Source: an uncultured Rhodospirillaceae bacterium (GTDB lineage Bacteria; Pseudomonadota; Alphaproteobacteria; Rhodospirillales; Magnetospirillaceae). Taken from it: a DNA stretch of 64,000 nucleotides. The notes beneath the pieces were generated by a model, which was given only the letters and a program-made list of their open reading frames with translations, was not told the DNA's origin and made no database searches. The position numbers were made by a program, and so were the translations under genes. The stretch spans positions 775-64,774 of the forward strand of contig CAZJFH010000014.1 of the NCBI GenBank assembly GCA_964545205.1, given 5' to 3'. Shown here piece by piece: positions 1-64,000 of this stretch. Each line of letters begins with the position of its first letter. Position 1 is the stretch's first letter.

Positions 1-1
1 C

Positions 2-226
2 ATGGAGGCGCGCGGCGAGGACTGGCCGGCCGACGAGGAGGAGGCCTTCAAGGCGCCGATCCGCCAGCAGTACGAGACCCAGGGCCACCCGTACTACGCG
101 ACGGCGCGGCTGTGGGACGACGGCATCGTCGATCCGGCCGACACGCGCATGGTGCTCGGCCTGGGCATCTCGGCGTCGCTCAACGCGCCGATCCCGGAGA
201 CGAAGTACGGCGTGTTTCGGATGTGA
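2..226 (+). CDS. liuB: methylcrotonyl-CoA carboxylase beta (carboxyltransferase) subunit, C-terminal fragment; the 5' end lies outside the window
   Basis: The C-terminal sequence ...[30 protein letters not shown]...YGVFRM is typical of acyl-CoA carboxyltransferase beta subunits. It is followed by liuC/liuD/liuE. Confidence 0.8.
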
Positions 227-232
227 GTGGGA

Positions 233-712
233 ATGGCTGCGGACACGCCGATGCGACTGGGTGTCGCCGCCTCGCGGCGGATGCGGTGCGTCGACGCGAC
301 GGAGGCCGAGAAAGCGCTTTGGCGTTCCGTTCGCGACAAGCAGTTGGGCGTGAAGTTTCGGCGCCAGCATCCGATCGGCCCGTTCATCGCGGACTTCGTC
401 TGCATCGAGCGACGGCTGATCGTCGAGATCGACGGCGGACAGCATGGTGGTCCCGAGGACGAACGACGGACCGCTCATCTGGAGCGCCACGAGGGGTTCA
501 AGGTGATCAGGTTCTGGAACAACGAGGTGCTGGGAAACCTCTCGGGCGTTCTGGAGACGATCGTCACGGAACTGAATACCCTCTCCCGCTTGCGGGAGAG
601 GGAGGGGCCCGACGCGGAGCGGCGGGAGGGTGAGGGCGCCGAGACATCGGAGCGCGACCCCCACCCCGGCCCTCCCCCGCGCGCGGGGGAGGGGGAAATC
701 GGAGGGGAATGA
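233..712 (+). CDS. DUF559 (Vsr-like) endonuclease domain protein; the 3' end reads into a repeat element
   Basis: Core motif: AEKALWRSVRDKQLGVKFRRQHPIGPFIADFVCIERRLIVEIDGGQH...GFKVIRFWNNEV. ATG at 233 (GTG at 227 is also possible). The last ~45 codons (LSRLREREGP...PPRAGEGE) are encoded by the family-A repeat. Confidence 0.75.
   Translation: MAADTPMRLGVAASRRMRCVDATEAEKALWRSVRDKQLGVKFRRQHPIGPFIADFVCIERRLIVEIDGGQHGGPEDERRTAHLERHEGFKVIRFWNNEVLGNLSGVLETIVTELNTLSRLREREGPDAERREGEGAETSERDPHPGPPPRAGEGEIGGE
579..698. repeat. family-A double-hairpin intergenic repeat, copy 1
   Basis: Contains CCCTCTCCCGCTTGCGGGAGAGGG (hairpin 1), GGGAGGGTGAGGGCG, and CCCCCACCCCGGCCCTCCCCCGCGCGCGGGGGAGGG (hairpin 2). 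The same blocks recur at 3620-3735 and 16051-16183. Confidence 0.85.
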
Positions 713-713
713 A

Positions 714-1502
714 ATGACCGAAGCCGTTACCGTATCCACCGACGCCCGCGGCGTCGCCACCGTCACCTTGAACCGGCCCGAGGTGCACAACGCCTTCGAC
801 GACGCGCTGATCGCGCGGCTGACCGAGGTGTTTCGCGATCTCGGCCAGAAGGACGAGGTCCGCGTCGTCGTGCTCGCCTCGGAAGGCAAGAGCTTCTCGG
901 CCGGCGCCGACCTCAACTGGATGCGCCGCATGGCCGGCTATTCCGACGAGGAGAACCAGCGCGACGCCATGGCGCTGGCGCTGATGATGGAGGCCATCGA
1001 CCGCTGCCCGAAGCCGACCGTCGCCATCGTCCAGGGCGCGGCCTTCGGCGGCGGCGTCGGGCTGGTGTCGGCCTGCGACATCGCCATCGCCTCCGAAAAG
1101 GCCTCGTTCTCGCTGTCCGAGGTCAAGCTGGGAATCATCCCGGCGGTGATCAGCCCATACGTCGTCGCCGCCATCGGCTCCCGCGCCTGCCGGCGCTGGT
1201 TCCTGACCGGGGAGCGCTTCCCGGCCGCCGAGGCGCGGCGCATCGGCCTGATCCACGAGTGCGTTCAGGAGGACAAGCTGGACGAGGCCCGCGAGCTGAT
1301 GATCTCGGCGCTGCTGTCCTGCGGGCCCAAGGCGCAAGGACACGCCAAGGAGCTGATCCACGTCGTGCGCGAATCGCCGACCGGCCCCGACCTGATGCGC
1401 TACACCGCCCGCTACATCGCCGAGGTCCGCGCCTCGCCGGAAGGGCAGGAGGGGCTGGGCGCGTTCCTGGAGAAGCGCAAGCCGAACTGGGTCGGGGAAT
1501 AA
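714..1502 (+). CDS. liuC: methylglutaconyl-CoA hydratase (enoyl-CoA hydratase/crotonase family)
   Basis: Crotonase signature: VTLNRPEVHNAFDD...SFSAGADLNWM...GAAFGGGVGL. Sits between the MCCase subunit genes. The ATG at 714 removes the repeat-encoded N-terminal extension of ORF 630. Confidence 0.85.
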   Translation: MTEAVTVSTDARGVATVTLNRPEVHNAFDDALIARLTEVFRDLGQKDEVRVVVLASEGKSFSAGADLNWMRRMAGYSDEENQRDAMALALMMEAIDRCPKPTVAIVQGAAFGGGVGLVSACDIAIASEKASFSLSEVKLGIIPAVISPYVVAAIGSRACRRWFLTGERFPAAEARRIGLIHECVQEDKLDEARELMISALLSCGPKAQGHAKELIHVVRESPTGPDLMRYTARYIAEVRASPEGQEGLGAFLEKRKPNWVGE

Positions 1503-1518
1503 GTGAAACGAACAAGAT

Positions 1519-1597
1519 GAACCACAGAGACGCAGAGGCACAGAGAAGGCGCCGAGAGAGGAAGGTTGCTCTGTGTCTCCGTGTCTCCGTGGTTCCC
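1519..1597. repeat. family-B CACAGAG-type hairpin repeat, copy 1
   Basis: The arm GAACCACAGAGACGCAGAGGCACAGAG pairs with CTCTGTGTCTCCGTGTCTCCGTGGTTC. A related element lies at 18311-18421. Confidence 0.8.
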
Positions 1598-1617
1598 AAG
1601 CCGTGCCGGGAGAAGAA

Positions 1618-3615
<1,998 letters not shown>

Positions 3616-3619
3616 TCTT

Positions 3620-3735
3620 TCCCTCTCCCGCTTGCGGGAGAGGGTGGGGCCCGCGAAGCGGGAGGGTGAGGGCGGCGCTCCGGCTTCACGGCGCGGCCCC
3701 CACCCCGACCCTCCCCCGCGAGCGGGGGAGGGAGT
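3620..3735. repeat. family-A double-hairpin intergenic repeat, copy 2
   Basis: Contains CCCTCTCCCGCTTGCGGGAGAGGGTGGGGCCC...GGGAGGGTGAGGGCGG...CCCCCACCCCGACCCTCCCCCGCGAGCGGGGGAGGG between liuD and liuE. Confidence 0.85.
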
Positions 3736-3754
3736 TCAGAGCGAGGAGCGAGAG

Positions 3755-4666
3755 ATGCTTCCCAAGCGCGTCAAGATCGTCGAGGTCGGCCCCCGCGACG
3801 GGCTGCAGAACGAGACGGCGATCGTGCCGACCGCGGTCAAGGTCGAGCTGATCGACCGGCTGTCAGCGGCCGGCCTGCCGGTGGTCGAGGCCGGCAGCTT
3901 CGTCTCGCCGAAATGGGTGCCGCAGATGGCCGACACGCCCGAGGTGCTGGCGCGCATCAATCGGCGGCCGGGCGTCGCCTATCCGGTGCTGGTGCCCAAC
4001 ATGAAGGGGCTGGAGGGCGCGCTGGCCGCCGGGGTCGAGGAGATCGCGGTGTTCGGCGCCGCGTCGGAAGCGTTCTCGCACAAGAACATCAACTGCTCGA
4101 TCGCCGAGAGTCTGGAGCGCTTCGCGCCCGTCGTCGCGGCGGCGCGCGACAAGGGCCTGCGGGTGCGCGGCTACGTCTCGTGCGTGCTCGGCTGCCCATA
4201 CCAGGGCGCGGTGCCCGCCGAGAGCGTCGCCGCCGTCGCCGAGCGGCTGTTCGCGCTCGGCTGCTACGAGATTTCGCTGGGCGACACCATCGGCACCGGC
4301 ACGCCGGCCAAGGCCCAGGCGATGGTCGATGCCGTCGCGGCGCGGCTGCCGGTCGACAGGCTGGCGGCGCATTTCCACGACACCTACGGTCAGGCGCTGG
4401 CCAACCTGTACGCGGTGATGGAACGGGGGGTGGCGGTGATCGACGCCTCGGTCGCCGGACTCGGCGGCTGTCCCTATGCCAAGGGCGCCTCGGGCAACGT
4501 CGCCACCGAGGACGTGCTCTACATGCTCGACGGCATGGGCGTCGAGACCGGCGTCGCCTTGGACGCGCTGCTCGCCGCCGGCGGCTTCATCTGCGGCCGG
4601 CTCGGGCGGGAGCCGGCCTCGAAGGTGGCGCGCGCGCTCGCGGTCGCGGCTCCAACGAAAGGGTGA
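3755..4666 (+). CDS. liuE: hydroxymethylglutaryl-CoA lyase
   Basis: Motifs [20 protein letters not shown] and ...[12 protein letters not shown]...GLGGCPYA are typical of HMG-CoA lyase. The ATG at 3755 lies after the repeat. Confidence 0.9.
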
Positions 4667-4721
4667 CGCCCCTGCGACCTCGGTATATACATCAAGTCCG
4701 TTGATTTGATGGTGCGAGGGA

Positions 4722-5267
4722 ATGCTGCCGTTCGACCCCGCTGCTCTGAAGGTGCTCGTGGTCGAGGACAGCGAGCATTTCCGCCTGTTGATCCGCACCG
4801 TCCTGCACAGCATGAACATCCGCGACGTGCGCGAGGCGGCGGACGGCACCGAAGCGCTGGCCGTGCTGCGCGAATTCGCCGCCGACCTGCTGATTCTCGA
4901 CTACAAGATGGAGCCGATGGACGGCATCAGCTTCGTGCTGAAGCTGCGCCGCTCGGCCGAGAGCCCGAACCCCTACGTGCCGATCGTGATGGTCACCGCC
5001 TATGCCGAGGCCAGCCTGGTGCGCGAAGCGCGCGACGCCGGCATCGACGAGTTCCTGACCAAGCCGCTGTCGGCGAACGGGCTGATGACCCGCATCATCG
5101 GCGCGCTGCAGCACCGGCGCCGATTCGTGCGCAACGACACCTATGTCGGTCCCGACAGGCGGCGCCAACAGGTGGCCTTCACCGGACCCGACCGGCGCCG
5201 GCCGGCCGAGGGCGAACCGGAGGCGGGCGAATTCGCCCCTTCCGCGCAGGATCGCGTTGAGACTTGA
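4722..5267 (+). CDS. single-domain CheY-like response regulator with an arginine-rich C-terminal tail (two GPDRRR motifs)
   Basis: Receiver motifs VLVVEDS...DLLILDYKMEPMDG...VMVTA...KP, followed by the tail YVGPDRRRQQVAFTGPDRRRPAEGE. Confidence 0.85.
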   Translation: MLPFDPAALKVLVVEDSEHFRLLIRTVLHSMNIRDVREAADGTEALAVLREFAADLLILDYKMEPMDGISFVLKLRRSAESPNPYVPIVMVTAYAEASLVREARDAGIDEFLTKPLSANGLMTRIIGALQHRRRFVRNDTYVGPDRRRQQVAFTGPDRRRPAEGEPEAGEFAPSAQDRVET

Positions 5268-5369
5268 TATCTTTGGCTTCCTGTCCGTCCATAATGGCGA
5301 TAGAATTCGGCAAAACATGATTGGTCCGACCGGATTCCACCCGTCGGAGCGGAGACGAGCGGTTCGCGT

Positions 5370-5936
5370 ATGGGCGGTTACAACCTCGACAGACTGAACT
5401 TCCTGGTCGTCGACGACAACAAGCACATGCGGGCGCTGGTCAAGACCATCCTGCATGCCCTGGGCTCGAAGAGCGTCGTCGAGGCGGCCGACGGCGCCGA
5501 CGCGTTCAAGGAACTGCGGCACTTCCCCGCCGACATCATCATCTGCGACTGGAACATGTCGCCGCTCGACGGCCTCGACTTCGTGCGCCTGGTGCGCACC
5601 GGCAAGGACAGCCCGAATCCCTTCGCGGCGATCATCATGCTGACCGGCCACACCGAGATGCACCGCGTCGTCGAGGCGCGCGACGCCGGCGTGCACGAGT
5701 TCCTGGCCAAGCCGATCTCGGCCAAGGCGCTGTATTCGCGCATCCGCTCGATCATCGAGCGGCCGCGGCCGTTCATCCGCACGGTGACCTATTTCGGTCC
5801 CGACCGCCGCCGCAAGCAGATGGACTACAAGGGCAAGGAGCGGCGCAAGTCGGCGGCCGCGGGCGGCGGTGCGGCGGCGGTCGATCCGGGCGGCGGCCTG
5901 AGCCAGGCCGAGATCGAGGCGCTGCTGAACGGCTAG
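5370..5936 (+). CDS. single-domain CheY-like response regulator with an arginine-rich C-terminal tail (paralog of 4722-5267)
   Basis: Receiver motifs FLVVDDN...DIIICDWNMSPLDG...IMLTG...KP, followed by the tail YFGPDRRRKQMDYKGKERRKS. Confidence 0.85.
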   Translation: MGGYNLDRLNFLVVDDNKHMRALVKTILHALGSKSVVEAADGADAFKELRHFPADIIICDWNMSPLDGLDFVRLVRTGKDSPNPFAAIIMLTGHTEMHRVVEARDAGVHEFLAKPISAKALYSRIRSIIERPRPFIRTVTYFGPDRRRKQMDYKGKERRKSAAAGGGAAAVDPGGGLSQAEIEALLNG

Positions 5937-5999
5937 GCTTGCGGCGGCGGCGGGCGTCCTGCCATAACTAGCCGCTGGGATTCACACGAGGGCAGCAGG

Positions 6000-6491
6000 A
6001 TGAGCGGCGACGACCACGAAATCATCAATCCGCCCAGCACCCTGAAGAACAAGGTCACCTACAGCGCGAGCGGCGTGGATCTGGCGATGCTGGAAAAGGC
6101 CGAGGAGATCATCGCCGGCCTGCAGGGCAGCTACCTCGAGTGGGTGCAGGAGGATCTCGAAAAGCTGCAGGCGCTGTTCGACCAGGCCCAGGCGACCGCG
6201 CCCGACCAGCGGACCGGACTGCTGTCCGAGATTTTCCGCATCGCCCATGACATCAAGGGCCAGGGCGGCAGCTTCGGCTACGACCTGATGACGGCGGTCG
6301 GCAACCAGCTCTGCCGCTTCGTCGAAAAGCTGGAGCGGGTCGGCGATGCCGAGCTCGAGGTGATCAAGCTGCACCTCGATTCGATGCGCCTGATCATCGG
6401 CGAGCGCATGGAAGGCTCGGGCGGCAAGGCCGGCGAGGAAATGGTCGCCGGCCTGCAGGCGGTCATCGCCAAGCTGCAGCAGAAGAAGTAG
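6000..6491 (+). CDS. Hpt (histidine phosphotransfer) domain protein
   Basis: The motif FRIAHDIKGQGGSFG matches the Hpt HxxKG phospho-histidine signature. The protein looks like a small all-helical one. Confidence 0.75.
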   Translation: MSGDDHEIINPPSTLKNKVTYSASGVDLAMLEKAEEIIAGLQGSYLEWVQEDLEKLQALFDQAQATAPDQRTGLLSEIFRIAHDIKGQGGSFGYDLMTAVGNQLCRFVEKLERVGDAELEVIKLHLDSMRLIIGERMEGSGGKAGEEMVAGLQAVIAKLQQKK

Positions 6492-6501
6492 CGCTCCCGC
6501 C

Positions 6502-7359
6502 TCACCCCGTCTCGACCGGCGTGTCGTCGCGCGCCCCCCATTCCGCCCACGAGCCGTCGTAGACCGAATGGCGCTTGTGCCCGACCAGGTGCAGGGCCAG
6601 CGCCAGCACGCAGGCGGTGACGCCCGAGCCGCACGAGCAGACCACCGGACGGTCGAGGTCGACGCCGCCGCGGCGGAACGCCTCGATCAGCTTGTCGTAG
6701 GGCTGCATCTTGCGGGTGCGCTCGTCGATCAGCTCGGTGAAGGGCACGTTGAAACTGCCGGGGATGCGGCCGACCTTCTTGACCGGCCACAGCTCGGGAT
6801 CGGTGCCGCGGAACCGGCCGGGGGCGCGGGCGTCGACGACCTGCTCGCGCTTGCTCTCCAGATTGGCCAGCAGGTCCTCGGTGGTGCGCAGCAGGGTGGT
6901 GTCGACGCGGGCCATGAAGTGGCGCTCGCGCGGCATCGGCGGCATGTCGTCGACTCGGCGCTGCTCGCGCAGCCAAGTCGGGAAGCCGCCGTCGACCACG
7001 GCGACGTCGTTGTGGCCGAACAGCCGGAACATCCACCACACCCGCGCCGCGGCGCTGGCGAAGCCGGTGCCGTCATAGACGACGACGCGGTTGCCGCTGC
7101 CCAGGCCAAGCTTGCGGACCTTGCTGGCGAACTTCTCGGGCGGCGGCACCATGTGCGGATAGGGCGTGGCGTCGGCGGCGATCTCGTCGATGTCGAAGAA
7201 CACGGCGCCGGGGATGTGCTCGGCCTGGTATTCGTCGCGCGCGTCGCGGTTCTGGATCGGCAGGTAATAGCTGGCGTCCACCACCCGCACGTCCGGCGCC
7301 GACAGGTGGGACTCCAGCCAGTCGGTGCCGACCAGCGCGTCGGGATTCGCGTAATTCAT
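6502..7359 (-). CDS. sseA: 3-mercaptopyruvate sulfurtransferase (tandem rhodanese)
   Basis: Two rhodanese domains. The active-site loop is CSCGSGVTAC (CGSGVTA type). Confidence 0.85.
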   Translation of the reverse strand: MNYANPDALVGTDWLESHLSAPDVRVVDASYYLPIQNRDARDEYQAEHIPGAVFFDIDEIAADATPYPHMVPPPEKFASKVRKLGLGSGNRVVVYDGTGFASAAARVWWMFRLFGHNDVAVVDGGFPTWLREQRRVDDMPPMPRERHFMARVDTTLLRTTEDLLANLESKREQVVDARAPGRFRGTDPELWPVKKVGRIPGSFNVPFTELIDERTRKMQPYDKLIEAFRRGGVDLDRPVVCSCGSGVTACVLALALHLVGHKRHSVYDGSWAEWGARDDTPVETG

Positions 7360-7381
7360 CGACCGTTCGCCTCGTTCGTTC

Positions 7382-8386
7382 TCAGGACAGCCAAGCCGGC
7401 ACGGGCAGATCGCGCGCGCGCAGGAACTCGGGATTGAACATCTTGCTTTGATAACGCATCGCGCCGTCGGCGAGAATGGTCACGACGACGTGACCCGGGC
7501 CGAGATCGCGCGCCACCTTCATCGCCGCCATCACGTTGATGCCCGACGACAGCCCCAGCATCAGGCCCTCGTTGGCGATCAGGTCGTAGAGCACCGGCAG
7601 CGCCTCGGCGTCGGTCACCCGCAACGCGTCGTCGATGGGCGCGCCGTCGACATTGCCGGTGACGCGGCCCTGGCCGATGCCTTCGGTGATCGAGCTGCCT
7701 TCGGACTTCAACTCGCCCGTCTTGATCCACGAATACAGCGCCGCCCCCATCGGATCGGCGAGCACGGTGCGGACGTGGCGCTTGCGCTCCTTCAGCGCCA
7801 TCGCGACGCCGGCCAGCGTGCCGCCGGTGCCGACCGCGCAGGTGAAGGCGTCGACCTTGCCGCCGGTCTGGTCCCAGATCTCGGCGCCGGTGGTGGCGCG
7901 GTGGCCCTCGCGGTTGGCGACGTTGTCGAACTGGTTGGCCCAGACGGCGCCGTTCGGCTCGCTGGCCGCCAGCTCGCCGGCCAGGCGCTCGGCGAAGCGG
8001 ACGTAGTTGTTGGGGTCCTTGTAGGGCACCGCCGGCACCAGGCGCACATCGGCGCCGCAGGCGCGCAGCGTGTCGATCTTCTCCTGGCTCTGGGTCTCGG
8101 GCACGACGATGACCGTGCGATAGCCCAGCGCGTTGGCGACCAGGGCGAGGCCGATGCCGGTGTTGCCGGCCGTGCCCTCGACGATGACGCCGCCGGGCTT
8201 CAGCAGGCCCTTGGCCTCGGCGTCGCGCACCAGCGCCAGCGCCGCGCGGTCCTTGACCGAGCCGCCGGGATTGAGGAACTCGGCCTTGCCCAGGATGGTG
8301 CAGCCGGTGGCCTCGGAGGCTTGCCGCAGCTTGATCAGCGGCGTGCGGCCGATGCTGTCGAGAAAACCGTCGCGGATGTCGGTCAT
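7382..8386 (-). CDS. PLP-dependent cysteine synthase family protein
   Basis: Motifs GRTPLIKL...LNPGGSVKDRAAL (PLP lysine) and ...GTAGNTGIGLA...GTGGT. The ATG at 8386 trims the upstream extension of ORF 8479. Confidence 0.85.
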   Translation of the reverse strand: MTDIRDGFLDSIGRTPLIKLRQASEATGCTILGKAEFLNPGGSVKDRAALALVRDAEAKGLLKPGGVIVEGTAGNTGIGLALVANALGYRTVIVVPETQSQEKIDTLRACGADVRLVPAVPYKDPNNYVRFAERLAGELAASEPNGAVWANQFDNVANREGHRATTGAEIWDQTGGKVDAFTCAVGTGGTLAGVAMALKERKRHVRTVLADPMGAALYSWIKTGELKSEGSSITEGIGQGRVTGNVDGAPIDDALRVTDAEALPVLYDLIANEGLMLGLSSGINVMAAMKVARDLGPGHVVVTILADGAMRYQSKMFNPEFLRARDLPVPAWLS

Positions 8387-8438
8387 GGGCGCTCCTGCGG
8401 CAGTGGAAACGCGAGAGTAAGCGGGCCGTCCGGCACGA

Positions 8439-9053
8439 TCAACCCGGCCGGTCGTCTGCCCACCGCCTGCGCAGGCCATCGCGATTCAGCGACAGCCACT
8501 GCAGGGCGATGATGGTGACCGCATTGGCGACGCGGCCGTCGGCGATCATGGCGATCGCCTCGTCGGCCGGCATCACCGAGACGCGGATGTCCTCGTCCTC
8601 GCTGCCGACGCCGTGCAGGCCGCCGAGGCCGGCGCTGTCGACGCGGCCGCAGAACAGGGCGCAGGTCTCGCTGGTGCCGCCAGGGCTGACCAGATAGCGG
8701 GTGATCGGCACCAGCTCGCCCAGGGTGCAGCCGGCCTCCTCGACCGCCTCGCGCCGGACCACCTCCTCGGCGGCCTCGCCGGGCTCGATGATGCCTGCCA
8801 CCGTCTCGATCTGCCAAGGCGGCAGGCCCGCGGCCAGGGCGCCGATCCGGAACTGTTCGATCAGCGCCACCGTGTCGCGCGCGGGATCGTAGGGCAGCAC
8901 CGCCGCCGCGTGGCCGCGCTCGAACACCTCGCGGGTGACCGGTCGGCTCCAGCCGCCGTCGAACCGGCGGTGGCGCAGGCTGTAGCGGTCGATCCGGAAA
9001 TAGCCCTGAAAGGGCGTGGTCTTCGCGATGATCTCGACGTCATCGGCGGCCAT
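8439..9053 (-). CDS. NUDIX hydrolase, ADP-ribose pyrophosphatase-like
   Basis: A Nudix box-like GIIEPGEAAEEVVRREAVEEAGC and an N-terminal region resembling NudF/NudK. Internal ATG at 9053. Confidence 0.75.
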   Translation of the reverse strand: MAADDVEIIAKTTPFQGYFRIDRYSLRHRRFDGGWSRPVTREVFERGHAAAVLPYDPARDTVALIEQFRIGALAAGLPPWQIETVAGIIEPGEAAEEVVRREAVEEAGCTLGELVPITRYLVSPGGTSETCALFCGRVDSAGLGGLHGVGSEDEDIRVSVMPADEAIAMIADGRVANAVTIIALQWLSLNRDGLRRRWADDRPG

Positions 9054-9206
9054 GGCGTCCTCCTCGGCGGGTCGGCCCGGTTTACCCGCTGGCGCGGCGG
9101 CCGGCAAGCGCGGCGCCGTCTCGTCGCGGAAAGTTTGACTCATACCAAAGAATGGTGATGATCGGAGCGACGAGCCAGTCTTCGGCGACGGGGGGAACCG
9201 AGCACG

Positions 9207-9680
9207 ATGACAACCGGACCTGAAACGGGCGCGCCGCGCTGGAGCGAGGCGCTGAGCGTCGGCGTGCCCGAAATCGACGCCGACCACAAGCTGCTGTTCG
9301 ACCTCGTGGACCAGGCGCGCGCGGCGATCGACGGCGCCGAGGTGGAATCGGTGCTGCCTTGCGTCCTCGCGGCGCTGATCGACTACACCGACTACCACTT
9401 CGCCCGCGAGGAGCGGATGCAGCAGGCGATCGGATTTTCCGAGGCCCGGGCGCACCGCGACCAGCACGAGATGCTGCGCCAGCGCGTTCGCGCCTTCGCC
9501 GCCGCCCTCGACGTCGGCGAGTTCGACCCGATCGCGCTGATCAGCTTCCTGGAAGCCTGGCTGGTCGAGCACATCGTCCGTCAGGACATGCGCTTCAAGC
9601 CGCTGGCGAACGGCAATCCGGCGGCGCGGCGAGCGGCGGCTTCGGTCGGCATCGAGTTCTTCATGGAGGCGGCGTCATGA
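9207..9680 (+). CDS. bacteriohemerythrin-like protein
   Basis: Metal-ligand pattern: IDADH..., YHFAREE, HRDQHEML, WLVEHIVRQD (H, HxxxE, HxxxH, HxxxxD). Confidence 0.8.
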   Translation: MTTGPETGAPRWSEALSVGVPEIDADHKLLFDLVDQARAAIDGAEVESVLPCVLAALIDYTDYHFAREERMQQAIGFSEARAHRDQHEMLRQRVRAFAAALDVGEFDPIALISFLEAWLVEHIVRQDMRFKPLANGNPAARRAAASVGIEFFMEAAS

Positions 9681-10129
9681 CCCTCGACGGCATGCGCATC
9701 CTGATCGTCGACGACAACCCCAACATGCGCCGCCTGATCACCACCATCCTGCAGAGCGCCGGCTCGGGCGAGATCCGGCATGCCGCCAGCGCCGAGGAGG
9801 CCATCGAGGTTCTCGACGGCTGGGTGCCGAACCTGATGCTGGTCGACTACGTGATGGAGGGCGAGGACGGCGCCAGCTTCACCCGCGCCGTCCGGGCCAG
9901 CTTCGGCGAGGCCGAGCCGCGGCTGCCGATCGTCATCGTCACCGGCCATGCCGATGTCGCCCGGTTCGACGCCGCGAAGGAAGCCGGCGCGAACGACTTC
10001 ATCGCCAAGCCGTTCAACCCGAAGACGCTCCTTCAGCGGATCGGCCGTGTCCTGCAGGACAACCTGACGATCAAGGAGCTCGAGACACAGGCGCGGCAGC
10101 GGCGCGAGGCCCTGGCTCAGCAGGACTGA
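9677..10129 (+). CDS. single-domain CheY-like response regulator
   Basis: Motifs [13 protein letters not shown]...[13 protein letters not shown]...IVTGH...AKP. Its ATG overlaps the hemerythrin stop (ATGA). Confidence 0.85.
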
Positions 10130-10157
10130 CGCCGTCGCGCCCCGAACGGAGGCGGGC

Positions 10158-11378
10158 ATGAACGGCAGGACCAGCGAGAAGATCACCTTTGCCGGCGCCG
10201 CCGGCCACGAACTGGCGGCGCGGCTCGACCGGCCGGTGGGGCCGGTGGCGGCATACGCGCTGTTCGCGCACTGCTTCACCTGCTCGAAGGACGTGTTCGC
10301 GGCGGCGCGGATCAGCGCCGCCCTCGCCGAGCGCGGGATCGCCGTGCTGCGGTTCGACTTCACCGGACTCGGCCACTCCGGGGGCGAGTTCGCCAACACC
10401 GGATTCTCGTCGAACGTCGCCGATCTCGTCGCGGCCGCCGAGTTCCTGCGCAGCCACGAGCGCGCGCCGACCGTGCTGATCGGCCACAGCCTTGGCGGCG
10501 CCGCGGCGCTGGCGGCGGCGGGGCGGATGCCGGAGCTGCGGGCGGTGGTCACCATCAACGCGCCGTCCGATCCCGCGCACGTGCTGGCGCACTTCGGCGA
10601 CGCGCGGCAGGAGATCGCGCGAAACGGCGCGGCAGACGTGACCATCGGCGGCCGCAGCTTCACCATCACCCGCGACTTCGTCGAGGATCTGCACGAGCAG
10701 CGGCTGCTCGACGGCGTGCGCGAGCTGCGCCGCGCGCTGCTGATCCTGCACGCGCCGCACGACCCGATCGTCGCCATCGACAACGCCTCGCGCATCTTCC
10801 AGGCGGCCAGGCATCCGAAGAGCTTCGTGTCGTTGGACGACGCCGACCATCTGCTGACCCGGCGCGAGGATGCGGTCTACGTCGCCGACGTCGTCGCCGC
10901 CTGGGCGTCGCGCTACGTCGAGGCGCCGCCCGGCGCGCCGGCGCAGGAGCAGGGCACGGTGCTGGTGACCGAGACCGGCGCCGGCCGCTTCGCGCAGACC
11001 GTCGTCGCCGGCCGCCACCGGCTGGCTGCCGACGAGCCCGAGGCCTATGGCGGCGACGACAGCGGGCCGAGCCCGTACGACTATCTGCTGGCGGCGCTGG
11101 GCGCCTGCACGTCGATGACGATACGCATGTACGCCGAGCGCAAGAAGATCCGGCTCGACGGCGTCTCGGTGCGGCTGCGCCACGCCAAGATCCACGCCGC
11201 CGACTGCGCCGATTGCGACGCCAAGGAAGGCAAGATCGATCACATCGAGCGCGAGATCGCCCTGAGCGGCGATCTCGACGAGGACACCGAGGCGCGGCTG
11301 ATGGAGATCGCCGATCGCTGCCCGGTGCACAAGACCCTGCACGCCGAGGTCAAGGTCACGACGCGCAAGGTGGAATGA
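10158..11378 (+). CDS. bifunctional alpha/beta hydrolase / OsmC-family protein
   Basis: The N-terminal half has the nucleophile elbow GHSLGG. The C-terminal half ([19 protein letters not shown]...CPVHKTL) is OsmC-like. Confidence 0.8.
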
Positions 11379-11406
11379 CGGCAGGCGCGGCGCCTGCCGG
11401 AACCGG

Positions 11407-11604
11407 TCAGGCGTAGGACAGGCGGTGCTGCTCGGTCAGGATGTCGAGCATCGCGAACACGCTGGTCCCGGCGTAGTAGCGCTCCTGCAGCGCGCGTCGC
11501 GGCAGGCCGAGTTCCTTGAGGGTGACGCCGTGGATGCGCTTGAGCTGGGTCTCGATGTCACCCTGCCACAGGGTGAAGCCACCGTCTTCGAGGGGATGCG
11601 ACAT
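11407..11604 (-). CDS. small hypothetical protein (65 aa; a start at 11616 is also possible)
   Basis: The ORF is [65 protein letters not shown], with coding-like high third-position GC. I recognise no family. Confidence 0.45.
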
Positions 11605-11643
11605 AGGGGTCTCCATCAAATCGCGCGCCGGAACTCCGCCGCG

Positions 11644-11657
11644 ATCAACGTTGATCA
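11644..11657. promoter_or_regulatory. perfect 14-bp palindrome GATCAACGTTGATC (candidate operator)
   Basis: An exact self-complementary sequence ~30-40 bp upstream of the small gene's start, inside a low-GC non-coding island. Confidence 0.4.
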
Positions 11658-11870
11658 AATCTTGGCCGAGGATTTCGAGGTTTTCAAGAGAATTGGTGGC
11701 GAACGGATTGTCATTGCTGCGGTGCAAACATGGACGTACTTGGCTTGAACAATGGTCATCTGAAGGTGAAACGCCCCCGTTTCGCACAGCAGCCTTGGTG
11801 GAGCGGCCGGTAATACGGATAGTAATCCGCCATAGTCGGAAATTTTCACTGCGGCTATGTTGTGGGGAGT

Positions 11871-11963
11871 TCAGGGTTGCGAATGCTTCCAGCCTGACGA
11901 TGTGACGGTTCCGGCATGTTTCACTGATGTGAATACTACCAAAGGCGGGCTTCCGACAGACAT
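11871..11963 (-). CDS. candidate 30-aa small ORF with a strong Shine-Dalgarno sequence, embedded in a hairpin
   Basis: The minus strand reads AAGGAGGATTATG TCT GTC ... CCC TGA, giving MSVGSPPLVVFTSVKHAGTVTSSGWKHSQP. The SD and start lie in the loop of the 9-bp stem CTACCAAAG/CTTTGGTAG. There is no homology evidence. Confidence 0.2.
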   Translation of the reverse strand: MSVGSPPLVVFTSVKHAGTVTSSGWKHSQP

Positions 11964-12194
11964 AATCCTCCTTCTTTGGTAGGGGGTGGCATGCCGCAAA
12001 AGAGGAGTATCGCGGCGCCGCACGCCCCGCGCTCGGCGGCGGCGGGCCAAATCGTGGCCATCGCAGGGGGGCTTGCCGGACGCGAACGGGTTGCCCGTGC
12101 CGAATCGGCCGAACCATTGGTTTCATGCGTACCCCCTCTACCCGACCCGACGCGACGGCGGCGTCTGATACAGTTTTGAAAAAACGGGTTCGGG

Positions 12195-13403
12195 ATGAGC
12201 AGGAAGAGCAGGCGCCGCAGCCGGCGCCGCCAGATGAGAAGCGCCAAGCTGCGGACCTCGCTGCGGGCGTTGATGCGCCGGCTCGGCCACGAGGAGCTTC
12301 ACGGCGAGGCGATGCTGAGGGCCTGCCGCCGGGCCCTGATCCATGATCGCCGATTCCGCGACGCGCTTGCCAATCTCGGCGTCGCGCTGGCCGAGCAGGA
12401 CCGCGAGTTGCGTTACGTCTGGGCCTACAAGCCGTTCGGCGCGACCCCGGCGGATGAGATGGTCGGCCGCACCGACGCCGACCTGCTGCCGGCCGACAAC
12501 GCCGCCGCGCTGACCGAGGCCAAGCTGGCGGTGATCGCGGAACGCCGCGGAATGCGCCAAATCCTCGACCTGACGACGCCGACCGGCCGCAAGGTGCTCG
12601 ATATTCGCATCGAACCGGTCCTGGGGCCGGACGGCTGCGTCACGGGCGTGGTCACCGCCGCCCTCGACATCACCAACCACCAGCAGGTGGAGGACCTGTT
12701 GCGGCGGCAGCGGGACGAGGCCGAGGCGGCGGTCGTCTCGAAGAGCCGGGCCATCGCCCGCGCCAGCCACGACCTGCGCCAGCCGTTCCAGGCCATGCGG
12801 ATGTTCCACGAAGTCCTGTCGGCGCAACTGCAGACGCCGCGGCAGCAGATGGTCGCCGCGCGACTCGGCGAGGCGATGGCGGCCAGCGAAGAGTTGCTGA
12901 CCAACCTGCTGGAACTGTCGACCTTCGACAGCGGCCCGGTGCGGATCCATCTCGAGGAGTTTCCGGTCGCCGACGTGCTCGCCGCCCTCGACCTCGAGGG
13001 CTCGGGGCCGGCGGCGGCGAAGGGGCTGCGGCTGCGGGTCGTGCCGTCTTCGGCCCGCATCGTCAGCGACCGCGTCATGCTGACCCGGCTCATGCGCAAC
13101 CTGCTGGTCAACGCGATCCGCTACACCCGCCAGGGCGGAATCGTGTTGGGCGCGCGGCGGCGCGGCGACGAGGTGCTGCTCGAGGTGTGGGACACCGGCA
13201 TCGGCATCCCGCCGGACCAGATTCCGCTGATCTTCGAGGACTTCTACCGCGGCGGCAATGTCGGCGAGGCCGAGCGCGGGCTCGGCCTCGGACTGGCCGG
13301 GGTGGCGCGGCTGAGCCGCGTGCTGGCCCATCCGGTGACGGTGCGCTCGGTGCTGGGGCGCGGGTCGGTGTTTTCGGTCGCCGTCCCGGGCGCTGCGGAG
13401 TGA
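12195..13403 (+). CDS. PAS-domain sensor histidine kinase (the start may be at a downstream Met)
   Basis: H-box ASHDLRQPFQAM, N/G boxes NLLVNAIRYT...WDTGIGIP...GLGLGLA, and a PAS-like segment before the H-box. Confidence 0.85.
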   Translation: MSRKSRRRSRRRQMRSAKLRTSLRALMRRLGHEELHGEAMLRACRRALIHDRRFRDALANLGVALAEQDRELRYVWAYKPFGATPADEMVGRTDADLLPADNAAALTEAKLAVIAERRGMRQILDLTTPTGRKVLDIRIEPVLGPDGCVTGVVTAALDITNHQQVEDLLRRQRDEAEAAVVSKSRAIARASHDLRQPFQAMRMFHEVLSAQLQTPRQQMVAARLGEAMAASEELLTNLLELSTFDSGPVRIHLEEFPVADVLAALDLEGSGPAAAKGLRLRVVPSSARIVSDRVMLTRLMRNLLVNAIRYTRQGGIVLGARRRGDEVLLEVWDTGIGIPPDQIPLIFEDFYRGGNVGEAERGLGLGLAGVARLSRVLAHPVTVRSVLGRGSVFSVAVPGAAE

Positions 13404-13793
13404 TCAGCGATAGTGCAGCCGCATGAGATCGTCGTCCTTCATCACGCGCTCGGTGAACACGGCGGCCACCCGGTCGAGGACCGGAAGAACGCCACTGCGG
13501 TCACCGGCCGCGGCGCGCAAGTCGCTCAGGCAGTCGCGCAGCAGGTCGTGGCCGGCGAGGTGGTGGTCGAGCCGCGGATAGTGGTGGGCCCGCAGAAACC
13601 GTTCCTCGCGTTCCAGATGGCCCTGGACCAGCGTCAGCAGCCGCTTGACCAGCCGTTCGCGTTCTTCGGGCCCTGGACGGGGTTCCTCGCGTTCCACGAG
13701 CCGGTGCAGGCACACGGCGATGGCCCAGTGTTCCTCGTCGTTGTCCTGCAGAAAGGCCGCGACCGGATCGATCGCCGCCGGCATCACGTTCAT
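13404..13793 (-). CDS. divergent hemerythrin-like (HHE-type) protein
   Basis: A His/Glu-rich helical pattern: EEHWAIAVCLHRL, QGHLEREERFL, HHYPRLDHHLAGHDLL. This resembles hemerythrin cation-binding repeats, but the final HxxxxD is not evident. Confidence 0.5.
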   Translation of the reverse strand: MNVMPAAIDPVAAFLQDNDEEHWAIAVCLHRLVEREEPRPGPEERERLVKRLLTLVQGHLEREERFLRAHHYPRLDHHLAGHDLLRDCLSDLRAAAGDRSGVLPVLDRVAAVFTERVMKDDDLMRLHYR

Positions 13794-13926
13794 TGACCCG
13801 CTCTCCTGATCGAGGGCTCATTGTGCCCCGGGTGGCGCGGGCCGGGAAAGCTATCCTATACGGTATCGGGTGCAAACCAAAGTCGGAGGCGGGCGGGGCC
13901 GGTCGGACGGACCCGCCGCGCATGCG

Positions 13927-14316
13927 CTACCACAGGTTCAACGCCAGCCGCGCGTCTTCCGACATCCGGCTCATGTCCCACGGCGGGTCCCACACCAGGT
14001 TGACGGAAACCTGGCCGACGCCCGGCACCGCCGCCACCGTGTCGGCCACCTTCTGCGGCAGGGTGCCGGCCACCGGGCAGGCCGGCGCGGTCAGGGTCAT
14101 CTGGATGGCGACGTCGCCGTTCTCGGCGATGTCGATGTCGTAGATCAGCCCCAGGTCGTAGATGTTGACCGGAATCTCGGGGTCGTACACCTCGCGCAGG
14201 GCCCATTCGACGGCGTCGCGGTCGGCCGGCTCCTGGCCCGCGTCCAGGGGGGCGCCGGAATGCGCTTCGCCTTCCGGCGGCGGGGGTTCGGCAAAAGGTC
14301 GCACCATGTCGTTCAC
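13927..14316 (-). CDS. sufT: SUF-system Fe-S assembly protein, DUF59/SufT type
   Basis: Motif VYDPEIPVNIYDLGLIY...LTAPACPV... is typical of DUF59. It is the last gene of the suf operon. Confidence 0.85.
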   Translation of the reverse strand: MNDMVRPFAEPPPPEGEAHSGAPLDAGQEPADRDAVEWALREVYDPEIPVNIYDLGLIYDIDIAENGDVAIQMTLTAPACPVAGTLPQKVADTVAAVPGVGQVSVNLVWDPPWDMSRMSEDARLALNLW

Positions 14317-14787
14317 CTACTCGGTCGATACCGCTTGCGTGTCCTCGCCTTCCAGCGCGGCGTTGAGCGTGTGCCAGGCCAGCGTCGCGCACTTCACCCG
14401 CATCGGGTATTGGCGCACGCCGCCGAGCACCTCCAGCCGCTCCAGATCGTCCTCCAGACCGGGGGCCGGATAGGCGTCGCCGCTGCCGGTGGCGAGGTAG
14501 TGGAAGTTGTCGAACAGGATCTTGACCTGCTCGGGCGTCTTGCCCTTCAGCACCTCGGTCATCAGCGAGGCGGAGGCCGTGGAGATCGCGCAGCCGCGGC
14601 CTTCGAAGGCGACGTCCTCGACGGTGCCGTCGGCGCCGACCTTCAGATAGACGGTGATCTGGTCGCCGCACAGGGGGTTGTGGCCCTTGGCCTCGCGGTT
14701 GGCGTCCGGCGGGTGCCGGAAGTTCCGCGGGTTCTTGCCGTGATCCAGGATGACTTCCTGGTAGAGATCGCGCAGCTCGTCGCTCAT
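14317..14787 (-). CDS. sufU: SUF-system NifU-family Fe-S scaffold/sulfur acceptor (SufU-like)
   Basis: Motifs LYQEVILDHGKNPRNF...NPLCGD...GRGCAIS...CATLAW. Its ATG overlaps the sufS stop. Confidence 0.85.
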   Translation of the reverse strand: MSDELRDLYQEVILDHGKNPRNFRHPPDANREAKGHNPLCGDQITVYLKVGADGTVEDVAFEGRGCAISTASASLMTEVLKGKTPEQVKILFDNFHYLATGSGDAYPAPGLEDDLERLEVLGGVRQYPMRVKCATLAWHTLNAALEGEDTQAVSTE

Positions 14788-16028
14788 CGCCGGAACATCG
14801 CCTCCACCTTCTCGAGTGCCTCGGCCAGGGCGTCCGCCTCGGCGCGGGTGTTGTACAGTGCGAACGAGGCGCGCGCCGTCGCCGCCACGTCGAGCCGGTC
14901 CATCAGCGGCTGGGCGCAGTGGTGGCCGGCGCGGATCGCCACGCCCGAGCGGTCGAGCACGGTGGCGATGTCGTGCGGGTGGGCCTCCCTCATCCCGAAC
15001 GAGATCACGCTGGCCTTGCCCGGCGCGGTGCCGATCAGGTGCAGGCCGGGAACCGCCGACAGGCGCTGGGTGGCGTAGGTCAGCAGGTCGTTCTCGTGCG
15101 CGGCGATGCGGTCCATGCCAAGGGCGCTGACGTAGTCGATCGCCGCCGCCAGCCCGATCGCCTGGCTGATCGCCGGGGTGCCGGCCTCGAACTTGGCGGG
15201 CAGGGGGGCGAAGGTGGTCTTCTCGATGCTCACCGACAGGATCATGTCGCCGCCGCCCTGATAGGGCGGCATGGCGTCCATGATCTCCTCGCGGCCCCAC
15301 AGCACGCCGATGCCGGTCGGCCCATAGAGCTTGTGGCCCGAGAAGACGTAGAAGTCGCAGCCCAGCGCCTTGACGTCGACCGACAGATGGGTCACCGCCT
15401 GGGCGCCGTCGACCAGCACCTTGGCGCCGACGTCGTGCGCCATGCGCACCATCTCCTCGACCGGCAGCACGGTGCCGAGCACGTTGGACATGTGGGCGAT
15501 GGCGACCAGCTTGGTGCGCGGCGTCAGCAGCTCGGCATACTTGTCGAGCCGCACCTGTCCGGCGTCGTCGATCGGCACGACCTTGAGCCTGAGGCCCTTC
15601 TCGTCGCGCAGCATCTGCCAGGGGACGATGTTGGCGTGGTGCTCGAGCTCGGTGATGACGATCTCGTCGCCTTCCTTCAGGAATTTCCGCCCGTAGCACG
15701 CGGCGACCAGGTTGATCGCCTCGGTGGCGTTGCGGGTGAAGACGATCTCGTGCGCCTTGGGCGCGCCGAGGAACCGGCGCACGGTCTCGCGCGCCTGGTC
15801 GTGACGCTGGGTGGCGCGGTCCGACAACCAGTAGATGCCGCGATGGATGTTGGCGTATTCCTCTTCGAGGAAGCGCCGCTCCGCGTCGAGCACCGCCAGC
15901 GGCTTCTGCGCCGAGGCGGCGTTGTCGAGGTAGACCAGCGGCTTGCCGAACACCTGGCGCGACAGGATCGGGAAATCCTTGCGGATCTGCCCGACGTCGT
16001 AGGGCGGCCTGTCGACGATGCCCATCAT
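14784..16028 (-). CDS. sufS: cysteine desulfurase SufS
   Basis: Motifs IRKDFPIL...VYLDNAASAQKP...FSGHKLYGPTGIG...RAGHHCAQP. The start is trimmed to the MM at 16028, after the repeat. Confidence 0.9.
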   Translation of the reverse strand: MMGIVDRPPYDVGQIRKDFPILSRQVFGKPLVYLDNAASAQKPLAVLDAERRFLEEEYANIHRGIYWLSDRATQRHDQARETVRRFLGAPKAHEIVFTRNATEAINLVAACYGRKFLKEGDEIVITELEHHANIVPWQMLRDEKGLRLKVVPIDDAGQVRLDKYAELLTPRTKLVAIAHMSNVLGTVLPVEEMVRMAHDVGAKVLVDGAQAVTHLSVDVKALGCDFYVFSGHKLYGPTGIGVLWGREEIMDAMPPYQGGGDMILSVSIEKTTFAPLPAKFEAGTPAISQAIGLAAAIDYVSALGMDRIAAHENDLLTYATQRLSAVPGLHLIGTAPGKASVISFGMREAHPHDIATVLDRSGVAIRAGHHCAQPLMDRLDVAATARASFALYNTRAEADALAEALEKVEAMFRR

Positions 16029-16050
16029 TCCCTCCCTTCCAACATTCCAG

Positions 16051-16183
16051 TCCCTCTCCCGCTCGCGGGAGAGGGAGGGGCCCAGCCGCAGGCTGGGAGG
16101 GTGAGGGCGGCGCACCGGCGCCGGGCCCGAGTCCCAGGCGCGGCCCCCACCCCGGCCCTCCCCCGCGGGCGGGGGAGGGAGAA
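16051..16183. repeat. family-A double-hairpin intergenic repeat, copy 3
   Basis: Contains CCCTCTCCCGCTCGCGGGAGAGGGAGGGGCCC...GGGAGGGTGAGGGCGG...CCCCCACCCCGGCCCTCCCCCGCGGGCGGGGGAGGG between sufD and sufS. It has the same plus-strand orientation as copies 1 and 2. Confidence 0.85.
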
Positions 16184-16200
16184 AGCCTCGATCCGCATCC

Positions 16201-17534
16201 TCATCCCTTCCTGTCCAGCCGGTGGCGCAGCAGCAGCGTCAGCGCGTCGCGCACCCTGGCGTCGGAAACGTTGTCCATGACGTCGGCGACGAAGGCCTCG
16301 ATCAGCATGCGCCGGGCGGCGTCGCGGTCGATGCCGCGGCTTTCCAGGTAGAAAAGCTGGTCGTCGTCGAGCTCGCCGACCGTGGCCCCGTGGCCGCACT
16401 TGACGTCGTCGGCGTAGATCTCGAGCTCGGGCTTGCCGTCCATCTCGGCGCCGGGCGACAGCAGCAGCGCGCGCGAGAGCTGGTGCCCGTCGGTCTTCTG
16501 CGCGCCGCGCGCCACCAGCACCTTGCCCTGGTAGACGCCGCGCGCCTTGCCGTCGAGCACGCCCTTCCAGAGCTGGCGCGAGCTGCCGCAGGGCTTGGCG
16601 TGCTCGACGAAGGTGGTGTTGTCGATCACCATGTCGCCGTCGGCGACGTAGGCGCCGTCGAGCCGGCATTCGGCGTGCTCGCCGTCGAGCAGCACCCGCG
16701 TCTCCTGGCGCCCCAGCCGGCCGCCGACCTGGATCACGGCGCTCTCGTAGCGGCCGCCGCCGGCGACGCGCACCGCCGTGTAGCCGAGGTGCCAGCCCAG
16801 CGGCGCCTCGTCCTGGACCTTGTAGTGGCGCAGCACGGCGCCGGACTCGACGCAGGCCTCGCAGACGGTGTTGGACAGGTAGGGCTGGTCGACGACGCCG
16901 GCATGGCTCTCGACCAGGGTCGCCTGGGCGCCGTCCTCCAGCACCACGAGCAGCCGCGGATGATAGGCGACCGGGCGGTCCACGGCGACGCCGATCGAGA
17001 TCAGGTGGATCGGCTCGGCGAGCACGGTGCCGCGGGCCAGGCGCAGCACGACGCCGTCCTCGAAGCTGGCGGTGTTGAGGGCGGCCAGCGGCGCGTCGTC
17101 GCGCTCGGCCAGGCTGCCGAGGACGCCCTTCAGCCTGTCGGGATGGCGGGCCAGCGCCTCGGCCATCGTCTCGACGGTGGCGCCGGCGGGCAGGCGGTCG
17201 AGGTCGCACAGCAGCCGGTCGACGACGCCGTTGACCATCACGATGCGGCAGCCGTCGACGGCCGGAATCTCGGTCGGCAGCTCCAGCGGCGGCGGCTCGG
17301 CGGCGAGGCGGGCCGGCACCAGCTCCATTTCCGCGAGATGGCCGATATTGGTGTAGCGCCACGACTCGACCCGGCGAGTCGGCAGGCCCTGGGTCCTGTA
17401 GCGCGCCATCGCGGCCTTGCGCAGCTCGGTCAGCCAGTCGGCGCCGCGCCCGGGCAACTGCCGGGCCAGAACCTCGTAGTGGTCGAGCAGCGGCGCCGCC
17501 GGCGCGGCCGCGGTCTTGAGGGCGGCGCGGCTGG

Positions 17535-17538
<4 letters not shown>
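16201..17538 (-). CDS. sufD: Fe-S cluster assembly protein SufD
   Basis: SufB/SufD beta-helix family sequence lying between sufC and sufS. Its ATG at 17538 overlaps the sufC stop. Confidence 0.85.
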
Positions 17539-18290
<752 letters not shown>

Positions 18291-18310
18291 TGTTTTCAGT
18301 CCCTCTCTTT

Positions 18311-18421
18311 GACCACAGAGGCACAGAGAACCGGAGACGTCGCCGAGGGCGACGAAAGCGCGCGCAGCGCGCAGGAAAACAGTTCTCGATGCCTTCTCTG
18401 TGACTCTGTGCCTCTGTGGTG
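18311..18421. repeat. family-B CACAGAG-type hairpin repeat, copy 2
   Basis: The arm GACCACAGAGGCACAGAGAA pairs with TTCTCTGTGACTCTGTGCCTCTGTGGT. It lies between sufB and sufC. Confidence 0.8.
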
Positions 18422-18432
18422 AATCACGATTC

Positions 18433-19887
<1,455 letters not shown>

Positions 19888-19904
19888 GGTTGCGGAACTC
19901 CTCG

Positions 19905-20336
19905 TCACAGGCGCGCGGCCGGGGCGGCGGCATGTCCCGCCATGTCGGCCAGCGTCACGTTCTCCAGGGCGCCGCGCAGTGCGGCGTTGACCGGATCCCA
20001 GCGGCCGCGCACCGGGCAGCTGTTCTCCATCGTGCAGGTGTCGTCCGAGGTCTCGACGCAGGCCGCCAGCGCGATCGGCCCCTCCAGCGCGGTCACCACC
20101 TCGCGGATGCTGATCGCCGCCGCCGGCCGCGCCAGCGCGTAACCGCCGGTCGCGCCGCGGCTGGCGGTCACCAGCCCGTGCTGGCCGAGCTGCTTGAGCA
20201 CCTTGGCCACCGACGGTTCCGGCAGCCTGGTCTCGGCGGCCAGACGGTGCGCGTTCATCGCCGAGCCCGGCGCCTCGTGCGCCAGCCGGCTGAGCACGAC
20301 GATGGCGTAATCGGTGAGTCGCCCGAGACGCAGCAC
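19905..20336 (-). CDS. Rrf2-family transcriptional regulator (IscR/SufR-like); a GTG start at 20336 is preferred over the TTG at 20351
   Basis: (M)[18 protein letters not shown]... winged helix. Three Cys ([16 protein letters not shown]) are spaced as in cluster-binding Rrf2 proteins. It is the first gene of the suf operon. Confidence 0.8.
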
Positions 20337-20433
20337 GCCCTTCACCCTCAAACAGGACTAAACTGGTCCTGATTGTGGTCCATGCCGCGGCGGATGTCAA
20401 GTAATTGGTATCGGAGTGCGTATTTTATATTCG

Positions 20434-20449
20434 GATTTCGTGCGAAATC
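20434..20449. promoter_or_regulatory. 16-bp palindrome GATTTCG-TG-CGAAATC upstream of the rrf2-suf operon (candidate operator)
   Basis: A perfect 7-bp inverted repeat in an AT-rich stretch ~100 bp upstream of the Rrf2 start. Confidence 0.35.
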
Positions 20450-20674
20450 AAGGCGCCGATTGCGTTTCGTTGACGCGAACCGGCCCCGACCGGCGTGGAT
20501 CGTTTACGCCCCCGGCGGCTACGCTGCCGAAGGTCGATCCCTGAACGGAACCACTGCCGTGTCCCAAGACAAGATGCCCAGCCGCCGCGAGAAGATCATC
20601 GTCGCCCTGATGGGGGCGAGCGTCGTCCTGATCGGGCTCGGGATGGCGGCGATGAACTTCCTGTAGGCGCCACG

Positions 20675-20725
20675 CTTCGAGACGCGCTCCTGCGGAGCGC
20701 TCCTCAGCATGAGGCCGTCTCGAAG
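20675..20725. repeat. nested palindromic intergenic element (10-bp outer stem, 7-bp inner stem)
   Basis: Outer stem CTTCGAGACG ... CGTCTCGAAG, inner stem GCGCTCC-TGC-GGAGCGC. The motif GCGCTCCTCAGCATGAGG resembles widespread alphaproteobacterial REP-like elements. Only one copy occurs in this window. Confidence 0.5.
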
Positions 20726-20744
20726 GGTGCGGCGGGCCAGAGGC

Positions 20745-21590
20745 CTAGGCCCCCCGCACCACCTGCCGCTGCACCCCCAGGCCCTCGACGCTCAAGGCCA
20801 CTTGCTGGCCGTCGCGCAGATAGCGCGGCTCGGGGCGGAAGCCCATGCCGACGCCGGCCGGCGTGCCGGTGGTGATGACGTCGCCGGGCAGCAGCGTCAT
20901 GCAGCGCGAGACGTAGGCGACGAGTTCGGCGACCCCGAACACCATGTCGGCGGTGGTGCCGTTCTGGCGGCGCTCGCCGTCGACCTCGCACCACAGGCGC
21001 AGCGCCTGCGGATCGGGCACCTCGTCGGCGGTGACCAGCCACGGGCCCAGCGGGCCGAAGCCGTCGAAGCTCTTGCCCTTGTCCCACTGGCCGCCGCGTT
21101 CGAGCTGCCATTCGCGCTCGGAGACGTCGTTCATCACCGCATAGCCGGCGACATGGGCGAGGGCGTCGGCGGCGGCGACCGAGCGCGCCGGCGTGCCGAT
21201 GACCACCGCCAGTTCGACCTCGTAATCGAGCTTCGCGGCGCCGTCGGGGCGCGGGATGGCGTCGTCGGGTCCGCACAGGCAGGACGTCGCCTTCATGAAG
21301 ATCACCGGCTCCGTGGGCAGCGGCATGCCCGCTTCGGCGGCGTGGTCGCGGTAGTTCAGGCCGATGCCGACGATCTTGCCGATGCCGGCGACCGGCGGGC
21401 CCAGGCGCGGATCGCCGGCGACCGTCGGCAGGTCGTCGCCGGCGAAGTTGCGGATATGGGCCAGGCCCTGCGGCGTCAACCACTCCGGGGTCAGGTCGGG
21501 GACCACTTCCGAGAGGTCGCGGATGACGCCCCGGGCGTCGAGCAGGCCGGGCCTTTCTTGGCCGGGCGGGCCGTAGCGCAGCAGTTTCAT
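20745..21590 (-). CDS. fumarylacetoacetate hydrolase (FAH) family protein
   Basis: MKLLRYGPPGQERPGLLD... and the C-terminal ...GDVITTGTPAGVG... are typical of the FAH fold. Confidence 0.85.
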   Translation of the reverse strand: MKLLRYGPPGQERPGLLDARGVIRDLSEVVPDLTPEWLTPQGLAHIRNFAGDDLPTVAGDPRLGPPVAGIGKIVGIGLNYRDHAAEAGMPLPTEPVIFMKATSCLCGPDDAIPRPDGAAKLDYEVELAVVIGTPARSVAAADALAHVAGYAVMNDVSEREWQLERGGQWDKGKSFDGFGPLGPWLVTADEVPDPQALRLWCEVDGERRQNGTTADMVFGVAELVAYVSRCMTLLPGDVITTGTPAGVGMGFRPEPRYLRDGQQVALSVEGLGVQRQVVRGA

Positions 21591-21700
21591 GGACCGGACT
21601 CCGGGTGGTTTGCCGACGCCGCACGTCATAGCACGGCGACGGCGCCGGAAACACTGCCCAGGCGTCGGACGTTGACCCAGGAGAGCGATAGGAGGACGCG

Positions 21701-21937
21701 ATGATCCGCACCACCATCATGGTCGCCGCCGCGACGGCGGCGCTTGCCGGCTGCGGCGGCTCTCCCGACGAGATTTCGGGCGGCGAACTGGTGCCGCTGT
21801 CGGCGACGCCGACCTACGAGGCCGGCATGAACGTGCCCTACGCGCGCGACGTCGGCGCGCCGCAGAACACCGAGGTGCTCGGGGACGGTCTCGGCTTCGA
21901 CGTCGGCCAGGATTATCCCGAGCCCGAAAACCCGTGA
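21701..21937 (+). CDS. small lipoprotein
   Basis: Signal peptide with the lipobox LAGC. An AGGAGG RBS lies upstream. Confidence 0.6.
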   Translation: MIRTTIMVAAATAALAGCGGSPDEISGGELVPLSATPTYEAGMNVPYARDVGAPQNTEVLGDGLGFDVGQDYPEPENP

Positions 21938-21950
21938 CGGGAGGAACGAC

Positions 21951-22865
21951 ATGCGCATGTTCGCGATGACCGCGATCGCCCTGGTGCTGGCCGCGCCGGC
22001 GGCGCTCGCCCAGGACCGACCGCCCACCGAGGCTCCGGCGGCGGCGGCCGAACTGCCCTCGCCGGTGCGTCTGGTCGCCGCCGACGCGGTGGTCGGCAAG
22101 CCGGTGCGCGCCAGCGGCGGCGAGTCCGCCGGCACGGCGGCCTATCTCACCGTCGACTCCGAGACCGGCGCCATCCAGCACCTGCTGGTCGACGCCGCCG
22201 GCGGCGAGGGCATGATCGCCGTGCCGTGGTCGGCGGTTCGCGCCGAGAACGGCGGCGATCTGACCGTGAGCGTGCCGCGCGAGCGGATCGAAGGCGCGCC
22301 GCGCGTGCCCGAGTCGCGGCTGGCCGAGCTCACCCAGCCGAAGCTGCGGACCGAGGTCTGGCGCTACTATGCCCAGCCGCCGGCGGTGCGCGCCGACGAG
22401 CGGCGCTCCGAATCGGTGGTCGAGCCGCGGACGCCCGATACCGCCCGCGCCGCCGAACCGGCCCCGATGGCCAGGGAACAGGTCGGCGACGGCGGTCCCT
22501 TCATCTTGCTCGGCCGCCAGCTCGTGCGCACCGTCGCGCCGCCGTCGGTGACGACGGCCACCGATCTCGAAGGCAAGGAGGTCGAGGCCGAGGACGAGGC
22601 GCTGGGCGACATCGCCACGGTGATGCTCGACGCCGAGGCCGGCCGCGTCGCCTATGTCGTCATCGAGCGCCCGGGCGGCGGCAAGGCGCGGGTGCCGTTC
22701 GAGACCCTGCGCTGGGACCGGGACGGCGGCTTCGCGCTGGAGATCGCCGGCAAGCGCCCGGACCGGCTGCCCGAGATCGCCGAGGCCGAGGTCGCCGATC
22801 CGCTCGACCCGGCGGGAATGGCGAATCTGTACCGCGATTTCGGAGTTGCGCCGTATTGGCGGTGA
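21951..22865 (+). CDS. secreted protein with two PRC-barrel domains
   Basis: A signal peptide and two copies of the pattern ...G.I..L.VD...G....V.VP..., ending in YRDFGVAPYWR. Confidence 0.65.
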   Translation: MRMFAMTAIALVLAAPAALAQDRPPTEAPAAAAELPSPVRLVAADAVVGKPVRASGGESAGTAAYLTVDSETGAIQHLLVDAAGGEGMIAVPWSAVRAENGGDLTVSVPRERIEGAPRVPESRLAELTQPKLRTEVWRYYAQPPAVRADERRSESVVEPRTPDTARAAEPAPMAREQVGDGGPFILLGRQLVRTVAPPSVTTATDLEGKEVEAEDEALGDIATVMLDAEAGRVAYVVIERPGGGKARVPFETLRWDRDGGFALEIAGKRPDRLPEIAEAEVADPLDPAGMANLYRDFGVAPYWR

Positions 22866-22918
22866 TCCGAGGGCCGGCGACACTGGACGGCCGCCCGCCG
22901 GGCGGCCATATCCAGGCC

Positions 22919-23413
22919 ATGCTGCCGTTCGACATCACCATCTGCGCCGCCGCCGACGTGCACTGCACGGCGGCCGGCCACAGCCACGCCGTCTCGATCA
23001 TGGATCCCGGCCACCGGGTGCCGTTTCCCGAATGCGTCGGGGATTCCGACATCCTGCGTCTGAACTTCCACGATCTCGACGGGCCGGTCCCGACCAGCCA
23101 TCCGACGGTGGCGCGGCTGGCGCGCGAGGGCAAGGCGATCGTCCTGCCCGACGCGGGCCACGTCCGCGCCATCCTCGATTTCGGCCGCCGCCTCGACCGG
23201 GGCGACCGCGTGCTGATCCACTGCATGGCGGGGATCTCGCGCTCGACCGCCGCCGCCTGGATCATCGGCTGCCAGGCGGCGCCGGGCCGCGAGCGGCAGA
23301 TGCTCGACCACATCCGCCGCATCCGGCCGCAGGCTCTGCCGAACCGGCTGATGGTGCGCATCGCCGACGAGATGCTGGGCCTCGGCGGCCGTCTGACCGA
23401 CCTCAGGAAGTAA
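22919..23413 (+). CDS. cysteine-dependent phosphatase-like protein (predicted protein tyrosine/dual-specificity phosphatase fold)
   Basis: The P-loop HCMAGISRS matches HCxxGxxR(S/T). The protein is small (164 aa) and single-domain. Confidence 0.65.
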   Translation: MLPFDITICAAADVHCTAAGHSHAVSIMDPGHRVPFPECVGDSDILRLNFHDLDGPVPTSHPTVARLAREGKAIVLPDAGHVRAILDFGRRLDRGDRVLIHCMAGISRSTAAAWIIGCQAAPGRERQMLDHIRRIRPQALPNRLMVRIADEMLGLGGRLTDLRK

Positions 23414-23464
23414 TCCCGGCGGCGAAGCGGCGAACCATTCGGCATCGCCGGCCGTTGTTCGGGC

Positions 23465-24562
23465 ATGATCGACTTGACCGCCCGCACCATCGGCGATTTC
23501 GAACCGCTGATCGCCTGGCTCGTCCTGACCGGCGCCGTGCTGCTGCTGTCGATGGCGGCGCACTGGCTGGCGTTCCGCGTCGCATTCCGCATCGTGCGCC
23601 AGACCAAGTCGCGCCTCGACGAGTTCGTCGTCGAGCGCGCGTGGCGGCCGGCGCGGCTGTTGTTCCTGGTCGTCGCGCTCCTGATCATGCTCCCGACGGG
23701 ACCGCTCGATGGGGCGGTCGCGGTCGAGGCGGCGCGCTGGACCAGCGTGGCGCTGACCTTCGCCGTCGCCTGGCTGCTGATCGCCCTGACCGGCATCATG
23801 GTCGACTGGGCCGCCGACGCCTACGACCTCGCCGCCGCCGACAACGCGCTCGCCAGGCAGGTGCACACGCGGGTGATCATGTTGCGCCGGGTGCTGGTCG
23901 CGGCGATCGGGGTCGTCGCCGTGTGCCTGATGCTGATCACGTTCCCCAGCGTCCGCGAGATCGGCATCTCCCTGTTCGCCTCGGCCGGCGTCGCCGGCCT
24001 GATCGCCGGCATGGCGGCGCGGCCGGCGCTGTCGAACCTGATCGCCGGCATCCAGCTCGCGCTGGCGGCGCCGATCCGGCTCGACGACGTCGTCATCGTC
24101 GAGGGCGAGTGGGGGCTGATCGAGGAGATCACCGCCACCTACGTCGTCGTCCGCATCTGGGACCTGCGGCGGCTGGTGGTGCCGCTGTCCTATTTCATCG
24201 AGAAGCCGTTCCAGAACTGGACGCGCAAGACCTCGGACATCCTCGGCACCGTGACCATCTACCTGGACTACGACGTCCCGGTCGAGGCGATCCGCCAGGA
24301 GCTGTTCCGCATCCTCGACGAGAGCCCGCTGTGGGACCGCAAGGTGTGGAACCTGCAGGTCACCGACTTCAAGGAGCGGGTCGTCGAGCTGCGCTGCCTG
24401 ATGAGCGCCGCCAGCGCCGGCCTGGCCTGGGAGCTGCGCTGCCAGGTGCGCGAGCAGCTTCTCGTCTTCATGCAGCGCCACCATCCCGAGGCGCTGCCCC
24501 GGTTCCGCGCCGAGGTCGAGGGCCTGGCGCCGCCCGCCGAACGGCGGGGGGCCGCCGAGTAG
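23465..24562 (+). CDS. mechanosensitive ion channel (MscS family)
   Basis: Several N-terminal TM helices are followed by the MscS beta-domain motif ...NLIAGIQLALAAPIRLDDVVIVEGEWG.IEEI... Confidence 0.85.
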   Translation: MIDLTARTIGDFEPLIAWLVLTGAVLLLSMAAHWLAFRVAFRIVRQTKSRLDEFVVERAWRPARLLFLVVALLIMLPTGPLDGAVAVEAARWTSVALTFAVAWLLIALTGIMVDWAADAYDLAAADNALARQVHTRVIMLRRVLVAAIGVVAVCLMLITFPSVREIGISLFASAGVAGLIAGMAARPALSNLIAGIQLALAAPIRLDDVVIVEGEWGLIEEITATYVVVRIWDLRRLVVPLSYFIEKPFQNWTRKTSDILGTVTIYLDYDVPVEAIRQELFRILDESPLWDRKVWNLQVTDFKERVVELRCLMSAASAGLAWELRCQVREQLLVFMQRHHPEALPRFRAEVEGLAPPAERRGAAE

Positions 24563-24623
24563 CCGGAACCATCGCCGCCCTCCGTCTGTTGGATCGTCGA
24601 GAAACGCAGACGGGAGGCCGGTG

Positions 24624-25643
24624 ATGGCGAGAAGCTTTCGCGACATGGTGGTCGTGATCACGGGGGCGTCGAGCGGCATCGGCCGCGCTTGCGCCCATGC
24701 CCTGGCGGAGCGGGGCGCGACCCTGGTGCTGGCGGCGCGCAGCCACGACGCGCTGCGCGCGGTGGCCGAGGAGTGCGGCGCCGCGGGCGGCCGCGCGCTG
24801 CCGGTGGTGACCGATGTCGGCGACGAGAATCAGGTCCGCCACCTCGCCGAGCGGGCGCTCGGCACCTACGGCCGCATCGACGTGTGGATCAACGACGCCG
24901 CCGTCACCTTGTTCGGCCGCATCGAGGAGCTGCCGCCCGGCGCCTTCGAGCGGGTCATCCGCACCAACCTGCTCGGCTACGCCTATGGCGCCCGCGCCGC
25001 GATCCCGGCGTTCCGCGAGCAGGGGCAGGGCATCCTGATCAACGTCGCCTCGGTGGTGGCCTGGGTCGGCCAGCCGTTCACCAGCGCCTACGTCGCCAGC
25101 AAATGGGCGATCCGCGGCTTGTCCGAATGCCTGCGCATGGAGCTGATGGACGCGCCCCGCATCCATTGCTGCACGGTGTATCCGCCGTCGATCGACACGC
25201 CGCTGTTCCAGCACGGCGGCAACTATCACGGCCGCGTCGCCCGTCCGATGCCGCCGGTGCATCCGCCGGAAGAGGTCGCCGACGTCGTCCTCGGACTGAT
25301 CGCGAAGCCCCGGCGCGAGGCCTTCGTCGGCGCCGAGTCGCGCATGGCGGCCTTCGGCCACGCCATGGCCTCGGCGGCGATGGAACGGATGATGGCGCGC
25401 AAGGTCGAGCAGGATCATTTCGAGGACCGGCCGGCGCCGCCGAGCGCCGGGAACCTGGTGCGGCCGATGTGGGACGCCGTGCACGGCGGCTGGCGCCAGG
25501 GGGCGCAGCAGCGGCGCGGCGAGGTTTCGACGGCGACCGCGGTGGCCGGCGCGGCGCTGGCGGCGGCGATTCCGATCGGACTGATGGCATGGCGCGAGAT
25601 GCAGCGGCGGGCGCGCACGCCGGCCCGCCACATACGCCATTGA
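24624..25643 (+). CDS. short-chain dehydrogenase/reductase with a C-terminal hydrophobic anchor
   Basis: Motifs TGASSGIG, NDAAV and SAYVASK (YxxxK). The C-terminal AVAGAALAAAIPIGLMAW segment looks like a TM helix. Confidence 0.85.
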   Translation: MARSFRDMVVVITGASSGIGRACAHALAERGATLVLAARSHDALRAVAEECGAAGGRALPVVTDVGDENQVRHLAERALGTYGRIDVWINDAAVTLFGRIEELPPGAFERVIRTNLLGYAYGARAAIPAFREQGQGILINVASVVAWVGQPFTSAYVASKWAIRGLSECLRMELMDAPRIHCCTVYPPSIDTPLFQHGGNYHGRVARPMPPVHPPEEVADVVLGLIAKPRREAFVGAESRMAAFGHAMASAAMERMMARKVEQDHFEDRPAPPSAGNLVRPMWDAVHGGWRQGAQQRRGEVSTATAVAGAALAAAIPIGLMAWREMQRRARTPARHIRH

Positions 25644-26389
25644 CCCTGGAAAGCCGCCGCGCCAACGCCGCCGGCGGGGCCGTCCACTACCTGCTCGCCG
25701 CCGGCGCCGGCGGCGTCCCGGTGGTGCTGGTGCACGGACTGGCCTCGCACCGCTACATGCGCCGCCTGGCCGAAATCCTGTCGGCGACGCACGACGTCTA
25801 CGTGCCCGACCTGCCCGGGCACGGCCTGAGCTGGAAGCCGCCCAGCCATCCCGGCGTCGCCGGGCACGCCGCCCAGCTCGCGGCCTGGATGGACCGCGTG
25901 CGGCTGCGCGGTGCCGTGCTGCTGGGCAATTCGTCGGGCTGCAACGTCATCGCCGAGCTGGCGGTCCGCCGTCCCGACCTGGCGGCGGCGCTGGTGCTGC
26001 AGGGGCTGGTCGACCGGCGGCAGTCAAGGGGCGCGCTGGTGTGGCGCTGGTGGCGCAACGGGCGCCGCGAGCCGTCGATGCTCGAGGTCTCGTCCCGCGA
26101 CTATCGCGACGCCGGCCTGCGCTGGATGCTTCAGGGCATGCGCGAGATGCTGGCCCACCCGCTGGAACGGCGTCTGCCGCTGGTCGGCTGCCCGGCGCTG
26201 GTCGTGCGCGGCACCCGCGATCCACTCGATGGCGGCGACTGGAGCCGCGTCGCGGCCGACCTGCTGCCGCACGGCCGGCTGGTCGAGCTGCCCGGGGTCA
26301 GCCACACGGCGAACCACTTCGCACCGCTGGAGGTCGCCCGTGTCACCGAAGCCTTTCTTGCCGAGCAGACGAATGTCCTCTCCCGCTGA
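25640..26389 (+). CDS. alpha/beta hydrolase (TTG start overlapping the SDR stop)
   Basis: Motifs VVLVHGLASH...LLGNSSGCNV (GxSxG-like nucleophile elbow)...VVRGTRD...SH. There is no in-frame ATG near the domain start. The TTG at 25640 overlaps the TGA of the upstream gene. Confidence 0.65.
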   Translation: MTLESRRANAAGGAVHYLLAAGAGGVPVVLVHGLASHRYMRRLAEILSATHDVYVPDLPGHGLSWKPPSHPGVAGHAAQLAAWMDRVRLRGAVLLGNSSGCNVIAELAVRRPDLAAALVLQGLVDRRQSRGALVWRWWRNGRREPSMLEVSSRDYRDAGLRWMLQGMREMLAHPLERRLPLVGCPALVVRGTRDPLDGGDWSRVAADLLPHGRLVELPGVSHTANHFAPLEVARVTEAFLAEQTNVLSR

Positions 26390-27767
26390 ACTCGCCGATT
26401 TCGACTCCTCCGCCGCGATGGTGCGGGCGTTGTCGCGTTTCCTGCGCGGCCGCGACTTCCCGCGGCTCGGCCAGTCGCGGCTGCTGGTGCCCTTGGCCAA
26501 GCTCAGCAACCGGCTGCCCGGCCGCGGCCGCCGCGCCACCTTCGCCGTCGGCGGCGCGCTGGAATCGATCTCGCCGCGGCGGACGGGATCGGTCTCGGCC
26601 GAGCGGATCGCCGCCTGGACGGCGGCGCAGTATCCACGGCGAAGCTATCCGGTGGTGATGGTCGGCTCGTCCTGCGGCGCCATGGTCCATCTCGGCGCCG
26701 CGCTGGGCGCGCCGTGGCTGCCGCAGACCTTCCTGGTGCCGGTGCGGCTGCCGGGGCCGCGCGACGACATGGTCGCGGCGATGCGCGACGGCATCGCGGC
26801 GGGCGAACGGCTGCTGGAGGCCAATCCCGACCTCGACCTGCACCGCATGCACGACGCCAGCCAGGACCGGCTGATGGTGCGCCACATGGCCTATTTCCGG
26901 GTCAAGCGCCGGCGCCTCGGTGCCGCCTACGAGCGCTTCCTGCGCGAACGGCTGGAGCCCGGCGGCACCATCCTGCTGGTCGACTGCCGCCTGACCTGGC
27001 CGGTGGTGCGGTTGGGTCCGCGCCATGTGTTCCAGCCGGGCGCCGTCGGCGGCGCCACCGAGGCCGAGCATCTCGTCGGCGGCCCGCGGGTGGCCGAATT
27101 CCTGGCGCGCCAGGGCGGCAGGCCCGGCACCTGGCTGGCGCCGCGCCCGAACGACCGGGCTCCCGAGGCCGAGTGGGGCTTCACCGAGGACCTCGCCGAG
27201 GACGTGATGGCCTTCGCCGCGCGGCATGGATTCCGGGTCGCGCGCATCGCCTACGAGCAGCCCGACGATCCCAGCCCGCTGGTCGCCGACCTGTATCGCT
27301 GGTGGTACGCGCGCCGGCGCATCCCGGCGAACCGGCTGCTGGCCGAGTCGTTCATCGTCCTCGATCCCTGGCGCGCGTTGCGGGTCGGGGCGGTGCCGTT
27401 CTGGATGAAGTTCAACATGGCGCCCTCGGCGCAGCGCCTCGAGGACTACGTCGACAGCCGGCCGGACTTCGACGAGATCGACCTGATGCTGTTCGCCAAC
27501 GGCATCGCCGGGGTCGGCTGGGCCTCGCTGGCGCGCTGGCGCGGCATCCTGGCGCGGGCGCGCCGGCGCGGCCGTTTCCTCGGCGTCGACGAGGACGCCT
27601 ATCCGGCCGACTTCGCCAGCTACGCCCGCTACGGCGAGGCCCTGCGCGGCATCCCCGCGCGGTATCCGCTGCCGGGCTATCTGACGCTGGACCAGGTGAT
27701 CGACTTCGGCGAGCGGCGCGCGGGAGACTACGCCGTGCGGATCGATCCGCCGCGCCTGGCGGCGTGA
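26373..27767 (+). CDS. hypothetical protein, 464 aa, no family recognised
   Basis: A long ORF with coding-like composition. Its ATG at 26373 overlaps the preceding hydrolase gene by 17 nt. I could identify no known motifs. Confidence 0.6.
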   Translation: MSSPAELADFDSSAAMVRALSRFLRGRDFPRLGQSRLLVPLAKLSNRLPGRGRRATFAVGGALESISPRRTGSVSAERIAAWTAAQYPRRSYPVVMVGSSCGAMVHLGAALGAPWLPQTFLVPVRLPGPRDDMVAAMRDGIAAGERLLEANPDLDLHRMHDASQDRLMVRHMAYFRVKRRRLGAAYERFLRERLEPGGTILLVDCRLTWPVVRLGPRHVFQPGAVGGATEAEHLVGGPRVAEFLARQGGRPGTWLAPRPNDRAPEAEWGFTEDLAEDVMAFAARHGFRVARIAYEQPDDPSPLVADLYRWWYARRRIPANRLLAESFIVLDPWRALRVGAVPFWMKFNMAPSAQRLEDYVDSRPDFDEIDLMLFANGIAGVGWASLARWRGILARARRRGRFLGVDEDAYPADFASYARYGEALRGIPARYPLPGYLTLDQVIDFGERRAGDYAVRIDPPRLAA

Positions 27768-27777
27768 GGCGCCCGTC

Positions 27778-28290
27778 TCAGGCGGCCAGGAAGTCGTCGA
27801 TGTCGGACTGGCTCATCGTCACCTGCGAGCCGTGGATGATCGCCGAGGCGCAGTCGAGCAGGTGCTGCAGCAGACGCGAGGCGGTCTCGGCCTTGAACGC
27901 GGCGGCGCCGTCGTCTCCTTCGGCGCGGGCGGCGTCGATCTTGGCGACGGCGTTCTGGACGACGACGTTCATCTGCTCGATCGTCTCCTCGAACGGGATC
28001 TTGAACCGCGCCGGCACGTGGTCGTAGGCGGCGATGGCCAGTTCCTTGTCGCGGAAGCCCGACTCGGCGAAGTGCTCCTTGTAGCCCTTCGGCTGCCATT
28101 CGCGGCATTCCTCGACGATGTCGGGCATGTCGGGAATCATGCCGAGCAGCATGATGATCTCGTTGAAATGGTTCAGGTAATCGGTGGCGAGCAGGCTGGC
28201 CGGCGAGATGTTGGTGCCGTCGACCTTGGCCTGCCAGACCGCGAAGTCCCCGTCATCCTCGTCGGTCGCCACCGTCCCCTCGTCCCCCAC
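27778..28290 (-). CDS. hypothetical acidic protein, 170 aa (GTG start abutting the upstream stop)
   Basis: The ORF contains ...LATDYLNHFNEIIMLLGMIPDMPD... Its GTG at 28290 directly follows the TAG (28291-28293) of the enoyl-CoA hydratase gene. Confidence 0.6.
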   Translation of the reverse strand: MGDEGTVATDEDDGDFAVWQAKVDGTNISPASLLATDYLNHFNEIIMLLGMIPDMPDIVEECREWQPKGYKEHFAESGFRDKELAIAAYDHVPARFKIPFEETIEQMNVVVQNAVAKIDAARAEGDDGAAAFKAETASRLLQHLLDCASAIIHGSQVTMSQSDIDDFLAA

Positions 28291-29076
28291 CTAGCAGCCT
28301 TGCCACACGGGCTCGCGCTTGCCCAGGAAGGCGTCGATGCCCTCCTCGGCGTCCCTGGCCAGCATGTTACGCGTCATCACCTCGGACGCAAAGTCATAGG
28401 CCGCGTCGAGGCCCATTTCGAGCTGCCGGTAGAACGCCTCCTTGCCGATCTTCAGCGTCAGCGGCGACTTCTTCGCCACCATGCCGGTCAGCTCGGCGAC
28501 GGCCGCATCCAGGCGCTCGGGGGGCACGGCGTAATTGATCAGCCCGAAGCGCTCGGCCTCGTCGGCGGTGATGGGGCGGCCGGTCAGCAGCATCTCCATC
28601 GCCTGCTTGCGCCCGACCGCCCGCGACAGCGCCACCATCGGCGTCGAGCAAAACAGGCCGATATTGACCCCCGGCGTCGCGAACTTGGCGGTGTCGGCCG
28701 CCACGGCGAGGTCGCAGCTCGCCACGAGCTGGCAGCCGGCCGCCGTCGCCATCGCGTGGACCCGGGCGATCACCGGCTGCGGCAGACGCACGATCGAGGT
28801 CATCACCCGCGAGCACTGGCGGAACAGCGCCTCGTAATTGTCGCGGCCGGGATTGGCGCGCATCTCCTTCAGGTCATGGCCGGCGCAGAAGGCGGGGCCG
28901 TTGGCGGCCAGCACCACCGCGCGCACCGAGGCGTCGCCGGCGGCGGCGTCCAGCGCCTCCTGCAGCGCCGTCATCAGCGCCACCGACAGCGCGTTGCGCG
29001 CCTGCGGCCGGTTCAGGGTCAGCGTGCGGATGCCGTCGGCATCGTTGCGCAGCAGGATGGGCTCGTGGTCGGACAT
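28291..29076 (-). CDS. enoyl-CoA hydratase/isomerase family protein
   Basis: Motifs LTLNRPQARNALS...AFCAGHDLKEM... and the crotonase fold. ATG at 29076. Confidence 0.85.
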   Translation of the reverse strand: MSDHEPILLRNDADGIRTLTLNRPQARNALSVALMTALQEALDAAAGDASVRAVVLAANGPAFCAGHDLKEMRANPGRDNYEALFRQCSRVMTSIVRLPQPVIARVHAMATAAGCQLVASCDLAVAADTAKFATPGVNIGLFCSTPMVALSRAVGRKQAMEMLLTGRPITADEAERFGLINYAVPPERLDAAVAELTGMVAKKSPLTLKIGKEAFYRQLEMGLDAAYDFASEVMTRNMLARDAEEGIDAFLGKREPVWQGC

Positions 29077-29206
29077 TGCCGTCTCCTTGGTTTTCCTCCG
29101 GGCCGAAGTCTGCGCCGGCCGGGCCGATGGCGCAACCCCGGTTCCGTTGACGTAAACGTAAACGCGCGTGTAGGCTCGTCGTCCCTCAGCCCAGCCGGAG
29201 GTCGCG

Positions 29207-29650
29207 ATGGCCAAGATCACCGTTCCCGAATTCCAGGCGCTGATCGACGAGCAACTGCCGGTGGTCGGGTTGTTCGGCATCGTGACCGAGAGCATCGGCC
29301 GCGGCGAGGCGGTGATGCGCATGCATTGCGACGAGCGCTCGATCCGTCCCGGCGGCACCGTCGCCGGGCCGGCGCTGATGGCGCTGGCCGACGTGTGCAT
29401 GTACGCCGTCGTGCTGGGGATGATCGGCCGCATCGAGCTGGCGGTGACCACCAATCTCAGCATCAATTTCCTGCGCAAGCCGCCGATCGCCGACGTGATC
29501 GCCGAGGGACGCATCCTCAAGCTGGGCAAGCGGCTGGCGGTGGGCGAGGTGCTGCTGCGCTCGGCCGAAAGCGACGACCTCGTCGCTCACGTGACCGGGA
29601 CCTACTCGATCCCGCCGACCGGCGACGCCGTCAGGGCGCCTGTACCGTGA
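29207..29650 (+). CDS. PaaI-family (hotdog) thioesterase
   Basis: The motif ...RPGGTVAGPALMALADV...TNLSINFLR...G.VLR is typical of PaaI/YbdB thioesterases. Confidence 0.75.
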   Translation: MAKITVPEFQALIDEQLPVVGLFGIVTESIGRGEAVMRMHCDERSIRPGGTVAGPALMALADVCMYAVVLGMIGRIELAVTTNLSINFLRKPPIADVIAEGRILKLGKRLAVGEVLLRSAESDDLVAHVTGTYSIPPTGDAVRAPVP

Positions 29651-29837
29651 AGCTGTCCGGACTCTCGGCCTGAAGCTGGATCGCCACGGTGCCGTTGGCG
29701 CTGCGGATCAGCAACTCGCAGGCCCAGCTTCCGTCCTCGAGCTGCATCGGCGGCGCCATCTCGATGGCATGGACGCCCTCGACGTCCATGCTGACGCTCT
29801 TGTCGTTGCGGAACGAGATCGAGGCGACGGTGCTCAT
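29631..29837 (-). CDS. small hypothetical protein (68 aa) downstream of the pat-like gene
   Basis: ORF MSTVASISFRNDKSVSMDVEGVHAIEM... with coding-like codon bias, 57 nt downstream of the Pat-like stop. Confidence 0.45.
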   Translation of the reverse strand: MSTVASISFRNDKSVSMDVEGVHAIEMAPPMQLEDGSWACELLIRSANGTVAIQLQAESPDSFTVQAP

Positions 29838-29894
29838 GCGGGCTCTCCCCCCTTCTTTGCTTGGGCACGACGCTGATCCATGCCGGCCGCCGCG

Positions 29895-32210
29895 TCAAGC
29901 CGCCACGGCCCGCGAGACGCGCATCAGCTCGGGGTCGTCCGCCGAGGCCTTGCTGTCGAACCCGAGCGCCGCGCACAACCGCAGCATCGGCGCGTTCTCG
30001 CGCAGCACCTCGCCGAACACCTCGCGCACGCCGGTGGCGGCGGCATGGTCGAGCACGCGGCGCATCAGCAGCGGCCCCAGGCCGAGCCCCTCCATGTCCG
30101 AGGCGACCATGATCGCGAACTCGCCGCGCTCGCGGTCGGCGTCGCAGGACAGGTGCGCGATGCCGTAGACCGGCGCCGCGCCCGGCCGTTGCGGGCCGGC
30201 GACCACGAACCCCATCTCGCGGCCGTAGTCGAGCTGGGTCAGCCGGGCGGCGGTCTGGTGCCCGAGTTCGCGCCGCGGCGCGAAGAATCGCAGGCGCACC
30301 GCCTCCGGCGTCAGATGGGCGAACATCGCCTCCAGCGCCGGTTCGTCCTCGGGCAGTACCGGGCGGACCAGCAGGGCGCGGCCGTCCGGCAGCGTCAGCG
30401 GCGCTTCCAGCTGGCGCGGATAGGGCCGGATCGCCAGGCGGGCGGCGGCGTCGCCGGTCCACCGCCGGATGTGCGCGATGGCGCCGCCGATCGCCAGCGT
30501 GCCGTCGGCGCGCAGGCGCGCGCCGTCCAGGCTCGCCAGTTCCGGCAGGTCGACCAGGATTTGCGCCAGCTTGACCAGCGCCGCGGCCATGCCGTCGCCG
30601 GCGGTTCCCGCCTGCGTCAGGGCGTCGGCGGCGAGGTGCAGGTTCAGCGGCGGCAGCGCCACCGTGCCCGGCGGCGTGCCCAGGCGCAGGACCGGGCCGA
30701 AACGGCCGTCCTCCTCGAGCCGGACGGGCAGGGCGGCGGGGCTCGCGGCATGGCGGGGGGCCAGCGCGAAGGCGCCCAGCAGCATGTCGAGCTCGTCTTC
30801 GCTCAACTGGTCGCGGCCCGCGGCCAGGGCGGCGTCGATCACCGCCCGCGCCGTTTCGGGGCGCGGGTCGAAATCGGCCGGCACCGACGGCGGCGTCTCG
30901 GTCAGCGCCTGCTGGTTGCGTCGGTATTCCATGATCTGCAGCAGTCCGCGGATCGCCTCCGCCGGCGTCGGGTAGGTGGGCAGATGGCGTTCCGCGAACA
31001 GGATGCGCGCGGCGTGCGCCGAGCGCTCGCCCAGCCAGCAGGTCAGCACGCAGCGCGCCGTCCCGGCCGCGATCTCCACCACCGCCTCGGCGGCGTCGAG
31101 CGGCGAGGCGGCCGCCGCCGGCCCGTGCAGCACCAGCAGCGCGTCGCCGCCGCGGTCGCCGGCCAGGATCTTGATCGCCTCGCCGTAGCGGCTGCCGCCG
31201 GCCTCGGGCCCGAGGTCGAGCGGCGCGAGGCTGCGCGGCGGCGGCTCGAGCGCGCGCAGGCGCGCCGCCATCGCGTCGGTCGGGCGGGCCAGTTCGGCGC
31301 CGGCGCCGAGGACGGCGTCGGCCGCGGCCATGCACAGCCCGGCGCCGTTGCCGACCACGAGCACGCGCGGGCTCGGTGCCGGCCGGGCCAGGGCCAGCGT
31401 CTCGGCGGCGCCGAACAGGTCGCCGAGGGTGCCGACCCGCAGCATCCCGGCGCGGCGGAAGGCGCCGTCCCAGGCGGCGTCGGCGGCGTCGTGCCGGCCG
31501 GGCCGATAGGCGATCACCGGCTTGTTGCGCGCGGCGGCGCGGGCGGCGGACAGGAAGCCGCGGGCATCGCGGACGTCGTCGACGTGCAGCAGGATCGCGC
31601 GGGTGCCGACGTCCATCGCCAGGTGGTCGAGCAGGTCGCCGACGGAAACCTCGTCGGCGCCGCCGGTGGTCGCCACCGCCGAGAAGCCGATGCCGCGGTC
31701 GTACGCCCAGTCGAGGATGGCGTCGACGACGCTGCCCGAGGTCGAGACCAGCGCCAGCCGGCCGGGGCGGGCGGGCGATGCCGCCAGGCTCGCGTTGAGC
31801 CCGATCTGCGGCGCCATCACCCCCAGGCTGCCGGGGCCGAGCAGGCGCACGCCGGCGCGGCGGGCCTGTTGGCGCCAGGACTCGTCGGCCGCCCCCGCCG
31901 CCTCGTCGCGCAACGCCAGCACCGCGTGGGCGCCGCGTTCCGCCGCCTCGACGATCAGCGCGCCGAGCCGCGCCGCCGGCGCCAGCACGACGCACAGTTC
32001 CGGGGCCAGCGGCAGCGCGGCCAGCGACGGATAGGCGAGCACGCCCTCGACGGCGCCGGCGGTGGCGCTGACCGGCAGGATCGGGCCGGCGAAGCCGCCG
32101 TCGAAGAGATTCCGGATCAGGACGTGGGCGCGGGCCGGCGCGGCGGATTCCTCGGTGACGAGCGCCACCGTCCGCGGGCGGAAAAAGGCTTCGAGATGAC
32201 GAACGGGCAT
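29895..32210 (-). CDS. bifunctional ADP-forming acyl-CoA synthetase-like / GNAT N-acetyltransferase (Pat-type protein acetyltransferase)
   Basis: The N-terminal CoA-binding/ligase-like region starts FFRPRTVALVTEE... The C-terminal GNAT block is ...GFVVAG...IAHLSCDADRERGEFAIMVASDMEGLGLGPLLMRRVLD. Confidence 0.8.
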   Translation of the reverse strand: MPVRHLEAFFRPRTVALVTEESAAPARAHVLIRNLFDGGFAGPILPVSATAGAVEGVLAYPSLAALPLAPELCVVLAPAARLGALIVEAAERGAHAVLALRDEAAGAADESWRQQARRAGVRLLGPGSLGVMAPQIGLNASLAASPARPGRLALVSTSGSVVDAILDWAYDRGIGFSAVATTGGADEVSVGDLLDHLAMDVGTRAILLHVDDVRDARGFLSAARAAARNKPVIAYRPGRHDAADAAWDGAFRRAGMLRVGTLGDLFGAAETLALARPAPSPRVLVVGNGAGLCMAAADAVLGAGAELARPTDAMAARLRALEPPPRSLAPLDLGPEAGGSRYGEAIKILAGDRGGDALLVLHGPAAAASPLDAAEAVVEIAAGTARCVLTCWLGERSAHAARILFAERHLPTYPTPAEAIRGLLQIMEYRRNQQALTETPPSVPADFDPRPETARAVIDAALAAGRDQLSEDELDMLLGAFALAPRHAASPAALPVRLEEDGRFGPVLRLGTPPGTVALPPLNLHLAADALTQAGTAGDGMAAALVKLAQILVDLPELASLDGARLRADGTLAIGGAIAHIRRWTGDAAARLAIRPYPRQLEAPLTLPDGRALLVRPVLPEDEPALEAMFAHLTPEAVRLRFFAPRRELGHQTAARLTQLDYGREMGFVVAGPQRPGAAPVYGIAHLSCDADRERGEFAIMVASDMEGLGLGPLLMRRVLDHAAATGVREVFGEVLRENAPMLRLCAALGFDSKASADDPELMRVSRAVAA

Positions 32211-32302
32211 GGCAGCCTCGCAGCCGTGACCGTTGAATGGTCTCGCCCAATTGGCGTACATGCAAACGCCGAGGGCGCAATGCAGGCTGGCGGGGGAAGC
32301 AT

Positions 32303-32557
32303 ATGGACGCGCAGGCGATCGAAAGCCGGGTTCTGGCCGCGCTGGCTCAGGCGGTGCCCGGCCTGAAGCTGGAGTCCGCGATCGCGCCCGAGGTGCCGTT
32401 CCGCGACCAGCTCGACATCGATTCCGTCGACTATCTCAACTTCGTGCTGGCGCTGGAGCGCGCGTTCGGCGTGCGGGTGCCCGAGGCCGACTGCCCGCGG
32501 CTCTCCACGCTGGGCGGCTGCGTGCGATTCCTGTCGGCGGCGACCGCCGGGCGCTGA
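32303..32557 (+). CDS. stand-alone acyl/peptidyl carrier protein-like protein
   Basis: The motif FRDQLDIDSVDYLNFVLALERAFGVRVPE matches the carrier-protein DxDS(L/V)D phosphopantetheine-attachment helix pattern. Confidence 0.65.
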   Translation: MDAQAIESRVLAALAQAVPGLKLESAIAPEVPFRDQLDIDSVDYLNFVLALERAFGVRVPEADCPRLSTLGGCVRFLSAATAGR

Positions 32558-32564
32558 CCGGCGC

Positions 32565-32999
32565 TCAGTGCATCGCCAGCCGGTCCATCACCCGGCGCGG
32601 CGGCACGCCCCAATCCTCGCGCATCGCCAGCAACGCCGCCTTTTCCGCCTGGATTTCGGCGGCCGTGCGGATGCCGAGCCGGCGGAACAGCGGCACCGGC
32701 GGGCACCAGCCCTGGACCGCGTGCTGCAGCAGGAAGCCGGTCACCACGGCCGGCAGGGCCAGCCAGCGGCGGTCGTGGAAGGCCCCCAGCGCGGTGCCGG
32801 CCAGCGCCAGCGCAGCGGCGTTGGCCTCCAGCACCCGCTCGACGTCCCATTCGCGGTCGAGTTCGTCGAGGCGGCGGTCGATCGCCGCCCGGTGGCCGGC
32901 CAGCCGTTCCAGCCGCAGCTCCATCTCCGCGCGGATGCGGCGGGTCTTCCAGCGGGCGCTGTGCTCGACGACGCGGGCCTCGGTGCGCGGCAGCATCAT
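32565..32999 (-). CDS. DUF2892 (YgaP-like membrane domain) protein
   Basis: The C-terminal half ...ALALAGTALGAFHDRRWLALPAVVTGFLLQHAVQGWCPPVPLFRRLG carries the GWCP motif typical of DUF2892. The start is trimmed to the MM at 32999, preceded by GGAGGA. Confidence 0.6.
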   Translation of the reverse strand: MMLPRTEARVVEHSARWKTRRIRAEMELRLERLAGHRAAIDRRLDELDREWDVERVLEANAAALALAGTALGAFHDRRWLALPAVVTGFLLQHAVQGWCPPVPLFRRLGIRTAAEIQAEKAALLAMREDWGVPPRRVMDRLAMH

Positions 33000-33134
33000 C
33001 TCCTCCGGTCGCGGTGGTCTCGCCGATGGCAACGCGCCGGGCCGGGCGCGGGTTCGCGGAATGACGAATCGCATCGACCGGGCGTCGGCGCCCATCTAAG
33101 GTCGGCGGTTCGGATCAGCGACCAGGAGCGGCAG

Positions 33135-33497
33135 ATGTCGAAGCTTTTCGTGATGTGCACCAACGCCGGCAACGACGCCGAGCGCGCCACCGTGGCGATG
33201 GTGATGGCGACCGCGGCGCAGGCGGCGGACGTCGAGGTGGTGATGGGCTTCCAGATCGAGGGCGTGCGCATCGTCGCCAAGGGCTACGCCGAGACGGTCG
33301 CCGCCGAGCCGTTCCCGCCGCTCAAGGACCTGCTCGACGCCTTCGTCGAGGCCGGCGGCAGGATGCTGGTCTGCGCGCCCTGCCTGCAGGCCCGCGGCAT
33401 CGACACCAAGACCGGCCTGATCGAGCAGGCCGTGGTGGTCGGCGCGGCGAGCTTCGTCCAGGAGATGATGGAAGCCGACAAGACGGTGGTGTACTGA
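33135..33497 (+). CDS. DsrE/DsrF-like family protein
   Basis: A small alpha/beta protein with MSKLFVMCTNAGNDAERATVAMVMA...MLVCAPCLQARG. Confidence 0.65.
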   Translation: MSKLFVMCTNAGNDAERATVAMVMATAAQAADVEVVMGFQIEGVRIVAKGYAETVAAEPFPPLKDLLDAFVEAGGRMLVCAPCLQARGIDTKTGLIEQAVVVGAASFVQEMMEADKTVVY

Positions 33498-33590
33498 GAC
33501 CGCCCGGAGCCCTGCGGCGATGCGGGTTGCGGATGCGGTAACGTAATACCCCACTTCCAACCCCCTTGATTTTTCAGGCGTTTTTCGCCG

Positions 33591-33618
33591 TTGACTTCGC
33601 CTGCGGATTCGGCATAAT
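33591..33618 (+). promoter_or_regulatory. sigma-70-like promoter for rplM-rpsI
   Basis: TTGACT (33591-33596), a 16-nt spacer, then CATAAT (33613-33618). T-rich UP-like tracts lie upstream. Confidence 0.5.
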
Positions 33619-33685
33619 CCGCGGCCTCGGATCGGGGGGTGTTTCGCGCCCTTCGCCATCTCAACGGCTTTACGCTACGGGTGCC

Positions 33686-34144
33686 ATGAAGACCTATTCC
33701 GCCAAGCCGTCCGAAGTCGAGAAGAAGTGGGTTCTGATCGACGCGGAAGGCCTCGTTCTCGGGCGGCTCGCCAGCATCGTCGCCATGCGGCTGCGCGGCA
33801 AGCACAAGCCCTCGTTCACGCCGCACATCGACTGCGGCGACAACGTCATCATCGTCAATGCCGAGAAGGTGCGGCTGACCGGCAACAAGCTGGTCCAGAA
33901 GCGCTTTTTCTGGCACACCGGCCATCCGGGCGGCATCAAGGACCGCACGATGGGCCAGCTCCTCGGCGGTCGCTACCCCGAGCGCGTCATCGTCAAGGCG
34001 GTCGAGCGCATGATCACCCGCGGGCCCCTCGGCCGCCAGCAGATGAAGAACCTGCGCGTCTATGCCGGCCCCAACCATCCGCACGAGGCCCAGCAGCCGG
34101 AAACGCTGGACGTCGCGGCGATGAACCCGAAGAACAAGAGGTAA
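33686..34144 (+). CDS. rplM: 50S ribosomal protein L13
   Basis: [30 protein letters not shown]... is canonical L13. Confidence 0.95.
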
Positions 34145-34147
34145 GAC

Positions 34148-34624
34148 ATGGCCGAGGAACTCAGGAGCCTCGCTGATCTGAAGAGCGTGGCGCCGCAGGC
34201 GCCGCAGGCTCCGAAGTACGAGCGCAAGGTCGACGCGCAGGGCCGTTCTTACGCAACGGGCAAGCGCAAGAACGCCGTCGCCCGCGTGTGGGTCAAGCCG
34301 GGCAACGGCAAGATCACCGTCAACGGCCGCGACATCGACGTGTATTTCGCCCGTCCGGTGCTGCGCATGATCATCAACCAGCCGTTCGGCGTCGCCAACC
34401 GCGTCGGCCAGTTCGACGTGGTCTGCACGGTGACCGGCGGCGGCCTGTCCGGCCAGGCCGGCGCCGTCCGCCACGGCATCAGCCGCGCGCTGACGCACTT
34501 CGAGCCCGACCTGCGGCCGGTGCTGAAGCGCGGCGGCTTCCTGACCCGCGATCCGCGCGTGGTCGAGCGCAAGAAGTACGGCAAGGCCAAGGCCCGCCGC
34601 AGCTTCCAGTTCTCGAAGCGCTGA
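34148..34624 (+). CDS. rpsI: 30S ribosomal protein S9
   Basis: ...[11 protein letters not shown]...[19 protein letters not shown]...[17 protein letters not shown] is canonical S9. Confidence 0.95.
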
Positions 34625-34648
34625 TCGGCCGCGTCACGGCACGGTTTT

Positions 34649-34689
34649 CGAGGGTCTGCCCGCCCGGGCAGGCCCTCGATGCGTTTTGG
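34649..34689 (+). terminator. rho-independent terminator after rpsI
   Basis: The GC-rich stem CGAGGGTCTGCCCG/CGGGCAGGCCCTCG is followed by ATGCGTTTTGG. Confidence 0.5.
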
Positions 34690-34777
34690 TGATGATGATT
34701 CTCGCGCAACGGTGACGAGCGTCACTTTCCGGCAGATAACGCCGCCGTACATTGATCCCAGGATCGAACGACAAGAA

Positions 34778-36070
34778 ATGTCGGCTGGGAGAAAATCGAT
34801 GTTCGGGAAGAAAAAATCCGCACAGGAGCCTCGGGAATTCAGGCGCAAGGCCGTCGATTTCGAGCGCGAGCTCGTCGACTATGCCCGCGCCGCCTGCGCC
34901 GGGCGCAAGAATGCGTCGGTCGTGGTGGCGAACATTTCCGGCAGCGGAAGCTGCAACTACGAGAACTACGTCTACGCGATCAACATGTTCCGCTCGCTGG
35001 TCGGGCGCTTCGAGGGCCGGCTGTTCATCCTCAAGAGCCGCGACCTCGTCTTCGCCTATCAGGGCGCGATCGGCGAGCCGGCGATCCGCGAAGCGGTCTC
35101 GAACATCCGGCTGCTGTTCGAGATTCCGGGCGTCCCGCGTCGGGGCGACTTCGCCGCCTGGTACGACCTCGAGCGCGACGACGAGGCGTTGCTGGCCTAT
35201 GCCGAGGCGCAGTGGCGCGCCCGCGCCGAGCGCGAGGGGGCTGTCGAGACCGCCGAGGACACCGATCCGACCGCCGGCACCTTCGGCCGCTTCGCCCGGT
35301 TCATGTCCGCCTTCGAGGCGGCCGAGCTGGCGCCGCTGTTGCGGCGGCAGCCGTTGTGCCGGATCGGCGGCGACGGCGTTCCGGCGCCGCTGCGCCACGA
35401 GGTCTACGTCTCGATCCCGGACCTCGAGCGCTCGGTGCCCGGCGCCGCCGGCCTGGGCAGCGACCGCCATCTGTTCCATTACGTCGCCCGCGCCCTCGAC
35501 CGGCGCGTCCTCGGCGCGGCGCGGGGCGAGCTGGAGCGGCTGCCGGCCGGCATCTCGCTCAACCTCAACATGGCGACGGTGTCGTCGCCGGACTGGTCGG
35601 AATGGGCCTGCGCCCTCGACGCCGGCGAGCGTAGTCGCATCGCGGTCGAGATCGCCTATTCCGACGCGATGTCCGACATCGGCATGTTCCTCGCCGTCCA
35701 GCGCAAGCTGAGTGGGTTGGGCATGACGCTGGTGCTCGACGGATTGCCGGCCGAGATGCTGGCCTTCATCAATCTCGACGTCATGCGGGTCGATCTGGTC
35801 AAGGTGGTCTGGGACGCCGAACTGGCCGACGCCGGCTCCGCCGCCGGGCTGATCGAGACCGTCGCCCGATGCGGCGCCGACAGGTTCGCGCTGTGCCGCT
35901 GCGACGGTCCGGAAGCGGTGCGGTTCGGCCGCGCCCTCGGCATCGGCCTGTTCCAGGGCCGCCATATCGACCGGCTGCTGGCGGGCGAGCCGGAACCGGC
36001 CGCGCGGCGCACCGTCTCGCCGCCGCGGCGGCCGATCGGGTCCGCGGGGACGCCGCTGGTCTGCCTCTGA
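34778..36070 (+). CDS. protein with a degenerate (probably catalytically inactive) EAL-like C-terminal domain and an unknown N-terminal domain
   Basis: The block order parallels EAL domains, but key residues are replaced. RRQPLCRI...HEVYVSI stands for QP...EALxR. ISLNLNM stands for NxS. IAVEIAYSD stands for ExTE. LVLDGLP stands for DDFG. VDLVKVV stands for KxD. RCDGPEA stands for EGVE. LFQGRH stands for QG. Confidence 0.55.
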   Translation: MSAGRKSMFGKKKSAQEPREFRRKAVDFERELVDYARAACAGRKNASVVVANISGSGSCNYENYVYAINMFRSLVGRFEGRLFILKSRDLVFAYQGAIGEPAIREAVSNIRLLFEIPGVPRRGDFAAWYDLERDDEALLAYAEAQWRARAEREGAVETAEDTDPTAGTFGRFARFMSAFEAAELAPLLRRQPLCRIGGDGVPAPLRHEVYVSIPDLERSVPGAAGLGSDRHLFHYVARALDRRVLGAARGELERLPAGISLNLNMATVSSPDWSEWACALDAGERSRIAVEIAYSDAMSDIGMFLAVQRKLSGLGMTLVLDGLPAEMLAFINLDVMRVDLVKVVWDAELADAGSAAGLIETVARCGADRFALCRCDGPEAVRFGRALGIGLFQGRHIDRLLAGEPEPAARRTVSPPRRPIGSAGTPLVCL

Positions 36071-36098
36071 CGGCATCCGTGGCGGCGGCGGCGGAATT

Positions 36099-37028
36099 GT
36101 GCTAGACCGCAGCACCGCCGCCATCCCGCCAATCGAGTCCCGCGTGTCGCCGTCGCTGCCCCTGTCCCGTTCCCTTCGCTACCGTGCCGAGGCGCTGGCC
36201 GCCCGCGGCCTGCTGGCCGGGCTCGGGCGCATGGACCTCGACACGGTCTCGGCGCTCGGCGGGCGGCTGGGGCGGATCGTCGGGCCGCGGCTGACCCGCC
36301 GCCAGGCGCTGGCGCGCCGGAATCTGAGCCTGGCGCTGCCGGAGGTCGATGCCGACGCCGTGCTGGCGGCGATGTGGGACAATCTGGGCCGCACCTTCTT
36401 CGAGATCGCCAAGATGCGCGGCCTCGAGGACGGCAAGGGGGCCGGCGTCGTCGAGATCCGCGGCGCCGAGCACCTGCGGGCGGCGCTGGCCGAGGGCCGC
36501 GGCGCCATCGGCTTCTCGGCCCATCTCGGCAATTGGGAGGTGCTGGCGGTGGCGCCGGCGCTGCTCGACTTCGATGCGGCGATGATGTACCGCAAGCCGA
36601 ACAATCCGGCGGTGCACGAGATGCTCAACGCCCTGCGGCCGGCACGCGTGACCTTCCTCGAGAAGGACCGCGCCGGCACGCTCGGCGCCTTCGCGACGCT
36701 GAAGGCCGGCGGATGCGTTGGACTTCTGGTCGATCATCGCTACAACAAGGGCGTCGAGGTCGATTTCTTCGGCCGGCCGGCCCGGGTGGCGCCGACGGCG
36801 GCGCTGATGGCCCGCAAGACCGCATGCCCGCTGCTGCCGTTGCGGGTCGAGCGGCTGGACGGCGCCAGATTCAGGATGACGATCGAGCCGCCGCTGGCCG
36901 TCGATCGCGACCTGCCGCCGGACGCCTTCGCGCAAACGGTGATGCAGGCGGCGATGAACAGGGTGGAGTGCTGGATCCGCGAGCGGCCGGCACAGTGGTT
37001 CTGGGTTCAGAGGCTTTGGGCGGATTGA
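36099..37028 (+). CDS. lysophospholipid/lipid A late acyltransferase family protein (LpxL/HtrB-like); exact start uncertain
   Basis: Contains ...FSAHLGNWEVLA... (the HxxxxE-type HLGNWE motif) and the overall LpxL-family layout. Confidence 0.75.
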   Translation: MLDRSTAAIPPIESRVSPSLPLSRSLRYRAEALAARGLLAGLGRMDLDTVSALGGRLGRIVGPRLTRRQALARRNLSLALPEVDADAVLAAMWDNLGRTFFEIAKMRGLEDGKGAGVVEIRGAEHLRAALAEGRGAIGFSAHLGNWEVLAVAPALLDFDAAMMYRKPNNPAVHEMLNALRPARVTFLEKDRAGTLGAFATLKAGGCVGLLVDHRYNKGVEVDFFGRPARVAPTAALMARKTACPLLPLRVERLDGARFRMTIEPPLAVDRDLPPDAFAQTVMQAAMNRVECWIRERPAQWFWVQRLWAD

Positions 37029-37038
37029 GGAGGACGAC

Positions 37039-38085
37039 ATGGGTTCGCAAAGCGTGCGCGTCGCCATTCTGGGGGCCAGCGGCTATACCGGGGCCGAGCT
37101 GGTGCGCCTGCTCGCCCGCCATCCCGCCGTCCGCATCGCCGCGCTGACCGCCGACCGCAAGGCCGGGCAGGCGATGGCGTCGGTGTTCCCCCACCTCGCC
37201 GCGGTGCCGCTGCCGGAGATGATCACCGTCGACCAGGTCGACTGGTCGGGCGTCGACTTCGTGTTCTGCGCCCTGCCGCACGGCACGACGCAGGAGATCG
37301 TCGCGGCGATCCCGGCGGGGCTGAAGGTGGTCGACCTGTCGGCCGACTTCCGCCTGCACGACCTCGACACCTACGCCCAATGGTACGGCCATGCCCACAA
37401 GGCGCCGGAGCTGCAGACCCGGGCGGTCTACGGCCTGACCGAGCTGTCGCGCGCGCAGGTGCGCGAGGCGCGGCTGGTCGCCAATCCCGGCTGCTATCCG
37501 ACGGCGGCGCAGTTGCCGCTGATCCCGCTGGTCGGCGCCGGCCTGATCGACGCCGGCGACATCGTCATCGACGCCAAGTCGGGCGTTTCCGGGGCCGGCC
37601 GCGCCGCCAAGGAGGGCAGCCTGTTCGCCGAGGTCGCCGAAGGCATCCACGCCTACGGCGTCGCCAGCCACCGCCACGCCCCCGAGATCGAGCAGGGCCT
37701 GAGCGCCGCCGCCGGGCGCCAGATCGTGGTCAACTTCACCCCGCACCTGATGCCGATGAGCCGCGGCATCCTGTGCTCGAGCTACGTCCGGCTGGCCGGC
37801 GGCGCCACCGCCGACGACCTGCACGCGACGCTGTCCGCGCGCTACGCCGGCGAGCCGTTCGTGCATGTGCTGCCCAAGGGCGTGGTGCCGCATACCCGCC
37901 ATGTGCGCGGCTCGAACTTCTGCCTGATCAACGTCTTCGCCGATCGGGTGCCGGGCCGCGCCATCGTGTTCTCGGTGATCGACAACCTGGTCAAGGGCGC
38001 CTCGGGCCAGGCGGTGCAGAATATGAACCTGATGCTGGACTTCGAGGAGACGCTAGGCCTCGAACAGCAGCCGATGTTCCCGTGA
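37039..38085 (+). CDS. argC: N-acetyl-gamma-glutamyl-phosphate reductase
   Basis: ILGASGYTGAELVRLL...NPGCYPT (active-site Cys)...VIDNLVKGASGQAVQNMN. Confidence 0.92.
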   Translation: MGSQSVRVAILGASGYTGAELVRLLARHPAVRIAALTADRKAGQAMASVFPHLAAVPLPEMITVDQVDWSGVDFVFCALPHGTTQEIVAAIPAGLKVVDLSADFRLHDLDTYAQWYGHAHKAPELQTRAVYGLTELSRAQVREARLVANPGCYPTAAQLPLIPLVGAGLIDAGDIVIDAKSGVSGAGRAAKEGSLFAEVAEGIHAYGVASHRHAPEIEQGLSAAAGRQIVVNFTPHLMPMSRGILCSSYVRLAGGATADDLHATLSARYAGEPFVHVLPKGVVPHTRHVRGSNFCLINVFADRVPGRAIVFSVIDNLVKGASGQAVQNMNLMLDFEETLGLEQQPMFP

Positions 38086-38099
38086 GCGCGGCGGGCGAG

Positions 38100-38861
38100 A
38101 TGGCTTCCGCCGAGCGCGACAGCGGCTACTTCCGCTGGCATCCGACGCCGAGCTTCCTGGCGCATCTGTTCAAGGGCGTGTTCAAGCAGCACCATCGCGA
38201 GGACGCCCCGGCGCTGCGCCGCGTCCTGTCCCGCGACGGCGTGGTCTTCGACGTCGGCGCCCATGCCGGCCAGTACGCCAAGCTGTTCGGCGCCCATGTG
38301 CCCGAAGGCCAGGTGTTCGCGTTCGAGCCGGGCAGCTACGTCCGCTCGATCCTGCGCGTGGTGCTGTGGGCCAACCGCTGCCGCAACGTGACCGTGGTTC
38401 CGGTCGGGCTGGGCAGCCGCATGGGCATCGAGACCCTGAGCATGCCGGTCAAGCGGCGCGGCAGCTTCGGCTACGGCCTGTCGCATTTCGGCCAGGGCGA
38501 CGACGGCCGCGCCGTCGTGCGCGACATCGCCTTCAGCGTGCCGCTGGACGCGATGGCCGAGGCGCTGGGCATCGCGCGGCTCGATCTGATCAAGGCCGAC
38601 ATCGAGGGCTGGGAGCTGCGCATGATCGAGGGCGCCGCCGGCGCCATCGCGCGGTTCCGTCCGGTCATGATGCTCGAGCTGGAAGACAAGTTCCTGCGCC
38701 GCGCCGGCGACAGCCTCGAGGCCGCCCACGCCAGGCTGGCCGGGCTCGGCTACGTGCCGGCGGTCTGGCGCGACGACCAGTTCCGCCGCGCCGAAGGCGG
38801 CGAGCCGACCGAGTGGTGGTTTCCCGAGGACCGCCTCGGCGACCTGCTCGGGCGGCGATAG
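38100..38861 (+). CDS. FkbM-family methyltransferase
   Basis: VVFDVGAHAGQYAKLF...VFAFEPG...LIKADIEGWE is the typical FkbM pattern. Confidence 0.8.
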   Translation: MASAERDSGYFRWHPTPSFLAHLFKGVFKQHHREDAPALRRVLSRDGVVFDVGAHAGQYAKLFGAHVPEGQVFAFEPGSYVRSILRVVLWANRCRNVTVVPVGLGSRMGIETLSMPVKRRGSFGYGLSHFGQGDDGRAVVRDIAFSVPLDAMAEALGIARLDLIKADIEGWELRMIEGAAGAIARFRPVMMLELEDKFLRRAGDSLEAAHARLAGLGYVPAVWRDDQFRRAEGGEPTEWWFPEDRLGDLLGRR

Positions 38862-38890
38862 TCACACGCAGAGAAAGGGAAAGCCCCGCG

Positions 38891-39418
38891 ATGACCGGAC
38901 TGATCCTGCCCTACAAGGGAACCCTGCCCACCATCTCGCCCGAGGCCTTCGTCGCGCCCAACGCCGCGGTGATCGGCGACGTGGTGATCGGCGCCGGCAC
39001 CGGCGTCTGGTTCTCGTGCACGATCCGCGGCGACGTCCACGAGATCCGCATCGGCGAGAACACCAACATCCAGGACGGCACCGTGGTGCACGTCACCCGC
39101 GGCAAGTTCGGCTGCTATATCGGCTCGAACATCACCATCGGCCACAACGCCACCATCCACGCCTGCAAGCTCGAGGACGGCTGCTTCATCGGCATGGGGG
39201 CGACGGTGATGGACGGCGTGGTGGTCGAATCGGGGGCGATGATCGCCGCCGGCGCCCTGGTCACGCCGGGCAAGCGGGTCAAGAAGGGCGAGCTGTGGGC
39301 CGGCAGCCCGGCGAAGTTCCTGCGCGAGCTGAGCCAGGAGGAGCTGGACTTCTTCGCGGTCTCGGCGGCGCATTACGCCAACCTGGCCGCCGAGTACCGG
39401 CAAGAGCTGGCGAAATAA
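38891..39418 (+). CDS. gamma-class carbonic anhydrase family (left-handed beta-helix) protein
   Basis: Hexapeptide repeats with ...IRGDVHEIRIGENTNIQDGTVVH...GHNATIHAC... Confidence 0.85.
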   Translation: MTGLILPYKGTLPTISPEAFVAPNAAVIGDVVIGAGTGVWFSCTIRGDVHEIRIGENTNIQDGTVVHVTRGKFGCYIGSNITIGHNATIHACKLEDGCFIGMGATVMDGVVVESGAMIAAGALVTPGKRVKKGELWAGSPAKFLRELSQEELDFFAVSAAHYANLAAEYRQELAK

Positions 39419-39435
39419 CCCGCGAGCGCGGGTCT

Positions 39436-39478
39436 GAAAGAAAACGGCCGCCGGATCGCTCCGGCGGCCGTTTCCTTG
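39436..39478. terminator. bidirectional rho-independent terminator between the gamma-CA gene and actP
   Basis: The stem ACGGCCGCCGGA-TCGC-TCCGGCGGCCGT is flanked by an A-run upstream and a T-run downstream. Confidence 0.65.
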
Positions 39479-39494
39479 TGCCCGTCGGGCCGGT

Positions 39495-41168
39495 TCAGTG
39501 GGCCGAGGCGCCGGCGGCGCCGAGGCCGGTCTGCGACCGGACGAACTGGTCCTCGTAGGCCTCGCGCTCGGCCTTGGCGCGGGCGCTGGTGTCCATCACC
39601 GAGAACAGCCAGGTGCCGACGAAGGCGAGGGTCATCGAGAACAGCGCCGGGTTCTGGAACGGGAACAGCGCGCTGCCCTTCGGGTTGCCGAGGATGGCTT
39701 CCCAGATCGCGGGCGACAGCACGGTCAGCGCCACCGCCGAGACCAGGCCCAGCGCGCCGCCGAGCACGGCGCCGCGGGTGGTCAGGCCCTTCCAGAACAT
39801 GCTCATCACGATCAGCGGGAAATTGGCCGACGCCGCGATGGCGAAGGTCAGGCCGACCAGGAAGGCGATGTTCTGCTTCTCGAAGACGTAGCCCAGGATG
39901 ACCGCCAGGATGCCCAGGGCGGCCGAGGCGATCTTCGAGACCTTGACCTCCATGTCCTCGGTCGACCGGCCGCGGTAGAACACGTTGGCATACAGGTCGT
40001 GCGACACCGCCGAGGCGCCGGCCAGGGTCAGGCCCGACACCACCGCCAGGATGGTGGCGAAGGCGACCGCCGAGATGAAGCCCAGGAACAGGTTGCCGCC
40101 GACCGCGTGCGCCAGGTGGATCGCCGCCATGTTGACGCCGCCGATCAGGCCGTTGCCCTCGACGTATTCCGGGTTGGTGGCGACCAGGGTGATGGCGCCG
40201 AAGCCGATGATGAAGGTCAGGATGTAGAAGTAGCCGATGAAGCCGGTGGCGTAGAACACCGACTTGCGGGCTTCCTTCGCGTCCGGAACGGTGAAGAAGC
40301 GCATCAGGATGTGCGGCAGGCCGGCGGTGCCGAACATCAGCGCCAGCGCCAGCGATATCGCGTCGATCGGGCTCTTGATCAGCGTGCCGGGCGACATGAT
40401 CGCCTCCTTCGAGGGATGCACCTCGACGGCCTTCTTGAACATCGACTCGAAGCTGAAGCCGAACTGGGCCAGCACCATGAAGGCGATGAAGGTGGCGCCC
40501 GACAGCAGCAGCACCGCCTTGATGATCTGCACCCAGGTGGTGGCGGTCATGCCGCCGAAGGTGACGTAGACCATCATCAGGCCGCCGACCAGGATCAGCG
40601 CGTACAGGTACTCCATGCCGAACAGCAGCTTGATGAGCTGGCCGGCGCCGACCATCTGGCCGATCAGGTAGAAGATCACCACGATCAGCGAGCTGGTCGC
40701 CGCGAAAGTGCGGACCGGCGTCTGCGCCAGGCGGAACGACACCACGTCGACGAAGGTGTACTTGCCCAGGTTGCGCAGGCGCTCGGCGATCAGGAACAGG
40801 ATGATCGGCCAGCCGACCAGCCAGCCGACCGAGTAGATCAGGCCGTCGTAGCCGCGGGTGTAGACCATCGCCGAGATGCCGAGGAACGAGGCCGCCGACA
40901 TGTAGTCGCCGGCGATCGCCAGGCCGTTCTGGAATCCGGTGATGCCGCCGCCGGCGGTGTAGAAGTCCGACGCCGTCTTGGTCTTCGACGCCGCCCATTT
41001 GGTGATGCCCAGGGTCGCCACCACGAAGATGGCGAACATGATCACGGCTTCGAGATTGAAGTCCTGCTTCTTGACCGCGCCGAGGTCGCCGCCGGCGGCC
41101 ATGGCTGCGTTGGTCAGGGCCAGCGTGGCGAAGCCCGCCAGCGCCGAAAGGATGCTGGTCGGCTTCAT
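39495..41168 (-). CDS. actP: cation/acetate symporter ActP (SSS family)
   Basis: ...[29 protein letters not shown]... and 13-14 TM helices. It is paired with an upstream DUF485 gene. Confidence 0.9.
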
Positions 41169-41476
41169 CACTTCGCTTCCTCGAGGATCTGGCGGGTCAG
41201 TTCGTCGAACTGCGAGTTGGCCTTGAACACGTACACGCCGGTCAGGGCGATCGCGCTCAGGATCACGGCGACGCCGATCGGGAAGCCGATCGTGGCGACG
41301 CTGCCTTCCGACAGGGGCGTGCCCAGGAAGCCCGGGGCGTAGGCGATGGTCAGGATGAACCCGAAATAGATCGCCAGCATCACCGCCGACAGCGACCACG
41401 CGAAGGCGCTGCGCCTGGCGACGAGCTCCTTGAACTTCGGATTGTTTCGAATTTTCAAATAGGCGTCGTTCTGCAT
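41168..41476 (-). CDS. DUF485 (YjcH-like) inner-membrane protein
   Basis: The N-terminus [24 protein letters not shown] and two TM helices are typical of YjcH. Its stop overlaps the actP ATG (TGATG). Confidence 0.85.
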
Positions 41477-42014
41477 GAAGCGCTCCTAAGAGTGACCAAC
41501 AGGCAAGTTGGACGAGTGCCGCCGTCGGCCTCGTCGATGCTTCTTCTTGTGGGGGTCGGCGCGCCTTCCATGGCCCGCGAGAGCCGTCTTCCTCGAAGCG
41601 AAAATCCCCTGTTGCCGGCATTTTGTTTTTCGAAGAGCCGGCTCCCGGTCAGCCGTCGTGCTCGTTTTGCGGCTGCAGTAGCACGGCGGTTGCGGCGTCG
41701 TCAAGAAGAGGGTAATTGTCGCGCTCCGGCGATGGGCTGAAGAGACGTTATTGCAAAGACGTGTCAATGCTGTATTGGAACAGTACGCCCGGTTTGTTGC
41801 TTCGTACAGTCCAGGGGTAGGTGGAAAACGCACTGCACCCAACCCAGGAGAGATGCATGGCGGCGCAATAACACTGGCGATGACTAGTGCTGTTTGACAT
41901 TTATCAGAGAACGGAGACTTTGCAGTTGCGGCGCGTAACCCTTTTGGGCAGGGCGGGTAGGTGTGCGGTGCAACAGCAGACGGCCCGAGTGAATTCTTTC
42001 CTCGGGCCGAGGCC

Positions 42015-43463
42015 ATGATCGAGCATTCGCCGCTGGAGCACATCGACAGCTTCGCCTACCGCCACCGCCTGCGCGAGGTGATGTCGGCGCCGGTGCTGAC
42101 CGGCACCGCCGATCTGACGGTGGGGCAGGCGGCGCAGCTCATGGATTCGCAGGCCAAGAGCTCGATGGTGGTCGTCGACGGCGACGGCCGCGTCGCCGGC
42201 ATCCTGACCGAGCGCGACCTGCTGCGTCTGGTCGCCCGCCACCACGGCGGCGCCGAGGCGTTGGCCCTCGGCGAGGTGATGGCGCGGCCGGTGCGGACGG
42301 TGCGCGAGGACGAGTTCCTGTTCGTGGCGCTGGGCCGCATGTCGCGGCTGGGGCTGCGCCATCTCGTGGTGGTCGACGGCGACGGCCGTCCCGCCGGCAT
42401 GATCACCGCGCGCACCCTGATGAAGATCCGCATCACCGACGCGCTGGTCATCGGCGACGACATCGCCGAGGCCTCCGGGCCGGAGCAGATGGCGGCGGCG
42501 CGGTCGCATCTGCCCGAGCTGGCCCGCAACCTGCTGGCCGAAGGCGTCTCGGCCCGCGACATCGCGGCGGTGATCAGCCAGGTGCTGCGCGACATGACGG
42601 CGCGCGCCGCGGTGCTGGCGGAAGCGTCGATGGCCGCCGACGGGCTCGGGCCGGCGCCGGCGCGCTGGTGCCTCTTGGTGCTGGGTTCGGGCGGCCGCGG
42701 CGAGAGCCTGCTCGCCTTCGACCAGGACAACGCGATCGTCCACGAGGGCGACGCGGCGGCCGAGCCCTGGTTCGCCGAGCTGGGCCGGCGGCTCAACGAT
42801 ACGCTGGCCGCGGCCGGGATCCCCTATTGCGACGGCGGGGTGATGGCCCGCAATCCGCAGTGGCGCAAGTCCTCCGCCGCATGGAAGAATGAGGTCTGGC
42901 GCTGGGTGCACGAGCCGGCCGAGCAGACGGTGATGAACGTCGACATCTTCTTCGACATGCGGCCGGTCCACGGCGACCGCGACCTCGGCCAGGCGCTGCA
43001 CGCTTATGCCGTCGAGACCGCCGCCGCCGCGCCGTTCTTCCTGCAGCTGCTGGCGCTCAGCGTCGCCAGGTGCGACGTGCCGCTGACCTTCTGGGGCGGC
43101 TTCGCCACCGTCGACCGGCGCCTCGACGCCAAGAAGCACGGGCTGCTGCCGCTGGTCTCGGCCGCGCGCGCCAAGGCGGTCAAGGCGGGGCTGACCGTCA
43201 CCGCGACGCACGACCGCTACGCGGCGCTGGTCGGCGCGGGCCGGATGCACCCCGAGGACATGCGCAGTCTCGACGAGGCGCACGAGACCATCCTGCGCGC
43301 CCTGCTGGAGCAGCAGCTGGCCGACATCGCCGCCGGCACGGCGCCGACGGCGCGCATCGAGCCGCGGCGCTTCGACCGCGGCATGCAGGCGCGGCTGAAG
43401 ACGGCGTTCAGGCGCATCCGCGTGCTGCGGGCGATGCTCGGCAGCCTGGGGGCGGGCGACTGA
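42015..43463 (+). CDS. CBS-pair + DUF294 putative nucleotidyltransferase + DUF294_C protein
   Basis: Two CBS motifs are followed by the Pol-beta-type NTase signature LGSGGRGESLLAFDQDNAIV and a helical C-terminal domain. Confidence 0.75.
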   Translation: MIEHSPLEHIDSFAYRHRLREVMSAPVLTGTADLTVGQAAQLMDSQAKSSMVVVDGDGRVAGILTERDLLRLVARHHGGAEALALGEVMARPVRTVREDEFLFVALGRMSRLGLRHLVVVDGDGRPAGMITARTLMKIRITDALVIGDDIAEASGPEQMAAARSHLPELARNLLAEGVSARDIAAVISQVLRDMTARAAVLAEASMAADGLGPAPARWCLLVLGSGGRGESLLAFDQDNAIVHEGDAAAEPWFAELGRRLNDTLAAAGIPYCDGGVMARNPQWRKSSAAWKNEVWRWVHEPAEQTVMNVDIFFDMRPVHGDRDLGQALHAYAVETAAAAPFFLQLLALSVARCDVPLTFWGGFATVDRRLDAKKHGLLPLVSAARAKAVKAGLTVTATHDRYAALVGAGRMHPEDMRSLDEAHETILRALLEQQLADIAAGTAPTARIEPRRFDRGMQARLKTAFRRIRVLRAMLGSLGAGD

Positions 43464-44098
43464 TGCGTGCGCTCGCCGGCATCCTGCTGCTGTCGCTGGC
43501 GCTGGCCGGCGCCGCCCGGGCGCAGGACAGGGGCGAGCCCGGCCGCTTCGACTACTGGCTGCTGGCGTTGTCGTGGTCGCCGGCGTTCTGCGCCACCGCC
43601 AAGCAGCCGCCGGCCAGCCAGTGCGGCCCGGGCCGGCGCTTCGGCTTCGTCGTCCACGGCCTGTGGCCGCAGTACGAGACCGGCTGGCCGGCGTTCTGCG
43701 CCGCGCCGACGCCGCTGCCGGACCCGCTGGTCGAGGACATGCTGCCGATCATGCCCAGCCGCGACCTCGTCGCCCATCAATGGAAGAAACACGGCACCTG
43801 CGCCGGCTCCGCGGCCGAGGACTATTTCGCGGCGACCCGCGACGCCTACGCGCGGCTGCGCATTCCCGCGCCGTTGCAGGCGCCGCAACGGCCTTTGTCG
43901 CTGACCACCGCCGAGATCGAGGCGATGTTCGCCGCCGCCAATCCCGGCCTCGGCGGCGACATGGTCGCGGTCACCTGTCGCGGCCGGCGGCTGTCCGAGG
44001 TCCGCGTGTGCATGGACAAGGACCTGAACTTCCGTTCCTGCGGCCGCGACCTGCGCGACACCTGCCGCGCCGCCGTCGAGGTACGGCCGGTTCGCTGA
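43463..44098 (+). CDS. secreted ribonuclease T2 family protein
   Basis: A signal peptide, the CAS I motif FVVHGLWP and the CAS II motif HQWKKHGTC. Its ATG overlaps the upstream TGA (TGATG). Confidence 0.85.
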   Translation: MRALAGILLLSLALAGAARAQDRGEPGRFDYWLLALSWSPAFCATAKQPPASQCGPGRRFGFVVHGLWPQYETGWPAFCAAPTPLPDPLVEDMLPIMPSRDLVAHQWKKHGTCAGSAAEDYFAATRDAYARLRIPAPLQAPQRPLSLTTAEIEAMFAAANPGLGGDMVAVTCRGRRLSEVRVCMDKDLNFRSCGRDLRDTCRAAVEVRPVR

Positions 44099-44199
44099 CC
44101 GGATAGGCCCATCAGACAGCTCGAATACGCGAACGCGCCCGCCACCTCTGATTCGGAGAACAAGCCGCCACGAAGCGGCGAACCGAGCGAGGAGGAAGA

Positions 44200-45558
44200 A
44201 TGATGTCCAAGCGCGAACGCGGACTCTGCGAGCTTTACCAGGAAGATCCCGAGCGGGCCGACCGGCTGGTGTTCGGCCGCCTGCCCGAGGTCGGCCGACG
44301 CGGCTTCCTGCGCGGCGCCGGACTGGCGGCGATGGGCGCCGTGGTCGGCGGCGCCATCCCGTTCCACCGCAACATGCCGTCCGGACTGATCCCGGCGGCG
44401 CTGGCCGAGGAAACCAAGGAGTTCCGCATCGAGGGCAAGGACGGCCTGACGGTGCTCAACGACCGCCCGATCAACGCCGAGACGCCGGCGCATCTGCTCG
44501 ACGACGCCATCACCCCGAACGCGCGCCATTTCGTGCGCAACAACGGCCTGGTGCCGGACATCGCGACCGGCGGCGACGCCTCGGGCTGGGTGCTGACCGT
44601 CGACGGCGAGGTGCACAATCCGCTGTCCTTGACCCTGGAGGACCTGAAGAGCCGTTTCGAGCCGGTCGAGCTGGCGCTGCAGGTCGAATGCGGCGGCAAC
44701 GGCCGTGCCGCCTTCAATCCGCCGGCCAGCGGCAACCAGTGGACCGTCGGCGCCATCGGCAACGCCCGCTGGACCGGGGTGCGGCTGCGCGACGTGCTCG
44801 CGGCCGCCGGGCTGAAGGACAGCGCCGTCTACACCGCCCACTACTCGATGGACCCGCACCTGTCCGGCGACCCGGCCAAGGACGCGATCTCGCGCGGGGT
44901 GCCGATCTGGAAGGCGATGGACCCGCACACGCTGATCGCCTTCGAGATGAACGGCGAGCCGCTGCCGGCCGTGCACGGCTTTCCGGTGCGCATCGTCGCG
45001 CCGGGCTGGCCGGGCTCGACCTCGCAGAAATGGCTGGAGCGCATCTGGATCCGCGACCGCGTCCACGACGGCGCCAAGATGACCGGCACCTCTTATCGCG
45101 TGCCGGCCTATCCGGTGGCGCCGGGCGAGGAAATCCCGAAGGAGGACTTCGTCATCATCCAGGCCATGCCGGTCAAATCGCTGATCACCTGGCCGAAGAG
45201 CGGCTTCGAGATGCCGGCCGACAATCGCCTGCTCGAGGTTCGCGGCCATGCCTGGGCCGGCGACAGCGCGGTCGAGCGGGTCGACATCTCGAACGATTTC
45301 GGCGCCACCTGGATGCCCGCCGATCTCGACCGGCCCGAGAACCCTTACAGTTGGCAGAACTGGCGGGCGCGGATGGAGTTCCCGCGCCAGGGCTATTACG
45401 AGATCTGGGCGCGGGCCACCGACGCGCGCGGCGTGCAGCAGCCGTTCGCCATCGCCTGGAATCCGAAGGGCTACCTCAACAACGCCATGCACCGCGTCGC
45501 GGTGCGGGTGCCGGACTATCGCGAGGCGCCGCAGACCGCCGAGACCGGCGGCAAATGA
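44200..45558 (+). CDS. sorA: molybdopterin-dependent sulfite dehydrogenase catalytic subunit (SorA-like)
   Basis: A Tat-like RRGFLRGAGLAA signal and a sulfite-oxidase-family core (...NAETP...HFVRNNG...ECGGNGR...), followed by a cytochrome c gene. Confidence 0.8.
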   Translation: MMSKRERGLCELYQEDPERADRLVFGRLPEVGRRGFLRGAGLAAMGAVVGGAIPFHRNMPSGLIPAALAEETKEFRIEGKDGLTVLNDRPINAETPAHLLDDAITPNARHFVRNNGLVPDIATGGDASGWVLTVDGEVHNPLSLTLEDLKSRFEPVELALQVECGGNGRAAFNPPASGNQWTVGAIGNARWTGVRLRDVLAAAGLKDSAVYTAHYSMDPHLSGDPAKDAISRGVPIWKAMDPHTLIAFEMNGEPLPAVHGFPVRIVAPGWPGSTSQKWLERIWIRDRVHDGAKMTGTSYRVPAYPVAPGEEIPKEDFVIIQAMPVKSLITWPKSGFEMPADNRLLEVRGHAWAGDSAVERVDISNDFGATWMPADLDRPENPYSWQNWRARMEFPRQGYYEIWARATDARGVQQPFAIAWNPKGYLNNAMHRVAVRVPDYREAPQTAETGGK

Positions 45559-45896
45559 CGCGCCTGACGGTCCTGGTGCTGGCGGGGGCGGCGGTGGCCG
45601 CCTCCGCCGCCGCGTTCGAACCGCCGAGCCCCTACGCGACGCCGCGCGATCTCGGGCAGCGCGAGACGGAGCTGCCGGAGGGCGAGGGGCGCGAGGAGGT
45701 CGAAGGCATCTGCGCCGCCTGCCATTCGATCCGCATGGTCACCCAGCAGCGCCTGCCGCGGCACCGCTGGGACGAGCTGCTCGACTGGATGGTCGCGGAG
45801 CAGGGCATGCCGGAACTCGACGAAGAGACGCGCACGGTGGTGCTCGACTACCTGTCGGACCATCTCGGCACCGGCGAGGTGGCGGAGGGGCGCTAG
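45555..45896 (+). CDS. sorB: mono-haem cytochrome c (SorB-like)
   Basis: A signal peptide and the CAACH haem-binding motif. Its ATG overlaps the sorA stop (ATGA). Confidence 0.75.
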   Translation: MTRLTVLVLAGAAVAASAAAFEPPSPYATPRDLGQRETELPEGEGREEVEGICAACHSIRMVTQQRLPRHRWDELLDWMVAEQGMPELDEETRTVVLDYLSDHLGTGEVAEGR

Positions 45897-45900
45897 GCGG

Positions 45901-46488
45901 TCACAGCAGCCGGCAGGCCTCGTCGAATTCCAGCCGCGGATTGCGCGGGTGGAGCTTGGACTTGTCGCCGTAGCCGAGATTGATCAGGAAGTTCGATTTC
46001 ACGCCGGTGCCGGCGAGGAACGTGGCGTCGAGGCGTTCGTTGTCGAAGCCGCTCATCGGGCCGCAGTCCAGCCCCAGCGAACGGGCGGCCAGGATGAAGT
46101 AGGCGCCCTGCAGCGACGAATTGCGGAACGCCGTCGCTTCGACCAGCGCCTCGTTGCCGGCGAACCAGGCGCGGGCGTCGGTGTGCGGGAACAGGCGCGG
46201 CAGGTGCTCGGGGAAGTTCATGTCCTGGGCGACGACGACGGTGACCGGGGCGGCCATCGTCTTCTCGACGTTCGATTCGATCAGGCACGGCTTCAGCCGC
46301 GCCTTGGCCTCGGGCGAGCGGATGAACAGGAACCGCGCCGGCTGGCAGTTGGCCGAGGTCGGGCCCATGCGCGCCAGGTCGTAGGCGCCGCGAAGGATCT
46401 CTTCGGGCACCTGGCGGTCGAGCCAGTGCGAGTGGGTGCGCGCGGACTCGAAGATCATGTCGTGCATGCGATCGGCGATGGCCGACAT
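45901..46488 (-). CDS. nitroreductase-fold malonic semialdehyde reductase (RutE-like)
   Basis: ...[21 protein letters not shown]...[12 protein letters not shown]...[11 protein letters not shown] is the typical RutE/YdjA-like pattern. Confidence 0.75.
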
Positions 46489-46527
46489 GGCTGCCTCCTG
46501 CGGTGGTGGTCTCCACCGCAGGTTAGC

Positions 46528-47961
46528 CTACTTCGCCAGGCCCTTCACCTGTGCCGAGGCGGTCACCCGATTCTGGCCGGTATAGGCCTCGTGGTTGGCC
46601 TCGATGTCGGCGAGCTTGTAGAGGTAGTTGATCATCATGCCGGCCGATTCGCGCATGCCCTTGGGCGAGGTGTCGGCGAGCCAGTTCAGGCGCTCCATGC
46701 GGGCGCCGTTGGACAGGTGGAAATGCGCCACCGGGTCCAGCGCCTTGCCGCTGGGCCGCTTGGCCTCGGTCAGGTAGCGGGCGCACAGGCGCATCAGCGG
46801 CGCCTTCATCGGCTCGACCAGGCCGGGATCCTGGAACCACTCCGGCGAGCCGAGCAGCGCCTTGAGGCTGCCCTTGGCGGCCATGCCGTTGGTCGCCTGG
46901 GTCAGCGCCTTGTGCTCGGCGGCGGTCAGCAGGCCGGGCTCGCCCTGGCCCAGCCGTTCGTCGAGCCACGACCGGAAGCCGGGGATCGGCGACAGCGTGG
47001 CGAAGGTCTTCAGGTTGGGGAATTCGGCGGCCAGCACCTCGACCACGCGCTTGATCAGGAAGTTGCCGAAGCTGATGCCGGCCAGTCCCTTCTGGGCATT
47101 GGAGATCGAATAGAAGATCGCCGTGTCGGCGGCGGTCGGATCGCCCACCGGCGCCGCTTCGTCGAGCAGGTCGTGGATATTGGTCGCGATGCCGCGCACC
47201 AGCGCCACCTCGACGAAGATCAGCGGTTCCTCGGGCATGCGCGGATGGAAGAAGGCGTAGAGCCGGCGGTCGGAATCGAGCCGGTTCTTGAGGTCGTCCC
47301 AGCTTTCGATCGCGTGCACCGCCTCGTAGGCGATGATCTTCTCGAGCAGGGCGGCCGGCGAGCGCCAGGTCAGGCGCCGCAATTCCAGGAACCCGACGTC
47401 GAACCAGGATGCCAGCAGGCCCTTGAGGTCGGACTCGAGCCCGGCCAGTTCCGGGTGCTCGCGCCGGTGGCGCAGCAGTTCGGAGCGCATGTCGACCAGG
47501 AACTTCACGCCTTCCGGCAGGCCGTTGAACTGGGTCAGCAGCCGCACGCGCGGCGGCTCCAGCGCCACGCGGAGCTGGGTTTCGGCCGCGCTCCGTGCGG
47601 CGGGGTCGGCGGCGGCCAGCGCCCGGTCCATGGCGGCGTCGACGGCCTTGCGGTCGATGTCGAACTCTGTCGCCAGCATCGTCAGGAAGCGCAGCCGGCC
47701 CTCGGCGTTCAGGCCGATATAGGTGCGCCCGAGCTGGGCGGCGCGGGTGCGGGCCGAGACCTCGCCGCCGCGGCCCTCGAGGCAGGCCCGCATCTGCTCG
47801 CGCACGTCCTCGGCGTCGTCGGGCGGCAGGTCGGGGGCCGGCGCGCGCATGCTACCGGCCAGGTCGCGCCACAGCGTGCGCAGATTCCGCAGGCGTTCGA
47901 GCAGACTCGGGCTGACGGCTTGGGTCATGCTGGAGGGTCTCTCCTCGACGTTGTCCATCAT
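46528..47961 (-). CDS. malonyl-CoA decarboxylase
   Basis: MCD-family blocks are present: ...YAFFHPRMPEEPLIFVEVAL...FYSISNAQKGLAGISFGNFLIK... Confidence 0.8.
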   Translation of the reverse strand: MMDNVEERPSSMTQAVSPSLLERLRNLRTLWRDLAGSMRAPAPDLPPDDAEDVREQMRACLEGRGGEVSARTRAAQLGRTYIGLNAEGRLRFLTMLATEFDIDRKAVDAAMDRALAAADPAARSAAETQLRVALEPPRVRLLTQFNGLPEGVKFLVDMRSELLRHRREHPELAGLESDLKGLLASWFDVGFLELRRLTWRSPAALLEKIIAYEAVHAIESWDDLKNRLDSDRRLYAFFHPRMPEEPLIFVEVALVRGIATNIHDLLDEAAPVGDPTAADTAIFYSISNAQKGLAGISFGNFLIKRVVEVLAAEFPNLKTFATLSPIPGFRSWLDERLGQGEPGLLTAAEHKALTQATNGMAAKGSLKALLGSPEWFQDPGLVEPMKAPLMRLCARYLTEAKRPSGKALDPVAHFHLSNGARMERLNWLADTSPKGMRESAGMMINYLYKLADIEANHEAYTGQNRVTASAQVKGLAK

Positions 47962-48012
47962 CGGCTCCCGATCATCTCGTGTTCACCATCATGCGCCAAT
48001 CAGGCCCACGGT

Positions 48013-49455
48013 CTACGGGCCTTGGTCCAGGGCGGCAAGGACCTGGGGCAGCAATTCGGCCAGATCCTCGGCGATGAGGCCGCGGCCGAAGAGACCGGCG
48101 GCGGCGCCCTGGAGCCAGGCGGCGGCGCAGCCGGCCTCGAACCCCGCCAGGCCCTGGGCCATCAGCCCGACCGCGATGCCGGCCAGCGTGTCGCCGCTGC
48201 CGGCGGTGGCCAGGTCGGGCGGCGCGTTGGCGTTGATCGCCGCGCGGCCGTCGGGGGCCGCGATCACCGTGTCGGCGCCCTTGAGCAGCACGACGCAGCC
48301 GCTCCGCGCCGCCGCCGCTCGCGCCCGGCTCAGGCGGTCGCCCTCAAGGCCCGGGAACAGGCGCGCGAACTCGCCGTCGTGCGGGGTCAGCAGCACGCGC
48401 CCGCCGCCGTGGCGGAACAGCGCCTCGGGCGTGCCGGCGAAGGCGGTCAGGGCGTCGGCGTCGAGCACGCAGGCCTTGCCGGCGCGCAGCGCCGCCAGGG
48501 CGCGGGCCGCGGTCTCGCCGCCGCGCCCGCTGCCGGGACCGATCAGGAACGCGTTGCGCCGCGCGTCCTCGACCAGCTCGTCGAAGTCGTCGAGCGGCGC
48601 CAGCAGATTGCCCGGCATGTCGCCTGCCGCCAGGTCGAGCACCGAGTCCGGCACCGCCAGCGTCACCAGCCCGGCCCCGGCCCGCCGTGCCGCCCGCGCC
48701 GCCAGCCGGGCGGCGCCGGTCATCTGGGCGCCGCCGACCACCACGGCATGGCCGCGGGCGTATTTGTGGTCGGCCGGGCCCGGGCGCGGCAGCCGCCACA
48801 GCGCCGGGCCGTTCTCGAAGGTGTTCGGGGCGATGTCGGCCAGCACGGCGGCGGGGATGCCGATATCGGCGACCACCACCTCGCCGCAGGCCTCGCGGCC
48901 CGGCAGCAGCAGATGGCCGGGCTTCTTGCGGAAGAAGGTCACCGTCAGGGCGGCTCGCGGCGCGGCGCCCAGGATGGCGCCGCGATCGCCGTGCACGCCG
49001 CTGGGCACGTCGACGGCGACGCAGGGCAGGGCGCGGCGGCCGATCTCTTCGACCAGCGCCCGGGCGGCGCCGTCGAGCGGCCGCGCCAGCCCGGCGCCGA
49101 ACAGCGCGTCGACGACCAGGGCGCGGCCGTCGAGCAGGTCGGGGCCGGCCGGATGCACCGGGCCGTTCCAGCGCGCCGCCATGGCGGCGGCGTCGCCGCG
49201 CAGCCGCCCCGGATCGCCGAGCAGGCCGAGCCGCACGGGCCAGCCGGCGCGCTGCAACAGCCGGGCCGCCACGAAGCCGTCGCCGCCGTTGTTGCCCGGC
49301 CCGCACAGCACCGCGACGGGGCACGGCCGCCAGCGGCGGCGGACCGCATTGGCCACCGCCCAGCCGGCCGCCTCCATCAGCGCCGCGCCGGTCACCCCGG
49401 CCGCCATCGCGGCGGCATCGGCGGCGTACATCTGTCGCACCGAAAGCAGTTCCAT
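48013..49455 (-). CDS. nnr: bifunctional NAD(P)H-hydrate epimerase / ADP-dependent dehydratase
   Basis: The N-terminal YjeF_N domain (CGPGNNGGDGFV) is fused to a carbohydrate-kinase-like C-terminal domain (GSGDTLAG). Confidence 0.85.
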   Translation of the reverse strand: MELLSVRQMYAADAAAMAAGVTGAALMEAAGWAVANAVRRRWRPCPVAVLCGPGNNGGDGFVAARLLQRAGWPVRLGLLGDPGRLRGDAAAMAARWNGPVHPAGPDLLDGRALVVDALFGAGLARPLDGAARALVEEIGRRALPCVAVDVPSGVHGDRGAILGAAPRAALTVTFFRKKPGHLLLPGREACGEVVVADIGIPAAVLADIAPNTFENGPALWRLPRPGPADHKYARGHAVVVGGAQMTGAARLAARAARRAGAGLVTLAVPDSVLDLAAGDMPGNLLAPLDDFDELVEDARRNAFLIGPGSGRGGETAARALAALRAGKACVLDADALTAFAGTPEALFRHGGGRVLLTPHDGEFARLFPGLEGDRLSRARAAAARSGCVVLLKGADTVIAAPDGRAAINANAPPDLATAGSGDTLAGIAVGLMAQGLAGFEAGCAAAWLQGAAAGLFGRGLIAEDLAELLPQVLAALDQGP

Positions 49456-49549
49456 ATCTCCAGGGTACCGACGCCCCCGGCATTTGCAACGGCAGTGCTT
49501 CGTCCTATAAGTGTCCGCACCGGCATAATTCCTTCGGCGAGGTTGGGCG

Positions 49550-50803
49550 GTGCATGTTCTGGTGATGGGCTCGGGCGTCGTCGGCGTCGCGACCGCTTGG
49601 TTCCTGGCCCGGGACGGCCACCAGGTGACCGTCGTCGACCGTCAGCCGGGCGCCGGCCTGGAGACCAGCTTCGCCAATGGCGGCCAGGTCTCGGCCAGCC
49701 ATGCCGAGCCGTGGGCCAGTCCCGAGACGCTGCGCAAGGTGCTGAAATGGTTGGGCCGGCCCGACGCGCCGCTGGTGTTCCGCTGGTGGCGCTGGGACCC
49801 GGCGCTGTGGTCGTGGCTGGCCCGGTTCCTGAGCAACTGCCCGGCCGAGCGCGCCCGCGTCAACACCGAGCGGACGCTGCGGGTCGCGTTGTATTCGCGC
49901 AGCGTGCTGCGCCAGCTCCGCGCCGACACCGGCATCCGCTACGACCAGCGCCAGCAGGGCATCCTGCACTTCTACCGCGACAAGCGCGAATTCGAGCACG
50001 CCCTGCGCATCGCCGAGCTGATGGCGGCCCACGGCCTGCCGCGCGAGCCGCTGACCCCCAGCCAGTGCCTGACGGTCGAACCGGCGCTGTACGGCATCCA
50101 GCGCGAGCTCGCGGGCGGGCTGTTCAGCCCCTACGACGAGAGCGGCGACGCCCACAAGTTCACCACCGAGCTGGCGCGGCTGGCGGCGGAGAAGGGCGTG
50201 CTGTTCCTCAACGGCCTGCAGGTCCGGCGCCTGCAGCAGGAGGGCGGCCGCATCACCGGCGTCGTCACCGATCAGGGCCGCGTCGTCGCCGACGCCTACG
50301 TGCTGGCGCTGGGAAGCTGGTCGCCGCTGGTGGCGCGCTCGGTCGGCCTCGGGCTGCCGATCTATCCGGCCAAGGGCTACTCGGTGACGGTGGGGGTGAC
50401 GGACCCGGACGAGGCGCCGACGGTCAGCCTGACCGACGACGAGAACAAGCTGGTGTTCAGCCGCCTCGGCGACCGGCTGCGGGTGGCGGGCACCGCCGAG
50501 TTCGCCGGCTGGAATCCGGAGATGACCGTCCGCCGTGCCGAGGTGGTGCTCGAGAAGGCGCGCAAGGTGTTCCCGGCCGCCGGCGACTGGCAGGCGGCCG
50601 AGCTGTGGACCGGGCTGCGGCCGGTGACCCCGGACAGCGTTCCGATCATCGGCGCCACCGCTTTTCCCAATCTGTGGCTCAACACCGGCCACGGCACCCT
50701 GGGCTGGACCATGTCCTGCGGATCGGGGCGCATCATCGCCGATCTGGTCGCCGGCCGGCGGCCGGAAATCCCCGTCGACGGCCTCGGCCTCGACCGGTTT
50801 TGA
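49550..50803 (+). CDS. dadA: D-amino acid dehydrogenase (FAD-dependent)
   Basis: The GTG-start N-terminus HVLVMGSGVVGVATAWFLARDGHQVTVVDR (GxGxxG) and ...ETSFANGGQ... The C-terminus is typical of DadA. Confidence 0.8.
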   Translation: MHVLVMGSGVVGVATAWFLARDGHQVTVVDRQPGAGLETSFANGGQVSASHAEPWASPETLRKVLKWLGRPDAPLVFRWWRWDPALWSWLARFLSNCPAERARVNTERTLRVALYSRSVLRQLRADTGIRYDQRQQGILHFYRDKREFEHALRIAELMAAHGLPREPLTPSQCLTVEPALYGIQRELAGGLFSPYDESGDAHKFTTELARLAAEKGVLFLNGLQVRRLQQEGGRITGVVTDQGRVVADAYVLALGSWSPLVARSVGLGLPIYPAKGYSVTVGVTDPDEAPTVSLTDDENKLVFSRLGDRLRVAGTAEFAGWNPEMTVRRAEVVLEKARKVFPAAGDWQAAELWTGLRPVTPDSVPIIGATAFPNLWLNTGHGTLGWTMSCGSGRIIADLVAGRRPEIPVDGLGLDRF

Positions 50804-50894
50804 CCGCCAAGCGGGTGGCGGCGCGCGGCCGCAAGCGGTATATTAGACCGTAGTGAATTTACGCCACGGTTGCCGACAGCAAGGGAGGCGCCGC

Positions 50895-51281
50895 ATGGAG
50901 CCGGTCTTCCTCGACAGTCTCTACGACGAGACGATGCGGCTGATGGAAGACGCGCGGGACTATCACCGGCACTGGGAGCAGTCCGACCGCGCCGCGCTGC
51001 CGCTCAACGAGGGATGCGCGATGTCGCGCGAATGCCTGTCGATGACCGCACGGCTGACCAGCGTGATGGCCTGGGTGCTGACCCAGCGCGCCATCAGCGC
51101 CGGCGAGATCGAGGCCGAAGAGGCGGCCGACGACGAGTACCGCCTGCTGGCCGAGGCGATCCACGTCACGCCGGTGCGGATGCAGTCCGACCGCCTGCCG
51201 CGCCGGCTGTGGCGGCTGCTCGATTCGAGCTGGCGGCTGTATCGGCGGGTGCAGCGGCTGGAGTCCCAGCTCGTCCACTGA
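50895..51281 (+). CDS. DUF1465 family protein (RcdA-like)
   Basis: ...FLDSLYDETMRLMEDARDY...LTSVMAWVLTQRA... is typical of alphaproteobacterial DUF1465. Confidence 0.7.
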   Translation: MEPVFLDSLYDETMRLMEDARDYHRHWEQSDRAALPLNEGCAMSRECLSMTARLTSVMAWVLTQRAISAGEIEAEEAADDEYRLLAEAIHVTPVRMQSDRLPRRLWRLLDSSWRLYRRVQRLESQLVH

Positions 51282-51296
51282 GCCTCCCGCTGCCGT

Positions 51297-52541
51297 CTAT
51301 TCCGCGGCGAGTTCCATGCCGGCCCTGTCGTGGGTGCGGATGAAGTCGCGGACTCGCGGATAGATCTCCTGGCGCCAGCGGCGGCCGTTGAAGACGCCGT
51401 AATGGCCGACCCGCTCCTGAAGGTGGTGCGAGCGCTTCGCCGCGGGCAGGTTCGTGCACAGGCCGTGCGCGGCGTGGGTCTGTCCGACGCCGGTGATGTC
51501 GTCCTTTTCGCCCTCCACCGTCATCAGCGCCGTGTTGCGAATCGCCGCCGGCTCGACCGGGGCGTCGCGGTGGCGCATGACGCCGCGCGGAAGCTGGTGC
51601 TCCTGGAACGCCACGCGGATGGTCTGCAGGTAGTAGTCGGCGGTCAGGTCCATCACCGACATGTACTCGTCGTAGAACTCGCGGTGCGCCTTGGCGCTGT
51701 CGCCGTCGCCCCGCATCAGGTGATGGAACATGTGCAGGTGGGCGTTGACGTGACGGTCGATGTTCATGCTCATGAACCCCGACAGCTGCAGGAAGCCCGG
51801 ATAGACCCGCCGGCCGGCGCCCGCGTGCACCAGCGGCACGGTGTGGACCACGTTGCGCTCGAACCAGCGCAGCGGCCGGCTGGTCGCCACCTCGTTGACC
51901 TTGGTCGGATTGACGCGGGTGTCGATCGGGCCGCCCATGAGCACCAGCGACGCCGGCTGCATCGGGTCGTCGGCGGCGGCGAGCAGGGCGGTCGCCGACA
52001 GCACCGGCACCGACGGCTGACAGACCGCCATGACGTGCAGGTTCGGCCCCAGCGCGCGGATGAAGTCGATGACGTAGTCGATGTAGTCGTCGAGATCGAA
52101 GTCGCCGAGGAACGCCGGCACCTCGCTGGCGCAGGTCCAGTCGGTGATGTAGACGTCGTGCTCGGGCAGCAGCGCCTCGACCGTGCCGCGCAGCAGGGTC
52201 GCGTAATGGCCGGAGAGCGGCGCCACGAGCAGCACCTTGGGATGGCGGCGCTCGGTCGCGCGCTGGAAGTGCAGCAGCCGGCAGAAGGTCTTTTCCATCG
52301 CCACCACTTCGCGGACCGCCACGGTCTCGCCCTCGACGACGGTCTCGTTCAGACCGAAGGCCGGTTTGCCGTAGCGGCGCGTCGTGCGCTCGATCAGCTC
52401 GCAGCCGGCGGCCACGGCGCGGCCGTAGCCGGTGTACGAGATCGGCAGAAAGGGGCTGCTGTACACTTGCTGCATGGCCTCGGCCATCATCCGCATCGGC
52501 TGGACCGCTGCCCGCTGCAGTTCGTGCATGTGATAGAGCAT
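51297..52541 (-). CDS. phaZ: intracellular polyhydroxyalkanoate depolymerase
   Basis: MLYHMHELQRA...RLLHF...VLLVAPLSGHYATLLR... is the typical PhaZ (intracellular type) pattern. Confidence 0.85.
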   Translation of the reverse strand: MLYHMHELQRAAVQPMRMMAEAMQQVYSSPFLPISYTGYGRAVAAGCELIERTTRRYGKPAFGLNETVVEGETVAVREVVAMEKTFCRLLHFQRATERRHPKVLLVAPLSGHYATLLRGTVEALLPEHDVYITDWTCASEVPAFLGDFDLDDYIDYVIDFIRALGPNLHVMAVCQPSVPVLSATALLAAADDPMQPASLVLMGGPIDTRVNPTKVNEVATSRPLRWFERNVVHTVPLVHAGAGRRVYPGFLQLSGFMSMNIDRHVNAHLHMFHHLMRGDGDSAKAHREFYDEYMSVMDLTADYYLQTIRVAFQEHQLPRGVMRHRDAPVEPAAIRNTALMTVEGEKDDITGVGQTHAAHGLCTNLPAAKRSHHLQERVGHYGVFNGRRWRQEIYPRVRDFIRTHDRAGMELAAE

Positions 52542-52773
52542 TCGGCATCCCTCGAATGTGTTAGGACGGAAGGGGTATCATTTTGTTTCCTCCGGGACGT
52601 CCTCCAGCGCAACAAAATTTTCGCGTTGCGATAATAATTTTAAAGTTGCCAAAAGCGGGAACAGGCGCTCCGCCTCGGCATACCCCGGTCATGCCGCGCT
52701 GCAGCATTTCACGGCCGGAACAAAACCGCACTTCTCGGCGTTGAGCAGGCGACGACAACGAATGGAGGAGCCC

Positions 52774-53016
52774 ATGAAACGCATGGCGCTTGTAGCCGCT
52801 CTCGCGGCCACCACGGGCTTGGCCGCGTGCGGCACCAGCACGACGGACCGCGCCCTTTCGGGTGCCGGCATCGGCGCGGCCGGCGGCGCGGCCGTGGGCG
52901 CCCTGAGCGGTGATCCGATGACCGGTGCGCTTCTTGGCGCCGGCGTCGGGGCCGCGGGTGGCGCCCTGACCGACCGTGAGGACATCGACCTCGGCGAGCC
53001 CATCTGGCGGCGCTGA
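52774..53016 (+). CDS. glycine-zipper lipoprotein
   Basis: The lipobox LAAC, then GAGIGAAGGAAVGALSG...GALLGAGVGAAGGAL glycine-zipper repeats. A GGAGGAG RBS lies upstream. Confidence 0.7.
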   Translation: MKRMALVAALAATTGLAACGTSTTDRALSGAGIGAAGGAAVGALSGDPMTGALLGAGVGAAGGALTDREDIDLGEPIWRR

Positions 53017-53220
53017 TCCGGCCCGAATCGGCGGAGCGGGCCCGGCGGACCGGATGGTCCTCCGGGCCTAATCCGTTGGGGTGCAAACCTTCGTGGGGGT
53101 TGGAAGCGAACTGGGGCCTTTCTATGATCGCGGCGCGCGCCGGGGCTTCACAACGCCGCCGGGCGGCTCTATAGTCCGAGCATTCATTGGAATTATTCCA
53201 GAAAACTTGAGAGGTACGCC

Positions 53221-53823
53221 ATGGCAGTCGAGCTTCCCCCGCTCCCTTACGATCAGTCGGCCCTCGAGCCGCACATGTCGGCCAAGACGCTGTCGTTCCA
53301 CCACGGCAAGCACCACCAGGCTTACGTCACCAACTACAACAACGCCGTCAAGGACACGCCGCTCGACGGCAAGCCGCTCGAGGAGGTGATCAAGCAGGTC
53401 GCCGGCGATTCCAGCAAGATGGCGGTGTTCAACAACGGCGCCCAGGTCTGGAACCACACCTTCTTCTGGCACTCGATGAAGCCGAACGGCGGCGGCCGCC
53501 CGAGCGGCGACCTTCTGGCCCGCATCGAGGCCGATTTCGGCAGCTTCGACAAGTTCAAGGACGAGTTCAAGCAGGCCGGCGCCACCCAGTTCGGCTCGGG
53601 CTGGGCGTGGCTGGTCCTCGACGGCGGCAAGCTGGCGGTGACCAAGACCGCCAACGCGGACAATCCGCTGACCAAGCAGCAGACGCCCCTGCTGACCTGC
53701 GACGTGTGGGAGCACGCCTATTATCTCGACTACCAGAACCGCCGCCCGGACTTCCTGGCGACGTTCCTCGACAATCTGGTCAACTGGGACTTCGTCGCCG
53801 ACAATCTGGCGAAGGCGAAGTAA
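53221..53823 (+). CDS. sodB: Fe/Mn-family superoxide dismutase (Fe type likely)
   Basis: [32 protein letters not shown]...[15 protein letters not shown]. Confidence 0.9.
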
Positions 53824-54198
53824 TCAGACGGCGATCAGCGCCGCGGCGACGCGGCGCTCTTCCGCCATCAGCACGTTGTAGGTGCGGCACGCGCTGCCGG
53901 TGTCCATGGTCTCGACCGCGATGCCGGCCTGGCGCAACACCTTGCGCAGATCCGGTTCGAGAAACACCTGCCGCGGTCCGCAGCCCAGCAGCAGCACGTC
54001 GATGCGCTCGGCGGCCAGGAGCAGCGGTTCCAGCGCCGCGCGGTCGACCTGTTCGATGGTGTCCGGCGCCCAGTCGACGACCCGGTCGGCGAAGACGATC
54101 CGCGAGCCTTCGTAGCGGCTGCCGGTGATGCGGAAGCCGCCGTCGCCGTAGGCCTCGATGATCTGGCGGCCGGCGGGAATGAGGGGAGTGACGTCCAT
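53824..54198 (-). CDS. Mth938-like (DUF498) protein
   Basis: ...IEAYGDGGFRI.G..Y.GS.IV...DVLLLGCG... is typical of DUF498/NDUFAF3-like proteins. Confidence 0.7.
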   Translation of the reverse strand: MDVTPLIPAGRQIIEAYGDGGFRITGSRYEGSRIVFADRVVDWAPDTIEQVDRAALEPLLLAAERIDVLLLGCGPRQVFLEPDLRKVLRQAGIAVETMDTGSACRTYNVLMAEERRVAAALIAV

Positions 54199-54230
54199 CC
54201 GGAGAATATGGGCCGGCGGCGGCGCGCCCG

Positions 54231-55178
54231 CTAGCCCTGGCTCTCCGGCGACTCGGCCTCGCCCTCGACGCCCGGCGGCTTCTCGGTCTGCGACAGGCTG
54301 CGCAGATCGAAATAGAGCAGAACCGGCACGCCGACATAGATCGAGGAATAGGTCCCGATCAGCACGCCGAAGATCATCGCCAGCGCGAAGCCCTCGAGCA
54401 CCTCGCCGCCCAGGAAATACAGCGCCGTGACCGCCAGCAGGGTGGTGCCGCCGGTCAGCAGGGTGCGCGGCAGCGTCTCGTTCACCGACAGGTTCAGCAG
54501 GTCGAAGATCGACAGCGCCTTGTACTTGCGCATGTTTTCGCGAACGCGGTCGTAGATCACCACCGTGTCGTTGATCGAGTAGCCGGCGATGGTCAGGATC
54601 GCCGCGACGATGGTCAGATCGAAATTCAGCCCCAGGATCGAGAAGAAGCCGAAGGTGGCGACCACGTCGTGGAAGGTCGCGACCAGCGCGCCGACCGCGA
54701 ACGGCCACTCGAAACGCAGCCAGATATAGGCGGCGATGGCCAGGATCGACAGGCTGACCGCCCAGACCGCATCCTCGCGCAACTGCTCGCCGACCTTGGG
54801 GCCGACGAATTCGGTGCGCCGGTACTCGTAGCCCTCGCCCAGGGCTTGCTTGATCGTCTCGATCGCCGCCGCCTGCGCTTTCTCGTCGCCTTCCTGGCGC
54901 TGCACCCGGATCAGCACGTCGTTGGGCGCGCCGAAGGTCTGCAGCGCCACCTCGCCGACGCCCAGCCCCGAAAGCCGCTCGCGCATCTTCGCGAGGTCGG
55001 CCGGGCCAGGGGTCTCGACCTCGATCAGGATGCCGCCGGCGAAATCGATGCCGTAATTCAGGCTGCGGGTGCCCAACGAGACGATCGAGCCGATGATGAT
55101 GATCGCGGTGATCGCGAATGCGATCACGCGCTTGCCGAGGAAGTCGATCTTGGTGCCGTAGGGAAGCCGGATCAGCAT
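54231..55178 (-). CDS. secF: protein translocase subunit SecF
   Basis: ...LNYGIDFAGG... and a six-TM SecF layout, immediately downstream of secD. Confidence 0.92.
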   Translation of the reverse strand: MLIRLPYGTKIDFLGKRVIAFAITAIIIIGSIVSLGTRSLNYGIDFAGGILIEVETPGPADLAKMRERLSGLGVGEVALQTFGAPNDVLIRVQRQEGDEKAQAAAIETIKQALGEGYEYRRTEFVGPKVGEQLREDAVWAVSLSILAIAAYIWLRFEWPFAVGALVATFHDVVATFGFFSILGLNFDLTIVAAILTIAGYSINDTVVIYDRVRENMRKYKALSIFDLLNLSVNETLPRTLLTGGTTLLAVTALYFLGGEVLEGFALAMIFGVLIGTYSSIYVGVPVLLYFDLRSLSQTEKPPGVEGEAESPESQG

Positions 55179-55188
55179 GGCGCTACTT

Positions 55189-56745
55189 TCAGATGGGCAG
55201 GGCCTGGGGCTTGGCGCGGCGCGCCCAAGCCTGGAGCATCAGTCGCGTGACCCAGATCGCGGTGAACATCGAGGTCGCCAGTCCGACCGACAGCGTCACC
55301 GCGAAGCCGCGGATCGGGCCTGAGCCGAACTGGAACAGCAGCACCGCCGCGATCAGGGTGGTGAGCTGGGAATCGAGGATCGTGACCAGGGCGCGTTCGA
55401 AGCCGGCCTGCATGGCGTTGATCGGCGAGCGTCCCAGCCGCGCCTCCTCGCGCATGCGCTCGAAGATCAGCACGTTGGCGTCGACCGCCATGCCGAGCGT
55501 CAGCACGATGCCGGCGATGCCGGGCAGCGTCAGCGTGGCCCCCAGCGCCGAGAGCACGCCCAGCAGCATGCCGAGATTGGCCAGCAGGGCGATGTTGGCG
55601 AAGATGCCGAACAGGCCGTAGGCGGCGAGCATGAACACGATCACCAGCACCAGCCCGATCACCGAGGCGATGGCGCCGGCGCGGATCGAGTCGGCGCCGA
55701 GATCGGGGCCGACGGTGCGTTCCTCGAGAATCGTCAGCGGCGCCGGCAAGGCGCCGGCGCGCAGCAGCAGCGCCAGATCCTGTGCCGTCTGGACCGTGAA
55801 CTGGCCCGAGATCACGCCGGAACCGCCCAGGATGGGCTCGCGGATCACCGGCGCGCTGATCACCTTTTCGTCGAGGACGATGGCGAGCTGGCGGCCGACG
55901 TTTTCCTTGGTCACGTCGCCGAAGCGCTTGCCGCCGGCGGTGTTGAAACGGAAGCTCACCACCGGCTCGTTGTTCTGGAAACTGGGCTGGGCGTCGACCA
56001 GCGCGTCGCCGCCGACTTCGACCTTGCGGCGCACGACGTGGTATTGCGGCCCGGTCGGGTCCTGCGACGGCAGCAGCATGGTGCCCGGCGGCAGCCGTCC
56101 GCGCTGGGCCTCTTCCGGGGTGACCGTCGGGTCCGACAGGTGGAAGGTCAGCTTCGCGGTCTTGCCGAGCAGGCTCTTGATGCGGCCGGGATCGTCGAGG
56201 CCGGGAAGCTGCACCAGAATGCGGTCCTCGCCCTGGCGCATGATCGTCGGCTCGCGGGTGCCGAGTTCGTCGACGCGGCGGCGGACGATCTCGATCGACT
56301 GGTCGACCGCGGCGCGCTGGCGCTCGACCAGCGCCTGCTCGGTGTAGGCCAGGACGGCGGTGCCGTCGTCGCGCATCTCCACCGTGGTGGCCGGGTCGAG
56401 CTGGCGCAGCGCCGCCAGCGCTTCGTCGCGCTTCTCGGGTTCGAGCAGCTTGAGCGTGACGGTGTTGCCCTCGATGCCGAGGTCGGCGTAGCGCACGCGC
56501 TGCTCGCGCATGGCGGTGCGGACGGCGTCGACCAGGCCGGTGAGCTGTTCCTTGACCACCGCCTCGACCTCGACCTCCAGCAGCAGGTGCGAGCCGCCCT
56601 GCAGGTCAAGGCCGAGATTGACCGGCTGCAACCACTCGGGAAGCGCGTCGGCGGTCTGGCGCGGCAGCACGTTCGGCGCCGCGAACACGATGCCGATCAC
56701 GCACACGACGAGGATCAGGACGGTCTTCCACGGCGGGTAGAACAT
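55189..56745 (-). CDS. secD: protein translocase subunit SecD
   Basis: ...LGLDLQGG... and a C-terminal SecD TM bundle. The start at 56745 (MFYPPWK) avoids overlap with yajC. Confidence 0.9.
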   Translation of the reverse strand: MFYPPWKTVLILVVCVIGIVFAAPNVLPRQTADALPEWLQPVNLGLDLQGGSHLLLEVEVEAVVKEQLTGLVDAVRTAMREQRVRYADLGIEGNTVTLKLLEPEKRDEALAALRQLDPATTVEMRDDGTAVLAYTEQALVERQRAAVDQSIEIVRRRVDELGTREPTIMRQGEDRILVQLPGLDDPGRIKSLLGKTAKLTFHLSDPTVTPEEAQRGRLPPGTMLLPSQDPTGPQYHVVRRKVEVGGDALVDAQPSFQNNEPVVSFRFNTAGGKRFGDVTKENVGRQLAIVLDEKVISAPVIREPILGGSGVISGQFTVQTAQDLALLLRAGALPAPLTILEERTVGPDLGADSIRAGAIASVIGLVLVIVFMLAAYGLFGIFANIALLANLGMLLGVLSALGATLTLPGIAGIVLTLGMAVDANVLIFERMREEARLGRSPINAMQAGFERALVTILDSQLTTLIAAVLLFQFGSGPIRGFAVTLSVGLATSMFTAIWVTRLMLQAWARRAKPQALPI

Positions 56746-56749
56746 GGGC

Positions 56750-57169
56750 TTACTTGCCTTTGCCGCCAAGCAGGCTCTTCAGGCCGCCCGACTTCTCGGC
56801 CGGCTTGGCCTCGGCGGCCGCCGGGGCCTCGGCCTCGTCCTTGGCGCCGCCGGTCGGCTGCGTCTTCTGCAGCACGTCGGCGATCGTCGCGCGCAGCACG
56901 CGGACGCGGACGTTGTCGGCGATCTCGATCTGGACCTCGTTGTCGTCGAGCAGCTTGGTGATTTGCCCGATGATGCCGCCGCCGGTCACCACGCGATCGC
57001 CGCGCCGGAGCTGGGTCAGCATCTCGCGGTGCTGCTTCATCTTCTTCTGCTGGGGCCGGATCAGCAGGAAATAGAAGACGACGAAGATAAGGATGAGCGG
57101 CAGGAACGCTTCCAGGCCGCCAGCCGCCGGTGCCGGCGCGGCCTGGGCGTAGGCTGGGGAGATCAGCAT
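56750..57169 (-). CDS. yajC: preprotein translocase subunit YajC
   Basis: ...LILIFVVFYFLLIRPQQKK.K.H..ML..L..GD.V.T.GGI.G is canonical YajC. Confidence 0.9.
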   Translation of the reverse strand: MLISPAYAQAAPAPAAGGLEAFLPLILIFVVFYFLLIRPQQKKMKQHREMLTQLRRGDRVVTGGGIIGQITKLLDDNEVQIEIADNVRVRVLRATIADVLQKTQPTGGAKDEAEAPAAAEAKPAEKSGGLKSLLGGKGK

Positions 57170-57268
57170 CGGGGACTCCTCAAGGTGTTCGGCGAAGCCA
57201 GCCGGGAATATAACGGTGGTTTCCCGACTTGCAAACGCAAACGACCGTCAGGCCCCCCCCGATTGGTC

Positions 57269-57598
57269 CTATTCGCGCCGGATCTTCACCGCCGTGCCGT
57301 TGGCCGAGACCATCAGCATCGTCTTGCGGTCGCCGCCGATCACCTCGTAGTCGAGGTCGATGCCGATCACCGCGTCGGCGCCCAGCGCGCGGGCACGGTC
57401 CTCGAGTTCCTGCAGCGCCAGCGCCTTGGCCTCGGTGAACAGCTTCTCGTAGCTGGCGGTGCGCCCGCCGACGATGTCGCGGATGCCGGCGAACAGGTCG
57501 CTGAAGACGTTCGAGCCCATGACGGCGTCGCCCGAGACGATGCCGAGATAGGCGGCGATGACGCTGCCCTCGATGTTTGGGGTGGTGGTCAGGATCAT
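57269..57598 (-). CDS. YbjQ/UPF0145 family protein
   Basis: [19 protein letters not shown]......[13 protein letters not shown]...YE. Confidence 0.85.
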
Positions 57599-57696
57599 GG
57601 GGCCTCCCGGCGCTGATGCGAACGCGACGACCTTAACTTATTCGGGGGGGCAAGGTACACTGCGCGCGTCTGAGCGGTCGGGGAACACGGTTGAGC

Positions 57697-58593
57697 ATGA
57701 GCGGCGAACAAACGAAGCTGGCCATCGCCTTCGCCGACGTGCGCGGCAGCACCGCCATCTACGAGATGTTCGGCGACGTGCGCGGGCGCGAGATCACCGG
57801 CGGCGCCGTCAACGCGTTCGTCCGCGCCGCCGAATCCCAGGGCGGACGACTGATCAAGACGATGGGAGACGGCGCCATGGTGACGCTGCCGTCGGCCCAG
57901 GCGGCGGTGCTGGCGGCCATCGCCACCCAGGAGCATCTGCGCGCCAAGCAGGTCTCGATCGGCATCGGCTTCATGTGGGGCAGCGTGCTCGAGGAGGGCG
58001 ACGACGTGTTCGGCGACGCCGTCAACGTCGCGGCGCGGCTGTGCTCGCTGGCCAAGGCGGGCGAGATCCTGACCACCGCCGAGACGGTGGCCGAGTTCCC
58101 GTCGGTGCTGCGCGGCGTCACCCGGCATCTCGACACGGTCGAGGTCCGCGGCCGCCGCGAGCCGGTGCAGATTCACCAGGTCACCTGGGACAGCGGCGAC
58201 GACGACGAAGGCGGGATGACGGTGATCGCGACCAAGGGCGACCCCGCCAACCTGCGACCGAAGGCCCTCACCCTGACCGCCGGCGGCCAGGACTACCGGC
58301 TGGACGTCGACGCCAAACCGGTGCGGCTCGGCCGCGTCGGCGCCGACATCGTCGTTCCCGACACCCTGGCCTCGCGCCAGCACGCCACCATCGAGCCGTG
58401 GCGGGGCAAGTTCATGCTCGTCGACCAGAGCACCAACGGCACCTACGTGACCACCGACCACGGCGGCGAGACGGTGCTCAAGCGCGAATCGGGCGAACTG
58501 ACCGAAAGCGGCTGGATCGGCCTCGGCCGCCGGCCCACGCCCGAGAACCCCCACCGCGTCCGCTTCGTCGTCGATCCCGGCGACGGCCAGTAG
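57697..58593 (+). CDS. class III nucleotidyl cyclase domain fused to a C-terminal FHA domain
   Basis: Cyclase blocks: IAFADVRGST, IKTMGDGAMV, GDAVNVAARL. FHA block: RLGRV..ADIVVPD.LASRQHA...LVDQSTNGTYV. Confidence 0.75.
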   Translation: MSGEQTKLAIAFADVRGSTAIYEMFGDVRGREITGGAVNAFVRAAESQGGRLIKTMGDGAMVTLPSAQAAVLAAIATQEHLRAKQVSIGIGFMWGSVLEEGDDVFGDAVNVAARLCSLAKAGEILTTAETVAEFPSVLRGVTRHLDTVEVRGRREPVQIHQVTWDSGDDDEGGMTVIATKGDPANLRPKALTLTAGGQDYRLDVDAKPVRLGRVGADIVVPDTLASRQHATIEPWRGKFMLVDQSTNGTYVTTDHGGETVLKRESGELTESGWIGLGRRPTPENPHRVRFVVDPGDGQ

Positions 58594-58596
58594 GGC

Positions 58597-58860
58597 TTAG
58601 GCGCAGTCGTCTGGCGCCGGTGCGGGGCGCCTCCGCCCGCGGCGCAGCGACGCGCCGGCGATCGCCGCAACCGCCGCCGCTCCGAACGTAACGGCGCAAC
58701 CGCCGCAATTCACGCAAGCACCGCCGCGACAGGTCTGCGCAAGCTGCTGCGCCGCGCCGAGAGTGAACGCGCCGGAAGTCCCGTACAGCATTCCGCCGAT
58801 CGCGCCGCGCAACGACAGGATGCGCGCGGCGAACCCGCGCAGGATCGCCGCGACGTTCAT
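58597..58860 (-). CDS. small Cys-rich hypothetical protein (87 aa)
   Basis: The ORF contains CRGGACVNCGGCAV and hydrophobic Gly/Ala segments. Its ATG overlaps the stop of the upstream 4Fe-4S gene (ATGA). Confidence 0.5.
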   Translation of the reverse strand: MNVAAILRGFAARILSLRGAIGGMLYGTSGAFTLGAAQQLAQTCRGGACVNCGGCAVTFGAAAVAAIAGASLRRGRRRPAPAPDDCA

Positions 58861-59810
58861 GGCAGGAGAGCTCCGGGGGCGGTGAACTCTACCGCGTTGC
58901 GCCGCGCGACCGGCCCCCGGGCGTAGGTCAGGGCGTCATGGGGGCAGGCGGCGATGCACTGGTTGCAGGTCAGGCAGGTGTGGATGCTGAGATCCACTCC
59001 CGGACCGCTATGGGCGGCGTAGGCCCCGGCCGGCGCCGGGACGATCGCGCGGGTCGGGCAGACCTTGATGCAGTTGTCGCAACTCCGGCATTTCTCCGGC
59101 AGGAACCGGACCTTCCAGGTGAACGGCAGGCGCGCCCCGACGGCGTGGACAAGGTTCTGGATGGCGCCGACCGGACACAGGAACACGCACCAGCCGCGTC
59201 CGCCCTTGATGAACAGGCCGCCGACCACGATCCACAGTAGCGAGACTATGATGTATGTCGAGGTCAGCGCCGGCAGGAAGCCGCCGCCGAAGCCCAGGCC
59301 GATATACTCCATCACGCGGAAATTGCAGTACGAGCAGCCGGCATGCAGTCCCAGAAACGGCAGCGTCAGATATCCGGCCAGAAAGCCGTAGCGGACGGCG
59401 CCCGCATGGACGCGACCGGCGAAGTCGAATTTCAGGCGCTCGGGTACGAAGCGGCCCAGGAATTCCGGAAAGGCACCCGCCGCGCAGAGCCAGCCGCAGA
59501 ACAAAGGCCCGGCGGCGAATGCGATGGCCAGGACGACAAATATGCTGGCGTGGCGCACGTCCCACTGCATGGTCTCCCAGCGTTCGAGGTTCAGCAATCC
59601 GCCGACGCCCATCCTCAGGTTCAGCGAATCGCACAGATTGCCGATGAGGTGCTGATCGTCGAGGCCGGACACGAACCGCAGCACCAGGGCGCCGGGCGAG
59701 TAGAACAGGATGAAGCCGCCGAGATAGGAGGCGTACCGCCACAGCAGGTGGCGGCCGTTGGCGCGCGCGACGGCGCTGCCGCCTTTCAGGAGGTCGCTGG
59801 GATTTGCCAT
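58857..59810 (-). CDS. membrane-bound 4Fe-4S binding protein (NapH/MauN/NosR/YccM-like)
   Basis: TM helices carry FCGWLCAAG and WCVFLCPVG motifs. Two ferredoxin motifs follow: CRSCDNCIKVCP and CLTCNQCIAACP. Confidence 0.75.
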   Translation of the reverse strand: MANPSDLLKGGSAVARANGRHLLWRYASYLGGFILFYSPGALVLRFVSGLDDQHLIGNLCDSLNLRMGVGGLLNLERWETMQWDVRHASIFVVLAIAFAAGPLFCGWLCAAGAFPEFLGRFVPERLKFDFAGRVHAGAVRYGFLAGYLTLPFLGLHAGCSYCNFRVMEYIGLGFGGGFLPALTSTYIIVSLLWIVVGGLFIKGGRGWCVFLCPVGAIQNLVHAVGARLPFTWKVRFLPEKCRSCDNCIKVCPTRAIVPAPAGAYAAHSGPGVDLSIHTCLTCNQCIAACPHDALTYARGPVARRNAVEFTAPGALLP

Positions 59811-59817
59811 CGTGGCC

Positions 59818-60414
59818 TCAGTGGACGTGCATGGCGCCGTCCGGCATCGGAACGTCGCTGCTGTGGTCGTGGTCGCCGGCGGCCGCCCCGGCGATGGATC
59901 CGTTGACGATGCGCAACGGCGCAACCGCCATCGTCTCGCCGGTTTCCGGCGCAAAGGCGACGAGACTGCCGTCGCACAGGAGGTGTTCGCGCCGCAGCGC
60001 CTCGGGGACCTCGGCGAACAGATAGAAGGTCAGGCGCCCGCCGGGCGGCACCGGCGCGGCGACGGCGCGGGTTTCGGCGTCCCAGGTGTGGTTCCGGACC
60101 CGCCAATCGAAGAACAGGCGGCAGTCGTCGACGCGCAGACCGATCCGGAGCGGCGCCGTGCTGGCGTTGGTGACCGCGGTGAAGATGCGGAAGTGCCATG
60201 GCTGCACCGCCTTCTTGAGGTCGGTGAAGCCGCCGACGTCCACGGTCGCGGGTTTGCCCGCGGGGCCGGGGACCGTGAGAGCGACCTTGACCGATTCCCG
60301 CCCGGAAACGCTGTGGCCGTAGTAGCCGGCCGCGACCGGCAGGGACAGGCCCGCGGCGAAGGCAGCCACGGTGGCCAGCACCCGCGATCGCGGCGCGCGG
60401 AGGCCTGGAGTCAT
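59818..60414 (-). CDS. periplasmic hypothetical protein with a His/Met-rich C-terminal tail
   Basis: A signal peptide (ATVAAFAAGLSLPVAAG) and a beta-rich body, ending in GDHDHSSDVPMPDGAMHVH. It starts 2 nt after the TBDR stop. Confidence 0.6.
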   Translation of the reverse strand: MTPGLRAPRSRVLATVAAFAAGLSLPVAAGYYGHSVSGRESVKVALTVPGPAGKPATVDVGGFTDLKKAVQPWHFRIFTAVTNASTAPLRIGLRVDDCRLFFDWRVRNHTWDAETRAVAAPVPPGGRLTFYLFAEVPEALRREHLLCDGSLVAFAPETGETMAVAPLRIVNGSIAGAAAGDHDHSSDVPMPDGAMHVH

Positions 60415-60416
60415 GG

Positions 60417-62618
60417 TCAGAACCTCGCCGTCACTTCGCCGAAGAAGGTTCGGCCGGCCGCCAGGCTGCTCTGGTAGTATTCCTCGTCGAGGACGTTCGT
60501 GATCGAGAAGGACGTCGAGATCCAATCGGTGAAGCGGTAGCCGATTTTGGCGTCGGCGACCCAATGCGCATCGTAGGATCCGTACACGCCCTCGACCACG
60601 TCGCGGTTCTCGCTGTCGCCGTGCATGTGGCCGACATAACGGCCGATCACCGATCCCAGCCACGGACCCTCGGCGACCTCGATGCCAATGCTGGCCGTGT
60701 GTTCGGGCACGTAGGGAACGCGCTTTCCCACCGTCTCCGGCTCGGCGGCGTTCTCGGTGATTTCGGTATCGGTGAAGGTGTAGTTGGCGAACGCCTTTAT
60801 GCCGGGCGTGAGATAATGGCTGAGTTCCACTTCGGCGCCCTGGATCACCGCTTGGCCGGCATTCTCGCGGGTCGTGTCGCCATTGGCCAACCTTCGCTGG
60901 TAGATCAGGTCGCTGAGCCGGTTGTGAAAGAGAGTGCCGGCGATCCAGGTCTGCGACCACAGGCGCTGTTCGCCGCCGATCTCGAACGAGGTTGTCGTTT
61001 CGGGGTCGAGGTCGGGGTTCGAGCCGTTGACCTTGCCCGAGGTCGCGACCCAGGTGGAATACATGTCCGACAAGGTCGGCGCCCGGAATGCCTTGCCGAC
61101 GGAGCCCCGGACGGTGGTGCCCGGCTGCGGCTTCCATACCAGCGAAGCCTTGGGGCTGAAGGCGGAGCTGTTCCTGGTTTCGTAGGTTCGGAGAAAGGCC
61201 GGATTGATGTACTGCTGCACGACGCCTTCGGTCTGCCAGTAGTCGTAGCGCGCGCCGAGATATGCGGTCACCGAAGGCCACAGCGCGATCTCGTCCTGGA
61301 TGAAGGCGGCATAGATGCTGCTTTCGGCGTCGGCGCGGTAGCGCAGGTTTCCGGTCGCCGACTCTCGGCGCCAGTTCGCCAGGTCGTATTCGCGCTTGTT
61401 CAGCGTGTTGCGCGAGAACGCCACGCCGGCTACGACGAAATGCCGTTCGAAAAGCGGGAACTCGATCTGCGTGCTGCCCATCAGGCGATCGTTGGGAACA
61501 TCGACAAGCTTGCCGCCGCCCCCGGTGGCGGTCGCCGTTGCGCCCGGTGAGACGTACCAGTAGTTGTTGTCTGAATAAGAGCCGTCGATCTTGAGCATCA
61601 CGCCGCCTCCGAAGTCATGCTCGAAGGCTGCCGTGTACCGCAGGACGTCCTCGCCGTTGGGGCCGAAGAGGAAATTGTTCTCCCTCAGACGGATGCGTTG
61701 ATTGTTGCCGACATCGACGTTGCCGCTGACGACCGGTGCGCCCGCGTTGTCGAGAAGATACGAGTTGTAGCCCTCGAACGCGGTTTGGTGCTCGTGGTAG
61801 CGGACGCCCACGGTCAGCAGCGAATCCTCGGTCAGATCGAGGGTGAAGGTGCCTCCCGCGTTCTTCTGCCACCAACTGCGGGGCCCCTTGTCGCCGACCA
61901 GCCATGCCGGGTCGCCTTCGTCGGTCCGCGTCGGCACCAGGCCGGTGACTGCCGCGCCGGCGCCCGCCGACGGCTTCTTCACGACGAAGTCCTTGATGTA
62001 GCCGTCGCTGGCCTTGTAGCCGGCATCGACCCGCAGCCCGAAGCGGCCGATGCGATCCCCGTAGGACACGTGGGCGGTCTTGAGATCGTCGCTGCCGTAG
62101 CCGGCCTTGGCCGCGAAAGCTCTCTCGTCGGGCGCCTTGGTGATGATGTTGACCGCTCCGCCCATGGCATTCCCGCCATACAGCGACGAAAACGGCCCGC
62201 GCACGACCTCGATGCGCTCGATGTTTTCGGGGTCGATGACCGACCAGTTGATGCCGCCGGAAAAGCCGTTGTTGATCGACTGTCCATCGACCATCACCGA
62301 GGTGCGGTAATAGCCGGGGATGCCGCGGATGACCACTTGGTTGGCCCAGGCGCTGGGCGCCGCACCGGCGAAGTCGCGGACCAGAACGCCGGGCAGGTCC
62401 TTCAGCGCATCGGTGACCTGCTGCACCGGCTTCGACTGCATCTCCGCTTCGGTGACCACGCTGACGGCGGCCGGCGCGTCGGCGGTATCCATTGCCTTTC
62501 GGGTCGCGGTGACCACCACCTCGCCGAGCCGGGTCTGCTCCTCGGCCCGACCGGTGACCGGCAACAACAGCAACGCCGCGGCTGCCATGCTCGATCCACG
62601 CCACCCGATTACCGTCAT
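60417..62618 (-). CDS. TonB-dependent outer-membrane receptor (start 62618 or 62636)
   Basis: A signal peptide, the TonB-box/plug LGEVVVTATR...IERIEVVRGPFSSLYGGNAMGG, a long beta-barrel and a terminal ...GEVTARF. Confidence 0.9.
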   Translation of the reverse strand: MTVIGWRGSSMAAAALLLLPVTGRAEEQTRLGEVVVTATRKAMDTADAPAAVSVVTEAEMQSKPVQQVTDALKDLPGVLVRDFAGAAPSAWANQVVIRGIPGYYRTSVMVDGQSINNGFSGGINWSVIDPENIERIEVVRGPFSSLYGGNAMGGAVNIITKAPDERAFAAKAGYGSDDLKTAHVSYGDRIGRFGLRVDAGYKASDGYIKDFVVKKPSAGAGAAVTGLVPTRTDEGDPAWLVGDKGPRSWWQKNAGGTFTLDLTEDSLLTVGVRYHEHQTAFEGYNSYLLDNAGAPVVSGNVDVGNNQRIRLRENNFLFGPNGEDVLRYTAAFEHDFGGGVMLKIDGSYSDNNYWYVSPGATATATGGGGKLVDVPNDRLMGSTQIEFPLFERHFVVAGVAFSRNTLNKREYDLANWRRESATGNLRYRADAESSIYAAFIQDEIALWPSVTAYLGARYDYWQTEGVVQQYINPAFLRTYETRNSSAFSPKASLVWKPQPGTTVRGSVGKAFRAPTLSDMYSTWVATSGKVNGSNPDLDPETTTSFEIGGEQRLWSQTWIAGTLFHNRLSDLIYQRRLANGDTTRENAGQAVIQGAEVELSHYLTPGIKAFANYTFTDTEITENAAEPETVGKRVPYVPEHTASIGIEVAEGPWLGSVIGRYVGHMHGDSENRDVVEGVYGSYDAHWVADAKIGYRFTDWISTSFSITNVLDEEYYQSSLAAGRTFFGEVTARF

Positions 62619-62651
62619 GTCCACCTCCCTGATCATCGGACATCACGGGAG

Positions 62652-62676
62652 GGCAATAATCGTGCCAGTCATTGCC
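62652..62676. promoter_or_regulatory. inverted repeat GGCAAT-N13-ATTGCC just upstream of the TBDR start (candidate metalloregulator operator)
   Basis: An AT-enriched imperfect palindrome, GGCAATAATCGTGCCAGTCATTGCC. A related ATTATTGTC half-site lies at 62767-62775. Confidence 0.3.
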
Positions 62677-62798
62677 GGCCGAACGGCCTACTTCCGGGCC
62701 GCCGCCGGTGAGTCATTTGACTTCATGACCGTGTCAAAACACCGGTCGTCGGCGGAGATAGTTGGTATTATTGTCTTTCACTGTCCGACCGGCGCCGG

Positions 62799-63335
62799 TC
62801 AGCGCTGCTGTGGCGAGGGTTCCGGCCGGGAAGCCGGCTGCGGCATCGGCTCGCGGCCCTCGAACAGGCCGGCGCGCTGGCTCCAATAGGCGTCGACCGA
62901 CTGCTGCCAGTTGGCGTCGGCGACCTCGTCGAAGTTCTCGCTCTTGGCCGAGGGCGCCGCCTTCAGCACGTCCTCTGTGACGTTGACGACGTAGGTGTTC
63001 CGGCGCGGCCCGGCGTACAGCGCCGCCCAGGGCACCGCGACCATGCGCTCGCCGATGCCCAGGAAGCCGCCGATCTCGACCATCACGTAGGCGACCCGGT
63101 TCTGGTCGCGCTCCAGCAGCACGCCCTCGATCTCGCCGGCATCCTCGCCGTTGACCGTGAGCACGTCGGAATCCTTCAGATCCTCGCTCCAGATCAGGTT
63201 CGACCGGTCGATCTGCGGCGGCGAGGTCGTCGGCACGCCGGGCGCGGTCTCCTGGACGATGTTGTCCGCCGCCGCGGCCGGGGTTGCGGCCAAGGGCAGC
63301 AGGACCAGGGTGGTCAGCATCGTCTTGTTCTTCAT
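62799..63335 (-). CDS. secreted PRC-barrel domain protein
   Basis: A signal peptide, then ...GEDAGEIEGVLLERDQNRVAYVMVEIGGFLGIGERMVAVPW... Confidence 0.7.
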   Translation of the reverse strand: MKNKTMLTTLVLLPLAATPAAAADNIVQETAPGVPTTSPPQIDRSNLIWSEDLKDSDVLTVNGEDAGEIEGVLLERDQNRVAYVMVEIGGFLGIGERMVAVPWAALYAGPRRNTYVVNVTEDVLKAAPSAKSENFDEVADANWQQSVDAYWSQRAGLFEGREPMPQPASRPEPSPQQR

Positions 63336-63354
63336 GTCGTTCCTCCTGCCGTGG

Positions 63355-64000
63355 TCACCAGTACGGCCGTTGGCCGTAATGCTCGTAAAGCCGCCGCTCG
63401 GTCTCGCGGTCGACCGGCACCGCCGGGTCGTAGGTCGGGGCCTCCTCGACCCGGGCCTTGCCCACCGACAGCGACACGCGGCGCCGCTCGAAGTCGAAGC
63501 CCTCGACGGCCGCCGTCGACAGCAGCACCGCCTTCGACGGCAGCCAGTGGCCGGTGTCGACCACCAGCCAGCGGATGCGCCAGCCGTCCTCGTCGATCAG
63601 CACGTCCGAGACGCGGCCGATATCGCCGTCGGTCGCGCGCGCCGCGTAGCCGGTCAGCCGTTCGGCGCTGCGCAGATGCGGATCGCCCGCCGCCGCCGCC
63701 TCGCGCAGCACGGATTCCAGGGCCGGGTCGGTGCCCCACAGCGGCGGCGCCTTCGACGCCGCGTCGGTCCAGTAGGGCCACCAGCCGTAATGGCCGTGCA
63801 GCGCGACCTCCTCCTGCCGGCTGACCGGCTTGTCGCAATCGACGTCGGGGCTGTCCTCGACCTGCTTGCGGGTCAGCGAGACCGGGAAGGTGCGGGCGTC
63901 GGGATCGGGCCGTCCCAGCACGCCCGGCACGATCAGCACCCGCCGGCCGGTCAGCCAGCCGTGGGTGTCGACGACCAGATAGCGCACCGCCCAGTCGGTG
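63355..64000 (-). CDS. tandem PRC-barrel domain protein; the N-terminus probably lies beyond the window edge
   Basis: ...WAVRYLVVDTHGWLTGRRVLIVP... and ...GDIGRVSDVLIDEDGWRIRWLVVDTGHWL..., ending in YEHYGQRPYW. The reading frame stays open to position 64000. Confidence 0.7.
   Translation of the reverse strand, partial: TDWAVRYLVVDTHGWLTGRRVLIVPGVLGRPDPDARTFPVSLTRKQVEDSPDVDCDKPVSRQEEVALHGHYGWWPYWTDAASKAPPLWGTDPALESVLREAAAAGDPHLRSAERLTGYAARATDGDIGRVSDVLIDEDGWRIRWLVVDTGHWLPSKAVLLSTAAVEGFDFERRRVSLSVGKARVEEAPTYDPAVPVDRETERRLYEHYGQRPYW

Follow-up and report, generated by a model that had tools for sequence, protein, structure and literature searches.

Can one CheY-like receiver answer both to a His-Asp phosphorelay and to a cyclic dinucleotide? 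The question is raised by three co-oriented genes of an uncultured Rhodospirillaceae bacterium, located in the 64,000-nt stretch of contig CAZJFH010000014.1 analyzed here (the window). To our knowledge, the Cle proteins are the only known case of a short linear peptide that makes a CheY respond to c-di-GMP. They bind c-di-GMP in a 2:1 ratio through an arginine-rich tail (ARR); the Caulobacter proteins bind to the flagellar switch through the N-terminal motif of FliM and act without phosphorylation, and Cle proteins have been described as having abandoned phosphorylation control (PMC5677366). The cassette described here suggests otherwise, as its sequence appears to combine the Cle device with a CheY that retains everything needed for phosphorylation and has its own P1-type Hpt protein. 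Its predicted parts, two paralogous Cle-type receivers and a stand-alone Hpt protein of the CheA-P1 type, are of the chemotaxis type and are conserved in Alphaproteobacteria.

Organization of the Locus

The initial annotation had recognized two tandem paralogous receivers (here RR1 and RR2) followed by a stand-alone Hpt protein carrying AHDIKGQGGSFG, and this arrangement is borne out by the open reading frames (Table 1) and by Pfam matches to Response_reg (1.3e-25 for RR1 and 2.7e-24 for RR2) and Hpt (1.4e-8). RR1 and RR2 share 47% identity over 152 residues, tails included. The cluster is flanked by an HMG-CoA lyase gene upstream and a convergent gene downstream; because a scan of positions 4400-6800 revealed no promoter or terminator sites, operon boundaries were inferred from the 55-102 nt gaps and the shared strand.

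No kinase adjoins the cluster, as had also been noted, the nearest histidine kinase being encoded at 12195-13403. Hybrid kinases, expected elsewhere in the genome, number about 18 that have a C-terminal receiver and no Hpt domain of their own; the genome also encodes three CheA systems, 47 GGDEF domains, and the flagellar protein FliM. A degenerate EAL protein and a cyclase-FHA protein had been placed in the window as well; the former was found at 34625-36067 with a sub-threshold match (28.5 bits, cut-off 31.3), and the latter was not located. No link was found between the EAL protein, 29 kb distant, and the receiver/Hpt cluster.

Table 1. Features of the receiver/Hpt cluster (positions in the window)
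Feature	Position	Strand	Evidence
RR1, putative Cle-type single-domain receiver, 181 aa, without FliM-like end	4722..5267	+	ORF; Response_reg
RR1 ARR, RRRFVRNDTYVGPDRRRQQVAFTGPDRRRPAE, two exact copies of [YF]xGP[DE][RK]R	5115..5210	+	Published motif; 6SFT sole PDB match
RR2, putative Cle-type CheY-like receiver, 188 aa, conserved partner of Hpt	5370..5936	+	Response_reg; CheY best NCBIfam match
RR2 receiver domain, intact phosphorylation pocket and alpha4 Arg R104	5403..5747	+	Residues invariant in 115 aligned homologues
RR2 ARR, PRPFIRTVTYFGPDRRRKQMDYKGKERRK	5763..5849	+	6SFT (CleD) sole PDB match; invariant residues
RR2 Gly/Ala low-complexity linker, length and sequence variable among homologues	5850..5897	+	AF2 pLDDT below 50, residues 160-176
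RR2 FliM_N-like C-terminal peptide, LSQAEIEALLNG	5898..5933	+	FliM_N likeness; homologue conservation; genome pattern search
Stand-alone CheA-P1-type Hpt protein, 163 aa	6000..6491	+	Pfam Hpt 1.4e-8; PDB and AF2 matches
Hpt N-terminal motif, EIINPPSTLKNKV, conserved, predicted disordered	6018..6056	+	Conservation; pLDDT
Hpt phospho-acceptor motif, AHDIKGQGGSFG, H83	6243..6278	+	His invariant in 81/81 homologues

Receivers with an Intact Phosphorylation Pocket

Response_reg is the sole Pfam domain in RR1 (residues 11-125) and RR2, both of which are thus single CheY-like receivers with no other output domain. E. coli CheY supplies the top PDB matches of the RR2 AF2 model (Foldseek). RR1 has the pocket residues E15, D16, D60, T92, and K114; in RR2, the residues D15, D16, D60 (in a CheY-like DWNM context), T92, R104, F111, and K114 are invariant. 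The 120 closest homologues of RR2, which are spread across Rhodospirillales genera, are 66-93% identical to it. In alignment, both receivers keep the full phospho-acceptor set, so the loss of the acceptor Asp that the initial annotation had allowed for does not apply. This invariant pocket and the Hpt partner argue that phosphorylation matters here, which would be a departure from Caulobacter, whose Cle proteins act independently of phosphorylation. R104 lies in a predicted alpha4 helix (residues 97-106, AF2), 44 residues after D60; the spacing in CleD is 43 (E70 to R113), a comparison made by position only.

Arginine-Rich Tails

In Cle proteins the ARR follows the consensus [Y/F]xGP[D/E][R/K]R, repeated in tandem and preceded by a conserved Arg (PMC5677366). 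The GPDRRR tails read as first described (YVGPDRRR...FTGPDRRR in RR1 and YFGPDRRRKQMDYKGKERRK in RR2), and their half-sites are YVGPDRR and FTGPDRR in RR1 and YFGPDRR and YKGKERR in RR2, the second RR2 copy having Lys in place of Pro. In the CleD peptide, changing the Pro at this position to Ala weakens binding by only about 2-fold (PMC7382256 Table 1). Two half-sites are present in 115 of the 120 RR2 homologues; F142, G143, P144, R146-148, and R158 are invariant among the 115 that were aligned, as is R133, the Arg ahead of the ARR. Searched by sequence against the whole PDB, each tail matched only 6SFT, the CleD peptide with c-di-GMP (E = 1.3e-5 over 33 aligned residues for RR2; E = 0.02 for RR1), a structure that shows the peptide wound around an intercalated c-di-GMP dimer (Hee et al. 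2020, PMC7382256). The initial annotation had ventured that the tails are the Cle c-di-GMP-binding device; the match to the published motif and to 6SFT alone supports this assignment, and both tails are predicted to bind c-di-GMP.

The resemblance to the Caulobacter proteins takes in a single CheY-like receiver followed by a tandem ARR, a conserved Arg ahead of it, a conserved Arg in the predicted alpha4, and an alphaproteobacterial host. It is incomplete at the acidic end of the extended Cle motif, DRR-x11-(R/K)RxxD. In CleD this residue is D172, an Asp three residues past the second RR, and D172A lowers the affinity of the CleD peptide about 10-fold (PMC7382256). RR1 has a Glu one position out of register; unlike CleD, the RR2 family has no acidic residue after the second RR. 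Similar variation does not prevent any of the five Caulobacter ARRs from binding, that of CleA needing its C-terminal region and not binding when isolated.

A FliM-Like Peptide at the End of RR2

At its C-terminus RR2 carries LSQAEIEALLNG, which closely matches the N-terminal peptide by which FliM docks CheY (MGDSILSQAEIDALL in E. coli). Against the FliM_N consensus LSQxEIDxLL (PMC5677366), the RR2 sequence LSQAEIEALL has one Asp-to-Glu change; the FliM of this genome carries LNQDEIDSLL. Among the 120 closest RR2 homologues, 107 retain the peptide, and a loose FliM_N pattern searched genome-wide gave three matches (FliM, RR2, and one ARR-bearing paralogue), where about 0.13 would be expected by chance. 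AF2 predicts, with moderate confidence, a helix at residues 179-186, the final block (residues 181-188) having a mean pLDDT of 77. RR1 has no such tail, yet keeps a CheY-like alpha4-beta5-alpha5 sequence. The initial annotation had overlooked this end of RR2.

A FliM_N-like C-terminal peptide is not among the features described for Cle proteins. One parallel is artificial: in engineered FliM_N-CheY fusions the docking peptide is tethered to CheY (bioRxiv 10.1101/781468), as a FliM docking peptide appears to be tethered to the CheY-like domain of RR2. Unlike those fusions, RR2 is natural, and its peptide is C-terminal, behind the putative c-di-GMP-binding segment.

A CheA-P1-Type Hpt Protein

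The Hpt protein exceeds the Pfam cut-off (PF01627, 35.3 bits against 24.6). The acceptor His belongs to an HDIKG sequence (HxxKG motif), and H83, D84, K86, Q88, and G89 are invariant in the alignment of its homologues. With the exception of BRIC1, a designed repeat protein, all PDB entries matched by its sequence are CheA P1 domains. AF2 models the protein as five helices (pLDDT 83), and the top Foldseek matches of this model are again CheA P1 (8c5v, 1i5n, and 3kyi; TM about 0.76). The protein resembles CheA P1, for example that of R. sphaeroides CheA3 bound to CheY6 (PDB 3KYI), in its five-helix fold with the His on the second helix and, as in split CheA systems, in its pairing with a CheY-type receiver. 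Unlike CheA, it has no P2-P5 domains and carries a conserved N-terminal motif, predicted to be disordered: at least 90% of sequences conserve I9, P12, L15, and K18, and residues 1-23 have a pLDDT below 50. The idea that it is the missing P1 of a split, P1-less CheA was considered and rejected; all three CheA genes (identified by H-kinase_dim matches) carry their own Hpt/P1 domain.

HmrX (CC_1220) of Caulobacter crescentus offers a second comparison. The HmrABCX motile/sessile pathway includes this stand-alone, CheA-P1-like Hpt protein, for which a hybrid kinase has been proposed as the donor; HmrX is tied to motility and c-di-GMP, and its downstream receiver is unassigned (PMC11481889). The two proteins are alike in being small and stand-alone, in having the same nearest PDB entries (8C5V, 1I5N, and 2LD6, all CheA P1), and in having a candidate phospho-His at about position 81-83, a likeness drawn from structures and position. 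Unlike the Hpt gene described here, that for HmrX is not reported to lie beside a cle gene (PMC11481889).

Conservation of Gene Order

Of 51 genomes sampled at the order level, 33, from 15 GTDB families, have a gene of the RR2 type as the immediate upstream, same-strand neighbor of the Hpt gene; this arrangement is also found in named genera and in other alphaproteobacterial orders. As judged from gene order, RR2 and Hpt form a conserved pair; no Hpt protein is mentioned with the Caulobacter Cle proteins in PMC5677366. A different arrangement occurs in Ferrovibrio, where an ARR receiver gene is convergent on the Hpt gene, and roughly one in three genomes that encode an RR2 homologue has its Hpt gene elsewhere. 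About 25 related loci have the Hpt gene after liu genes (enoyl-CoA hydratase, MCC alpha, HMG-CoA lyase) and DUF1489, with no receiver. The integration of a His-Asp relay with c-di-GMP, which the initial annotation had proposed for this locus, is supported, not proven, by the conserved gene order.

Co-occurrence with FliM proved uninformative as a test of linkage to the motor: 103 of 121 genomes from the order have FliM, as do 32 of the about 34 with a tail-bearing RR2. FliM was not detectable in one 98%-complete genome (G073) that has the RR2-Hpt pair.

The FliM_N-like tail of RR2, the P1-type Hpt protein, and the conserved RR2-Hpt pairing are new here; the ARR motif itself was already known. 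A literature search, with most subscription journals outside its reach, found neither a natural CheY with a FliM-like tail nor a Cle-Hpt pairing.

A Putative Coincidence Module at the Flagellar Switch

On balance, we think it probable that the locus encodes a module that detects the coincidence of a phosphorelay signal and c-di-GMP at the CheY/FliM interface, or in imitation of it, all functions being predicted. H83 of the Hpt protein would be phosphorylated by some of the hybrid kinases that have no Hpt domain, or in trans by a CheA core, and would pass the phosphoryl group to D60 of RR2 and RR1. The ARR would bind c-di-GMP, aided by R104 in alpha4, and the two inputs would converge on the alpha4-beta5-alpha5 face of the receiver. 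The FliM-like tail of RR2 could fill this face of its own protein, which may leave RR2 self-occluded or, as in the engineered fusions, self-primed. Phosphorylation and c-di-GMP would then jointly decide whether the receiver engages the flagellar switch. Counted against this mechanism are the lack of a D172 equivalent in the RR2 family, the phosphorylation-independent action of the Caulobacter proteins, the separation of Hpt from RR2 in some genomes, and the case of G073.

A more specific form of this proposal is offered tentatively, as a possibility that we consider doubtful. RR2-type proteins may be natural "self-docking" CheYs, in which their own FliM_N-like tail, the c-di-GMP-loaded ARR (contacting alpha4), and the FliM_N of the motor compete for the alpha4-beta5-alpha5 face, with Hpt-driven phosphorylation setting the affinities; and, if the Hpt protein is an HmrX orthologue, motile/sessile relays of the HmrA-HmrX type throughout Alphaproteobacteria may have their missing output in Cle-type receivers.

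Other readings assign the tails or the receivers different roles. The RR2 tail could be a decoy acting in trans, capturing the chemotaxis CheY~P or RR1~P in competition with the FliM_N of the motor and being exposed or hidden by c-di-GMP on the ARR. It does match the peptide to which CheY~P docks, three CheA systems are encoded in the genome, and RR1 pairs a CheY-like face with the absence of a tail; however, a peptide tethered to a receiver encounters that receiver at an effective concentration far above that for any free partner, and the face of RR2 itself is CheY-like and invariant, so that we regard a decoy as rather unlikely. Sink CheYs are established in alpha-proteobacteria, and RR1 and RR2 might likewise be a phosphate sink or buffer that only drains the Hpt protein and the hybrid kinases, setting the flux to an unlinked output regulator and themselves lacking any output at the motor. 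Such a role would suit single-domain receivers in a cell where a single stand-alone Hpt protein would serve many orphan hybrid kinases. It is nevertheless unlikely, since it leaves unexplained both the strict conservation of the ARR and FliM-like tail and the high identity among RR2 homologues.

That the tails bind some other ligand (another nucleotide, nucleic acid, or polyphosphate) or dock the Hpt protein, and do not bind c-di-GMP, is suggested by the absence from the RR2 family of the C-terminal Asp of the extended motif, by a Lys or variable residue at the position of CleD Pro166, and by the failure of the isolated CleA ARR to bind. We hold this to be quite improbable: the residues most critical in the CleD alanine scan (D154, R155, R156, Y163, G165, R168, and R169) all have counterparts, 6SFT is the sole PDB match, and the varied Caulobacter ARRs still bind, CleA's when its C-terminal region is included. 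Finally, the Hpt gene might belong to the leucine-catabolism (liu) region, the receivers having been inserted beside it with no functional link, as the receiver-less liu loci could suggest. Recurrence of the receiver-Hpt pair in different neighborhoods, across 15 families and other orders, and in the other orientation in Ferrovibrio, has already largely refuted this reading and makes it extremely improbable.

A coincidence module would concern a large, highly conserved branch of Alphaproteobacteria, with relatives of Magnetospirillum, Rhodospira, Insolitispirillum, and Telmatospirillum among its members. The docking peptide of the motor, found on the most conserved member of the cassette, provides a hypothesis for how phosphorelay and second-messenger signals merge at the flagellar switch, and orphan hybrid kinases and Hpt proteins like HmrX may find their output in the cassette.

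Organization of the Receiver-Hpt Locus

Two tandem CheY-like receivers (RR1 and RR2) are followed directly by a stand-alone phosphotransfer protein (Hpt); the three ORFs are co-oriented, with gaps of 102 nt (RR1-RR2) and 63 nt (RR2-Hpt), and lie between an HMG-CoA lyase gene 55 nt upstream of RR1 and a convergent gene downstream of Hpt. The two receivers align over 152 residues, C-terminal tails included, with 47% identity. No kinase adjoins the cluster, the nearest being a PAS-HisKA-HATPase protein. The ORFs, the Pfam matches, the tail-spanning alignment, and this lack of a kinase alongside thus confirm the kinase-less cluster described in the initial annotation. An NCBIfam search returned no equivalog; the best match of RR2 was CheY.

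Features of the receiver-Hpt locus, its surroundings, and related frames of the same genome
Feature	Position	Strand	Description
RR1	4722-5267	+	ORF of 181 aa; Pfam Response_reg, 1.3e-25
RR2	5370-5936	+	ORF of 188 aa; Pfam Response_reg, 2.7e-24
Hpt	6000-6491	+	ORF of 163 aa; Pfam Hpt, 1.4e-8 (35.3 bits vs cut-off 24.6)
Hpt N-terminal motif	6018-6056		EIINPPxTLKxKV, residues 7-19
Hemerythrin-domain protein	9207-9680	+	
Single-domain receiver	9683-10129	+	No arginine-rich region
PAS-HisKA-HATPase	12195-13403		Nearest kinase
Degenerate EAL protein	34625-36067	+	Frame of 481 aa; EAL sub-threshold (28.5 bits vs cut-off 31.3)
Second arginine-rich receiver	C55:11414-11977	-	FFGPDRR...YQGQEKR
Half-site frames	C7:93453-94541; C13:10137-11048; C71:4087-5100		304-363 aa; Y[IVF]GPDRR[KS]

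Conservation of the Gene Pair

The receiver-Hpt cluster is a real, strongly conserved module. Among 121 genomes drawn evenly from the order, Hpt is present in 106 and an RR2 homologue (E ≤ 1e-58) in 51. By their coordinates, 33 of these 51, from 15 GTDB families, have a receiver directly upstream of Hpt and co-oriented with it. Other orders of the class share this gene order, and the tails there include LSQDEVNALLS. These counts largely exclude the possibility that the receivers and Hpt are neighbors by chance.

A survey of 71 Hpt-bearing loci found a receiver with the arginine-rich region (ARR; see below) directly upstream of Hpt in the closest relatives; in Ferrovibrio the ARR receiver is downstream and convergent. 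In about 25 of the 71, Hpt follows liu genes and a DUF1489 gene and has no receiver; elsewhere, the genomes concerned encode 7-13 receivers that match RR2 at E ≤ 1e-15, and most of these align through the ARR. Insolitispirillum, Varunaivibrio, and one MAG from ENA have Hpt immediately after RR2. Two MAG loci lacking a neighboring receiver (L006:6001-6477 and L022:6001-6477) have an in-frame stop in Hpt, reflecting either decay or sequencing error. In some genomes, a pair of tandem Hpt paralogues adjoins an ARR receiver (L093, 453-911 and 1001-1456; G061:C6:28740-30288).

Arginine-Rich Tails and Receiver Domains

The ARR of Cle proteins, the c-di-GMP-binding CheY-like proteins of Caulobacter, consists of tandem [Y/F]xGP[D/E][R/K]R copies with conserved flanking Arg and Asp; of the 302 proteins found to have it, 294 are alphaproteobacterial, and Cle receivers have a conserved Arg in helix α4 (Nesper et al., PMC5677366). 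An NMR complex of the CleD peptide SKPREWVEAVAYVGPDRRRFNSADYKGPRKRKADAS contains an intercalated c-di-GMP dimer, and the same study reports the binding motif DRR-x11-(R/K)RxxD and an alanine and deletion scan (Hee et al., PMC7382256); in relatives the ARR folds around the dimer, with a contribution from the α4 Arg (PMC5677366, PMC7382256).

Both ARR copies are exact in the RR1 tail (RRRFVRNDTYVGPDRRRQQVAFTGPDRRRPAE); in RR2 (PRPFIRTVTYFGPDRRRKQMDYKGKERRK) the second has Lys at the position of CleD Pro166, where Ala costs only about 2-fold (PMC7382256). Counterparts of the most scan-sensitive CleD residues D154, R155, R156, Y163, G165, R168, and R169 are all present. The Asp that follows the second RR in CleD (D172) is replaced by a shifted Glu in RR1, and RR2 lacks it; in CleD, its change to Ala causes about 10-fold loss (PMC7382256). 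In an unbiased comparison with all PDB chain sequences, each tail has a sole match, 6SFT ("Two-component receiver protein CleD"; E-values 1.3e-5 for RR2 and 0.02 for RR1), which together with the motif match bears out the earlier suggestion that the tails are Cle-type ARRs. The module's defining sequence features place it in the Cle kind.

Across RR2 and 114 aligned homologues, no substitution occurs at D15, D16, D60 (in a CheY-like DWNM context), T92, F111, or K114, nor at R104 in α4 or at F142-G143-P144, R146-R148, and R158 of the ARR core; RR1 has E15, D16, D60, T92, K114, and R104. The phospho-acceptor Asp on which the initial annotation made its reading depend is thus found in both receivers (D60), and both look phosphorylatable. 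The AF2 model of RR2 (pLDDT 79) has a CheY fold, with E. coli CheY as best PDB match (32-34% identity).

FliM-Like C-Terminus of RR2

The last residues of RR2, which follow a low-complexity Gly/Ala linker, read LSQAEIEALLNG. The peptide by which FliM docks CheY (FliM_N) is LSQxEIDxLL (PMC5677366), represented by MGDSILSQAEIDALL in E. coli and VLNQDEIDSLLGF in this genome's own FliM. Conservation among RR2 homologues is extreme: there are 3794 matches at E ≤ 1e-10, of which the best 120 are 66-93% identical and come from Telmatospirillum, Caenispirillum, Insolitispirillum, Rhodospira, Magnetospirillum, Magnetovibrio, Varunaivibrio, and many MAGs. Among these 120, the first ARR copy is found in 119, both copies in 115, and an L[STN]QxE[IVL]xxL[LF] end in 107, behind a linker variable in length and sequence. 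Within the order sample, the RR2 match is aligned through this peptide in about 34 genomes, and in 27 the gene adjoins Hpt.

When all high-GC3 ORFs in the 5.0-Mb genome (together 2.4 million residues) were scanned with a looser FliM_N pattern, just three matches emerged: one in FliM, one in RR2, and one in a paralogue with an ARR on contig C55, the latter two at the extreme C-terminus (mean of 0.13 matches in 30 shuffles). AF2 predicts a helix at RR2 residues 179-186 (mean pLDDT 77 for 181-188, linker below 50). The region after the ARR in Cle proteins has been described as a variable "CTR" (PMC5677366), and a literature search found no paper on a natural CheY with a FliM_N-like tail. The C55 paralogue, a second ARR receiver, ends in MTQQEINRLVAGDDE and has no Hpt gene alongside.

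Hpt Protein and Candidate Phosphoryl Donors

The PDB sequence matches of Hpt are CheA P1 domains (8C5V, 1I5N, 2LP4, 1TQG, and 2LD6), except for the designed repeat protein BRIC1. AF2 models it with five helices (pLDDT 83); in Foldseek, this model too is most similar to CheA P1, the best matches (TM about 0.76 on the target) including the P1 domain of R. sphaeroides CheA3 in complex with CheY6 (3KYI). All of the 81 homologues have H83. Sequence and model indicate a stand-alone CheA-P1-type domain; its conserved N-terminal motif, predicted to be disordered, may serve in docking. Many genomes of the order contain frames of 355-390 aa with an Hpt-like region 33-37% identical to this protein (e.g., G024:C1:2202511-2202903), which may be Hpt fused to another domain.

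Caulobacter HmrX, compared by its description, is also an Hpt that stands alone; its nearest PDB entries are the same, and its candidate His is residue 81. The hybrid kinase HmrA is proposed as its phosphoryl source, its phenotypes concern motility, holdfast, and c-di-GMP, and no receiver downstream of it is known (PMC11481889). The present genome has 17 Pfam Hpt matches, this protein being the only small stand-alone one, and encodes FliM, three CheAs that all have a P1 of their own, 47 GGDEF domains, and about 139 HATPase_c matches. An HMM census counted 33 kinase ORFs also carrying a receiver; removal of those with a Pfam Hpt or N-terminal receivers leaves about 18 classical hybrid kinases without their own Hpt, the obvious candidates for phosphoryl donors.

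Proposed Mechanism

FliM_N binds the α4-β5-α5 face of CheY~P. From the observed domain content, motifs, their conservation, and gene linkage, a scheme can be proposed in which H83 of Hpt would be phosphorylated by hybrid kinases, or by a CheA core in trans, and would then transfer its phosphoryl group to RR2 and RR1 at D60, and c-di-GMP would load the ARR; the two signals would meet on the α4-β5-α5 face. In RR2, the tethered FliM-like helix could take this face itself, occluding or priming the receiver. Because the ARR starts right after α5 and contacts α4, we speculate that the c-di-GMP-loaded ARR and the RR2 tail may compete for one surface. Within the Cle kind, the module is a variant set apart by its retained phospho-acceptor, its dedicated P1-type Hpt, and its built-in FliM_N mimic.

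Rival readings are that the RR2 tail acts in trans as a decoy for CheY~P, that the module is purely a phosphate sink, and that the tails bind a different ligand. FliM co-occurrence is non-discriminating, because FliM is found in 103 of the 121 genomes; in G073, which is 98% complete, the RR2-Hpt pair occurs with no detectable FliM, which could hint at function independent of a flagellar motor or could stem from a gap in the assembly.

Other Genes of the Window and Genome

The "degenerate EAL" protein of the initial annotation was recovered 29 kb from the cluster. Closer by, a hemerythrin-domain protein and a single-domain receiver are encoded by separate, consecutive genes; ARR-hemerythrin fusions are rare (PMC5677366). 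Elsewhere in the genome, three frames carry a single ARR half-site followed by a common segment (...PNPLR/PNTLR...) and look like a distinct family built on that half-site.

Follow-up and report, generated by a model that had tools for sequence, protein, structure and literature searches.

We describe here four tightly packed genes, a putative operon, on the minus strand of the window, a 64,000-nucleotide stretch of DNA from an uncultured Rhodospirillaceae bacterium. A TonB-dependent outer-membrane receptor precedes a three-gene module encoding a 198-residue protein (mid), a membrane polyferredoxin, and an 87-residue Cys-rich protein (mini), and it is this module that is the conserved unit. 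Our tentative interpretation, which we hold at somewhat less than even confidence, is that the operon forms a metal-acquisition route, with copper the probable metal, in which the receptor and a module resembling a split CcoG capture and reduce the metal. The literature searched contains no description of the system, in agreement with the first-pass annotation of this sequence, which did not recognize it as a described one.

The genes occupy 58597-62636 in the open reading frame list of the window, and their junctions, confirmed by inspection, are as that annotation gave them: receptor and mid are separated by 2 nt (TGAccATG), mid and polyferredoxin by 7 nt (TGAggccacgATG), and polyferredoxin and mini overlap in an ATGA. 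Given such close junctions, and with no promoter-like or terminator-like site detected inside the operon by a simple scan, the co-transcription proposed at that stage is plausible; there is also no Rfam element in the operon. The longest reading frame of the receptor spans 60417-62636, although the ATG at 62618 is the likelier start, since it is preceded at 5 nt by a Shine-Dalgarno sequence (GGGAGGTGG) and agrees with the public gene call. The order of the four genes repeats at four further places (L001, L017/L007, L012, and L135) with 52-67% protein identity and different flanking genes, so that the arrangement exceeds chance. In the window the neighbors are norCBQD, about 2 kb away, and PRC-barrel genes, with no cuproenzymes among them.

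Features of the operon and its upstream region (positions in the window)
Feature	Position	Strand	Basis
Mini, 87-aa Cys-rich membrane protein, unnamed family	58597..58860	-	no family match
Mini Cys4 motif, C44-RGGA-C49-VN-C52-GG-C55	58696..58731	-	Cx3-4CxxCxxC conserved
NapH/CcoG-superfamily membrane polyferredoxin, 317 aa	58857..59810	-	Fer4_5, Fer4_7
Two CxxCxxCxxxCP [4Fe-4S] motifs, aa 241-252 and 279-290	58941..59090	-	Pfam Fer4, invariant Cys
Second membrane-boundary motif, C208-VFL-C212-P (CxxxCP)	59175..59189	-	invariant
C159-SY-C162 then N-F, CxxCN[FYW]	59325..59336	-	at least 90% conserved, 55 relatives
First membrane-boundary motif, C105-GWL-C109 (CxxxCA)	59484..59498	-	invariant, 55 relatives
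Mid, 198 aa, unnamed family	59818..60414	-	no Pfam, NCBIfam or PHROGs match
C-terminal metal-type tail P-D-G-A-M-H-V-H-COOH, aa 191-198	59821..59844	-	clade conservation
TonB-dependent outer-membrane receptor, 733 aa	60417..62618	-	Pfam Plug + barrel
Presumed operon promoter region (upstream intergenic)	62619..62798	-	sequence
Weak Fur-box-like site, 13/19 matches	62757-62775		sequence
Perfect 14-nt palindrome at stop of preceding PRC-barrel gene	62787-62800		sequence

Wherever a related locus includes upstream DNA, mid lies immediately 5' of the polyferredoxin, in Proteobacteria, Firmicutes, Actinomycetota, and Chloroflexi alike, and a mini homologue, a small open reading frame with the same Cys4 motif, comes directly after the polyferredoxin in 29 of the 33 related loci, in different phyla. 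The co-occurrence of families that the first-pass annotation had named as a check is thus seen for mid, the polyferredoxin subfamily, and mini in four phyla. The receptor, which had been placed inside the unit, falls outside the universal core, and most copies of the module lack one: it stands upstream in Proteobacteria only, in the window and three further lineages (L001/L017, L012, and L135), and its place is taken in many monoderm and Chloroflexi copies by FtsX-ABC-DUF4418. The genes around the module vary between lineages.

Mid is a member of a rare family, which accounts for nine clusters among 5.8 billion proteins and 108 representatives in a set of 1.84 billion, of typically about 190 residues with an anchor, an Ig-like beta-sandwich, and a metal-type C-terminal tail. 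In the window protein the N-terminal membrane helix (residues 9-32) carries a conserved G-x-G-Y-Y boundary and is followed by an eight-strand Ig-like beta-sandwich (residues 41-170, in which Cys98 and Cys147 form a pair) and a disordered tail, the AlphaFold model having a mean pLDDT of 75 with a core above 90. The protein had been described as a signal-peptide protein with a His/Met tail; the tail is present, but a membrane anchor is more likely than a cleaved signal peptide. The commonest Pfam match among mid relatives is FixG_C, the domain that the cupric reductase CcoG exposes to the periplasm; it is matched weakly by nine of 61 (best E 1.4e-4), and because of these matches we note that the mid/polyferredoxin pair resembles a split CcoG (FixG). 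The likeness is faint, in that the window mid itself has no FixG_C match and the mid profile aligns to a single FixG at E 0.12. Foldseek gives weak matches to cupredoxin domains (E about 3e-4, TM about 0.3), and the beta-sandwich core contains no conserved His, Cys, or Met, which counts against a copper role.

The polyferredoxin, from a family of about 315 residues, matches Fer4_5 (4.8e-13) and Fer4_7 (1.6e-11) in Pfam. It shares 25-27% identity with E. coli YccM and aligns with S. meliloti FixG (hhalign E 1.5e-7) over the TM4, CxxxCP, and ferredoxin region, its second membrane motif being aligned with the CxxxCP of FixG. All of the motifs listed in the first-pass annotation are present, except that the first membrane motif, given there as CxxxC(P), is CxxxCA. 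Four transmembrane helices (12-36, 85-100, 136-153, and 184-199; AlphaFold pLDDT 87.5) and the charges of the loops suggest that both termini are cytoplasmic, with CGWLCA at the cytoplasmic end of TM2, CVFLCP (within GGRGWCVFLCPVGA) at that of TM4, and CxxCN[FYW], which is specific to this subfamily, at the periplasmic end of TM3; PDB matches cover the ferredoxin domain, and there is no solved structure of the membrane part. The CxxCN motif is found in all but one related locus, often as CCxxCN, and is to our knowledge absent from E. coli NapH. The two ferredoxin motifs (CRSCDNCIKVCP and CLTCNQCIAACP) and both CxxxC pairs are therefore predicted to be cytoplasmic, as in NapH and CcoG, rather than part of the periplasm-facing redox module that had been envisaged, and only the CxxC pair, the mini Cys4, and the mid tail are predicted to be periplasmic.

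The closest family matches of the polyferredoxin are NapH and MauN, which raises the alternative of a respiratory role, with a NapH/NosH-like quinol dehydrogenase feeding periplasmic N-oxide reductases or terminal reductases of another kind, mid and mini substituting for NapG/NosG as subunits for docking or wiring, and the receptor loosely related, for example through cofactor supply. We consider this unlikely. A distant copy of the module in Desulfitobacterium lies within a nosZ cluster, on the same strand, between cytochrome c and Rieske/cytochrome b genes and directly upstream of nosZ, where nos cluster maps label the gene simply 'iron-sulfur protein' (PMC11096178); a NosZ-like gene is 7 kb away at L021, nirS is 5 kb away at L017, Rieske and cytochrome b genes are upstream at L045, and norCBQD is near the operon in the window. 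However, membership of NapH and of NosR was rejected, the NapH scores falling far short of the cut-offs (79 against 213 for TIGR02163, and 74 against 234). Moreover, no locus contains a NapG/NosG-type periplasmic ferredoxin, mid has no cofactor-binding motif besides its tail, and the majority of loci have no nearby reductase. A respiratory role also leaves unexplained the tight coupling, at the level of translation, with a TonB-dependent importer, a receptor clade always paired with NapH-like genes, and the multicopper oxidase, cupredoxin, and SCO1 contexts described below.

The receptor is canonical, as annotated, with Plug (E 1.3e-28) and barrel (E 1.3e-57) domains, a 22-strand barrel, a TonB-box-like EVVVTATR, a C-terminal Phe, and no Cys. 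Every NCBIfam subfamily or equivalog score is under its cut-off, and the top PDB sequence match is to the CirA plug only (3e-32); by the NCBIfam, PDB, and sequence tests it is excluded as an ortholog of a characterized siderophore, heme, B12, or OprC receptor. It is 52-63% identical to the L001, L017, and L012 receptors and contains a conserved H-E-H-Q-T motif (RYHEHQT) that takes the form HxHET in related receptors. This motif is restricted to receptors paired with NapH-like proteins, including more distant ones, and is absent from more distant receptors followed by ABC importers; in a second operon type an HxHET receptor precedes a distant NapH-like gene together with a PepSY_TM reductase gene.

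A receptor of this kind could instead import a ferric chelate, with the module reducing Fe(III) in the periplasm in the manner of FoxB, FpvG, or FhuF-type reductases, and we judge this slightly less probable again. The receptor scores narrowly under the TonB-siderophore cut-off (220.5 against 223.5), a weak Fur-box-like site lies upstream in the window, a PepSY_TM gene is present in the sister operon L114, and there are precedents both for receptor and reductase pairs, which are established for ferrisiderophores as cited in PMC13038864, and for a polyferredoxin, FtrD, as part of an iron transporter (PMC11966278). However, the Fur-like match is confined to the window among the upstream regions compared (L001, L017, and L012 lack it), no siderophore-binding protein, ABC importer, FeoB, or Ftr1 adjoins any copy, and the neighbors of relatives include copper proteins and none for iron. 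Cys-Cys and His/Met tails are also atypical for Fe(III), and CcoG acts on Cu(II), not Fe(III) (PMC7558416).

Mini, like mid, has no match in Pfam, NCBIfam, or PHROGs. It consists of a weakly hydrophobic Gly-rich segment, a Q-x-x-x-T-C-x4-C-x2-C-x2-C motif (CRGGACVNCGGC) that opens a hydrophobic helix, and then RRGRRR; the Cx3-4CxxCxxC core is kept from Proteobacteria to Desulfitobacterium and Actinomycetota. Since the basic cluster at the C-terminus is predicted on the cytoplasmic side, the Cys4 motif is predicted to sit where the membrane meets the periplasm, a placement that also draws on three-helix versions at L010, L012, L014, and L135. Three Cys-rich elements at the predicted periplasmic face, together with thioredoxin, DsbD_TM, and DsbD_2 genes in sister operons and a rhodanese-FKBP gene beside L012, are consistent with a relay that moves reducing equivalents through the membrane to cysteines in the periplasm, as in DsbD, CcdA, or ScsB, with the Cys-Cys tail of mid a shuttle that would serve to reduce disulfides or handle persulfides and not metals. 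We regard this as improbable, since the tail in the window clade, PDGAMHVH, has no Cys, those of many relatives are GGH, HH, or CH, both suiting metal binding better than thiol exchange, and the coupling to a TonB-dependent importer is not accounted for.

The tail itself looks like a metal ligand. The window mid ends in GDHDHSSDVPMPDGAMHVH, with a His/Asp-rich linker (DHDHSSDVPM) ahead of the tail, and the pattern PDG[AS][MIL]H[VN]H with its terminal His is kept across the clade, including as PDGA[MIL]H[VN]H-COOH, which answers the earlier concern that it might not be conserved. Distant relatives end in D/E-C-C-x(1-2), in GGH/HH or CH, or are tail-less, every tail-less case being in Chloroflexi, and the tail switches by clade from His/Met in Proteobacteria to Cys-Cys in monoderms. 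This is the pattern commonly seen for Cu(I) ligands, with His/Met in oxidizing and Cys-Cys in reducing compartments. Tail and mini co-occur, with both present at 28 loci, neither at 3, and 2 exceptions, in counts that ignore phylogeny. Several relatives have His-rich tails (HHHGGGH, GGHNH, and HEGGHHHDGALHN) that would suit Ni or Zn equally well, and the genes after the receptor's nearest relatives in sister operons encode DUF4198-like proteins that carry HH..CC motifs, so that the receptor could import Ni, Co, or Zn for buffering by mid, as the DUF4198 protein Zcp, a periplasmic zinc-capture protein (PMC12663993), does for zinc, with the polyferredoxin otherwise employed; this has a similarly slim chance, as zinc is redox-inert and would not call for an obligatory Fe-S partner, mid has no DUF4198 match, 13 loci contain no cobalamin or NiCo riboswitch, and the module has no adjacent genes for importers of Ni, Co, or Zn.

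Copper as the metal is favored by the neighbors of relatives, which include the NosZ of the Desulfitobacterium cluster and the NosZ-like protein near L021, a multicopper oxidase and cupredoxin at L016, cupredoxin-domain proteins at L024 and L042, SCO1/SenC at L135, and a YHS/HMBD P-type ATPase 5 kb from L001, and by CcoG itself, which reduces Cu(II) specifically and has two [4Fe-4S] clusters as well as an Ig-like domain in the periplasm (PMC7558416). In B. pertussis the CrtA receptor and the CrpH membrane reductase are encoded in one copper-starvation operon, and crpH and ccoG have a synthetic growth phenotype (PMC13038864). Against it, copper-protein neighbors occur in about six of about 33 loci, the window receptor has no Cys and is missing the OprC/NosA copper site, and there is no conserved CueR, CsoR, Fur, or Zur site; the upstream regions of the window, L001, L017, and L012 have no motif in common, and that of the window has no sigma-70 consensus match or Rfam element. 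The reductive metal acquisition suggested by the first-pass annotation is our best reading, with copper favored indirectly by the faint CcoG likeness and the copper-protein neighbors of relatives, but its periplasm-facing clusters are predicted to be cytoplasmic.

We propose that the receptor, identified as such by its domains, would import a metal or metal chelate into the periplasm, where mid, anchored in the inner membrane with its Ig-like domain outside, may take the metal on its flexible tail (PDGAMHVH here, Cys-Cys in monoderms). The predicted topology and the co-variation of tail and mini suggest that the tail could then pass its metal to a site rich in thiols on the periplasmic side of this membrane, formed by the polyferredoxin CxxCN and the mini Cys4. 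By analogy with CcoG, NapH, and NosR, electrons would leave the two cytoplasmic [4Fe-4S] clusters, travel by way of the CxxxC(P) pairs and the membrane domain to this site, and reduce the metal there, Cu(II) to Cu(I) for instance. The reduced metal may then be delivered to metalloenzymes of the periplasm or the membrane, or else to an importer. Copper reduction by CcoG is thought to occur on the cytoplasmic side, whereas the periplasmic site here follows from the predicted topology and is not a known property of the family. In FtrABCD, by comparison, the polyferredoxin has been proposed to act as an electron sink.

The operon is best read, by analogy of architecture, as a putative receptor-coupled metal reductase, a split CcoG-like module that is partly built of two unnamed protein families. 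A TonB-dependent receptor is followed by the three genes of the module, which encode a 198-residue Ig-like protein with a metal-type tail (mid), a 317-residue polyferredoxin, and an 87-residue membrane protein with a Cys4 motif (mini). The first-pass annotation described four closely packed minus-strand open reading frames, and both these and all of the motifs it quoted were confirmed in the sequence. Direct reading gives the junctions as TGAccATG, TGAggccacgATG, and ATGA, each internal start codon is preceded by a Shine-Dalgarno-like GAGG or GGAG, and within the four-gene cluster nothing resembling a promoter or terminator came up in a simple scan. The receptor start at 62618 (733 aa) is likelier than that at 62636 because GGGAGGTGG lies 5 nt upstream of the ATG at 62618, in agreement with the public gene call. 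The metagenome contig containing the window is 297.8 kb long. The stop codon of a convergent adenylate/guanylate cyclase-FHA gene is 3 nt from that of mini (58597, minus strand), leaving no space for a terminator between the converging units. The PRC-barrel gene that precedes the receptor has a stop codon overlapping with a perfect 14-nt palindrome, GACCGGCGCCGGTC, which is followed by a weak Fur-box-like site, GACAATAATACCAACTATC, with 13/19 matches; neither is kept upstream of the receptors in three related loci from other genomes or metagenomes (L001, L017, and L012). A shared operator was rejected, as the upstream regions of the window and these three loci cannot be aligned.

By Pfam, the receptor is a standard TonB-dependent receptor, with matches to the Plug domain (PF07715, 1.3e-28, aa 52-161) and the 22-strand beta-barrel domain (PF00593, 1.3e-57, aa 300-715), a TonB box (LGEVVVTATR) after a signal-like segment, and an aromatic C-terminus (...VTARF). 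It scores under every curated NCBIfam cut-off, the haem model included (217 against 317), and no equivalog-level model is close to its own cut-off, which bears out the expectation that it is not an ortholog of a characterised siderophore or cobalamin receptor. BtuB genes usually have a cobalamin riboswitch upstream, and Rfam gave no match at window positions 58000-64000, even at E≤1, and none at the gathering threshold in 12 related loci; assignment as a BtuB-type B12 receptor (145 bits against an equivalog cut-off of 599.7) and riboswitch control were both rejected. The best solved relatives in a PDB sequence search match in the plug only (CirA, YncD, and PhuR), and orthology to these was rejected. 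NosA and OprC are similar in being TonB-dependent importers of the outer membrane that are tied to the supply of copper for NosZ, with a denitrification setting in common, and the copper site of OprC is CxxxM-HxM (PMC7558416). The window receptor, however, contains no cysteine, which excludes a copper site of this type; it carries HxHET rather than this motif, and its PDB sequence matches at E≤1e-10 do not include OprC.

The 317-residue protein is a NapH/CcoG-superfamily polyferredoxin, and Pfam matches both Fer4_5 (4.8e-13) and ferredoxin motifs. NapH/MauN is its best named family match, yet membership was rejected with scores far under the cut-offs (TIGR02163, 79.3 bits against 213; the NapH equivalog NF007013, 74.1 against 234), even though the architecture is that of the family, with four transmembrane helices in the AlphaFold model, the motifs CGWLCA and CVFLCP, and two CxxCxxCxxxCP motifs. 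In the window's clade, the residue that closes the first CxxxC motif is A in place of P. NosR/NirI/PceC, whose NapH-like membrane and Fe-S part is fused to an FMN-binding domain at the N-terminus in the periplasm, was rejected, with no FMN_bind match and a protein just 317 aa long. The NapH/NosR model initially suggested thus failed the family tests, and CcoG is a closer functional model. AlphaFold predicts four membrane helices (pLDDT 87.5) and, taken with the positive-inside rule, these place the N-terminus, both CxxxC(P) motifs, and both [4Fe-4S] motifs in the cytoplasm; in NapH, where the topology is established, the Fe-S and CxxxC(P) motifs are also cytoplasmic. The redox module had been envisaged as facing the periplasm, and the predicted cytoplasmic position of the Fe-S clusters argues against this. 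A (C)CxxCN[FYW] motif (C159 and C162) does lie at the predicted periplasmic end of TM3, and is at least 90% conserved in 55 relatives. There is no solved structure for the membrane part, and Foldseek reached the soluble ferredoxin domain only.

For comparison with CcoG we used Sinorhizobium meliloti FixG, taken from pSymA by coordinates, which has Fer4_5, the dicluster domain Fer4_18, and FixG_C in one polypeptide. The window polyferredoxin does not belong to CcoG/FixG/RdxA in this single-polypeptide sense, as it matches Fer4_18 at only E 0.068 and has no FixG_C domain, and it is outside any ccoGHIS cluster. Its profile nonetheless aligns with FixG at E 1.5e-7 (hhalign); tblastn searches of plasmids returned E. 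coli YccM (25-27% identity over 76% of the polyferredoxin) and generic 4Fe-4S proteins, and no FixG. We had predicted that mid might be the counterpart of the periplasmic Ig-like domain of CcoG/FixG. FixG_C (PF11614) is the only Pfam family repeatedly matched among relatives of mid (9/61, best E 1.4e-4, with members scanned singly), although the window mid itself has no match, and the alignment of the mid family profile to FixG is weak (E 0.12), if located inside the FixG_C region. The tie to CcoG is therefore one of shared superfamily for the Fe-S subunit, and faint but plausible for the Ig-like subunit. In the part of PMC7558416 that summarises Marckmann et al. 2019, CcoG is described as the cupric reductase of cbb3 oxidase assembly, specific for Cu(II), with two [4Fe-4S] clusters and an Ig-like domain to which no function is assigned. 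The module shares with it the Fer4_5 region, CxxxCP, and two [4Fe-4S] motifs, its Ig-like protein may be a relative of the periplasmic FixG_C domain, and the function of CcoG is tied to copper supply. It differs in that a free-standing protein carries the Ig-like domain, together with an N-terminal anchor of its own and a metal-type tail, and in that the periplasmic CxxCN motif and the Cys4 protein are without described counterparts in CcoG. We thus suggest a likeness in architecture, split and permuted, and not one of membership.

Neither mid nor mini has a family match in Pfam, NCBIfam, or PHROGs, and PDB sequence searches with them gave low-complexity matches that we judged spurious. With the single sequence, a word-indexed search across 5.8 billion proteins yielded three clusters of mid relatives, and with a profile it yielded nine; in an exhaustive HMMER search, 108 of 1.84 billion representatives matched at E≤1e-3, and the family is genuine but rare. 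In the AlphaFold model (mean pLDDT 75, core >90), residues 9-32 form an N-terminal helix and residues 41-170 an eight-strand sandwich, and the tail (aa 176-198) is disordered. The motif G-x-G-Y-Y at the end of the hydrophobic segment is kept from Proteobacteria to Firmicutes, which would be unexpected for a cleaved signal peptide, and we infer that the segment is a membrane anchor, rather than the signal peptide first proposed for this His/Met-tailed protein. The best Foldseek matches in the PDB, to the cupredoxin domains of laccases and NirK, are weak (E ~3e-4, TM ~0.3), and a cupredoxin was rejected since no His, Cys, or Met is conserved in the sandwich, whereas type-1 ligands are His, Cys, His, and Met; the near-invariant residues are E40, K67, P72, N83, and P166. 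The ferrous iron transporter FtrABCD also pairs a small periplasmic beta-sandwich protein, the cupredoxin-like FtrB, with a NapH-like polyferredoxin, FtrD, in a metal-uptake operon (PMC11966278). It was rejected, as there is no Ftr1-type permease (FtrC) or P19 (FtrA) in the window or related loci; the core of mid is also without conserved metal ligands, and the electron sink for Fe(II) oxidation proposed for the Ftr polyferredoxin has the opposite direction to that proposed here.

The C-terminus of mid in the window's clade is PDG[AS][MIL]H[VN]H, His being the final residue; the divergence at L007, a metagenome copy, is only apparent, as a frameshift conceals HHHDGSMHVH. Other tails are D/E-C-C-x(1-2) (most monoderms), end in GGH, HH, or CH, or are missing, with the protein ending right after the sandwich. 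The switch between Cys-Cys in monoderms and His/Met in Proteobacteria follows the usual pattern of Cu(I) ligands, with Cys in reducing and His/Met in oxidising compartments. In MerA, a flexible C-terminal tail brings the metal ion to the reductase site, although for mid this is an analogy only. The core of mini is L-F-G-x-S-G-A...Q-H-x3-T-C-x3-4-C-x2-C-G-x-C; a hydrophobic helix comes next and then a basic cluster, which would put the Cys4 motif at the periplasmic membrane boundary; longer versions have an extra third helix. Tail and mini are both present in 28 loci and both missing in three (L038, L042, and L043, all Chloroflexi), the exceptions being L035, with a tail and no mini, and L045, tail-less with a mini-like motif (Fisher's exact test p = 0.003, uncorrected for phylogeny). 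This co-occurrence suggests that the tail and the Cys4 motif act together as functional partners.

The four-gene unit of the first-pass annotation recurs in the same order in L001 (flanked by guaA and a TPR-methyltransferase gene), L017 (Rhodospirillales bacterium BROCD014), L012, and L135, but the conserved core has three genes, and the receptor is missing from L010/L011/L018, L014, and L136, which have mid, polyferredoxin, and mini. These three families occur together across phyla, so that the anticipated co-occurrence in other genomes is seen for the core, and chance adjacency or a mobile-element artefact was rejected as gene order is kept amid unrelated flanks. A scan of 185,579 species, each represented by a single genome, gave 37 loci, a lower bound as it rests on two peptide patterns; all except BROCD014 are from Desulfitobacterium, Thermincola, Eubacteriales, Actinomycetota, Coriobacteriia, Thermoleophilia, Anaerolineae, or Chloroflexia. 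With our own HMMs, mid is directly upstream of the polyferredoxin in all loci with at least 35% identity and upstream DNA, and a Cys4 mini ORF follows the polyferredoxin in 29 of 33. In about 11 monoderm or Chloroflexi loci, an FtsX/MacB-type permease, an ABC ATPase, and DUF4418, a membrane protein with Cys/His, are upstream or flanking, in the position taken by the receptor in Proteobacteria, and are often on the same strand and contiguous with the module (e.g. L015, L022, and L042). The searchable literature has one paper with DUF4418, stating no function. The receptor is thus an upstream addition specific to certain lineages, and the core of three genes to which it is joined is universal. 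At L007, from a Logan assembly, the receptor, mid tail, and polyferredoxin are frameshifted; the genome record of what is apparently the same organism (L017) is intact, and therefore a pseudogene was rejected and assembly error is most likely. The plug domain of the L135 receptor is in another frame, also probably through assembly error.

Several loci have copper proteins as neighbors. The module of Desulfitobacterium sp. PCE1, whose mid tail is DCCAP, lies within a clade II nos cluster, in the order FtsX, ABC, DUF4418, cytochrome c, mid, polyferredoxin, mini, Rieske, cytochrome b, cytochrome c, NosZ, NosB, and NosD; published cluster maps mark the same genes only as iron-sulfur protein and unknowns (PMC11096178). 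FtsX-ABC-DUF4418, cupredoxin, and multicopper oxidase genes adjoin the module in a Coriobacteriales MAG, cupredoxin-domain proteins are beside it in L024 and L042, a NosZ-like gene is 7 kb away in L021, and a YHS/HMBD P-type ATPase is 5 kb away in L001. At L135, genes for an SCO1/SenC copper chaperone and a His/Met/Asp/Glu-rich 81-aa protein are ~1.3-2.3 kb upstream of the receptor. Upstream of the window operon, past the right end of the window, are the nor genes for nitric oxide reductase and its accessory proteins, with an 88-aa ORF and genes for two PRC-barrel-domain proteins in between, and nirS is ~5 kb downstream of the operon copy in L017; the organisms appear to be denitrifiers. When 148 neighboring ORFs from 31 loci were scanned against Pfam, only two-component regulators and FtsX/ABC/DUF4418 were recurrent and no universal cuproenzyme partner emerged, the counts being lower bounds as greedy ORF calling is noisy in high-GC DNA. 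Copper-protein neighbors are thus found at a minority of loci, which is above what we would expect by chance but short of a rule. The genes for a B12-binding corrinoid protein, a URO-D-like methyltransferase, and the corrinoid activase RACo following the module in L021, beyond which are a histidine kinase and the NosZ-like propeller-cupredoxin protein, probably belong to an unrelated methyltransferase system, although a corrinoid link is conceivable.

A distant polyferredoxin ortholog inside a clade II nos cluster is also a point of likeness to NosH, and the four transmembrane helices, two CxxxC(P), and two C-terminal [4Fe-4S] motifs are shared with NapH/NosH and YccM. The module could instead play a NosH-like respiratory role. 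We regard this as unlikely: no NapG/NosG-type periplasmic poly-[4Fe-4S] partner is present in the window operon or any related locus, and the module differs further in its extra periplasmic CxxCN, its obligatory mid and mini, and its coupling to a TonB-dependent receptor.

The receptor clade has a second operon type, apparently undescribed. Relatives were gathered by a metagenome scan with the receptor alignment, and the nearest (42-47% identity) do not have mid next to them. Several are followed by a DUF4198-like or unassigned protein of ~300-380 aa with a signal peptide, a HHINCC-type motif, and a C-terminal anchor, then by a distant NapH-like polyferredoxin, an HGD-D (2-hydroxyglutaryl-CoA dehydratase D-like) protein, and a BcrAD/BadFG-type ATPase. 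L114 and L116 then have DsbD_2, and the L114 operon ends with PepSY_TM and has thioredoxin, DsbD_TM, and cytochrome c' genes upstream. This architecture suggests that an imported substrate may undergo ATP-driven low-potential reduction. The motif H-x-H-E-T is common to the receptors of the window (as RYHEHQT), L001, L017, L012, L135, and the sister operons, and is missing from more distant receptors, those with ABC importers following. Coupling of this clade to NapH-type Fe-S proteins thus recurs in at least two architectures.

Loci and coordinates of the operons and neighboring features discussed
Feature	Locus	Coordinates	Strand	Content
Cyclase-FHA gene	Window	57691-58593	+	
Fur-box-like site	Window	62757-62775		
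Palindrome	Window	62787-62800		
PRC-barrel-domain protein	Window	62799-63335		
PRC-barrel-domain protein	Window	63355-63987		
nor genes	L008 (window's right-hand surroundings)	1224-5935 (~window 64.5-69.2 kb)		norC, norB, norQ, norD
Frameshifted copy	L007	5767-9759		
Intact copy	L017	7216-11195		
Module and corrinoid genes	L021 (Desulfitobacterium sp. Sab5)	11884-15157		
SCO1/SenC gene	L135	2210-2827		
81-aa ORF	L135	3000-3245		
Sister operon	L058	98-6328		
Sister operon	L059	5461-11680	+	
Sister operon, shorter second copy	L059	681-5334	-	Receptor, DUF4198-like protein, NapH-like polyferredoxin, DsbD_2
Sister operon	L102	6001-13710		
Sister operon	L114	1923-14232		
Sister operon	L116	1297-8740		
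FtsX/ABC/DUF4418 set	L015	2540-4893		
FtsX/ABC/DUF4418 set	L022	5517-9340		
FtsX/ABC/DUF4418 set	L042	5897-9348		
FtsX/ABC/DUF4418 set	L016	7232-9620		
FtsX/ABC/DUF4418 set	L024	5693-8459		
FtsX/ABC/DUF4418 set	L030			
FtsX/ABC/DUF4418 set	L039			
FtsX/ABC/DUF4418 set	L043			

In the split CcoG-like mechanism that we propose, the tail of mid would bind metal, the three periplasm-facing elements (tail, CxxCN, and Cys4) would form one site, electrons would flow outward to it from the Fe-S clusters, and the metal would be copper. The Bordetella pertussis receptor CrtA and membrane reductase CrpH are encoded in a copper operon, and CrpH has a synthetic phenotype with ccoG (PMC13038864); receptor-plus-reductase operons for copper therefore exist, and the function of CrpH overlaps with that of CcoG. 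CrtA-CrpH and the ferrisiderophore systems FoxA-FoxB and FpvG all involve an inner-membrane redox protein for an imported metal, with CrtA and FoxA as co-transcribed TonB-dependent importers, although CrtA is likened to the window receptor by operon logic and not by receptor sequence. The reductases of these systems are haem-binding PepSY_TM proteins unrelated to the polyferredoxin, with no equivalent of mid or mini. The same logic could serve ferric-chelate reduction, and the receptor is just short of the cut-off of the siderophore model TIGR01783 (220.5 bits against 223.5); we consider such a role quite improbable. We place little credence in a thiol relay, which could make use of the CxxCN and Cys4 cysteines. 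Capture of Ni, Co, or Zn is just as poorly favored, the nearest parallel being Zcp (DUF4198, Neisseria gonorrhoeae), a periplasmic metal-capture protein (PMC12663993). There is a likeness in having a periplasmic beta-sandwich behind TonB-dependent importers, and DUF4198-like proteins hold the position of mid in the sister operons, but mid is N-terminally anchored, its proposed metal binding is through a terminal tail and not a three-His pocket, and neither the window protein nor 61 relatives match PF10670, so that a DUF4198/Zcp identity was rejected.

Returning to the split CcoG-like reading, a broader form of it can be put forward speculatively, with the odds rather against it. The module may be an unrecognised cross-phylum machine that would provide copper in reduced form, on the outer side of the cytoplasmic membrane, to cuproenzymes beyond the cytoplasm (NosZ, multicopper oxidases, and haem-copper oxidases), filling a NosR/NosL-type role in clade II N2O reducers, and HxHET receptors may be a new TonB-dependent class that always hands its cargo to a NapH-type Fe-S reductase, in at least two architectures (this one, and that with DUF4198-like, HGD-D/BcrAD, and PepSY_TM genes). 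Literature searches on DUF4418, on NapH with nosZ and Desulfitobacterium, and on polyferredoxin with TonB and copper turned up no description of the module, and the early view of an undescribed import-plus-redox system has largely stood. Little is understood of how bacteria acquire copper and bring it to periplasmic enzymes in its proper oxidation state, especially in the case of N2O reductase, the one biological sink that we know of for a major greenhouse gas; we also know of no well-characterised bacterial cupric reductase other than CcoG. The locus offers a compact and testable system, in which a CcoG-type Ig-like domain would be a separate protein with a metal-catching tail, alongside two further periplasm-facing cysteine motifs, and which in Proteobacteria is additionally joined to a dedicated outer-membrane importer. 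Two nameless protein families gain names and hypotheses, genes marked 'iron-sulfur protein' or 'unknown' in Desulfitobacterium and Desulfosporosinus nos clusters would be accounted for, and a receptor clade is highlighted whose members pair with NapH-like reductases. Even if the metal is not copper, the system would represent a reductive uptake route of a new kind.

We also note that two short low-coverage contigs labelled as a Thermaerobacter marianensis MAG (L018 and L019; DYIH01000173.1 and DYIG01000063.1) carry a module that is 52-59% identical to the proteobacterial one, with a His-type tail, ...PDGAMHSPPVNSH; either the His-tail clade reaches Firmicutes, or these contigs are mis-binned.
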